Source: Candidatus Latescibacterota bacterium (GTDB taxonomy: Bacteria; Latescibacterota; UBA2968; UBA8231). Taken from it: a DNA stretch of 64,000 bases. Numbering within the stretch: the stretch's first letter is position 1; each line of letters starts with the position of its first letter. Where the stretch lies: NCBI GenBank assembly GCA_965221775.1, contig CBDCSU010000006.1:1408001-1472000 (forward strand), written 5' to 3'. The position numbers and the translations under genes are program-made. The notes below the pieces were generated by a model. That model worked only from the letters and a program-made list of their open reading frames with translations, made no database searches and was not told the DNA's origin. Shown piece by piece: positions 1 to 64,000 of the stretch.

Positions 1-1100
<1,100 letters not shown>

Positions 1101-1124
1101 CGCTCCTGGTGACAGCGGCGATGG

Positions 1125-1142
1125 TGCAAAAGCCGTACCCCA
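1125..1142 (-). promoter_or_regulatory. Candidate sigma-54 (-24/-12) promoter for clpB
   Basis: Minus strand TGGGGTACGGCTTTTGCA = GG-N10-GC with TTGCA, ~20 nt upstream of the clpB RBS. Confidence 0.5.
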
Positions 1143-1300
1143 GGCGACACCCTGCCGGATCGGCAGAATCCGACGAGGCCAGGGAGGCTCCGGCGGTGCC
1201 GATCAGGCACCCCGCGGCAAGTGTGACCGGAAGACCCGGCGCCCCCGGGCGGCCTCAGGGCTGCCGTTGCAGACGGGGCCCCGGCTCCGGGGGCCGCGCC

Positions 1301-2146
1301 TCAATACACTTCGGGGACGAAGTGCTGCTCCTCACGCGGCGGACGCTGGTAGGGCTCCTCATCGGCGCGCGGCGGCAAGGTGACTTCCGGAAGGGTGATG
1401 TCCTCGTGGGGGATCGCCTTCAGGATGTCGCGGATGCAGTTCAGCCGCGCCTTCTGCTTCTCGTCGGAGAGCACCACCCTCCAGGGCGCCTCCTCGATAT
1501 CGGTGTAGAAGAAGGTCTCGTCCTTGGCCCGGGAGAAGTGGACCCAGCGATCGCGCTCCGCCAGGTCGATGTCGCTCAGCTTCCAGCGCTTCCTCGGCTC
1601 GTTGACGCGCGCCTGGAAGCGCTTCTCCTGCTCCTCGGCGCTGACGGAGAACCAGTACTTGAGGAGGATGATGCCGTCGCGCACCAGCATGCGCTCGAAT
1701 TCGGGGCAGGAGCGCAGGAACTCGCGGTACTGCCTGTCGGTGCAGAACCCCATCACCTTCTCCACGCCGGAGCGGTTGTACCAGCTGCGGTCGAAGATGA
1801 CGATCTCCCCGGCCGATGGCAGGTGGGAGATGTAGCGCTGGAAATACCACTGGGAACGCTCGCGGTCGGAGGGCTTGGCCAGGGCCACGACGCGGCAGCC
1901 CCGGGGGTTGAGGGGCTCGGTGATGCGCTTGATCGCCCCGCCCTTGCCGGCCCCTCCGCGGCCCTCGAAGACGAGGACCACCCGAAGGTCGCGGTCCTTG
2001 ATCCAGTACTGGAGGTTGACGAGCTCGTTCTGCAGCCGCTGCAGCTCACGATCGTAGAACCCGCTCTTCAGACGGCCGTCCTTCCTGTAGATGTCCCCGT
2101 CCACGCCGTTCCCGTGGCCCTGTTCCCGCTTCCTGGTCTTGCTCAT
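1301..2146 (-). CDS. ppk2: Polyphosphate kinase 2 (single-domain, class I-like)
   Basis: FEGRGGAGKGG, LNPR, WYFQRY, FDRSWYNR, KRWKLS motifs; ATG 2146 with GGAGGA RBS. Confidence 0.93.
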   Translation of the reverse strand: MSKTRKREQGHGNGVDGDIYRKDGRLKSGFYDRELQRLQNELVNLQYWIKDRDLRVVLVFEGRGGAGKGGAIKRITEPLNPRGCRVVALAKPSDRERSQWYFQRYISHLPSAGEIVIFDRSWYNRSGVEKVMGFCTDRQYREFLRSCPEFERMLVRDGIILLKYWFSVSAEEQEKRFQARVNEPRKRWKLSDIDLAERDRWVHFSRAKDETFFYTDIEEAPWRVVLSDEKQKARLNCIRDILKAIPHEDITLPEVTLPPRADEEPYQRPPREEQHFVPEVY

Positions 2147-2217
2147 GGGGAGATTCCTCCTGCCGGCCCCGAAAGGTAGCGGAACGCTTGGCGGGCCGGC
2201 AACGCACCCCCGCGCCT

Positions 2218-3600
2218 TCAGTTGATGAGGCTGAACCGGAAGAACGTGAGGGACAGGGCCGAGCCCTTGGACGAGCCGGGCACCAGCCCCCCCCGGGTGG
2301 CGTAGGCGAAGTCGAAGAGCTCCAGCTCCGTGCCGCGGATGGTGAACGGTCCGAAGGCGAAGCCGACGGCGGTGCTGGAGCTGCGGCCTCCGAGGGAGAT
2401 GCCCGAGCGCGCCGGGAACCAGGATACCAGCCTGTATTCGGCGCCGAAGGAGATCCTGGGCGTTGTCGTCAGCCCGAACCCTTCGCTCAGGGCCTGATCG
2501 TAGTTGCCGAGCAGGGTCAGCTGCGAGGTCTGCCGGCGGGCCGCGCCGACGCGCAGAAGGGCCGGCAGGGACCGCGAGAAACTCCGTTCGCCGACCTTCT
2601 CCAGGTGCTCCTCGACGCCGTCCCCGTTGAGGTCGTCCTTGTCGACGATGTCCCAGATGTTCTCCACGTCGAGAAGACGGGTCACCCGGAGGCCGCTGGC
2701 GGCGGCGTAGAACGAGTCCTGCTGCGCCGCGATGTTCCAGGTCATGGCGTCGAGCAGGTTGAGCACGCCGAGGCCGAAGGTCGTTCGGTGGTCCCGGGTC
2801 ACTCCGGCGACGCCGAGGTCGATGCCGAACCCGAGGCCGCCGCCGTACTGGGCCAGGCCCTGCAGGTCGTCCAGCTCCGCGCCCACGGGAAGGACCTCCA
2901 GCACGCCGCTGGTCTCCACCACCTCGCCGTAGGCGCCGCCGAGAAGCTTGAAGGTCATCCCGAGGGAGAGCTCCCCCAGGTAGGGCTCCAGCCGGGGCGG
3001 CAGCCACGGACGGGCGCCAGACCAGTTGAGGCTGGCCACGCCCCAGCCCGAACCGTCCCAGTCGGAGATGTCGTACGGGCGGTCGAACTCGTTGCCGTAG
3101 AACATCAGGTGGAAGATGTCCTTCGGCAGCTCGCCCTCCACGCCGACGGCCAGGCCAGTGGTGACGGCGGCGTGGATCCCCCAGGGCATGGCAAAGGCGG
3201 CGCCGCCGTTGAGGGGAACGCCGGCGATGACCGAAGGCATGAGGTCGAGGTTGAACCCGAGGCCGCTCCCCGGGACCTCGCCGAGCAGGTCCTGCTTGTC
3301 GCGGTCGGTGAGGACGTGCTGATCGTCGGTGAAGTGGTCGTTGTAGGCCTTCACCGAGAAGGCGTTGTTCTCGGCCACCAGGCCGACGCCGGCGGCCAGC
3401 ATCTCCCACTTGAAGCGCGGACTGGTCCTCAAGCCCAGGTTGGCGGGGTTCCAGAACGCGGCCTCCGGACCCCGGGCCAGGGCCGTGTACGACCTCCCGA
3501 GGGCGAGAGCCCGGGCCGAGCTGTCCCCGACGACGCCGAAGGCTCCCGTGGCGGTCAGGCAGACGGCGAGGAGGACGCGGACGGCGGCGGGACCGGTCAT
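2218..3600 (-). CDS. Outer-membrane beta-barrel protein (FadL/PorV/DUF5723-like N-terminal motif)
   Basis: Signal peptide, ARALALGRSYTALARGPEAAFWNPANL motif, amphipathic strands, aromatic C-terminal strand; 4-nt overlap with the upstream lipoprotein gene. Confidence 0.7.
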   Translation of the reverse strand: MTGPAAVRVLLAVCLTATGAFGVVGDSSARALALGRSYTALARGPEAAFWNPANLGLRTSPRFKWEMLAAGVGLVAENNAFSVKAYNDHFTDDQHVLTDRDKQDLLGEVPGSGLGFNLDLMPSVIAGVPLNGGAAFAMPWGIHAAVTTGLAVGVEGELPKDIFHLMFYGNEFDRPYDISDWDGSGWGVASLNWSGARPWLPPRLEPYLGELSLGMTFKLLGGAYGEVVETSGVLEVLPVGAELDDLQGLAQYGGGLGFGIDLGVAGVTRDHRTTFGLGVLNLLDAMTWNIAAQQDSFYAAASGLRVTRLLDVENIWDIVDKDDLNGDGVEEHLEKVGERSFSRSLPALLRVGAARRQTSQLTLLGNYDQALSEGFGLTTTPRISFGAEYRLVSWFPARSGISLGGRSSSTAVGFAFGPFTIRGTELELFDFAYATRGGLVPGSSKGSALSLTFFRFSLIN

Positions 3601-5729
3601 TCGACGAGGGACTCGTTGAGCTCGATGAAGATCTCGGCCTGCGCCTGAACGACGACGATGTCGTCGCCGTGGATCTGGTCCCAGGTGGGCGATGCCAGGC
3701 GGACCTTGACCCCGCTGTACAGGGTCCGCACCCGGCTGTCGGGGTCCGCGGGCCCCGGGTCGTCGGGGTCGATGTCGAGGAGCAGGCGCAGGTCGTCGGC
3801 GGTCAGGAAGACCTGGCGGATGCCGGGCGCGTCCGGGTCGACGCCGAAGTACTGCCCGTCCTCCTTGGGAAGGGTCAGGATCGGATCGGAGAACACGAGG
3901 CCGGGATCGTAGGCGGTGAACAGGCGCACGCCGATGGCCAGGGGGGTCTTGTTGAGTACCGTCGTCGTCACCACCGCGCCCTCGATGTTGGCGTTGATCC
4001 GCCGCCGGGCCTCGGCGTCGGTGAAAGCCCCCTGGGAGCGCGGGCTGCTCTCGAACCAGGAGGTGTCGGCCAGCAGGCGGGCGGGGGCCTCGAAGGCCAC
4101 CTTGTCGAGGCGGATCCAGTGATCGGCGGCGACCCGGGAGGTGTCCGCCTCGAACCCCGCGCCGATGAGGATGGAGTCGGTGTGCACGGTGACCCGGGTG
4201 GGCAGGAAGTCGAGGAAGGGGGTGAGCCGGCCGGGGGCGACATCGATCGAGCGCGTCACCGGGTCGGCCGGTGAGCCCGCCTCGGTGTCGAGGCGCAGCT
4301 GCAAGGTCCGCTCCAGCCCGGCCGAGTCCGGAATCGCCGAGTCGGTCCCGACGACGCGGAGGTCCAGGCGCCCGGGCACGCCCACGGCGCTGGTGTAGGT
4401 CACCCTCATGCCCGCCGAATCGAAGGCCACGGCGTTGATCGTATCGGCCCCCGCGGGCAGGTCGATGTAGCGCGTCCGCGGCTCGATCGCGGGCAGTTGA
4501 AGGCGATCGAACCGGCCGCTGACCTCGCGGAAGGTCAGCTTCTCCGGGACCGCCTCCACGATCAGCGCCGCCTCCGGGCGCAGGGTCACCGCCGCCTCCG
4601 ACCGGTGGGTGCGGCCCGTGTACCCGACGCGCATCTCCAGTGGATCGTCCGGCCGGAAGACGTGGCCGTCGAGGGGGATCACGACCTCCCGGGAAGCACC
4701 CGCGCCAAGCCCGTCGATGACCCCGGCCGCCGAGACCCCGGTCGCCTCGTCGGCCACCTCGGGCAGCGCCAGGGTCACGTCCATCGCCACCGGCAGCTCG
4801 TTGGTGACCACCAGGCTCAGGCGGCCGCTCTCGATCAGGGCCCGCGTCAGCCGCAGGTGGTCCGCCGGGAGCGTGATCACGGCGGGCTCGTCGGGTGCCA
4901 CCACCTGGGGCTCGATGGGGGCGGTGGCCTCGCGCACCACCAGGCGGCTCAGCCCGAGGGTGACGGCGAGGGAGTCCTCCGCGCGCAGGGTGACGGTCTC
5001 CTCCGGCGCCTCCAGGCGGGCGCTCTCCAGGAGAAGGACCAGGTCCCCCGAGATCCGCCGGTCGGTGAGGTCGAAGACCGCGGCCCCGGTGCCCCCGGCG
5101 TCGATGCGGCGCAGTTCTGCCGTCTGCACCGTGCGGCCCCCGTCGAGGAGGGCCAGCTCCAGGTCGACGAAGGCCAGGGGCAGGCCGTTGGCGATCGTCA
5201 CGGTCAGGCTCCCCGAGGCCACCTCGAGGGACTCGACCCCCGGCAGGGGCAGCTCCAGGCCGGAGAGCGAGGTCTCCTCGGGGACCCGGATCTCCTGCCC
5301 GAGAAGCTCCGCGGGCAGAAACGCCCCGGCGGTGATCAGGGGCAGGACGATCTCCCGGCCGGCGAAAGCGATCTCCCCGAGGGGCGCGGAGAAACGGGCG
5401 GGCTCGGGCGTGACGGCGAGGCGGCCGCCGACCTCGGACCGGCCCTCGAGGTCGCTGAACTCGCGGTCGTAGCGGAAGGCGATGCTGCCGTCGGCGCGGA
5501 GGGCGAGATAGTCGGCCTCCTCGGCGACGATCTCGGAGAGAGCCGTCGTGTCGTTGGCCACCGGAACGCGGAGGACGATGGACGACCGCGGAACCTGGGG
5601 CTTCTCCACGGCGCAGCCGGCGGCGATCAGCGCCGCCCCGAGTGCCGCAGCTACCGCGGCGGACCGAGGGCGCGGGCAGGCGGCCCCCCTGGGGATGTGC
5701 CGGGATGCCCTCTGGCGGCCGGTGGTCAT
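3597..5729 (-). CDS. Large hypothetical lipoprotein with repeated beta-rich modules
   Basis: Lipobox-like IAAG|C; recurring SGxLxVxxxNxLP segments; start uncertain. Confidence 0.7.
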   Translation of the reverse strand: MTTGRQRASRHIPRGAACPRPRSAAVAAALGAALIAAGCAVEKPQVPRSSIVLRVPVANDTTALSEIVAEEADYLALRADGSIAFRYDREFSDLEGRSEVGGRLAVTPEPARFSAPLGEIAFAGREIVLPLITAGAFLPAELLGQEIRVPEETSLSGLELPLPGVESLEVASGSLTVTIANGLPLAFVDLELALLDGGRTVQTAELRRIDAGGTGAAVFDLTDRRISGDLVLLLESARLEAPEETVTLRAEDSLAVTLGLSRLVVREATAPIEPQVVAPDEPAVITLPADHLRLTRALIESGRLSLVVTNELPVAMDVTLALPEVADEATGVSAAGVIDGLGAGASREVVIPLDGHVFRPDDPLEMRVGYTGRTHRSEAAVTLRPEAALIVEAVPEKLTFREVSGRFDRLQLPAIEPRTRYIDLPAGADTINAVAFDSAGMRVTYTSAVGVPGRLDLRVVGTDSAIPDSAGLERTLQLRLDTEAGSPADPVTRSIDVAPGRLTPFLDFLPTRVTVHTDSILIGAGFEADTSRVAADHWIRLDKVAFEAPARLLADTSWFESSPRSQGAFTDAEARRRINANIEGAVVTTTVLNKTPLAIGVRLFTAYDPGLVFSDPILTLPKEDGQYFGVDPDAPGIRQVFLTADDLRLLLDIDPDDPGPADPDSRVRTLYSGVKVRLASPTWDQIHGDDIVVVQAQAEIFIELNESLVE

Positions 5730-5745
5730 CTCCGCAAGCCGCGGC

Positions 5746-6906
5746 TCAGATCCCGGCGGCCTGCTCGAGGGCGGCAACCTTGTCCGTCCTCTCCCAGGTG
5801 AAGTCGTCGCCGCCGCGTCCGAAGTGGCCGTAGTTGGCGGTCTTGCGGTAGATGGGGCGGCGCAGCTGCAGGTGGTCGATGATCCCCCGGGGCGTCAGGT
5901 CGAAGACCTCGGAGATCAGCCCCGCCATCTCGCCGTCCTTCACCACCCCGCCCGTGCCGAAGGTGTTCACCAGGATCGACACCGGCCGGGCGACGCCGAT
6001 GGCGTAGGCGAGCTGGATCTGGCAGCGGCCGGCCAGCCCGGCGGCGACCAGGTTCTTGGCCACGTAGCGGGCCATGTAGTGGGCGCTTCGATCGACCTTC
6101 GTCGGGTCCTTGCCGGAGAACGCGCCGCCGCCGTGGGGGCAGGCGCCGCCGTAGGTGTCGACGATGATCTTGCGCCCCGTGAGGCCGCAGTCGCCATGGG
6201 GGCCGCCGACGACGAAGCGGCCCGTGGGATTGATGTGATAGACCGTGTCCGGGCCGAGGAGGTCCTGCGGGACCACCTTCCGGATCTCGGCGATCATGTC
6301 CCGCTCGATGCGGGAGTGCTCGACGTCCGGGTCGTGCTGCGTCGACAGGACGACGGCGGCGACCCGCCGGGGCTCGTCGCCCTGGTACTCCACGGTGACC
6401 TGCGACTTGGCGTCGGGCCGCAGGTAGCCGACGGCCCCCTCCCTCCGGAGGCGGGCGTGATGCTGCAGGATGCGGTGGGCCAGGGTGATGGGCAGGGGCA
6501 TCAGCTCCGGGGTCTCGCGGCAGGCGAAACCGAACATCATGCCCTGATCGCCGGCCCCCATCTCCCGGTGCAGGCCTTCCGACTCGGTGACCCCCTGGGA
6601 GATGTCGGCGGACTGCTTGTCGAGGGCGACGACGACGCCGCAGGAGCGGGCGTCGAAGCCGTAGGCGGGATCGGTGTAGCCCACGTCCTCCACGACCTGG
6701 CGGACCGTGGCCTGGATGTCGGGCTGCGCCGCCGAGGTGACCTCCCCGGCCACGACCACGAGCCCGGTGGTGACCAGGGTCTCGCAGGCGACCCGGGAGT
6801 GGGGATCCCCGGCGAGCATGGCGTCGAGAACGGCATCCGAGATCTGGTCGGCCACCTTGTCGGGATGTCCCTCGGAGACCGATTCGGATGTAAACAGGTG
6901 ACTCAC
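5746..6906 (-). CDS. metK: S-adenosylmethionine synthetase
   Basis: [35 protein letters not shown]. Confidence 0.98.
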
Positions 6907-6940
6907 TTCCTCCCTCTCCTCGTCTTGGGTCGATGCACGG

Positions 6941-8731
6941 TCATCCCTCCACCTCCTCGCTGGGGGGGCGGGCGGCGGCCAGCACCTCCGACATCTCGGC
7001 CTCGACCCGTTCGCGGACCTCCCGGGCCGAGGTCAGTGCCAGGCACTGGCGGGCCAGCTCCGTCATCCGCCCGATCTCCGCGGCTCTCAGCAGCTCCCTC
7101 ACCTCCGGGATCTGGGGCGGGCTCACGCTCAACTGGCGCACCCCCAGCCCCAGAAGGAGCAGGGCGGCCACCGGGTCGGCGACCATCTCGCCGCAGATGT
7201 TCGTCGGGATCCCCGCCCCCTGCGAGGCCTCGGCGACCTGCCGGATCAGGCGAAGGACGGCCGGATGCAGCGGCTGGTATAGCTCGGCCACGCGCGCCGT
7301 ACCGCGGTCGACGGCCAGGGTGTACTGGACCAGGTCGTTGGTCCCCAGGCTGAAGAAGTCGACCTCCCCGGCCAGCTGCTCGGCGGTGATCGCCGCCGAC
7401 GGCACCTCGATCATCACCCCCACCTGGCAGTCGGCCCTGTGGTCGATCCCCTCGCGGCTCAGATCGGCCGCGGTCTCGGCGATCATCTCCCGGGCCTGCC
7501 GGATCTCCTCCAGGCCGCTGATCATGGGCAGGAGGATGCGCGTCTCGCCGTGGACGGCGGCCCTCAGGATGGCGCGCAACTGGGTCTTGAACAGGTCCGG
7601 ATTGTCGAGACAGATGCGGATGCCCCGCCAGCCGAGAAAGGGATTGGCCTCCGGGGGCGAGTCGACGGCGTGGATGAGCTTGTCCCCCCCGAGGTCGATG
7701 GTGCGGATCACCACCGGCTGCGGCGCCATGGCCTTGACGATCCTGGAATAGCAGTCGAGCTGGTCGGCCTCCGAGGGCAACCCGTACCCGAGGTAGAGGA
7801 ACTCGGTGCGGAGCATGCCCACGCCCCGGGCGCCGTTGCGCACCGCCAGGTCGATCTCCTGCGGCAGGTCGAGATTGGCCAGGAGCACCACCTCCTCGCC
7901 GTCGCGGGTCACCGTGGGCAGGTCCGCCCGCCGGCTCAGCTCCCGCTCGCGGCGCAGCTGCCGGCGGCGGCGGGTGCGGAAGCGCCGCAGGGTCGCCGCG
8001 TCGGGACGCACGTGCACGGTGCCCTCGTCGCCGTCGACGACCAGCAGATCGCCGGCGCGCACCGCCCAGGAAGCCCTCCCCGTTCCGACCACCGTGGGCA
8101 GTCCGAGAGAACGGGCGATGATGCTGGTGTGGGACGTCTCCCCTCCCACGTCGGTGACCAGGCCCGTCACCAGCCGCCGGGCCAGCTGGGCGGCTTCGGA
8201 AGGCAGCAGGTCGCGGGCGACGATCACGGTGTTGGAGCGCAGCGTCTGCAGACCGGAGAACCCGCCCCCCGCCAGGTGCACGAGAACCTGTTGCTCGATG
8301 TCCTTGAGGTCCCCCACCCGGGCGCGCAGGTACTCGTTGTCGATCTTCTCGAACTCCCGGCGAAGGGCGCCCATGGTGGCGGCGAAGGCGCCCTCGGCCG
8401 AGCGCCTGGCGGAGCGGATGCGCTCGATCGTCGCGTCGCGGACCTGCACGTCCTCGAGCATGGCCAGCTGGGCGTCGAAGATCAGCGCCAGGTCGGTCCC
8501 GTGCTCGTGCTCGACGCGCTGGCGGGTGCGGCGCACGTCGCCGGCCACCGCCTCCAGGGCGGCGCGGAAGCGCCCCACCTCGGCCTCCACGCGATGGGCG
8601 GGGACCTTCCTCGGCGAGCCGGCGGCGGGACTCTCCACCCGGTGGGTGAAGGCCTTGCCGATGGCGATCCCGGGCGAGGCCGGGATGCCCTCGATCCTCC
8701 GGTAGGTCCCGCGCTGGGTCGATTGGCTCAC
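6941..8731 (-). CDS. ptsI: PTS enzyme I (PEP-protein phosphotransferase)
   Basis: [12 protein letters not shown] phospho-His, [30 protein letters not shown]. Confidence 0.96.
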
Positions 8732-8738
8732 GGCGTCC

Positions 8739-9008
8739 TCAGGTACTCTCGAAGTCTCCGCCGAGCAGTCCGGTCACCGCCTCCAGGGCGGCCTCGGCAT
8801 CGCTGCCCTCGGCCTCGACCACCACCTCGGAGCCATGCTCGGCGGCGAGCATCATCACCCCCATGATGCTCTTGCCGTTGATGCGGTTCACGTCGCCCTT
8901 GCTCAGATAGATATCGGCCTCGTAGCGCGAGGCCGCCTGCACGAGGAGGGTGGCGGGACGGGCGTGGATGCCCAGCTTGTTCGTGACCTTCACGCTCTTG
9001 CGGATCAT
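8739..9008 (-). CDS. ptsH: Phosphocarrier protein HPr
   Basis: GIHARPA (His15), KSIMGVMML (Ser46). Confidence 0.96.
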   Translation of the reverse strand: MIRKSVKVTNKLGIHARPATLLVQAASRYEADIYLSKGDVNRINGKSIMGVMMLAAEHGSEVVVEAEGSDAEAALEAVTGLLGGDFEST

Positions 9009-9045
9009 CGGTTTCGCCGGTCTGCCCCGGTGCGGGAGGGGTTCC

Positions 9046-9795
9046 TCAGCCCTCGGCGATGTGGACCGCGGCGCTCAGCTCCCGCAGGCGGCCCGGGTCG
9101 TTCTCCACGGCCGTGCCGGTCACCACGAAGGCGGCGCCTCCCTCGACCTTGTCGCGCGCCGTGCGCGGATCGCGGATGCCGCCGCCGACGATCACCGGCA
9201 GGTCGACGTACCGGGAGACGGCCCGCACCATCGGGGTGGGCACGGAATCGCGGGCCCCCGAGCCGGTCTCGAGGTAGACGAGCCTCATGCCGAGATACTG
9301 GGCGGCCAGGGCGTGGGCCATGGCGATGTCGTCCTTGCCGCGCGGTATGGGCCGCGTGGAGCTCATGAACTCCGTCGATGTCAGGGTGCCGGATTCGACC
9401 AGCATGTAGGCCGTGGAGATGACCTCCATGCCGTACTCCTTGAGCAGCGGGGCGGCGCGGACCTGCTGCCCGATGAGCAGCTCGGGGTTGCGGCCGCTCA
9501 CCATGCACAGGTACAGGATCGCGTCGGCCGTGCGCACGACCTGTCCCGCGTCCCCCGGAAAGGAGATGACGGGGATCTGCACGAGGGCGCGCAGGCGCTC
9601 GAAGAGCTCGGCGTTGCGTCCGGTCGAGAGCATCAGGCTGGTGCCCACGAGGATGCCGTCGGCCCCCGCCTCGGCGCACATCGAGGCCCGCCTTTCCAGG
9701 TCTTTCAGGGGCAGGCGGTCGGGGTCGAGGAGGGTGAGATAGCCCGCGCCGCGCCGCGCCCGTGCCTCTAGCAGCTGTTCGAGGGTGCTTTTCAT
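9046..9795 (-). CDS. Geranylgeranylglyceryl phosphate synthase family protein (group II GGGPS-like)
   Basis: LLDPD, ADGILVG, FPG..ADAIL..SGRNP..LIG, YMLVESG, YLETGSGA, VGGGIR TIM-barrel motifs. Confidence 0.9.
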   Translation of the reverse strand: MKSTLEQLLEARARRGAGYLTLLDPDRLPLKDLERRASMCAEAGADGILVGTSLMLSTGRNAELFERLRALVQIPVISFPGDAGQVVRTADAILYLCMVSGRNPELLIGQQVRAAPLLKEYGMEVISTAYMLVESGTLTSTEFMSSTRPIPRGKDDIAMAHALAAQYLGMRLVYLETGSGARDSVPTPMVRAVSRYVDLPVIVGGGIRDPRTARDKVEGGAAFVVTGTAVENDPGRLRELSAAVHIAEG

Positions 9796-9813
9796 CGTCC
9801 CGCGGCCTGTGCG

Positions 9814-12426
9814 CTAGCCCTCCGTCAGGCAGCGCCGCACGATCTCTGCAGCGGCTCCGATGGCCTCGTCGATCCGGGAGGGATCCTTGCCGCCGGCCTG
9901 CGCCATGTGAGGGCGGCCTCCTCCGGAGCCGCCGGCGATGCGGGCGACCTCCTTGACGATATCCCCGGCCTTCAGCCCCCGCGACTGGATCAGGTCGTCG
10001 GTGACCACGGCGATGAAGGAGACCCTGCCCTTCACCTCGGCGCCGAGAACCCCGACGCCGGAGCCCAGACTGTCGCGAAGCCCGTCGGCGAGGTTGCGCA
10101 TGGCGGGCACGTCTTCGGCCTCGACCCGGCAGGCGGCGACGCGCACGCCCTCCACCTCGACGGCGGCCTCGGCCAAGGCGGCGGCGCTGTCCCCGGCGGC
10201 CTGACGGCGCACCTCGGCCAGGGCCTTCTCCAGGTCGCGATTGCGCTCCTGCAGGCGGCGCACCTGGTCGGGCAGCTCCTCGTCGCCGGCGTTCAGCAGG
10301 CGGCCGATCTCTCCGAGGAGGGCCCGGTGGCGGCGGGCGGCGGCCTCGGCCTCGACGCCGGAGAGGGCCTCGACCCGGCGGGTGCCGGCGGCGATGCCGC
10401 TCTCGGCGGTGAGGTCGAAGAGGCCGATCCGGCCGGTGTGGGCCACGTGGGTGCCGCCGCACAGCTCGAGGCTGAAGCCGCCGATCTTCACGACCCGCAC
10501 CCGGTCCTCGTACTTCTCGCCGAACAGCGCCTGGGCCCCCATCTGCCGGGCGCGGTCCAGATCTTCCTCGAAGGCGGAGACCTCGAGGTCTTCGCGAATG
10601 CAGCTGTTGACGATGGCACCGGCCTCCTCCAGCTGCCCCGACTCCATGGCCTGGAAGTGGGAGAAGTCGAAGCGCAGGCGGTCCGGCGCCACGAGGGATC
10701 CCATCTGCGCCACGTGATCCCCCAGGACCCGGCGCAGGGCCTCGTGCAGCAGGTGCGTGGCCGTGTGGTTGCGCGCCGCGGCGTCGCGGGCCTCCCGGTC
10801 GACGGCGGCGCACACCACTTGGCCCGGGCCGGGGGATTCACCCTCGATCAGCCGGCCCTCGTGGAGGATGCCGCCCCGCCCCTTCCGCGTCGTCTCCACG
10901 TCGATGCGCAGACCGCGCGCGGTGAGGACCCCCCGGTCGCCGACCTGTCCCCCCGACTCGGCGTAGAACGGGGTGCGGTCGAGGACGACCCGCGCAACGC
11001 CGTCGTCGACCTGCGCCTGCATGACCCGCGCCTCGATCTCCAGCTCGTCGTAGCCGACGAATTCGGAATGCTCGCCCTCGACGGCGTCTCCGACTCCCTC
11101 GGAGGCGGCGAAACGCTCCCTCGTGGCCGCCCGGGCCCGCTGGCGCTGGCCCTCCAGCTCGGCCTCGAAGCCGGCGGTGTCGACGGACAGGCCGCGCTCT
11201 CGCGCCATCAGCTCGGTGAGATCGAGAGGGAACCCGTAGGTGTCGAAGAGGCGGAAGGCGTCGGCCCCCGAGACTTCGCCCTTCCGGCTGACGCGCTCGA
11301 AGATCTCCAGCCCGCGGTCGAGGGTGCGGCCGAAGGACTGCTCCTCGGCCTGGATCACCATGGCCACGTGGGCGGCCTTCGCCTTCGCCTCGGGGAAGAC
11401 GTGCGCCATCGAGTCGGCCAGGGGCTGCACCAGCCGGTGCAGGAAGGGGTCGTGCTGATCGAGCTGGCGGCCGAAGCGCGAGGCCCGCCGCAGGATGCGC
11501 CGCAGCACGTAGCCCCGCCCCTCGTTGGAGGGCAGGACGCCATCGCCGATGGCGAAGGTGAGAGCGCGCACGTGGTCGGCGATCACGCGGGCCGGCACGC
11601 GTCCGGCATCGGACCCCGGGTCGGCGCCGGTGACCTCGGCGATGCACCCGATCAGCGGCTGGAAGAGATCGGTGTCGTAGTTGCTCCCGGCGCCCTGGAG
11701 CAGGCTGCACATGCGCTCGAAGCCCATGCCGGTGTCGACGTGCCGGGCCGGCAGCGGATGCAGGGTCCCGGAGTCGTCGCGGTTGAACTGGATGAAGACG
11801 AGGTTCCAGAACTCCACGAACTCGGGACCGTCCTGCAGCAGCAGCTCCTCGCTCTGGAGGGAGGGGTCGTCACCGATGTAGTAGTGGATCTCCGAGCAGG
11901 GGCCGCAGGGGCCGGTCTCGCCCATCTCCCAGAAGTTGTCCTTGGCCGGCAACCGCACCACGCGCCCCGGAAGGAGGTCCGTCTCCTGTTCCCACAGGGA
12001 CTCGGCCTCCTCGTCGGGCGGGACCCCCTCGCCGCCTTCGAAGACGGTGGCCCACAGGCGGTCCTGGCGCAGGCCGAAACGCTCCGTCACCAGCTCCCAG
12101 CCCCAGCGGATGGCCTCTTCCTTGAAGTAGTCGCCGAAGGACCAGTTGCCGAGCATCTCGAAGAAGGTGTGGTGCCAGGGGCTGATCCCCACCTCCTCCA
12201 GGTCGTTGTGCTTGCCGGAGACCCGGATGCACTTCTGCGTGTCCACGGCGCGCGTGTACGGCCGGCTGCCCAGCCCGAGGAAGACGTCCTTGAACTGGTT
12301 CATGCCGGCGTTGATGAAGTACAGGGTAGGGTCGTCGGCCGGCACCACCGGCGCGCTCGGCACCCGGGCGTGTCCCCGGTCCTCGAAGAAGGAGAGGAAG
12401 GTCTCGCGAACCTCGTTGGACTTCAT
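9814..12426 (-). CDS. alaS: Alanine--tRNA ligase
   Basis: NAGMNQFK, HHTFFEMLGNWSFGDYFK, DTGMGFER, NHTATHLLH, ELCGGTH, GGGR. Confidence 0.98.
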   Translation of the reverse strand: MKSNEVRETFLSFFEDRGHARVPSAPVVPADDPTLYFINAGMNQFKDVFLGLGSRPYTRAVDTQKCIRVSGKHNDLEEVGISPWHHTFFEMLGNWSFGDYFKEEAIRWGWELVTERFGLRQDRLWATVFEGGEGVPPDEEAESLWEQETDLLPGRVVRLPAKDNFWEMGETGPCGPCSEIHYYIGDDPSLQSEELLLQDGPEFVEFWNLVFIQFNRDDSGTLHPLPARHVDTGMGFERMCSLLQGAGSNYDTDLFQPLIGCIAEVTGADPGSDAGRVPARVIADHVRALTFAIGDGVLPSNEGRGYVLRRILRRASRFGRQLDQHDPFLHRLVQPLADSMAHVFPEAKAKAAHVAMVIQAEEQSFGRTLDRGLEIFERVSRKGEVSGADAFRLFDTYGFPLDLTELMARERGLSVDTAGFEAELEGQRQRARAATRERFAASEGVGDAVEGEHSEFVGYDELEIEARVMQAQVDDGVARVVLDRTPFYAESGGQVGDRGVLTARGLRIDVETTRKGRGGILHEGRLIEGESPGPGQVVCAAVDREARDAAARNHTATHLLHEALRRVLGDHVAQMGSLVAPDRLRFDFSHFQAMESGQLEEAGAIVNSCIREDLEVSAFEEDLDRARQMGAQALFGEKYEDRVRVVKIGGFSLELCGGTHVAHTGRIGLFDLTAESGIAAGTRRVEALSGVEAEAAARRHRALLGEIGRLLNAGDEELPDQVRRLQERNRDLEKALAEVRRQAAGDSAAALAEAAVEVEGVRVAACRVEAEDVPAMRNLADGLRDSLGSGVGVLGAEVKGRVSFIAVVTDDLIQSRGLKAGDIVKEVARIAGGSGGGRPHMAQAGGKDPSRIDEAIGAAAEIVRRCLTEG

Positions 12427-12925
12427 CTCTTCTCCCCGGCCTCCTCGATCTCGGTCCAGGCCCGCGTCACCGCCTCCCGCACCGTGTCGGGGTCGAAGCC
12501 GCGGCGGGCCAGCAGCCCGTACATGCGCCGCCGGGCGGTCTGCGGGTCGAGCCCCCGGTACCGGGTCTGCTGCCGGCGCAGCAGCGACAGGGCTTCGGCC
12601 CCCGATCCGAGATCGTCCCCGTACTCGGCCAGGACCTCCTCGATCAGGGCCGGGTCGATCCCCCGCCGGGCCAGATCGCGGCTGATCTTCGGCGCCCCCT
12701 CGGGGCGGCGGGACCTCCGGCTCTCGACCCAGCGGCGGACGAAGGCGCGGTCGTCGAGGAGGCGCAACGCCTCCAGATCGCCCACCACGGTGTCGATCGC
12801 CGACGGAGCGCAGCCGCGGCGCTGCAGCCTCTGGCGGATCTCCTTCACCGAGCGGTCGCGCACCTCGAGAAGGTCGAGGGCGATCCGGCGGGCGCTCTCG
12901 CGCTCTTCGATCCCGGGACCCAAGC

Positions 12926-12929
<4 letters not shown>
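12423..12929 (-). CDS. recX: Regulatory protein RecX
   Basis: RDRSVKE, LLDDRAF, LARRGI, LARRGF; directly downstream of recA. Confidence 0.9.
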
Positions 12930-13978
<1,049 letters not shown>

Positions 13979-13998
13979 GTGTCGCTCCCGCGGGTTTG

Positions 13999-14478
13999 TC
14001 ATCGCCCGGCCAGCGCCCAGCCCGCCCGCAGCAGCAGGTGGCTCATGAGACCGGCGGCGACGTCGTCGAGGACGATCCCCCATCCGCCGGGCAGGCGCTC
14101 AAGCTGGCGCGCCGGCGGCGGCTTGAGAATGTCGAGGGCCCGGAACACCAGGAATCCGGCGATGGCGGTCACCGGACCATGGGGAAGGAAGGCAACCGCG
14201 AACAGGTATCCCGCGGCTTCGTCGATCACCACTGGGCCCGGATCGTCCTGGTTCCGGGCGCGGGCCTCGGCGCCGGCGCTGGCCACGGCCACGGCGGTGG
14301 TCACGGCCAGCAGGACGATCCACGCGCCGGTGGTCAGTGAATCACACAGAACCAGGTAGGCCGCCGCGGCCACCGCGGTACCCGCCGTACCGGGCGCCAA
14401 GGGCGACCGGCCGGAGAACAGGACCGTGGCGACGGCGGTCCGGAGGAACTCGGCCGCGCGCCGGAAGATGCGATCCGT
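13999..14478 (-). CDS. pgpA: Phosphatidylglycerophosphatase A (start codon uncertain)
   Basis: [47 protein letters not shown]; PgpA-like sequence extends upstream of the only canonical start (TTG 14400). Confidence 0.85.
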
Positions 14479-14488
14479 GGACCCGCTG

Positions 14489-15088
14489 TCAGGTCCGCAG
14501 AAAATAGTGAAAACCGGAGAGCAGGGTAAGGAGAAGGACGCCGGTCATCAGGCCGTTGGTGAGCAGCCGGATCCAGTCGCTGACGGCCAGCACTCCGCTC
14601 CACTCGAAGTGCCCCGCCATGTCCTGCAGACCGATGAGGGCCAGGATGACCACGATGGTGACCAGCTGGGCGGTGGTCTTCCACTTGGCGAGGACGGAGG
14701 TCTCCATCATCCGGCCCTGGCGCATGCCGTAGAGACGGAGGGCCGTGACGACCACGTCGCGCACGACGATGGGCACCACGATCCAGGCGTGGACGATGCG
14801 GCCGAGGACGAAGGCGATCAGCGCCGAGGTGACGAGGATCTTGTCGGCCAATGGATCCATGAAGCGGCCGAACTCGGTGACCGAGTTCCGGGCCCTGGCC
14901 AGTCGGCCGTCGTAGAGATCGGTGAGAGAAGCCGCGGCGAAGACGACGACGGCCGTCGAGCGCCAGTACCAGATGTCGGTGAACAGCATGGCCAGGAAGA
15001 GGGGTGTCGCGCAGATGCGGGAAATCGTCAACAGGTTGGGCAGGTTGAGGATGCCGCCGCCGGGACCTGCCTTTGCCTTGGCAGTCAT
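14489..15088 (-). CDS. pgsA: CDP-diacylglycerol--glycerol-3-phosphate 3-phosphatidyltransferase
   Basis: NLPNLLTISR, TDLYDGRLAR..FGRFMDPLADK CDP-alcohol motif, KWKT. Confidence 0.93.
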   Translation of the reverse strand: MTAKAKAGPGGGILNLPNLLTISRICATPLFLAMLFTDIWYWRSTAVVVFAAASLTDLYDGRLARARNSVTEFGRFMDPLADKILVTSALIAFVLGRIVHAWIVVPIVVRDVVVTALRLYGMRQGRMMETSVLAKWKTTAQLVTIVVILALIGLQDMAGHFEWSGVLAVSDWIRLLTNGLMTGVLLLTLLSGFHYFLRT

Positions 15089-15684
15089 CAGAAGGTCGTG
15101 CGTCCCTGCAGGGCGTGGGCGAGGGTGGTTCGATCCGCCAGGTCCAGGTCGGAGCCGGCGGGCAGGCCGCGGGCCAGGCGGGTGACGCGGGTCATGGAAT
15201 CGAGCCGCTGATGAATGTACTCGGCGGTGGCCTCGCCTTCGGCGCTGGCGTTGTGCGCCAGGATCACCTCGCGCACGCCGTCGCGCCGCACCCGCTCGAA
15301 AAGCTCGGCGATGCGCAGGTCGTCGGGTCCGATGCCGTCGAGAGGCGACAGGGCCCCCCCAAGGACGTGGTAGGTGCCCCGCATCAGGTCGCTGCGCTCC
15401 AGGGCCAGGGCGTCGCTGGCTTCCTCGACGACGCAGACCACCTGGCGATCGCGGCTCTCGTCGCGGCAGACCCGGCACCAGGGCTGGCCGCTCTCGGTGA
15501 GGTTGTAGCACTGGGTGCAGTGGCCGATGCGTTCACGGGCGCCCTGGATCGCGTCGGCCAGGGCCGCGGCCTCCTCGGGAGGGGACTTGAGCAAGAAAAG
15601 GGCCAGCCGCTGGGCCGTCTTCCGGCCGATCCCGGGGAGCCGCGCCAGGGCGGTCACCAAGTCCTCGAGAGCCTGGGGACCCAT
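15088..15684 (-). CDS. recR: Recombination protein RecR
   Basis: LPGIGRKTAQRLA, C4 zinc finger, YHVLGGALSPLDGIGP, EGEATA, TOPRIM domain. Confidence 0.96.
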   Translation of the reverse strand: MGPQALEDLVTALARLPGIGRKTAQRLALFLLKSPPEEAAALADAIQGARERIGHCTQCYNLTESGQPWCRVCRDESRDRQVVCVVEEASDALALERSDLMRGTYHVLGGALSPLDGIGPDDLRIAELFERVRRDGVREVILAHNASAEGEATAEYIHQRLDSMTRVTRLARGLPAGSDLDLADRTTLAHALQGRTTF

Positions 15685-15685
15685 G

Positions 15686-17383
15686 CTACACCATCTCTCC
15701 GTCGAGGGCCTCGAGGACGGACCGCACCTTCGGGTCGAGGCTCGCCTGGGGTGAGGGCCGGGCCGGCGGGGGCGCGACAGACCCCGGATTCCCGGCCGGC
15801 GCCGGCGCCTCGCGGTCTTCGACACTGCAACGGACGCGAACCTCGGGCCCGCCGGCGCTGGCCACGGCGGCGGCCACCGCGGACTCGGCTTTGGCCACCT
15901 GGGCCATGGCGAAGCGGTTGCTCCCGTCGAAGAACAGGGTGAGCACCGAACCGTTCAGCTCCCGGCGCGTGCCCTCCAGGTAGCCGGGCATCGAGGGCTG
16001 GGTCTCCCGCAGCAGATCGGTGACCCGGGGCCACAACTGCTGGATGTCGGCGTCCGCCGCCTGGGGGGGATCCGCCGCCTCCGAGGGAGTCCCCGGGGGC
16101 CCGGAGCCATCGGGGCCGGGCGCCGGTCCGGCGGCTTCCTCCGCCGCGGGAGGCGGCACGGGCGGCGGCGGAGCGGGGTCCGGGTTGCGTGACCGCGGCG
16201 GATTCCGCTGCGGCGGGGTAGCGGCGGGGGCCCCGCCGCCGGCGACGGCGGCCTCCAGGGCGGACAGCCGCGCCAGCAGGCGCCCGACGTCCACGGCGCG
16301 GCCCATGCCAGCCAGCCGGACGAGGGCCAGCTCGGTGCGGAACCGTGGCTGCAGCGACTTGCGCACCTCGGCCTCGAGCTCCATCAGGGTCTGCACGATG
16401 CGCAGCAGGTCGTCCTCGGCCAGGGCGCCGGCGGCCTCCTCGTAGCGCCGGGCCTCCTCCTCGCTGACCTCGAGCCTGGCGGCGGACTCCTGCACCTTGG
16501 TGAAGAGCAGGCGGGAGGCATGCTCCACCAGGCCGCCGACGAACTCCTCGAGGTCTCCGCCCTCCTCGAGGACCCGCGCCACGAGGTCGAGCAGCCGGCC
16601 CCCGTCGCCCTCGGCGATGGCCGAGGTGGCCTCGAAGAAGACCCCCCGATCGACCAGGCCCAGGACCTCCCGGACGCCCTCGCCGGTCACGCGGCCCCCG
16701 AAGGAGACGACCTGGTCGAGGAGGCTCTCGGCGTCCCTGAGGGCGCCGTCGGCGCGGTGGGCCAGCAGATAGAGGGCCTCCTGGTCGGCCTCGATCTTCT
16801 CGGCGGCGGTGATCTCCTCGAGGTGCCCGGCGATACTGGAGGTGGAGATGCGGCGGAAATTGAACCGCTGACAGCGCGACAGGATCGTCTCCGGAACCTC
16901 CTGGACCTCGGTGGTGGCGAAGACGAAGACGACCCGTTCCGGCGGCTCCTCGAGGGTTTTCAGGAGAGCGTTGAAAGCCGGCCGCGACAACATGTGGACT
17001 TCGTCGATGATGTAGATCTTGTGGGCGCCCTCGGTCGGGATGTAGCGAACCACCTCGCGCAGTTCCCTCACGTCGTCGACGCTGTTGTTCGAGGCGCCGT
17101 CGATCTCGAGGACGTCCATGCTCGTGCCGTCGGTGATGGCAGTGCAGGAGGGGCACTGGCCGCAGGGATCGGTCGCCTCGCCCCGGGCGGAGCAGTTGAG
17201 GGCCTTGGCGAGGATGCGCGCCGTCGTGGTCTTGCCGACCCCGCGAGGTCCGCAGAACAGGTAGCAGTGAGCGATGCGGCCGCTGGCCAGGGCGTTGGTC
17301 AGCGTGGCCGTGATATGCTCCTGCCCGACGACCTCGGAGAACCGCTGCGGGCGCCACTTGCGGGCTGTGACCTGAAAGGGCAT
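15686..17383 (-). CDS. dnaX: DNA polymerase III subunit gamma/tau
   Basis: ARKWRPQ, GPRGVGKTT, zinc module, IIDEVHML, NALLKTLEEPP, SRC. Confidence 0.97.
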   Translation of the reverse strand: MPFQVTARKWRPQRFSEVVGQEHITATLTNALASGRIAHCYLFCGPRGVGKTTTARILAKALNCSARGEATDPCGQCPSCTAITDGTSMDVLEIDGASNNSVDDVRELREVVRYIPTEGAHKIYIIDEVHMLSRPAFNALLKTLEEPPERVVFVFATTEVQEVPETILSRCQRFNFRRISTSSIAGHLEEITAAEKIEADQEALYLLAHRADGALRDAESLLDQVVSFGGRVTGEGVREVLGLVDRGVFFEATSAIAEGDGGRLLDLVARVLEEGGDLEEFVGGLVEHASRLLFTKVQESAARLEVSEEEARRYEEAAGALAEDDLLRIVQTLMELEAEVRKSLQPRFRTELALVRLAGMGRAVDVGRLLARLSALEAAVAGGGAPAATPPQRNPPRSRNPDPAPPPPVPPPAAEEAAGPAPGPDGSGPPGTPSEAADPPQAADADIQQLWPRVTDLLRETQPSMPGYLEGTRRELNGSVLTLFFDGSNRFAMAQVAKAESAVAAAVASAGGPEVRVRCSVEDREAPAPAGNPGSVAPPPARPSPQASLDPKVRSVLEALDGEMV

Positions 17384-17460
17384 GGCTGTCGGGGCGAGGG
17401 GCCGGCTCCAAGGCGATTTTGGGCTCGCTGCGCCCGCAGGGAGCCCGCGGGTAGAGCTTC

Positions 17461-17732
17461 AGGCCGTGCACCCGTCTTCGATCCCGCACCGCCGTCCGGC
17501 CGCGACCGCCGGGCTCCAGCCAGAGACCTCCGCGGCACACGCGTCAGCCTCTTACCGCTGCTACCTTCCGGTCCTGACGGGGTTCGGAAGCCTCGCGTTG
17601 CGCGGAATCCGGCTTTCGACGCCCTTCGGGTACCGACCGGAAAGACGGCTTGTGGACCTCGGACGGGGATTCGATCCCGCTAGAGCGGATTGCGGGTGCA
17701 GGGCACCGCTAACTCCCCATCTAGCACGGCCT
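17461..17732 (-). ncRNA. ffs: Signal recognition particle RNA, long (Alu-domain) bacterial type
   Basis: 5' GCCGTGCTAGATGGGGAGTTAGCGGTGCCCTGCACCCGCAATCCGCT (like Bacillus scRNA); helix-8 core CCGTCAGGACCGGAAGGTAGCAGCGG; 9-bp terminal complementarity; usual position upstream of dnaX. Confidence 0.9.
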
Positions 17733-17789
17733 GCTTCAAAGCGGGAGCCTCGCCGGCAGGTCAACCGCGGGCGGGCTCCTCAGGAATAA

Positions 17790-17865
<76 letters not shown>

Positions 17866-17877
17866 ACCGTATTCGTA

Positions 17878-17960
17878 TGGCGGAGAGAGAGGGATTCGAA
17901 CCCTCGGTGACGCTACAAACGCCACACACGATTTCCAGTCGTGCACCTTCGACCACTCGG

Positions 17961-17970
<10 letters not shown>
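17878..17970 (-). tRNA. tRNA-Ser(GGA)
   Basis: Anticodon arm CACGA-CTGGAAA-TCGTG, long variable arm, CCA. Confidence 0.96.
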
Positions 17971-18509
<539 letters not shown>

Positions 18510-18591
18510 CCAGAAAGCCTCGGCCTGCCCCGAACTCGCAATATAACCAGGGCTCATCACATGATCAACGAAGGGGCGGCGCCCGGGCGAC

Positions 18592-18620
18592 TTGACGGAG
18601 TGCGGAACGGAGCCGATAAT
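18592..18620 (+). promoter_or_regulatory. Sigma-70-type promoter for lysA
   Basis: TTGACG-17nt-GATAAT. Confidence 0.7.
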
Positions 18621-18674
18621 CAGCCCTCCCAGAAGCTACCAACTAGCTGTAAAAATAGCAACATAGGACCATCC

Positions 18675-19955
18675 ATGACGACCGCCCCAGAGCCTCTCCG
18701 CTTCCTTGACGAGGACCAGGTTCGAGCCCTTCAGAATCGCTTCGGCACGCCGCTCTACGTGTACGATCAGGAGACGCTGGAGGCCCAGGCACAGCAGGCC
18801 CTTCAGCTGCCCGCTCCATTCGGCCTGACGGTGCGCTACGCCATGAAGGCCTGTCCCTCGGCGGGGGTGGTGCGTGTCTTGACGAGGGCGGGGCTGCACA
18901 TCGACGCCAGCTCGGGCTGGGAGGCTCGACGCGCCATCGCCGCGGGCATCCCGGCGAAGCACATCCTGCTGACCACCCAGCAGCTGCCCGACGACTTCGA
19001 GGAACTGGTCGGCCTGGGGGTCCGCTTCAACGCCTGCTCTCTCGGCCAGCTCAGGGCTTACGGAGAGCGCTTTCCGGGCGCCGAGGTCGGCATCCGCCTC
19101 AATCCCGGGCTCGGCTCGGGACACTCCACCCGGACCAACGTGGGCGGGCCCTCCGCCAGTTTCGGGATCTGGCACACGCACCTGGAACGGGCCCTCGAGT
19201 CGGCACGCACGGACGGCCTGCGCATCACCCTCCTGCACACCCACATCGGCTCGGGAAGCGACCCGGAGGTGTGGCAGCACTGCGCCCGCCTGACGCTGAA
19301 CCTCGTCCGGCACCTGCCCGACGTGGCCGCCGTCAACTTGGGCGGGGGTTACAAGATCGGGCGGATGAGCGACGAGTCCTCCACCGACCTGCTCCATGCC
19401 GCGGGGCCGATCGTCGACGAGCTGCGGCGCTTCGCCACCGACGGCGGCCCCCGCCTGCGCCTGGAGATCGAGCCCGGCACCTTCCTGGTGGGCAACGCCG
19501 GGGCCGTGGTGGCCAGCGTGATCGATGTGGTTGACACCGGCAAGGAGGGTTTCTCCTTCATCAAGACGGACACGGGGATGACCGAGATCCTCCGTCCGAG
19601 CATGTACGGCGCCCAGCACCCCCTCACCGTGGTCCCGCGGGAGGACGGCGACCGTCCGCCGCGGGAGTACCTCGTCGTCGGCCACTGCTGCGAGAGCGGG
19701 GATGTCCTGACGCCGGCCCCTGGAGACCCGGAGGCGCTGCGGGTGCGCCCCCTCGCCGAGGCGCTGGTGGGCGATGCCGTCGTCATCGGCGGCGCCGGGG
19801 CCTACTGCGCGGGCATGTCCGCCAAGAACTACAACTCCTTCCCCGAGGCGCCGGAGGTGTTGCTGGACACGGACGGCGGCTTCCACCTGATGCGCAGGCG
19901 CCAGACGCTCGACCAGGTGATCGCCAACGAGTCCGTGCCCGACTTCCTCCTCTGA
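18675..19955 (+). CDS. lysA: Diaminopimelate decarboxylase
   Basis: GTPLYVYD, YAMKA (PLP Lys), HTHIGSG, NLGGG, EPG, CESGD, GAY. Confidence 0.9.
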   Translation: MTTAPEPLRFLDEDQVRALQNRFGTPLYVYDQETLEAQAQQALQLPAPFGLTVRYAMKACPSAGVVRVLTRAGLHIDASSGWEARRAIAAGIPAKHILLTTQQLPDDFEELVGLGVRFNACSLGQLRAYGERFPGAEVGIRLNPGLGSGHSTRTNVGGPSASFGIWHTHLERALESARTDGLRITLLHTHIGSGSDPEVWQHCARLTLNLVRHLPDVAAVNLGGGYKIGRMSDESSTDLLHAAGPIVDELRRFATDGGPRLRLEIEPGTFLVGNAGAVVASVIDVVDTGKEGFSFIKTDTGMTEILRPSMYGAQHPLTVVPREDGDRPPREYLVVGHCCESGDVLTPAPGDPEALRVRPLAEALVGDAVVIGGAGAYCAGMSAKNYNSFPEAPEVLLDTDGGFHLMRRRQTLDQVIANESVPDFLL

Positions 19956-19993
19956 TTCGCTGCCCGCCTCGGCGGCGGTCTATATTGGGCCGC

Positions 19994-20431
19994 ATGGTTG
20001 CGAGCGATCCGACCGCCAACCGGCACGGCCCTCTCGACTGGACGGCCCATCCGCTCCGCGAGGAGCCCGCCTGGAAGTCGGCGGCCCTGGGCGCCCTGAT
20101 CGTCGGGTTCTCCGCCCTGGCCGCCGCAAGCCTCGGCGGCGCCGTGTATGGTCTGATCTCGCTGGTGGCGCTGGCGGCAGCCACCGTCCGCTACCTGCTG
20201 CCCACGCGCTATCTCCTCGACGACCAGGAGGCTTCCTGGCGCCAGCTGACCTGGCGCCGCCGGTCGTGGTCCACCTTTCGCCGCGTCGACCGCCACGCCG
20301 ACGGCATCTTCCTGAGCCCCTTCCGGCGGCCGAGCCGGCTCGACTCCTTCCGGGGGGTGTTCCTGCGCTTCGGCCCCGGCGTCGACGCCGACGAAGTCGT
20401 AGCCCTGGCACGGGACCGTGTCCCCGCTTGA
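19994..20431 (+). CDS. Hypothetical membrane protein (2 TM + C-terminal soluble domain); first gene of the GlmL-like operon
   Basis: Two hydrophobic segments, then YLLD..RSWSTF; overlaps the next gene. Confidence 0.75.
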   Translation: MVASDPTANRHGPLDWTAHPLREEPAWKSAALGALIVGFSALAAASLGGAVYGLISLVALAAATVRYLLPTRYLLDDQEASWRQLTWRRRSWSTFRRVDRHADGIFLSPFRRPSRLDSFRGVFLRFGPGVDADEVVALARDRVPA

Positions 20432-20750
20432 GCGCCTGCGGCGCGGCTGGGCCCACGCCTTCGCCCTCGACTCCGGGGAACCCCTCTCCGAGGAGGAGCG
20501 GGCCCTCATCGAGCGCCTGGCGCGCCTCGTGGTGCGCCGCCGCATGACGGCGCCGGCCCTGATGGCGCTGGAGAGCACCCGGCCCCTGAGCTTCATGGGC
20601 AGCCAGGTGCTGGCCTTCGCCGGCCCCATGCTCAAGATCGCCTTTTCCCCCGCGGAGTACGACCACCTTCAAAGGCTGCTGGAGAGGCGCCGCAGCATCG
20701 ACTGGATCATCGAGGCGATCTCCGAGAGAGAAGACCGGCGCCGTGGATAA
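20418..20750 (+). CDS. Small helical hypothetical protein
   Basis: Overlaps both neighbours; sequence includes PALMALESTRPLSFMGSQ. Confidence 0.75.
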   Translation: MSPLERLRRGWAHAFALDSGEPLSEEERALIERLARLVVRRRMTAPALMALESTRPLSFMGSQVLAFAGPMLKIAFSPAEYDHLQRLLERRRSIDWIIEAISEREDRRRG

Positions 20751-22605
20751 GCTCGATGTGATCATCGCCACCGACTGTGGCAGCACCACCACCAAGGCGA
20801 TCCTCATCGAGCGCCGGGAGGAAGGCTACCGGCAGACCTTCCGCGGCGAGGCCCCGACCACCGTGGAGGCGCCCTTCGAGGACGTGACCCGCGGCGTGCT
20901 CAACGCCATCCAGGAGGTGGAGGAGCTGTCCGGGCGGCAGATCCTGGACGGCGAGACGATCATCACCCCGGCGGCGGACGGACGGGGCGTCGACATCTAC
21001 ATCTCCACCTCCAGCGCCGGCGGCGGCCTGCAGATGATGGTGGCCGGCGTCGTGCAGACGATGACCGGCGAGAGCGCCCAGCGCTGCGCCCTGGGGGCCG
21101 GGGCGATCGTCATGGACGTGCTGGCCTCCAACGACGGCCGTCAGCCCCACGAGAAGATCGAGCGCATCCGCCACCTGCGGCCCGACATGGTGCTGCTGTC
21201 GGGCGGCACCGACGGCGGCACCATCTCCCACGTGGTCGAGCTGGCGGAGTACGTGGCCGCCGCCGACCCCCGGCCGCGGTTCGGCGCCGGCTTCGAGCTG
21301 CCCGTGATCTTCGCCGGCAACCGGGACGCCGGCCCCGAGGTGGAGCGCGTCCTCGGCGAGCGCACGGCCCTGCACCTGACCGAGAACCTGCGCCCCATCC
21401 TGGAGCGCGAGAACCTGGGCCCGGCGCGGCACGTGATCCACGACCTGTTCCTCGAGCACGTGATGGCCCAGGCGCCCGGGTACTCGAAGCTGATGTCGTG
21501 GACCGCCGCCCCGATCATGCCGACGCCGGCGGCGGTGGGCCGCATCATGCAGGCCATCGCCCGGCGCAGGGGGATCGACGTGCTCGGCGTCGACATCGGC
21601 GGGGCCACCACGGACGTCTTCAGCGTCTTCCACACCGCCGGCGACGGACAGTCGGATCCGGCGGATTCCGGAGCGCAGGACTCCGCCGAAGGAGGGCCGA
21701 CCCCGGTCTTCAACCGCACGGTGAGCGCCAACCTCGGCATGTCCTACAGCATCTCCAACGTCCTGGCCGAGGCCTCGCTGGAGAACGTGGTGCGCTGGAT
21801 CCCCTTCGACATCGACGAGGCCGACCTGCGCGACCGCATCAAGAACAAGATGATCCGCCCCACCACGATTCCCCACATGCTCGAAGAGCTGCAGATCGAG
21901 CACGCCGTGGCCCGCGAGGCGCTGCGGCTGGCCCTCGTCCAGCACCGGGAGCTGGCCGTTGGCCTGAAGGGGGTGCAGACCGAGCGCACATTGTCCGACG
22001 TCTTCGACCAGGAGGCCACGGGCGAGAGCCTGGTGGACATGATGGTCCTCGATCTGCTGGTGGCCAGCGGAGGGGTGCTCTCCCACGCCCCGAGCCGCGC
22101 CCAGACGGCTGCCATGCTCGTCGACGCCTTCCAGCCCGAGGGCGTCACCCAGCTCGCCGTGGACAGCATCTTCATGATGCCCCACCTCGGGGTGCTGGCC
22201 TCCGTGGACGAACCGGCCGCCGCCGAGGTCTTCGAGCGCGACTGCATCATCTACCTCGGCACCTGCGTCGCCCCCTCTGGCGACGGCAAGCCCGGCGAGG
22301 TGTGCGCCACGTACGAGCTGCACCTGACCGGCGGACCGGTGCGGGAAGAGCTGCGGTGCGGCGAGCTGCGGCTGCTGCCGCTGGGCGAAGGGGAGGAAGC
22401 GGAGATGACGATCTCGCCAGCACGCGGCCGGGACGCGGGATCCGGCCCCGGGCAGGAGCATCGCGCCAAGGTCCGGGGCGGCGTCGTGGGACTGATCCTC
22501 GACGGCCGGGGCCGTCCCCTCGAGCTGCCGGAGGAAGCGGCGGACCGGCGCGCCCGGGTCGTGGAGTGGAGCGGCGCCCTCGGGCTCTACGGGGAGACGG
22601 ACTGA
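20743..22605 (+). CDS. GlmL/MutL (glutamate mutase L)-like ASKHA/actin-fold ATPase
   Basis: Phosphate-1 TDCGSTTTKA, TSSAGGGL, LLSGGTDGG, phosphate-2 VDIGGATTDVFS, RTVSANLGMSYS, SGGVLSHAP. Confidence 0.85.
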   Translation: MDKLDVIIATDCGSTTTKAILIERREEGYRQTFRGEAPTTVEAPFEDVTRGVLNAIQEVEELSGRQILDGETIITPAADGRGVDIYISTSSAGGGLQMMVAGVVQTMTGESAQRCALGAGAIVMDVLASNDGRQPHEKIERIRHLRPDMVLLSGGTDGGTISHVVELAEYVAAADPRPRFGAGFELPVIFAGNRDAGPEVERVLGERTALHLTENLRPILERENLGPARHVIHDLFLEHVMAQAPGYSKLMSWTAAPIMPTPAAVGRIMQAIARRRGIDVLGVDIGGATTDVFSVFHTAGDGQSDPADSGAQDSAEGGPTPVFNRTVSANLGMSYSISNVLAEASLENVVRWIPFDIDEADLRDRIKNKMIRPTTIPHMLEELQIEHAVAREALRLALVQHRELAVGLKGVQTERTLSDVFDQEATGESLVDMMVLDLLVASGGVLSHAPSRAQTAAMLVDAFQPEGVTQLAVDSIFMMPHLGVLASVDEPAAAEVFERDCIIYLGTCVAPSGDGKPGEVCATYELHLTGGPVREELRCGELRLLPLGEGEEAEMTISPARGRDAGSGPGQEHRAKVRGGVVGLILDGRGRPLELPEEAADRRARVVEWSGALGLYGETD

Positions 22606-23732
22606 TGGCCCACGCCTATACCCCGGGCCTGTACGTCACCCCCCACACCATCCTTCGGCGGACCCGCCGGCTGCCGTTGAAGGGCGATGTGCTGGCCGCC
22701 CCCGGCGACACCGTGGAGCGGCAGCAGGTGGTAGCCCGCACCGAGCTGCCCGGCAGTGTCTCCACGGTGAACGTCGTCAACCGGCTGGGCATCACCGCCG
22801 AGGAGCTGCCGGGGTTCATGCTCAAGGCGGAGGGAGACGAGGTGAGGCGGGGCGAGCCGATGGCCGAGACGCGGCCCTTCATCAAGTGGTTCAGGACCAC
22901 GGTGGAGTCCCCCATCGACGGCACGGTGGACAGCATCTCGCCGGTGACCGGGCAGGTCCTGCTCCGGGAGCCGCCCCTGCCCGTGGAGGTGCCGGCCTAC
23001 GTCGACGGCCAGGTGGTCGAGGTCATCGAGGACGAAGGGGTGGTGGTGGAGACACGGGGGGCCTTCGTGCAGGGGATCTTCGGTGTCGGCGGCGAGCGCT
23101 ACGGGCCCCTCCACATGCTCGCGGAGAACCCCGGGGAGCCGCTGGCAGCGCACCGGATCGACGACGGGTGCTCGGGCCGGATCGTGGTGGTCACGGGTCT
23201 GTTGTCGTACGAGGCGATCGACCGGGCCCGCGAGGTGGGCGCCGCCGGGGTGATCGGCGGCGGGATCCACGATCGGGACCTGCGGCGGCTGCTGGGCTAC
23301 GACCTCGGCGTCGCCATCACCGGCACCGAGGAGATCGGGCTGACGGTGATCGTCACCGAGGGGTTCGGCGAGATCGCCATGGCCGGCCGGACCTTCGAGA
23401 TCCTCCGGGAGTGCCACGGACGGCAGGCCTCGATCTCGGGGGCGACCCAGATCCGGGCGGGGGTCATGCGCCCCGAGATCATCGTGCCCGACCTGACGGC
23501 ACCGGGAGAGGCGGAGGCCGGCGAGGGAAGCCGCGGGGGAGGGATGGCGCAGGGAGACCCCCTTCGTATCATCCGGGCCCCGTACTTCGGCCGCATCGGC
23601 AGGGTGGGCGAGCTGATCCCCGACCTGCGGCCGGTCGAGTCCGGCGCCTCGGTGCGGGTGCTGGAGGTCGAGTTCGAGGACGGCTCGCGGGCCGTGGTGC
23701 CGCGGGCCAACGTGGAGCTGATCGCAGGATGA
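22605..23732 (+). CDS. Hypothetical protein with barrel-sandwich-hybrid-like repeats and C-terminal KOW-like domain
   Basis: PGDTVERQQVVA / EGDEVRRGEPMA / SPIDGTV / AYVDGQV segments; GDPLRIIRAPYFGRIGRV; TGATG coupling to the upstream gene. Confidence 0.8.
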   Translation: MAHAYTPGLYVTPHTILRRTRRLPLKGDVLAAPGDTVERQQVVARTELPGSVSTVNVVNRLGITAEELPGFMLKAEGDEVRRGEPMAETRPFIKWFRTTVESPIDGTVDSISPVTGQVLLREPPLPVEVPAYVDGQVVEVIEDEGVVVETRGAFVQGIFGVGGERYGPLHMLAENPGEPLAAHRIDDGCSGRIVVVTGLLSYEAIDRAREVGAAGVIGGGIHDRDLRRLLGYDLGVAITGTEEIGLTVIVTEGFGEIAMAGRTFEILRECHGRQASISGATQIRAGVMRPEIIVPDLTAPGEAEAGEGSRGGGMAQGDPLRIIRAPYFGRIGRVGELIPDLRPVESGASVRVLEVEFEDGSRAVVPRANVELIAG

Positions 23733-24940
23733 CGGACTTCGGTAAGACCCTGACCCTGGTCGCCGGACTCGGGCTGCTGGCCGGAGCCGGAGCGCAGGAG
23801 CCGGCGGCGCTCGAGATCGATCTCTTCGACACGCCGAACGACGACGGCGGCAGCCTGACCCTGACCTGGCGCGCCGATGCCGCCCCCGCGGGCAGCCGCT
23901 ACCGCGTCTACCTCGCCGAATTGCCGGCGGGCCCCTTCCACGTGGCCGCCGAGACCATGGCCCCCGGGCTGATGTCGGACGAGCCGGCCCTCTTCGGCCG
24001 CGATCCCGCCAACGCCGACCGCTACGTGCTTCACCTCACGGGCTACACGCCCGAGGGGGAGGAGAAGCCGAGGGCCCTCGAAGACGGCACGACGTACCAG
24101 GCCCGTCTCGTGGCGGGGGACGGCGCCGCGGAGCGGCGCAGCGAGGTGGCGGCGGCGGCGCCCGCCGCCAACCTGTTCAACACCGCCAAGCTGAACAACC
24201 TCGTCCTCGCCGTGGCCCTGTCGGTGGTGATCCTACTGTTCATCGCCGTGGCCCGGCGCCGGGAGCTGTACATCCGGCGCATCGGGGGCCTGGAAGCCCT
24301 CGACGAGGCCCTGGGGCGGGCCACCGAGATGGGCCGCTCGGTGCTGTTCGTCCACGGCCTGAAGGGCATGGACCAGATCCCGACGATCGCCGCCGTCAAC
24401 ATCCTCGGGCGGGTGGCGCGGCGCACGGCGCGCCTCGACGCCGAGCTGCGGGTGGCCAACGTCGACCCCGTGGTCATGTCGGTGAGCCAGGAGGTGGTGA
24501 AGGAGGCCTGCCTGGAGGAGGGCCGGCCCGACGCCTACCGGCCGGGGGACGTGTTCATGGCCGGCACCGAGCAGTTCTCCTACGCCGCGGCCCTGGAGGG
24601 CATCATGGTCCGCGACCGCCCCGCGGCGCACATCATGATGGGCTACTTCTACGCCGAGTCGCTGCTCCTCACCGAGACGGGCAGCACTACCGGAGCCATC
24701 CAGATCGCCGGCACCGACGCCTACACGCAGCTGCCGTTCTTCGTCACCACCTGCGACTACACCCTGATGGGGGAGGAGCTGTACGCGGCCAGCGCCTACC
24801 TGTCGAAGGAGCCGCGCCTCCTCGGCAGCCTGCGCGGCCAGGACGTGGGCAAGGCGGTGCTCATCCTCGTGCTCATCGCCGGCACCGCCCTTTCCACGGC
24901 CGGCGTCGACTTCCTGACCCACCTGTCCGCCTCCCTGTGA
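23729..24940 (+). CDS. Signal peptide + FN3-like domain + DUF6754-like membrane protein
   Basis: DTPNDDGGSLTLTW, TM helix, IRRIGGLEALDEALGRATEMGR, QIAGT..QLPFF..CDYTLMGEELYAASAYL, C-terminal TM. Confidence 0.8.
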   Translation: MTDFGKTLTLVAGLGLLAGAGAQEPAALEIDLFDTPNDDGGSLTLTWRADAAPAGSRYRVYLAELPAGPFHVAAETMAPGLMSDEPALFGRDPANADRYVLHLTGYTPEGEEKPRALEDGTTYQARLVAGDGAAERRSEVAAAAPAANLFNTAKLNNLVLAVALSVVILLFIAVARRRELYIRRIGGLEALDEALGRATEMGRSVLFVHGLKGMDQIPTIAAVNILGRVARRTARLDAELRVANVDPVVMSVSQEVVKEACLEEGRPDAYRPGDVFMAGTEQFSYAAALEGIMVRDRPAAHIMMGYFYAESLLLTETGSTTGAIQIAGTDAYTQLPFFVTTCDYTLMGEELYAASAYLSKEPRLLGSLRGQDVGKAVLILVLIAGTALSTAGVDFLTHLSASL

Positions 24941-24950
24941 GAGGAAGCCG

Positions 24951-25610
24951 ATGCCATTCCTGACACGGACCCTGCCCTTCGCCATCTGCTTCCTCTTCGG
25001 CGTCGCCGGCTTCGCCATCTTCTACAGCCCCCACCCCTATGCGGAAGAGACCACACAGGCCTTCGCCCTGTGGCTGCGGGTGGTCTCCGCCTTCGCCTAC
25101 TTCCTCGGTCTCTACAGCCTCCTCAACCTGCACTGGTCCAAGATCCGGCTGCGGCAGTCCGGCTGGGCCTACAGCCTGATCGTCTACATCAGCTTCGGCG
25201 TCATGTGCCTCTTCGTCCTCTACAACGAGGGGCACGGACCTCTGCAGGCGCAGTCGAAGACCGGCGCCTACCAGTGGATGTTCACCCACATCCACGTGGC
25301 CAGCTCGGCGACGATGTTCTCCACCCTCGCCTTCTTCATCTCCTCGGCGGCGTACCGCACCTTCCGGGCGCGCACCTCCGAGGCGGCGATCCTGCTGGTC
25401 TCGGCGGTGATCGTCATGCTCGGACGGGTGCCGATCGGGGGTTACCTGTCGGAGACCATCCCCGAGGCCATGCAGTGGCTCATGACGGTGCCCAACATGG
25501 CGGCCAAGCGCGGCATCCTGCTCGGCGTCAGTCTCGGCGCCATCGCCACCTCCCTGCGCATCATCTTCGGCATCGAGCGTTCCTATCTCGGCGGCGGGGG
25601 GGAGGAGTAG
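24951..25610 (+). CDS. Hypothetical polytopic membrane protein (~6 TM)
   Basis: Hydrophobic helices; TMFSTLAFFISSAAYRTFRAR, PNMAAKRGILLG..LRIIFGIER. Confidence 0.8.
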   Translation: MPFLTRTLPFAICFLFGVAGFAIFYSPHPYAEETTQAFALWLRVVSAFAYFLGLYSLLNLHWSKIRLRQSGWAYSLIVYISFGVMCLFVLYNEGHGPLQAQSKTGAYQWMFTHIHVASSATMFSTLAFFISSAAYRTFRARTSEAAILLVSAVIVMLGRVPIGGYLSETIPEAMQWLMTVPNMAAKRGILLGVSLGAIATSLRIIFGIERSYLGGGGEE

Positions 25611-25613
25611 ACC

Positions 25614-26444
25614 ATGGACCGGCTGATCAACCTGGACCGCCGCTTCATCTTCGTCTTCGTCTTCCTGGGCGTGGCCATCCCCCTGCTCGTGGACATCCCC
25701 CTGCCGATCAAGCCGTCTCCCACGGTGCGCTCGGTGTACGACGAGATCGAGAGAGTGGCCGCCGAGGACGCCGGCCGGCCGGTGCTGGTCTCGTTCTCGT
25801 ACGGCGCCAGCACCGAGCCGGAGATGGTACCGATGACCCGCGCCGTCCTGCGCCACCTCTTCCAGCGCGGGCTGAAGGTGGTCGGCATCTGCCTGTGGCC
25901 CGATGCGGTGGGGCTCGCCCAGCCGGAGATGGACGAGCTGGCCGCCGAGTTCGGCCGCCGGTACGGGGTCGACTACGCTTTCCTTGGCTACAAGATCGGC
26001 TATCAGGCGGTGGTGCTGAACATGGGGCAGAGCGTGGCCGACACCTTCCCCTTCGACACCGAGGGGACCCCGGTGGGCGACCTGCCGGTGCTGGCGGGGG
26101 TGGAGAGCCTGAAGGACTTCTCCTTCGTCTTCGACTTCGCCGCCGGCGATTCCATGGAGTTCTGGTGGATCCCGTACGGCCAGGAGAAGCACCGGTTCCC
26201 CTTCGGCGGGGGCTGCACGGCGGTGATGGCCCCCGACCTCTACCCCTTCCTGCAGTCGGGGCAGCTCGTGGGCCTCCTCGGCGGGCTGGCCGGGGCCGCC
26301 GAGTACGAGACGCTGGTGGACGCGCCCGGTCGAGCCACCGACGGCATGCAGCCGCAGTCCGTGACCCACGTGATCATCGTCCTGTTCATCATCCTGGGCA
26401 ATATCGCCTACTTCGCCTCCCGCCGGCGGGACAGGCAGGCCTGA
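25614..26444 (+). CDS. Hypothetical protein with TM - alpha/beta domain - TM layout
   Basis: N- and C-terminal TM helices; YGVDYAFLGY, YPFLQSGQLVGLLGGLAGAAEYE; GGAGGAG RBS. Confidence 0.8.
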   Translation: MDRLINLDRRFIFVFVFLGVAIPLLVDIPLPIKPSPTVRSVYDEIERVAAEDAGRPVLVSFSYGASTEPEMVPMTRAVLRHLFQRGLKVVGICLWPDAVGLAQPEMDELAAEFGRRYGVDYAFLGYKIGYQAVVLNMGQSVADTFPFDTEGTPVGDLPVLAGVESLKDFSFVFDFAAGDSMEFWWIPYGQEKHRFPFGGGCTAVMAPDLYPFLQSGQLVGLLGGLAGAAEYETLVDAPGRATDGMQPQSVTHVIIVLFIILGNIAYFASRRRDRQA

Positions 26445-26451
26445 GGACGCC

Positions 26452-27174
26452 ATGACTCGAGACCTCTACCTGTTCGCCGGCTTCGTCGCCCTCTTCGCCG
26501 CGGCCAACGCCGTGCTCATCGGCAACGGACTGCTGGAGGCCGACCGGGAGGGGGCGGGCGTCATCGTCGCCGCCGGGTTCACGCTGGCCCTGTACAGCTT
26601 CCTCTACAAGGACAATCCCCTGTTCAAGGCCGCCGAGCATGTGTACGTGGGCGTCGCGGCGGCGTACGTCTTCGGCATCACCTGGTACAACGTCTTCCTC
26701 GACGACATCATCCGGACCTACGCCGATCTGGACGGCGGCGGCGGCGGACACGACCCCTGGGTGATGCTGTTCCCCACCCTCCTGGGCGTGCTGATGCTCA
26801 CCCGGTTCTCGCGCCGCTTCGGCTGGCTGAGCCGGCTCTCCTTCGCCTTCGTCGTCGGTGTCGGCGCCGGCCTCACCATCCCCCGGTACCTGTCCTCTTT
26901 CGTCCTGGGGCAGATCGAGCCCAGCCTGGCGCCCATCACCCTCTCCTGGGAGGGGTTCAACCTGCTGCTGATCCTGGTGGGGGTCCTGACCGTGCTCATC
27001 TACTTCTTCTTCTCCGTGGAGCACACCGGGGCCGTGGGCACCGCCTCCAAGGTCGGCATCTGGTTCCTGATGATCTCCTTCGGAGCCTCCTTCGGGTACA
27101 CGGTCATGGCCCGCCTGTCGCTGCTCATCGGGCGGGTCCGCTTTCTGCTCGACGACTGGCTGAACCTGATGTAG
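26452..27174 (+). CDS. Hypothetical polytopic membrane protein (~7 TM)
   Basis: YSFLYKDNPLFKAAEHVYVG, YFFFS, FLMISFGASFGYTVMARLSLLIGR. Confidence 0.8.
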   Translation: MTRDLYLFAGFVALFAAANAVLIGNGLLEADREGAGVIVAAGFTLALYSFLYKDNPLFKAAEHVYVGVAAAYVFGITWYNVFLDDIIRTYADLDGGGGGHDPWVMLFPTLLGVLMLTRFSRRFGWLSRLSFAFVVGVGAGLTIPRYLSSFVLGQIEPSLAPITLSWEGFNLLLILVGVLTVLIYFFFSVEHTGAVGTASKVGIWFLMISFGASFGYTVMARLSLLIGRVRFLLDDWLNLM

Positions 27175-27196
27175 GGGCGCGGCGGGCGCCGCGTCT
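27175..27196. terminator. GC-rich hairpin between convergent operons
   Basis: GGGCGCGGC-GGGC-GCCGCGTCT; no clear U-tract. Confidence 0.3.
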
Positions 27197-28174
27197 TCAG
27201 ATCTCGTCCTTGCGGATGCAGGCGGCGGTGTGGCCGCCGCCACCGACGGGCTCCAGCTCCGGGACCTGCCCGCGGCAGGCGTCGGCGGCGAAGGGGCAGC
27301 GGGGGTGGAAGGCGCACCCCGCGGGCGGGTTCACGGCGCTCGGCGTCTCCCCGAGGATCGGCTGGCGCTCGCGGCGGCGGCGTGGGTCGGCGACGGGCAC
27401 GGCCTCGAGCAGGGCCCGCGTGTACGGATGGGCCGGCCGCGCGAACACCTCGTCCCGGGAGCCGACCTCCACGAGGCGTCCCAGATACATGACGGCGACT
27501 TGGTCGCTGAGGTACTCCACCACCGACAGGTCGTGGGAGATGAGCAGGTAGGAGAGGCCGCGCTCCTGCTGGAAGCGCACGAGGAGGTTGAGCACCTGCC
27601 CCTGCACCGAGACGTCGAGGGCGGAGACCGGCTCGTCGGCGACGATGACCTTCGGCCCCAGGGCGAGGCTGCGGGCGATGCCGATGCGCTGCCGCTGGCC
27701 GCCGGAGAACTCGTGGGGATAGCGGTCCTGCACGGCCGGGTCGAGACCGACGGCCTCGAGGAGACCGTCGACCTGCTCGCGCCGCTCGGCCCGCGTCCCC
27801 AGGGAGTGCACGTCGAGGGGCTCGCGCACGGTCTCGCCCACCGACAGCCTCGGGTTGAGCGAGGAGTAGGGGTCCTGGAAGATCATCTGCATGTCGCGCC
27901 GCAGGGCGAACAGCTCCTGCGCCGTGGCCCGCGCCAGGTCGCGCCCCTCGAAGCGGACGGCGCCCGCCGTCGGATCTTCGAGCCGCATCATGGTCCGCCC
28001 CAGGGTCGACTTGCCGCAGCCGGACTCACCGACCAGGCCCAGGGTCCGGCCCGGCGGCAGGTCGAAGGAGACGCCGTCCACGGCCTTCACGCTCTGCCTC
28101 CGGCGCCCGAAGAGGCCGCCGCCCACCGGGTAGTGCTTGCGCAGGCCGCGGACCTCGACGACGGGGGCGCTCAC
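27197..28174 (-). CDS. Oligopeptide ABC transporter ATPase (OppF/DppF-like)
   Basis: GESGCGKS, FSGGQRQR, ADEPVSALD, HPYT, C-terminal Cys cluster. Confidence 0.93.
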   Translation of the reverse strand: MSAPVVEVRGLRKHYPVGGGLFGRRRQSVKAVDGVSFDLPPGRTLGLVGESGCGKSTLGRTMMRLEDPTAGAVRFEGRDLARATAQELFALRRDMQMIFQDPYSSLNPRLSVGETVREPLDVHSLGTRAERREQVDGLLEAVGLDPAVQDRYPHEFSGGQRQRIGIARSLALGPKVIVADEPVSALDVSVQGQVLNLLVRFQQERGLSYLLISHDLSVVEYLSDQVAVMYLGRLVEVGSRDEVFARPAHPYTRALLEAVPVADPRRRRERQPILGETPSAVNPPAGCAFHPRCPFAADACRGQVPELEPVGGGGHTAACIRKDEI

Positions 28175-29145
28175 ACCGCCTCCAGGGGATAGTGGCAGGC
28201 GGCCAGGTGGCCGTCGGCGACCGGTTCCAGGGGCGGGTCCTGGCGGCGGCAGAGCTCCTCGGCGCGGGGACAGCGGTCGGCGAAGCGGCAGCCCGGCGGC
28301 GGATCGAGGAGCGAAGGGACGACCCCCTCGATGGTGGGCACGCCGTCGCCCCGGGTCCGGCCCGGACGCAGGATGCTGTCGAGGAGGCCCCGCGTATAGG
28401 GGTGGCGGCTGCCCTCGAAGAGCTCGATGACGCCGCAGCGCTCCACCACCTTGCCGGCGTACATGACCACCACCTCGTCGCAGGTCTCGGCCACGACCCC
28501 CATATCGTGGGTGATGAGCAGGATGGCGGTGCCCAGCTCCCTCTGCAGCTGCTTCATCAGGTGCAGGATCTGGGCCTGCACGGTCACGTCGAGGGCGGTG
28601 GTCGGCTCGTCGGCGATGAGCAGGTCCGGCTCGCACATGAGGGCCATGGCGATCATGATGCGCTGCTTCATGCCGCCGCTGAGCTCGTGGGGGTACTGGT
28701 CCAGCCGGCTCTCGGCGTCGGCGATCCCCACGCGCTGCAGCATCTCCGCCATGCGGGCGCCAGCGGCCTCTCCCTGCAGGCCGAAGCGCTTCTCCAGGAC
28801 CTCCCCAAGCTGGCGGCGCACGGTGAAGACCGGGTTGAGGGAGGTCATGGGGTCCTGGAAGATCATGGCGATCTCCCGGCCGCGGATCGCCGGCATCTCG
28901 TCGGGGTCGACGGCGAGCAGGTCCCTCCCCTTCCACAGGACCCGTCCGTCCTCGATGCGCCCGGGCGGGTCGGGGATCAGGCGCATCACCGACATGGCGC
29001 TGACGCTCTTGCCGCACCCGGACTCGCCGACGATCCCCACGGTGGCGCCGGCGCGCACCTCGAAGGAGACGCCGTCCACCGCCTGCACGACGCCGTCCTC
29101 CGTGCGGAAGACGGTGCGCAGGTCCTCGACTCGCAGAAGCGCCAT
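28171..29145 (-). CDS. Oligopeptide ABC transporter ATPase (OppD/DppD-like)
   Basis: GESGCGKS, LSGGMKQR, ADEPTTALD, HPYT. Confidence 0.93.
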   Translation of the reverse strand: MALLRVEDLRTVFRTEDGVVQAVDGVSFEVRAGATVGIVGESGCGKSVSAMSVMRLIPDPPGRIEDGRVLWKGRDLLAVDPDEMPAIRGREIAMIFQDPMTSLNPVFTVRRQLGEVLEKRFGLQGEAAGARMAEMLQRVGIADAESRLDQYPHELSGGMKQRIMIAMALMCEPDLLIADEPTTALDVTVQAQILHLMKQLQRELGTAILLITHDMGVVAETCDEVVVMYAGKVVERCGVIELFEGSRHPYTRGLLDSILRPGRTRGDGVPTIEGVVPSLLDPPPGCRFADRCPRAEELCRRQDPPLEPVADGHLAACHYPLEAV

Positions 29146-29161
29146 GGGCAGAGCCGTCCGC

Positions 29162-30985
29162 CTACTCCGGGGCCGCGGCGGCGCGCAGGGCCGCCTCGAT
29201 GCGGTCCTTCACCCGGTAGGGGTCGATGTCGACGACCGGGTCCGCCCCGAGGGAACGGCCCTCGGCCATCGCTTCCCGCAGCCTTTCCCGCCGGTCCTCG
29301 TCGACCCAGAAGACCTGCCAGTCGGTCATCTGCTGGGTGCGCTTGGGGAAATAGAACTCCGGGAAGCGGAGGTGGTCCCAGTGCAGGAGCCGCATGAAGG
29401 GCGCGTGCCAGAAGGGCACGTAGAAGGCCTCGTCCTGAACGATGGCGTCGAGGTCGTGCATCGCCGCCAGCCGGCGCTCCTTGTCGGTGTCGAAGCGGTA
29501 GACGTCGATGAGGGAGTCGGTGTGCGCGGTCCCGAAGGCCCAGACGTTGTTGTTGTTCTTCGACTCCTTGAAGACGGTGGAGAAGTACTGGTGGGGGCTC
29601 GGGAAGAGGCCGGCGGTGCGCCCCATGATCGTCATCTCGTACTCCCGCTCCAGGCCGTTGCGGAAGGCGGTGCCGGGCTCCAGCAGGCGCAGGGACATGT
29701 CGACGCCGAAGCGCTGGAAGGTCTGCTTCACCACCGTCATATGGCGCTCCAGTCCCTTGCTTCCGTACGAGAGGGTGAAGGCGGCGCGGGTGCCCTCGCC
29801 GTCGACGAGAATGCCGTCCTCGCCCCGGCGGGTGAAGCCCGCCGCCTTCAGGTGCTCGCGCGCCTTGCGCGGGTCGAAGCCGTACGGCACCAGGTCCCGG
29901 TTCTCGTACTCGGTGCCGGTGAAGGCCGAGACCTGCCGGTAGTAGGCATTGTGCATCAGCTTGGAGTTGATCTCGTCGAAGTGGAAGAGGTACTGGATCG
30001 CCTTGCGGAAGTCCTTGTTCCGGAAGATCGGCCGCTCGAGGTTCATGGCGAAGCCGTACACGCCCTGGGGAAAGTCGATGAAGAGCCGCTTGCGGTGGGC
30101 CCAGCCCTGCTGCAGGGCCTCGAAGTCCATCTCCTCGGCCCACATGCGGGCCGTGTTCACGCTGTAGTAGTCGAGCTCTCCCTTCTTGAAGAAATCGAAG
30201 GCGCGGTCGGTGTCGTCGATGACGCGCACGTGGATGCGGTCGACGTTGTAGAGGCCCCGCATGTAGTGCTTGTCCCGGCCCCACCAGTCCTTCAGGCGTT
30301 CGAAGACGACGTACTGCCCCGGCACCCGCTCGGTGAGCACGTAGGCGCCCTGCACCGGCAGGACGGCGTCGTTGTAGCGGTCGGGAAACCCCTCCTCGAG
30401 GGTGACGGCGTGCCTCGGGGTCGCCCAGAGAGCGAACATGTCCAGGGGACGCCAGCTCTCGAACCGGCCCACCACCTTGAGCACGTGAGGCTCCAAGGCG
30501 ACGACCTCCTCGAAGTAGTCCTCGGCGTACTGGTTGAAGAAGGGGTCGACGATGTGCTCGCTGCGCATCATCTGCCAGGTGTGCACGTAGTCCTCGGCCG
30601 TGATCGGCCTGCCGTCGCTCCAGCGGGCGTCGGGATCGAGCCTGTAATAGATGGTCCGCCCGTCCTCCTGCACCGACCAGTGGGTGGCCATGACCGGGAT
30701 GTGGCGGTCCGTCGTGGGGTGGCGCGTGACCATGGTCAGGGCCATGGTGAGGGCCCGCTTCCAGGCGGCGAAGGCGTCGTTGGCGTTGGGGCCGACGATG
30801 CGCAGGGTCAGGGGGTAGGCGGTCATGAAGGTGCGGAACTCGCCCCCCTTGCGGGCGGCGGCATCGCCGATGGGCGGGTCGTCGGTGTTGGTCTCCCACT
30901 CGATGGCGGAGAGATCCTCGGCGCCGCCACGGGCGCCCAGGGCGAGGAGGAGCAGGGGGATGATGAGAGGGAAGCGGCGCCCCAT
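29162..30985 (-). CDS. Family-5 solute-binding protein (YejA-like)
   Basis: Signal peptide, ARKGG, ARWSDGRPITAED, WWGRD, FDP..AREHL. Confidence 0.88.
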   Translation of the reverse strand: MGRRFPLIIPLLLLALGARGGAEDLSAIEWETNTDDPPIGDAAARKGGEFRTFMTAYPLTLRIVGPNANDAFAAWKRALTMALTMVTRHPTTDRHIPVMATHWSVQEDGRTIYYRLDPDARWSDGRPITAEDYVHTWQMMRSEHIVDPFFNQYAEDYFEEVVALEPHVLKVVGRFESWRPLDMFALWATPRHAVTLEEGFPDRYNDAVLPVQGAYVLTERVPGQYVVFERLKDWWGRDKHYMRGLYNVDRIHVRVIDDTDRAFDFFKKGELDYYSVNTARMWAEEMDFEALQQGWAHRKRLFIDFPQGVYGFAMNLERPIFRNKDFRKAIQYLFHFDEINSKLMHNAYYRQVSAFTGTEYENRDLVPYGFDPRKAREHLKAAGFTRRGEDGILVDGEGTRAAFTLSYGSKGLERHMTVVKQTFQRFGVDMSLRLLEPGTAFRNGLEREYEMTIMGRTAGLFPSPHQYFSTVFKESKNNNNVWAFGTAHTDSLIDVYRFDTDKERRLAAMHDLDAIVQDEAFYVPFWHAPFMRLLHWDHLRFPEFYFPKRTQQMTDWQVFWVDEDRRERLREAMAEGRSLGADPVVDIDPYRVKDRIEAALRAAAAPE

Positions 30986-30999
30986 GGCGGTCCTTTCGT

Positions 31000-32061
31000 C
31001 TATCGGTAGTGGGCGTACTGCTTGGGGTCGAAGGCCTCGCGGATCGACTCGCCCACGAGGGTCACCAGCACGAGAGTTGCGGAGAGGGCCGAGAAGGGGG
31101 CCACGGAGAGCCAGATCTTGTCGCGGTTTTGGCTGTCCAGGGCCTGGTCGATCATCTCGCCCCAGCTCGGCGTCGGCGCCGGCAGGCCGTAGCCGAGGTA
31201 GTCCAGGGCCGTCAGGGCGCTGATGGCGCCGACGAGAGCGAAGGGCGTGATCGTCACCAGGGGCGTCAGGCAGTTGGGCAGCAGGTGGCGGAAGATCAGC
31301 CGCCGGCGCGAGGCCCCGAAGGAGCGCGCCGCCAGGCAGTAGTCGCGCGTCTTCTCGCGGTAGACCTCGGTGCGCATGTAGTAGGTCATGCGGATCCACT
31401 CGAAGAGGGCCATGATCACCAGCAGCAGCCCGAAACTGGGCTTGAAGAACGTGGCCAGGAGGATGACCACGTAGAGGAAGGGCAGGGTCGACCAGATCTC
31501 TATGAAGCGCTGGCTGAGGATATCGAAGCGGCCGCCCACGAAGCCCTGCAGGGCGCCGATGGCGGTGCCCGCCGCCTGGCTGGTGAAGACCAGGGCCACG
31601 GCAAAGAGGATGGAGATGCGGAAACCGTAGAGGAGCCGGGCGAAGACGTCCCGGCCCTGGGAGTCGGTGCCGAACCAGTGCCGGGAGTCGGGGGGGTTGG
31701 GCGGCGGATCTTCATAGCTGAAGTCGGGCTCGTAGGGGTCGAAGGGGACGACCGGCATCCACACCCAGTCGCCGCCGCCGGCCTCCTGGAACCGCGCCCG
31801 CAGGGCCGCGTAGTCGGCCTCGACGTCGTCGAAGCCGTACTCGTCCTGCTGGCCGAAGGTGGCCATGTCGTGGAAGCGGAAAGTGGGGAAGAAGTACTCC
31901 CCCTGGTAGTGGACGACGATGGCCCGCCGGTTGGCGACGTAGTTGGAGAGCAGGGACAGGACGGTGAGGCCCAGCAGGATCAGGAAGGAGACGTAGCCCC
32001 GGCGGATGCGGCGGAACCGTCGCAGGCGCAGGCGGGTGATCGGATCGAGGCGCGGGATCAT
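31000..32061 (-). CDS. Peptide ABC permease (YejE/OppC-like)
   Basis: RFRRIRRGY, HWFGTDSQGRDVFARL, EAA-like loop, HLLPN, PTPSWGE. Confidence 0.9.
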   Translation of the reverse strand: MIPRLDPITRLRLRRFRRIRRGYVSFLILLGLTVLSLLSNYVANRRAIVVHYQGEYFFPTFRFHDMATFGQQDEYGFDDVEADYAALRARFQEAGGGDWVWMPVVPFDPYEPDFSYEDPPPNPPDSRHWFGTDSQGRDVFARLLYGFRISILFAVALVFTSQAAGTAIGALQGFVGGRFDILSQRFIEIWSTLPFLYVVILLATFFKPSFGLLLVIMALFEWIRMTYYMRTEVYREKTRDYCLAARSFGASRRRLIFRHLLPNCLTPLVTITPFALVGAISALTALDYLGYGLPAPTPSWGEMIDQALDSQNRDKIWLSVAPFSALSATLVLVTLVGESIREAFDPKQYAHYR

Positions 32062-33113
32062 TCGCCGAACCGCACGCGCGGGTCGACCCAGGCCACGCAC
32101 AGGTCGCTGAGCAGGTTGCCCACGAGGAGCAGGACGGAGGAGATGAAGATGTAGCCCATGACCACAGGGTAGTCCCGCGCCGTGATGGCCTCGAAGAACA
32201 GCAGGCCCATGCCGGGGATCCCGAAGACGCGCTCGATGAGCAGGGAACCGGCGAGGATGAGGGAGATGTTGTTGCCGAAGCTGGTGGCGATGGGGATGAG
32301 CGAGTTGCGCAGGGCGTGGACGAAGACCGAGCGCCTCCAGGTCATGCCCTTGGCGAGAGCGGTCTTGACGTAGTCGGCGCCCATGTTCTCGAGCAGGCTG
32401 TTCTTCATGAGGATGGTCATGAAGGCGAAGAGGCTGATGGCGAAGCAGAGGACGGGCAGGGCCGTGTGGTGCAGGCGGTCTAGGATCTTGCCGGAGAAGC
32501 TCAGGTCGGCGAAGCCCTGGCTCTCGAACCCGGCCAGGGGAAACCAGTCCCGCTGCACGGCGAAGAGGGCCAGCAGCACGGCCCCCAGGGCGTACCCCGG
32601 GATGGCGTACCCGAGGAAGATGACGAAGGAGGTGAGGTTGTCGAAGTGACTCTTGTGGCGCAGGGCCTTGAGGATGCCGAGGGGGATGCAGATCGAATAG
32701 GTCAGGAGGAAGGCGATGCCGCCGAAATAGATGGAGACGGGCATGCGGCTGACGATGAGGTCCTCCACCGGCATGGTGTAGCGGAAGGAATCCCCCAGGT
32801 CGAGGGTGGCCAGGTTCGCCAGGTAGAGGCCGTAGCGCACCAGCAGGGGACGGTCGAAGCCGTAGTACCGCTGCAGGCTCTCCAGGTCGGCCTGGGGAAT
32901 CTCGATGGAGGAGAGGCGCCCGCCGCCCGCGGCTCCGGCCTCTCCCGCCGGGTCGGCCCCGGCGATGCGCATCCGCATCTGATCGATGGGACCGCCGGGC
33001 ACGAACTGGCACAGGAGGAAGACCAGGAAGGTGATGCCCAGCAGGGTGGGCAGGATCAGGAGCAGGCGCCGGAGGACGTACTGGCGCAGGGCGTGGGCGC
33101 GCGATACGGGCAT
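32058..33113 (-). CDS. Peptide ABC permease (YejB/OppB-like)
   Basis: RRLLLILPTL, VPGGP, DYVKTALAKG, HALRNSLIP, DPRV. Confidence 0.92.
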   Translation of the reverse strand: MPVSRAHALRQYVLRRLLLILPTLLGITFLVFLLCQFVPGGPIDQMRMRIAGADPAGEAGAAGGGRLSSIEIPQADLESLQRYYGFDRPLLVRYGLYLANLATLDLGDSFRYTMPVEDLIVSRMPVSIYFGGIAFLLTYSICIPLGILKALRHKSHFDNLTSFVIFLGYAIPGYALGAVLLALFAVQRDWFPLAGFESQGFADLSFSGKILDRLHHTALPVLCFAISLFAFMTILMKNSLLENMGADYVKTALAKGMTWRRSVFVHALRNSLIPIATSFGNNISLILAGSLLIERVFGIPGMGLLFFEAITARDYPVVMGYIFISSVLLLVGNLLSDLCVAWVDPRVRFGE

Positions 33114-33123
33114 TTCCGCGACG

Positions 33124-34137
33124 CTACTGGCCCAGGGCTTCAGCCCTTTCGTACGCGGTCTCGCTCTCCTGGATGCGGGACCTCAAGGCGTAGATGCGGC
33201 CCAGCTCGCGCCACACCGCGGCATTCTCCGGCAGCTCGACGGAAAGCCGCTCCAGCAGGGGCAGGGCGAGGTCCAGCTCCTCCAGGGCCAGGTAGGTGAC
33301 GGCGAGGTTGAAGCGGGCATCGGCGTTGCCGTCGTCGAGTGCCACGGCGCGCTCGAAGTGTCCGCGGGCGACGGCGAACTCCTCGCCGGCCCAGTGCAGG
33401 TTGCCCAGGGTGAAGTGGCAATCGAAGCAGTCCGGGTTGATGGCCAGGGCGCGCTGCACCAGCTCCCCCGCCTCGGCCGGGCGGTCCTGGTCCATGTGGA
33501 CCATGGCCAGGTGCACGAGGGCGCCCTGGTGCTCGCCGTGCTTGAGCACCGCCTCGAAGCAGCGGGCCGCCTCGTCGTAGCTCTGCCGGCTGAGGTACAG
33601 GGTGCCCAGCATGCGGTACGTCGACGTGTCGTCGGGCGCCTGGGAGACGACGTGCTCGAAGCCGCTGACGGCGCCGTCCAGATCGCCGAGCTGATAGTCG
33701 ACGACGGCGAGGTTGCGCCAGGCCATCAGCTCATCGGGCAGCACCCGCACGGCGAGGGCGAAGTGGCCGCGCGCGGCCTCCAGATCGGGAGTTGCGCCGC
33801 CGGCGACGGCAACCCCCTCGTTGTAGATCCGCGACCCGTAGCGCCGCCTCTCGTCGGCGATCTGCTCGTCGAACTTGCCCCCCAGCTCCTGGGCCCGGTC
33901 GAAGGCGTCGGCCATGGCCGGGTAGTCGCCCAGCAGGCCGCAGACCCTTCCGAGGTGGAAGAACCCCTCGGCGTTGCCGGGCTTCTCGGCCACGGCGAGC
34001 TCGAGCTGCTCCCGGGCCTTGTCGTACTGCTCCTGCTGGATGTAGAGCTTGCCGGCCGTGAGCGAGCTCTGGCACCCCGTCAGGGCGGGAAGGCAGGCGA
34101 GCAGGGCGGCGGCGCACAGGGCGAGGGAGGATCGCAT
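33124..34137 (-). CDS. Tetratricopeptide-repeat lipoprotein
   Basis: Lipobox LTG|C; multiple TPR helix pairs. Confidence 0.85.
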   Translation of the reverse strand: MRSSLALCAAALLACLPALTGCQSSLTAGKLYIQQEQYDKAREQLELAVAEKPGNAEGFFHLGRVCGLLGDYPAMADAFDRAQELGGKFDEQIADERRRYGSRIYNEGVAVAGGATPDLEAARGHFALAVRVLPDELMAWRNLAVVDYQLGDLDGAVSGFEHVVSQAPDDTSTYRMLGTLYLSRQSYDEAARCFEAVLKHGEHQGALVHLAMVHMDQDRPAEAGELVQRALAINPDCFDCHFTLGNLHWAGEEFAVARGHFERAVALDDGNADARFNLAVTYLALEELDLALPLLERLSVELPENAAVWRELGRIYALRSRIQESETAYERAEALGQ

Positions 34138-34150
34138 GGGAAGCCTCTTG

Positions 34151-35074
34151 TCAGACGAAGGTGAGCCAGCCGTGGCGGTCCTCCACCTCGGCGTTGATGG
34201 TCTGGAAGAACAAGGTCTGCAGGCGCTCGGTGACCGGACCCCGGCGGCCCGAGCCGATGGGGATCCTGTCGATGGCGCGCACCGGGGAGATCTCCGCCGC
34301 CGTCCCCGTGAAGAACACCTCGTCGGCGATATAGAGGAGCTCGCGCGGGATGGCGCCGGACTCGACCTCCATGCCCAGGTCCCGGGCCAGGGTGATGGCC
34401 GAGTGCCGGGTGATGCCGGGCAGGATCGAGTGGTGGGACGCGGGGGTGTGGATCGTGCCGTCCTTGACGAGGAAGACGTTCTCGCCGCTGCCCTCGCTCA
34501 CCAGGCCGTCGGGGCCGAGGACGATGCCCTCGTCGTAGCCGTTGGCACTGGCCTCCATGCGAACGAGCTGGGAATTGAGGTAGTTCCCCCCGGCCTTGGC
34601 CAGGTTCGGCATGGTGTTGGGCGCCGAGCGGTTCCACGACGACGTGCACACCGAGACGCCCTGCTCCAGGGCCTCCTCGCCGAGGTACTCCCCCCATTCC
34701 CAGACGGCGATGACCGTGTCCACCGGGCAGGGCAGGGGATCGACGCCGAGGGAACCGTAGCCGCGGAAGGCGATGGGCCGGATGTAGCAGGCCTCGAGCC
34801 GGTTGACCCGGATCGTCTCCAGGATCGCCTCGGCGACCTGGCCGCGGTCGAAGGGGATCTCCATGCGGTAGATCCTGGCCGAATCGAAGAGCCGGGTCAC
34901 GTGGTCCTGCAGGCGGAAGACCGCCGGCCCCTTCTTCGTGGCATAGCAGCGGATCCCCTCGAAGACGGAGGAGCCGTAATGCACCACGTGGGAGAGGACG
35001 TGGGTGCGGGCCTCGTCCCAGGGCACGAACTGGCCGTTGAACCAGATCTTCTCGGATTTCGGCATGGGGGGCAT
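34151..35074 (-). CDS. ilvE: Branched-chain amino acid aminotransferase
   Basis: [43 protein letters not shown]. Confidence 0.96.
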
Positions 35075-35110
35075 GAAAGGGCTCCTGCACGGCGCGTTGG
35101 GCGCCGCCGG

Positions 35111-37015
35111 TCAGAACGAACGGGTGAGGGTGAGGTTCATCCTGTCGAAGGTGCCGCTGCGCTGCCGCGAGCGGCTGAAGGACGAGGTCAGACCGGTCTG
35201 TCCGGCCGGCTGGTAGTTGAGGTTGAGCCTCAAGGTCTCGTGGGGGTGGCGGGCGACGCGATCCCGTTCGACCTCGTCGCGTCCGTAGAGGACTCGCCAC
35301 TGGCGCCGAAGCCGGACCGAGTAGCTCATGGATATGGAGGCACCTTCGGCCGGGCGATAGCTCATGTTGAAGTTCGCCGAGTGGTCGCTGTTCTCCCCCT
35401 CGACGATCTGGGCGTCCTCCTCCGTCAACAGCGTGCCGGAATCATCGGCCTTGTAGGAGTAGCTGGTGCTGAGGCTCAGGGAATTGAGCAGGGACCGCTG
35501 GACCTTGTGAGTCATGCCCCAACTGCGGTGGATTTCGCTGCGCCGGTCGACGGCGTCGGGGCTCAACTGGCGATCGAAGTCGAAGATAGTGCGCCGTGCG
35601 GATATTTGAAAGGTGTGGCTCACTTGCAGCTCGTGGCGTTCGTAGTTCGTGCCCATGGAGAGCCGGATATTGAGGTTGCGCTGGTTGTCGCCGGCCCTGG
35701 AAGCGTCGAGGTTGACCCGGCGAGAGAGGTTGGATGACAGGGAACTGTTGTAGCGCAGACCGCTCGGGCGCGCCCCTCGAAGTGAGAGAGAGAGGTTGCG
35801 GTTGAAGAGGTCCCGGTCCTGGTGAGGGGCGCCCGGGTTGTCGGAACGGTTCATGCGAGTCGATGCGGAGAGGTTGATCGTGTGCTCCTTGTCCAGCTGC
35901 CAGTTCAGCGATCCACCGAGGTCCAGGTTCTGGTTCTCGCGGTCGTCCGTGGGATCCCGGAAGGCGGCCCCGCTGGAGAGAGTCACCGGCAGGCGCCGCT
36001 CGTCGTTGGTCGACCAGCCCAGCTTCAGGCTGCCCACGAGGGTTTCGCTCAGCCGGCCGCTGGCGTTGCCGCTGAGGTCCCACTTCTCGTTCTTGCGGTC
36101 CCTCGCATAGAAGCGGTTCCCCACGTCTTCCTCGGCATTGGCGGTGTTGGTGTTCAGTCCCTTCGACCAGCTCTGGTTCCCCCTCATGTCGAAGCCGAAG
36201 AGCTTGAAGGACAGAGAGGAGGACAGGCTGGTGTTGCGGCGCTCGGACAGCTCCGCCGCCACGGAGGCCTTCGAGCCGTCGAAGACGGGACGGGAGACGC
36301 CGGCCTGGGAACGGCTCTCACCCAGGGAAAAACCGGTGCGCACATCTCCTGGGAGGGTGTAGCCAGCGCTCATGCGCAGGCTCTCGCTGCGGCTCTTGTT
36401 GATCTCGAGGGTGTTGTCCGTCTTGCTCAGGGAGAGGTTCGTGGTGAGCTTGCGGCCCCCCACCTCGAAGGCCGGCGACGTATTCATCGAACCCGTGTAC
36501 TGGAGCCCCGACTCCTCGATGAGGCTGTCCGGATTCACCGGACTCGCGCGCCGGGCCGAGATCACCCCCGGAACGACGTTGAAGCGCAGGTTGCGGAAGA
36601 CCCCTTCACTCCCGGCCAGGGGCTGGTAGCCGAAACGGAACCCGAAGGACTGGCTGCGCGTGCGCTGGCGCTGCAGACCGGCGTTCCGGCTCCGCATGCT
36701 GGCGTTGACTCCGATGGAGGCCCTGGGGCCGAGGATCGGATAGGTCACGGAGGTGCGGATACCGGCCGACTCCTGCCAGACGTGGCCGCGGCGGTCGAGC
36801 TGCGAGGTCAACGACGCCGAGGCGTTCATGCTCAGTTGGGCGGTGGTATCGCCCGCCGCCGCCAGGGTCACGGGGGTCGAGAAGCGCCATCCGGGAAAGG
36901 TCGGCGTCCACACCATTCGGTCCCTTGTCCCGCTGAATCTCAGGGAATAGCTCTGGCCCCAGCCCTCCGGGGGCCCGGTCACCACGACGAGGACGGCGAT
37001 CAGGAGGGGTCTCAC
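35111..37015 (-). CDS. Large uncharacterised outer-membrane beta-barrel protein
   Basis: Signal peptide, S/T/N/R-rich alternating strands throughout, C-terminal beta-signal LTLTRSF; GTGA overlap with rsmA. Confidence 0.75.
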   Translation of the reverse strand: MRPLLIAVLVVVTGPPEGWGQSYSLRFSGTRDRMVWTPTFPGWRFSTPVTLAAAGDTTAQLSMNASASLTSQLDRRGHVWQESAGIRTSVTYPILGPRASIGVNASMRSRNAGLQRQRTRSQSFGFRFGYQPLAGSEGVFRNLRFNVVPGVISARRASPVNPDSLIEESGLQYTGSMNTSPAFEVGGRKLTTNLSLSKTDNTLEINKSRSESLRMSAGYTLPGDVRTGFSLGESRSQAGVSRPVFDGSKASVAAELSERRNTSLSSSLSFKLFGFDMRGNQSWSKGLNTNTANAEEDVGNRFYARDRKNEKWDLSGNASGRLSETLVGSLKLGWSTNDERRLPVTLSSGAAFRDPTDDRENQNLDLGGSLNWQLDKEHTINLSASTRMNRSDNPGAPHQDRDLFNRNLSLSLRGARPSGLRYNSSLSSNLSRRVNLDASRAGDNQRNLNIRLSMGTNYERHELQVSHTFQISARRTIFDFDRQLSPDAVDRRSEIHRSWGMTHKVQRSLLNSLSLSTSYSYKADDSGTLLTEEDAQIVEGENSDHSANFNMSYRPAEGASISMSYSVRLRRQWRVLYGRDEVERDRVARHPHETLRLNLNYQPAGQTGLTSSFSRSRQRSGTFDRMNLTLTRSF

Positions 37016-37857
37016 GCCGCCGACTCGGTCCACACCCCGGTGAGGCGGGCGTAGTCGTGAACGCTCAGGTTCTCGGCGCGCCTCGTCAGGTCGATCCGCG
37101 CGCGCCCGGCCAGGTCCGCCAGCCTTCCGGGGGCGACGGCGCCTTCCTCGGGTCCGGGGGAGGGCAGGGCGGCCAGGGCGTTGCGGAGCATCTTCCGGCG
37201 CTGCGCGAAGGCGGCCTTGACGATCTGCTCGAAGCGGCCCATGTCGACCACGGAAACGCGGCCGGGCAGGAACTCGATGTCGACCACGGCGGAATCGACC
37301 CGCGGCACGGGGCGAAAGGCGGTGGGTGGGATCTGCCGGGCCAGGTCGATGCGGGCGCACTGGTTCAGCATCACCGTGAGGCGGCCGTAGCGGCGTGACC
37401 CCGGGGCCGCCACCAGCCGTTCGGCGACCTCCTTCTGGAGGGTGAGGACGGCGCGGCGGACCAGGCCGGCATGCTCCCGGAGCCGGAAGAGGACGGGAGC
37501 GGTGATGTCGTACGGCAGGTTGCCGACGACGAAGAGGTTGCGCCGGCCTTCGTCGCCGGGGAGCCCCGCCAGGTCGAGGCGAAGGATGTCCCCCTCGATG
37601 ATGCGAAGGGGCGGGTCCGGAAACCGGGACCGCAGCTGGCCGGCGAGGCGGCGGTCGATCTCCACGGCCACGAGACGGTCCAGCCGGTCCAGCAGGGGGG
37701 CGGTGATCGCGCCCCTTCCCGGGCCGATCTCGAGGACGAGGTCGTCGGGCGCCGGACGCACCAGATCGGCGATCGCCGCCCGCGCCTCGGCGTCGATCAG
37801 GAAGTGCTGGCCGAAGCGCTTGCGCGGCCGGGGCCGGGCCCCCGGAGGACGCTTCAC
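37012..37857 (-). CDS. rsmA: 16S rRNA dimethyladenosine transferase KsgA
   Basis: KRFGQHFL, LEIGPGRG, VGNLPY, QKEVAER, PRVDSAV, RRKMLRN. Confidence 0.95.
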   Translation of the reverse strand: MKRPPGARPRPRKRFGQHFLIDAEARAAIADLVRPAPDDLVLEIGPGRGAITAPLLDRLDRLVAVEIDRRLAGQLRSRFPDPPLRIIEGDILRLDLAGLPGDEGRRNLFVVGNLPYDITAPVLFRLREHAGLVRRAVLTLQKEVAERLVAAPGSRRYGRLTVMLNQCARIDLARQIPPTAFRPVPRVDSAVVDIEFLPGRVSVVDMGRFEQIVKAAFAQRRKMLRNALAALPSPGPEEGAVAPGRLADLAGRARIDLTRRAENLSVHDYARLTGVWTESAA

Positions 37858-38951
37858 GCCGGGGAAGCTCCGGCGCGGCGCAACTGGTACCAGAGATCGG
37901 CCAGCAGCAGCTGGGGGTTCACGTTGCGGCCCAAGGCTTCGTACGCCGAGTCCAGGGTACGCGCCAGGCGGTCGAGTCCCACCCCCGAGATGCGGCGGCT
38001 CCAGTCGTCGAGCCGTTCGCCGCGGTCGCCGTGGGCCACGGAGCCGCCGCGGCCGCCCTGCAGCAGCAACACGTCCCTCAGGTACGTGGAGCACAACTCG
38101 AGAAACGCTTCCATGCGCTCCTTGTCGGGCCTCCCCCCGAAATCCTCGAGGAGGGGCCAGTAGTCCCGCTCGCGGCCGCAGAGCCCGGAGTCGATGAAGC
38201 GCTCCACCAGGTCGCGCAGGGCGTCGAAGGACTCGTCCGCCACCTCCGCCGGACGGACCGGGCCGCTGGCGGCGAGTCGTCCGGCGAGGGAGGCCCGCTC
38301 CACCGACGCCCCCGAGCCCTGCAGCTCGTTCCGGACCTCGGCGGCGGTCCGAGGCCGCAGGGGCAACCGCTGGCACCGGGAGACGACCGTCGGCAGCAGG
38401 CGCTCCGCCGTTTCCGAGACCAGCAGGAAGAGGGCGTGGCCGGGCGGCTCCTCAAGGGTCTTCAGCAGCGAGTTGGACCCCTCGGGCCGCATGCGGTCGG
38501 CCTCGAAGATGACGGCCACGCGCCTCGAGGATCCCGGCGCCGGGGCGAAGGCCATCTCGCGCTGCACGGGCTCCAGGTACTCCTTCCGGATGGTTCCTCC
38601 CGTGCGCAGGGCCCTGCCGCCCTCGAGGTAGTCGAGGGCCGCCTCGCGGAGGGCGGCGAACCGCTCGGCCTCGGTCTCCTTGCGCCCCGGCCGGGGAGGG
38701 GGCATGGGCAGCAGAACCTGCAGGTTGGGATGGCTCAGATGATCGATCTGGAGGCAGGTCGGGCAGTCGCCGCAGCCGCCCGCCGGACCGCTCCGGCCGC
38801 AGAGGACCGCCCGCGCCAGCTCGATGGCCAGGCGCCGCTTGCCCGCGCCCTCCGGTCCGGTGATGAGGATGGCGTGGGGGAGGCGGCCGGAGTTCAGCCA
38901 GGCCGCGACCTGCGCCCTCGCCCGCTCCTGGCCGATGACCCGATCGAGCAC
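37854..38951 (-). CDS. holB: DNA polymerase III subunit delta-prime
   Basis: PHAILITGPEGAGK, CGDCPTC, NSLLKTLEEP, LLPTVVSRC. Confidence 0.88.
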   Translation of the reverse strand: MLDRVIGQERARAQVAAWLNSGRLPHAILITGPEGAGKRRLAIELARAVLCGRSGPAGGCGDCPTCLQIDHLSHPNLQVLLPMPPPRPGRKETEAERFAALREAALDYLEGGRALRTGGTIRKEYLEPVQREMAFAPAPGSSRRVAVIFEADRMRPEGSNSLLKTLEEPPGHALFLLVSETAERLLPTVVSRCQRLPLRPRTAAEVRNELQGSGASVERASLAGRLAASGPVRPAEVADESFDALRDLVERFIDSGLCGRERDYWPLLEDFGGRPDKERMEAFLELCSTYLRDVLLLQGGRGGSVAHGDRGERLDDWSRRISGVGLDRLARTLDSAYEALGRNVNPQLLLADLWYQLRRAGASPA

Positions 38952-38961
38952 GCCGCCGGGG

Positions 38962-61188: not shown

Positions 61189-63666
61189 TCAGCCGGCTCC
61201 CTGGGACTTCTTCTCCCCGGCCTTGGCGGCGGCCGCCTCGGCCAGCTCGCCCTCCTCGTCGAAGACGAGGGCCTCTCCCTTCTTGGTGACGCGGATGCGG
61301 CTGCCCTCTCCGAAGCGCCCCTGGAGGATCTCTTCGGCGAGGGGGTCCTCGAGCAGCTTTTGCGCGGTGCGCCGCAGGTAGCGGGCGCCGTAGGTCTGGT
61401 CGAAGCCGTTCTCGGCGATGAGCCCCTTGGCGCCCGGCGTGACCCGCAACTGGATGTCGCGGTCGGCCAGCCGCGTCTTGTACTCGTCGAGGAAGATGTC
61501 GATGATCCGGGCGATGTCGTCGCGCGTGAGGGCGTGGAAGATGACGGTATCGTCGATGCGGTTGATGAACTCGGGGTTGAAGGTCTTCTTGAGGGAGTCG
61601 TTGATCTTCTCCTCCATGAGCGCCTGCATCGACTCCTCGTCGGACTTCTGGAAGCCGAAGACGCCGCCGGAGCCGACCTCGCGGGTGCCGACGTTGGAGG
61701 TCATGATGAGCACCGTGTTGCGGAAGTCGACCTTGCGCCCGGTGCTGTCGGTGAGCCGGCCCTCGTCGAGGATCTGCAGGAGGATGTTGAAGACGTCGGG
61801 GTGGGCCTTCTCCATCTCGTCGAGGAGCAGCACCGAGTAGGGCCGGCGCCGCACGCGCTCGGTGAGCTGGCCGCCCTCGTCGAAGCCGACATAGCCGGGA
61901 GGGGCGCCGATGAGCCGGGAGACGGAGAACTTCTCCATGTACTCGGACATGTCGACGGTGACGAGGGCCTCCTCGTCGCCGAAGAGGAACTCGGCGAGCT
62001 TGGCGGCCAGGTAGGTCTTGCCGACGCCCGTGGGGCCCAGGAAGAAGAAGGAACCGATGGGCCGCTTGGGATCCTGCAGGCCGGCGCGGCTGCGGCGGAT
62101 GGCGCGGGAGACGGTGGCGATGGCCTGCTCCTGCCCCACCACCTGCTTGCGCAACTCGTCCTCCATGGTGAGGAGACGCTCGCTCTCGCTGGCGGCGAGG
62201 CGCTGCATGGGCACGCCGCTGACCGAGGAGATGACCTCGGCGATGTCGTCCTCGGTGACCTCGACGACCTCGTTGCGGACCTCCTCCTCCCAGGAGCGCC
62301 GCTTCTGCTGGAGAGTCTCGCGCAGGGTGTGGGCCTTGTCGCGCAGACGGGCGGCCTCCTCGAACTCCTGCTTCTCGGAGTGGTCCATCTTGCTGCGGTC
62401 GATCTCCTGGATCTTCGCCTCCAGGCGGCCGATCTCGTCGGGGGGGCTGAGGCGGGAGAGGTGGACCCGGGAGCCGGTCTCGTCGATGACGTCGATCGCC
62501 TTGTCGGGCAGGTAGCGGTCGGAGATGTAGCGGTCGGACTGGCGCACGGCGAAGGCGACGACCTCGTCGGAGAAGGTGACGTGGTGGTGGCTCTCGTAGT
62601 TGGAGCGCAGGCCCTTGACGATCTCGACGGTGTCCTCCACCGAGGGCGGATCGACCATGATCGACTGGAAGCGGCGCTCGAGGGCGCCGTCCTTCTCTAT
62701 GTACTTGCGGTACTCGTCGAGAGTGGTGGCGCCGATGCACTGCAGCTCGCCCCGGGAGAGGGCGGGCTTGAACATGTTGGAGGCGTCGAGGGTGCCCTCG
62801 GCGCTGCCGGCGCCGACGATGGTGTGCAGCTCGTCGATGAAGATGACCACGTCGGGGGTCTGGTGGAGCTCGTTGAGGACGGCCTTGATGCGCTCCTCGA
62901 ACTGGCCCCGGTACTTGGTGCCGGCCACGACGCCGCCCATGTCGAGGGTGACCAGGCGCTTGTCGAGGAGGATCTGGGGCACGCGCTTCTCGACGATGCG
63001 CTGCGCCAGACCCTCGACGATGGCGGTCTTGCCGACGCCGGGGTCGCCGATGAGGATGGGGTTGTTCTTCTTGCGGCGGGAGAGGATCTGGGTGACGCGC
63101 TCGATCTCCTTCTCGCGGCCGATGACGGGATCCAGCTTGCCCTCGCGGGCGAGCTGGGTGAGGTCGCGGCCGAAGTGATCGAGGAAGGGGGTCTTGCTCT
63201 TCTTGCCCTTCTCTCTCTGCCCCGTGGTCTTGCCCTCCAGGACGGCCACCGTCTCTTCCATGGCCGTCTTGTAGTCGACGCCGAAGGCGGCGAGGATCTG
63301 GGCGGCGACGCCCTCCTTGTCCTTGAGCAGGGCGAGCAGGAGGTGCTCGACGTCGACGAACTGGGTCTTCATCTCCTTCGCCTCGTTGGCCGCGACCTCG
63401 AGGATCTGCTTGGCCCGCGGGGTGAAGGGAACCTCGCCGATGGTCATGGTGCCGCCGGAGGTGGCCACGTAGTCCTCCACCGACTGCTTCACCGTGTCGA
63501 GGTTGAGCCCCAAGTTGGTGAGGACGGTGACCGCCCGGCCCTTGCCCTCCTTGATGATGCCCAGCAGGAGGTGCTCGGTGCCGATGTAGTTGTGCCCGAG
63601 GCGCGCCGATTCCTCCCGGGCGAACTGCATGACCCGCTTAACGCCATCGGTGAACATGTTGTTCAT
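61189..63666 (-). CDS. clpC: ATP-dependent Clp protease ATPase ClpC
   Basis: Clp-N repeats ([12 protein letters not shown]), two AAA modules, UVR middle domain, ClpP-docking FGF loop. Confidence 0.95.
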
Positions 63667-63705
63667 TTACAACAACCTCCGGGGTTTGTCAGACGGTCGA
63701 AAGCC

Positions 63706-63734
63706 AAGCTACGGAGGGGTCCAATCGGTGTCAA
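63706..63734 (-). promoter_or_regulatory. Internal sigma-70-type promoter upstream of clpC
   Basis: TTGACA-17nt-TAGCTT; GGAGG RBS follows. Confidence 0.6.
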
Positions 63735-63757
63735 TGGTCCCCGGCCGGGGCCCCGGG

Positions 63758-64000
63758 TCAGGGTTTTCCGGCCTCCGCCATCCGGCGGCGGACGAGGTCG
63801 GCGCGGCGCATGTCGCGCTCCTCCGGCTCGAGATTGGAGCCGGCCTCGGCCCGCAGGTGGGAGGGCTGGGTGGCGATCATCAGGTGGTTGAGGAAGCTGG
63901 AGGTGACGCCGCCGACGAGGCCGAGGGTGCGGCCCAGGCGCACCGCCGACAGCAGGTTCATCAGCTCCTGGCTCGACAGGACGCGGGCGCTGCCGAGGAG
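63758..64000 (-). CDS. mcsB: Protein-arginine kinase McsB, C-terminal part (truncated by window edge)
   Basis: ARVLSSQELMNLLSAVRLG..TQPSHL..ERDMRRADLVR; immediately upstream of clpC. Confidence 0.85.
   Translation of the reverse strand, partial: LLGSARVLSSQELMNLLSAVRLGRTLGLVGGVTSSFLNHLMIATQPSHLRAEAGSNLEPEERDMRRADLVRRRMAEAGKP

Follow-up and report, generated by a model that had tools for sequence, protein, structure and literature searches.

What does an actin-fold ATPase of the MutL/GlmL family do in a cluster of genes for membrane proteins? The question is raised by a Candidatus Latescibacterota locus in which eight co-oriented genes, g1 to g8, occupy positions 19994-27174 (+) of the window, the 64-kb stretch of genomic DNA analysed here (C6:1408001-1472000; Table 1). 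The ORF coordinates reproduced the tight layout given in an earlier note on this DNA, with successive overlaps of 14, 8, 1 and 4 nt joining g1 to g5 and gaps of at most 10 nt (10, 3 and 7 nt) between g5 and g8. The note's two family labels also held, as g3 matched Pfam MutL/GlmL (PF13941; E 8.7e-128, 427 bits, residues 7-501) and g5 matched DUF6754 (PF20539; E 1.3e-110, 369 bits, residues 146-398). Its term 'orphan' did not survive, since more than 7283 DUF6754 homologues at E<=1e-3 were found among 8000 candidates. The eight-gene system is widespread, occurring in many bacterial phyla, and undescribed; we found no published description of it in print.

Table 1. Coordinates, strands and assignments of the cluster genes and the convergent importer genes in the window
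Feature	Position	Strand	Length	Assignment
g1	19994-20431	+	145 aa	ORF; two-helix membrane hairpin, no family
g2	20418-20750	+	110 aa	ORF; helical, no family
g3	20743-22605	+	620 aa	actin-fold (ASKHA) ATPase, Pfam MutL/GlmL
g4	22605-23732	+	375 aa	soluble partner of g3
g5	23729-24940	+	403 aa	signal peptide, FN3/Ig-like ectodomain, TM, DUF6754, C-terminal TM
g6	24951-25610	+	219 aa	polytopic, ~6 TM (hydropathy), no family
g7	25614-26444	+	276 aa	TM, ~215-aa domain, TM (hydropathy), no family
g8	26452-27174	+	240 aa	polytopic, ~5-7 TM (hydropathy), no family
Opp/Dpp-type ABC importer	27197-33113	-		convergent to cluster; Pfam
OppF-like	27197-28192	-		Pfam
OppD-like	28171-29145	-		Pfam
family-5 binding protein	29162-30985	-		Pfam
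two permeases	31000-32061, 32058-33113	-		Pfam

Both phosphate loops of g3, DCGSTTTK and DIGGATTD, had been described as intact and proved identical in 70 of 70 aligned orthologues, and g3 is probably an active ATPase. Its C terminus extends about 120 aa beyond the MutL/GlmL family part, and no solved structure matched it by sequence. The founding members of Pfam MutL come from glutamate mutase operons, and membership in this family would suit a classical reactivase role for g3, with its adenosylcobalamin mutase encoded at another locus and the membrane genes as unrelated neighbours. Against this, no B12-binding domain was found within the window, and the host genome (96.8% complete) contains neither Met_asp_mut_E nor MM_CoA_mutase. 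Glutamate and methylmalonyl-CoA mutases are thus missing from window and genome alike, bearing out the earlier claim of a GlmL/MutL ATPase without a B12 mutase and effectively excluding a B12-reactivase role for g3. The two PF02310 proteins of the host (C4:650530 and C6:422404) have other identities, one being a corrinoid protein adjacent to a URO-D-like methyltransferase with its own RACo activator, the other a MerR/CarH-like protein. Moreover, g3, the only MutL-family gene in the genome, scored 231.7, 201.5 and 171.5 bits against the NCBIfam GlmL, Or-4 and glmL_fam models, under all three cut-offs (475, 600 and 204 bits, respectively), and the sole mutase seen in the flanks of 26 scanned loci lay 3 kb off, on the other strand, in a locus without g3. 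With no mutase target in the genome, the reactivase reading is close to refuted.

An AF2 model (pLDDT 84) predicts that the partner protein g4 is mainly beta, consisting of an N-terminal barrel-sandwich-hybrid-like beta domain, a swivelling-like alpha/beta domain at the centre and a C-terminal KOW/SH3-like barrel. Foldseek returned domain-level matches only (KOW/NusG/Spt5, RraA and the rifampin phosphotransferase swivel domain), and Pfam gave sub-threshold matches to Biotin_lipoyl and RnfC_N (16.4 versus 25.6 bits for RnfC_N). Two motifs, TEGFG and TQxRxGxxRPE, are invariant among orthologues, as are the polar residues E164, E252, T281, Q282, R284, R289, E291, N369 and E371. Among 3230 representative g4 clusters, two are g3-g4 fusions forming a single protein of about 1000 aa: P0143 (995 aa, a length shared by 8 of the 12 cluster members) and P0223 (1003 aa), both with the MutL part N-terminal and the g4 part at 621-994 or 641-1002. 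Of 45 metagenome loci with enough sequence for a separate g3 gene, 28 have it directly upstream of g4, and in 8 more it lies 0.5-1.9 kb upstream. The g3-g4 unit is the most conserved core of the cluster and, because natural fusions exist, its best-supported physical pairing; g4 may well be the obligate partner of g3 in a soluble module, a view we hold tentatively.

The gene-neighbourhood comparison proposed in the earlier note showed that the genes stay together across genomes. Of 80 related Gemmatimonadota-type loci, 69 carry all eight with order and strand unchanged; the remaining 11 keep part of the set without rearrangement, most being truncated where the contig ends. A survey of 140 genomes of the phylum found DUF6754 in 122 and g4 in 123; both occurred in 122 and neither in 17, with one discordant case (g4 at a contig edge). 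In four relatives that have no DUF6754, one of them a single-contig 6.7-Mb genome, g4 is missing too and nothing scores above the Pfam cut-off for MutL. As the related genomes are kin, these synteny and co-occurrence counts overstate independence. The distant comparison drew on 18 metagenome loci where g4 is flanked by 6 kb or more in each direction; g5-g8 are present in only 5 of them, 9 contain just the g3-g4 pair and 4 just g4. The unit is therefore modular, g3-g4 often standing without membrane genes nearby outside Gemmatimonadota, and the soluble pair may work by itself in many organisms.

Within g5, hydropathy placed TM segments at 157-175 and 377-395, flanking a soluble part. Its N-terminal part modelled as an Ig/FN3-like sandwich (pLDDT 80-90 for the ectodomain; Foldseek E-values ~1e-3, none <=1e-3), and DUF6754 residues 279-371 modelled with pLDDT <50. 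DUF6754 proteins carry many phylum labels and combine a conserved C-terminal domain with an ectodomain that varies (FN3, beta-propeller). Of the 14 long homologues scanned, every one has DUF6754 at its C-terminal end; an N-terminal fn3, PQQ_2 propeller or RGI_lyase was recognised in four, and the others have N-terminal parts of differing length without a family match. Neither g6 (mean column identity 73%) nor g8 (invariant motifs including E190-H191 and SFGASFGYT) gave a consistent Pfam family across 39 orthologues or a PDB relative, g6 having been searched by profile. The ~215-aa domain between the two TM segments of g7 is predicted to be periplasmic from charge distribution only; g7 had no Pfam or significant PDB profile match, and its look-alike clusters are labelled Latescibacterota, Chloroflexota and Fidelibacterota. 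As stated earlier for the membrane proteins, no ABC, ECF, TRAP or Rnf family match appeared (Pfam; g6 and g8 orthologues), nor does any membrane subunit match a known transporter family. Such a match, loss of synteny, or a constant B12-mutase companion of the ATPase had been named as grounds for giving up the machine hypothesis; none of the three was observed.

The two small proteins may act as membrane adaptors. For g1, the two TM segments reported earlier were recovered by hydropathy (30-48 and 47-65), followed by a cytoplasmic tail of about 75 aa; it precedes g2 in 70 of the 80 related loci (median identity 49%) and matched nothing in Pfam or NCBIfam. A possible adaptor, g2 has a moderately hydrophobic middle, no Pfam match and invariant residues R41, E52, R55-P56 and G61-S62-Q63 among 41 orthologues. 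At distant loci it either immediately precedes g3 or separates g4 from g5.

The cluster is genomically linked to an Opp-type importer and may be connected with peptide uptake. Pieces of one such peptide importer accompany it in Gemmatimonadota: 62 of 80 related loci have Opp-type genes no more than 3 kb away, in at least five arrangements. The gene for the same binding protein (64% identical) precedes g1 in some genomes and separates g3 from g4 in others, and in 30 of 80 loci a binding-protein gene ends about 40 nt or less from g1, with no ABC permease in the locus. The missing Opp permeases and ATPases are encoded elsewhere in the genomes checked, giving the binding protein conventional partners; OppD/F ATPase genes also adjoin the cluster. 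This linkage is largely a feature of Gemmatimonadota-type loci (among the 18 well-flanked distant loci, only L167 shows it), and the binding protein encoded in the window shares just 21-25% identity with its linked counterpart from other families.

Our leading, still tentative reading is that the genes encode a membrane-associated ATPase system of two modules, a machine in which ATP drives conformational changes that act through the membrane, and that this system serves no B12 enzyme as an accessory. The soluble module would comprise g3 and g4, possibly with g1 and g2 as adaptors, and the membrane module g5-g8, of which g5 and g7 would each expose a domain outside the cytoplasm; the outer domain of g5 varies by lineage, and its DUF6754 part is strongly conserved. 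ATP binding and hydrolysis would close and open g3, g4 would relay this motion to g5-g8 from the cytoplasmic side, and the membrane module would turn it into work on the outer face, in Gemmatimonadota probably serving peptide acquisition through the linked importer. We infer both the binding of the two modules and the direction of coupling. Tight packing, synteny, the co-occurrence and co-loss of g4 and DUF6754, the g3-g4 fusions and adjacency, the invariant ATP motifs, the lack of a B12 mutase, the C-terminal DUF6754 behind differing N-terminal parts and the nearby Opp genes all fit this machine. The scarcity of g5-g8 at distant loci, the lineage-bound Opp linkage with its divergent binding protein in the window, the low-confidence DUF6754 half of the g5 model and the kinship behind the counts weigh against it, and we know of no precedent for mechanotransmission by an actin-fold ATPase.

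Alternatively, g3-g4 could be a soluble ATP-dependent enzyme pair like hydantoinase/oxoprolinase A/B, acting on a small-molecule substrate that g5-g8, and Opp in Gemmatimonadota, only supply or sense. This would suit the half of well-flanked distant loci where the pair lacks membrane genes, the fusions (fused A/B oxoprolinases occur), the nine invariant polar residues of g4, the weak Hydantoinase_A and Hydant_A_N matches of g3 (18.5 versus a cut-off of 22.9 bits), also given by P0143 and P0223, and the peptidases, class IV aminotransferase and Opp genes in the flanks scanned. We nevertheless consider it unlikely, as g4 has no Hydantoinase_B match in Pfam and a different fold (AF2 model, Foldseek), no metabolic neighbour is shared consistently over the 26 scanned loci, g4 and DUF6754 are concordant in 139 of 140 genomes, and g5-g8 match no permease family.

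A new primary transporter, among the earlier note's proposals, would use g6 and g8 as the pathway, g5 and g7 as accessories and g3-g4 to energise import, with the family-5 binding protein perhaps handing over substrate. Although the two conserved polytopic proteins and the permease-less binding-protein gene beside g1 favour it, such a transporter is improbable: g5-g8 carry no transporter signature, the binding protein has its Opp partners elsewhere in the genomes checked, an importer with OppD/F ATPases adjoining the cluster needs no second motor, the large variable ectodomains of DUF6754 proteins are unusual for a permease subunit, and we know of no actin-fold-driven transporter. Similarly improbable is a membrane-tethered cytoskeletal or morphogenetic system in which g3 polymerises like MreB or FtsA and g5-g8 tether it to the envelope like MreC, MreD and RodZ. 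The actin-fold family of g3, its 53-66% identity to homologues at distant metagenome loci (as conserved as cytoskeletal actins) and the MreBCD-like cast of bitopic and polytopic partners speak for it; however, g3 has no MreB, FtsA or PilM match in Pfam, to our knowledge no MutL/GlmL member polymerises, the flanks scanned carry no linked genes for cell-wall synthesis, and the system is dispensable, with 17 of 140 genomes and entire families lacking it.

Compared with known systems, g3 has the Pfam family PF13941 and intact nucleotide loops in common with GlmL/MutL, the accessory protein of glutamate mutase, and with its relative Or-4 from the ornithine pathway, but differs in its sub-cut-off NCBIfam scores, its C-terminal extension, its g4 partner, its membrane-protein neighbours and a genome without a mutase. 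Hydantoinase/oxoprolinase A-B belongs to the same clan and is likewise a two-protein, sometimes fused unit, whereas g3 matches it below cut-off and g4 is unrelated to the B subunit. Rnf/Nqr resembles the cluster in having a soluble subunit with an N-terminal barrel-sandwich-hybrid domain (the sub-threshold RnfC_N match of g4), small polytopic subunits and another subunit bearing a periplasmic domain; yet g6, g7 and g8 have no Rnf/Nqr family match, no flavin or iron-sulfur motifs were noted, and the Foldseek matches listed for g4, down to rank 49, include no Rnf/Nqr chain. The mechanotransmitting ABC systems FtsEX, LolCDE and MacB, like PilM-PilN-PilO and MreB-MreC-MreD, are alike in logic only, pairing a cytoplasmic ATPase with bitopic or polytopic partners that have outer domains; no homology was detected, the g3 motor fold is not ABC and its family differs from MreB/PilM. 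The diol/glycerol dehydratase reactivases, EutA and RACo are likewise actin-fold ATPases. In our system, unlike these, the swivel-like domain lies on a separate protein, g4, with no B12 enzyme as target, and the host encodes its own RACo elsewhere. Diol dehydratase reactivase contains a swivelling domain, the kind that the central domain of g4 matched in Foldseek, and in all these ATPases an ATP-driven conformational change acts on a partner protein.

The earlier note had predicted eight co-oriented open reading frames, and these were recovered at the sizes it gave (145, 110, 620, 375, 403, 219, 276 and 240 aa for g1 to g8, respectively) and as tightly packed as it described, with overlaps of 14, 8, 1 and 4 nt and gaps of 10, 3 and 7 nt. 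Here, g3 is a MutL/GlmL-type ATPase that forms the soluble module together with its partner g4, the membrane module consists of g5 (a DUF6754 protein with an ectodomain), the polytopic g6 and g8 and the bitopic g7, and g1 and g2 are small proteins. Hydropathy backed the membrane character ascribed to g1 and g5–g8. The window has a G+C content of about 70%, and a dip to 0.55 in its composition profile is caused by a complete rRNA operon. A terminator-like hairpin lies behind the upstream decarboxylase gene, so that g1–g8 may constitute their own transcription unit. No riboswitch or other RNA element was detected near the cluster in the window or in L045, L061, L086 and L117 (L-numbers denote fetched loci from species genomes or metagenomes). 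RNA-library contigs from two studies (coded X1–X3) match parts of g2 to g8 and span the g5/g6, g6/g7 and g7/g8 junctions, those of X2 and X3 with 0–3 differences per contig of 150–340 nt. We take this as a weak hint of expression, since DNA can be present in such libraries and one contig is no proof of a single transcript. Parts of the stretch have no such contig, and nothing is concluded from these gaps.

Features of the window in and around the g1–g8 cluster
Feature	Position	Strand	Remark
dnaX	15686-17383	-	upstream of cluster
SRP RNA	17464-17729	-	upstream of cluster; directly after dnaX
Three tRNAs	17790-18064	-	upstream of cluster; tRNA-Ala(cgc), tRNA-Ser(gga), tRNA-Ser(cga), after SRP RNA
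TadA-like deaminase			upstream of cluster
Orn/DAP/Arg-type decarboxylase	18675-19955	+	upstream of cluster
Terminator-like hairpin	19957-19978		after decarboxylase gene
g1–g8	19994-27174	+	eight co-oriented genes
Complete Opp/Dpp-type ABC importer	27197-33113	-	downstream, convergent
TPR protein			beyond Opp/Dpp-type importer
Class IV aminotransferase			after TPR protein
749-aa ORF without Pfam family	35111-37360	-	beyond class IV aminotransferase
rRNA operon	47231-52320	-	complete; 5S, 23S, a tRNA, 16S

The label 'orphan', which the cluster had been given from sequence alone, does not hold. Of 8000 candidates scored against the DUF6754 protein, more than 7283 were homologues at E ≤ 1e-3; the closest with a name came from Gemmatimonadaceae and Gemmatimonadota, and others were labelled Latescibacterota. 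The gene-neighborhood comparison proposed at the same time revealed all eight genes in the same order and on the same strand in 69 of 80 loci from species genomes; the remaining 11 carry subsets in unchanged order, mostly cut by contig ends. Across the 80 loci, median identity to the window proteins runs from 49% (g1) up to 73% (g3). When 140 genomes of the phylum with at least 85% completeness were sampled, DUF6754 was present in 122 and g4 in 123, with both present in 122, both absent in 17 and a single discordant genome, in which g4 sits at a contig edge. DUF6754 is missing from four relatives, one of them a single-contig 6.7-Mb genome; all four lack g4 as well, and none has a MutL protein above the Pfam cut-off (one, G013, has a 20-bit sub-threshold match). 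This joint presence and absence, together with co-loss in the four relatives, indicates that the cluster is inherited and lost as one unit and is dispensable, the genomes being kin and the counts not independent events. Cultured Gemmatimonas species appear to carry the cluster, as one contig of a genome labelled Gemmatimonas phototrophica holds g4–g8, which makes the question testable at the bench.

DUF6785 proteins were considered as sharing the cluster as an energizer and rejected, because the four relatives lacking the system still encode 16–43 copies. These DUF6785/DUF6784 proteins, about 650–750 aa long, are hugely expanded, with 21 copies in the host genome (G000) and 16–43 in five relatives. 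Examples lie 36–40 kb before the window on host contig C6 (G000:C6:1367808-1369313 and C6:1371067-1372560) and in L174 and L175, and the family also occurs near two g4-only loci, L153 and L159.

Family tests placed g3 in Pfam MutL (PF13941), with a full-length match (profile positions 1–450 of 450) of 427.3 bits against a gathering score of 27. It stayed below the cut-offs of the NCBIfam models GlmL (NF040745; 231.7 bits, cut-off 475), Or-4 (NF040744; 201.5 bits, cut-off 600) and glmL_fam (TIGR01319; 171.5 bits, cut-off 204.05). The hydantoinase/oxoprolinase family likewise does not include g3 (Hydantoinase_A, 18.5 bits, cut-off 22.9), and Pfam searches found no Hydantoinase_B in g4 or any neighbor. 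Both nucleotide-binding loops reported for g3 in the earlier note, DCGSTTTK and DIGGATTD, occur unchanged in all 70 orthologues aligned; of 43 distant homologues searched with a simple pattern, 37 gave the first loop and 30 the second. By these conserved phosphate loops, g3 is a predicted ASKHA (actin-fold) ATPase. Between distant loci g3 is 53–66% identical, and neither sequence nor profile comparison yielded a significant relative of solved structure. A second MutL-family paralogue of 635 aa, preceded by a g1-like gene, was seen 2 kb upstream of a g2-g3-g4 set (L116:4266-6170). At L176 (G000:C4:646000-655000, on host contig C4), there is a corrinoid-dependent methyltransferase set of a URO-D-like methyltransferase, a 249-aa corrinoid protein and a RACo-type activator, itself an actin-fold ATPase.

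The partner protein g4 is widespread: at the 50% identity level, a profile search matched 3230 representative clusters with E ≤ 1e-3, 931 of them with E ≤ 1e-30. Among the 150 best g4 clusters are two g3–g4 fusions of about 1000 aa, with MutL N-terminal and g4 C-terminal; one bears the source name Candidatus Ozemobacteraceae, and in the other 8 of 12 members are 995 aa long. Of the evidence here, such fused proteins argue most strongly that g3 and g4 would act jointly in physical contact. Longer proteins included no fused form of g2, which counts for little. We then fetched 80 diverse metagenome loci using a g4 alignment led by a Bacillota-labelled homologue. Where there was room (45 loci), g3 lay directly upstream of g4 in 28, 0.5–1.9 kb upstream in 8 and was absent in 9. 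Judged at the level of loci, the system is modular: of 18 metagenome loci with at least 6 kb on either side, 5 also contain g5–g8, 9 have g3–g4 alone and 4 have g4 alone, g2 usually accompanies g3 or g5, and some loci (L108, L143, L170) hold two membrane modules.

Several other neighbors were recorded at these loci. At L107, L127 and L164, g4 occurs without g3 and is directly followed by an OmpR-type response regulator and a histidine kinase; at L106 and L113 it is followed by a protein of about 300 aa without known identity and then accA. Two distant full clusters have an LplA/LipB-type lipoyl/biotin protein ligase directly after g8 (L117:7382-8269 and L165:11915-12700), L165 also having glycine-cleavage T and P genes upstream. 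Low-G+C loci L108, L143 and L159 encode a PP-loop protein (NAD_synthase/QueC-like, about 270 aa), either immediately before g1 or close to g4.

None of g1, g2, g4, g6, g7 and g8 matched a Pfam or NCBIfam family above threshold. In the confident g4 model (pLDDT 84), the N-terminus is a beta domain that matches Biotin_lipoyl and RnfC_N below threshold, an alpha/beta domain takes up the center and a small barrel the C-terminus; Foldseek matched the model at domain level only (KOW of NusG/Spt5, RraA and the rifampin phosphotransferase mobile domain). Residues of g4 that are invariant across phyla include TEGFG and TQxRxGxxRPE. A phosphorelay of swivel plus hybrid-motif type, as in PTS proteins, was rejected for want of a cross-phylum invariant His or Cys, as was a lipoyl/biotin carrier, since the Biotin_lipoyl-matching segment has no lysine. 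The g5 protein belongs to Pfam DUF6754 (PF20539; 369 bits at residues 146–398, gathering score 27) and runs from a confidently modelled Ig/FN3-like ectodomain through a transmembrane helix and the DUF6754 domain, poorly modelled at residues 279–371, to a last transmembrane helix. Foldseek on the g5 model gave Ig/FN3-type matches only, none at E ≤ 1e-3; Nir2-domain matches were disregarded, with rmsd above 25 and the DUF6754 half of low confidence.

The outer part of g5 differs between lineages. We found 641 longer DUF6754 proteins (707–2015 aa) at E ≤ 1e-3, and in 14 of 14 scanned the domain is C-terminal behind regions of roughly 490 to 1200 aa, in which fn3, BamB-like propeller repeats or an RGI-lyase beta domain were recognized in four. 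The DUF6754 part itself is 49–67% identical to that of the window among the 120 long homologues listed, with source labels Planctomycetota, Brocadiia, Eremiobacterota, Vulcanimicrobiota, Zixibacteria and Edwardsbacteria; the labels Chloroflexota and Fidelibacterota come in with Atlas look-alikes of g4 and g7. Both g6 and g8 are strongly conserved, yielding no Pfam family consistently common to 39 orthologues each (E ≤ 1) and no relative of solved structure. Nor did g4, g5 or g7 have a significant solved-structure relative by sequence or profile, and neither BLASTP nor profile comparison detected paralogy within g5/g7 or g6/g8.

At least one Opp-type gene lies within 3 kb of the cluster in 62 of 80 related loci. 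Most often (30 loci) this is a family-5 binding protein alone, co-directional and ending no more than about 40 nt from g1. Two OppD/F-like ATPases just after g8 occur in 13 loci plus 2 truncated ones. In 9 loci plus 1 truncated one, g3 is separated from g4 by the binding protein and two permeases, and the ATPases again come after g8, so that 13 genes stand in one co-directional array. A convergent Opp operon is found in 4 loci, as in the window and its genus, and a few loci are mixed. The 'upstream' and 'inserted' binding proteins share 64% identity and are therefore one gene found in two places. Three complete genomes encode the missing Opp parts at other sites; the Opp pieces thus stay with the cluster and not with each other. 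The window's own binding protein and permeases are only 21–36% identical to the linked ones, although its ATPases reach 56%. Among 18 well-flanked distant loci only one (L167) has Opp genes. We read the linkage as a lineage-specific functional association with peptide uptake, which falls short of proof. A protein of about 1190 aa with PD40 beta-propeller repeats follows the OppD/F genes in L086 (15645-19211) and L061 (15547-19122), the former with a sub-threshold Peptidase_MA_2 match (25.9 versus 32.4 bits).

Given its MutL membership, g3 might be thought to serve a B12 enzyme. A functional GlmL should have glutamate mutase or a related adenosylcobalamin mutase encoded with it or, failing that, elsewhere in its genome. 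The host genome (96.8% complete), whose sole MutL-family gene is g3, lacks the glutamate mutase E subunit (PF06368) and methylmalonyl-CoA mutase (PF01642); lysine and ornithine aminomutases, which need a PF02310 (B12-binding) domain, were covered through that domain. One of its two PF02310 proteins, both far from the window, is a MerR/CarH-like regulator; the other is a corrinoid protein, flanked by its own RACo activator and a URO-D-like methyltransferase. There is no cobalamin riboswitch near the cluster in the window or four other loci, and the one mutase seen among 26 loci with Pfam-scanned flanks lies 3 kb off on the other strand, at a locus without g3. A GlmL-type accessory role for a B12 mutase is thus effectively excluded, and reactivation of a B12 enzyme in trans is extremely improbable.

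A soluble g3–g4 enzyme with an associated permease, to be weighed between the loci holding g3–g4 alone and the joint inheritance of the whole set, is unlikely. A new primary transporter, in which the polytopic g6 and g8 would form the pathway, we consider improbable: the earlier statement that the membrane proteins show no ABC, ECF or TRAP signature was borne out, g5–g8 having no transporter family match and g6 only sub-threshold ones (TMD0_ABC, 16.6 versus 27 bits; ABC2_membrane_3, 13.4 versus 31.6 bits). Its exclusion of Rnf stood as well, with RnfC_N at 16.4 bits in g4 (cut-off 25.6), no Rnf-Nqr family match in g6 or g8 and no such chain among the g4 Foldseek matches listed. A cytoskeletal or morphogenetic role, to which the predicted actin fold would lend itself, is decidedly improbable.

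The genes form a conserved, co-inherited set encoding an ATPase with intact loops, a partner fused to it in places, no B12 target and a membrane module with exposed domains, one of them variable. Genomic evidence alone (synteny, co-loss and g3–g4 fusion) makes the eight products a candidate stoichiometric complex; complex prediction of g4 with g5 (146–403), g6 and g2 scored 0.13 against a mark of 0.32 and counts neither way. We tentatively propose, as a possibility somewhat short of probable, that g3–g4 docks onto the membrane module, perhaps via g1 and g2, and that its ATP turnover is coupled to conformational work at the outer face. Some of the probability belongs to none of the readings named. 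The broader reading, a new class of envelope machine, is doubtful: the GlmL-like ATPase and g4 would drive conformational work across the cytoplasmic membrane through DUF6754 and three family-less proteins, with the outer domain swapped between lineages, as a mechanotransmission system conserved under more than 10 phylum labels.

Joint gain and loss together with conservation mark a real machine, and the phyla that carry it, though abundant in soils, sediments and oceans, are poorly studied. Our literature search, which stopped short of subscription journals and supplementary files, found no paper mentioning DUF6754 or PF13941 and none that connects proteins of GlmL type with membrane proteins. 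Should the ATPase indeed power work across the membrane, the short list of motors that bacteria use for events outside the cytoplasm would gain a new type; we know of no motor of actin fold in a mechanotransmission role. To our knowledge, members of the GlmL/MutL family have so far been regarded solely as helpers of B12 mutases, and here a large, strongly conserved branch of it travels without a B12 enzyme and with its own partner and membrane proteins. Both the fold and the Pfam family of the ATPase are known, but the complete system matches no kind described so far.
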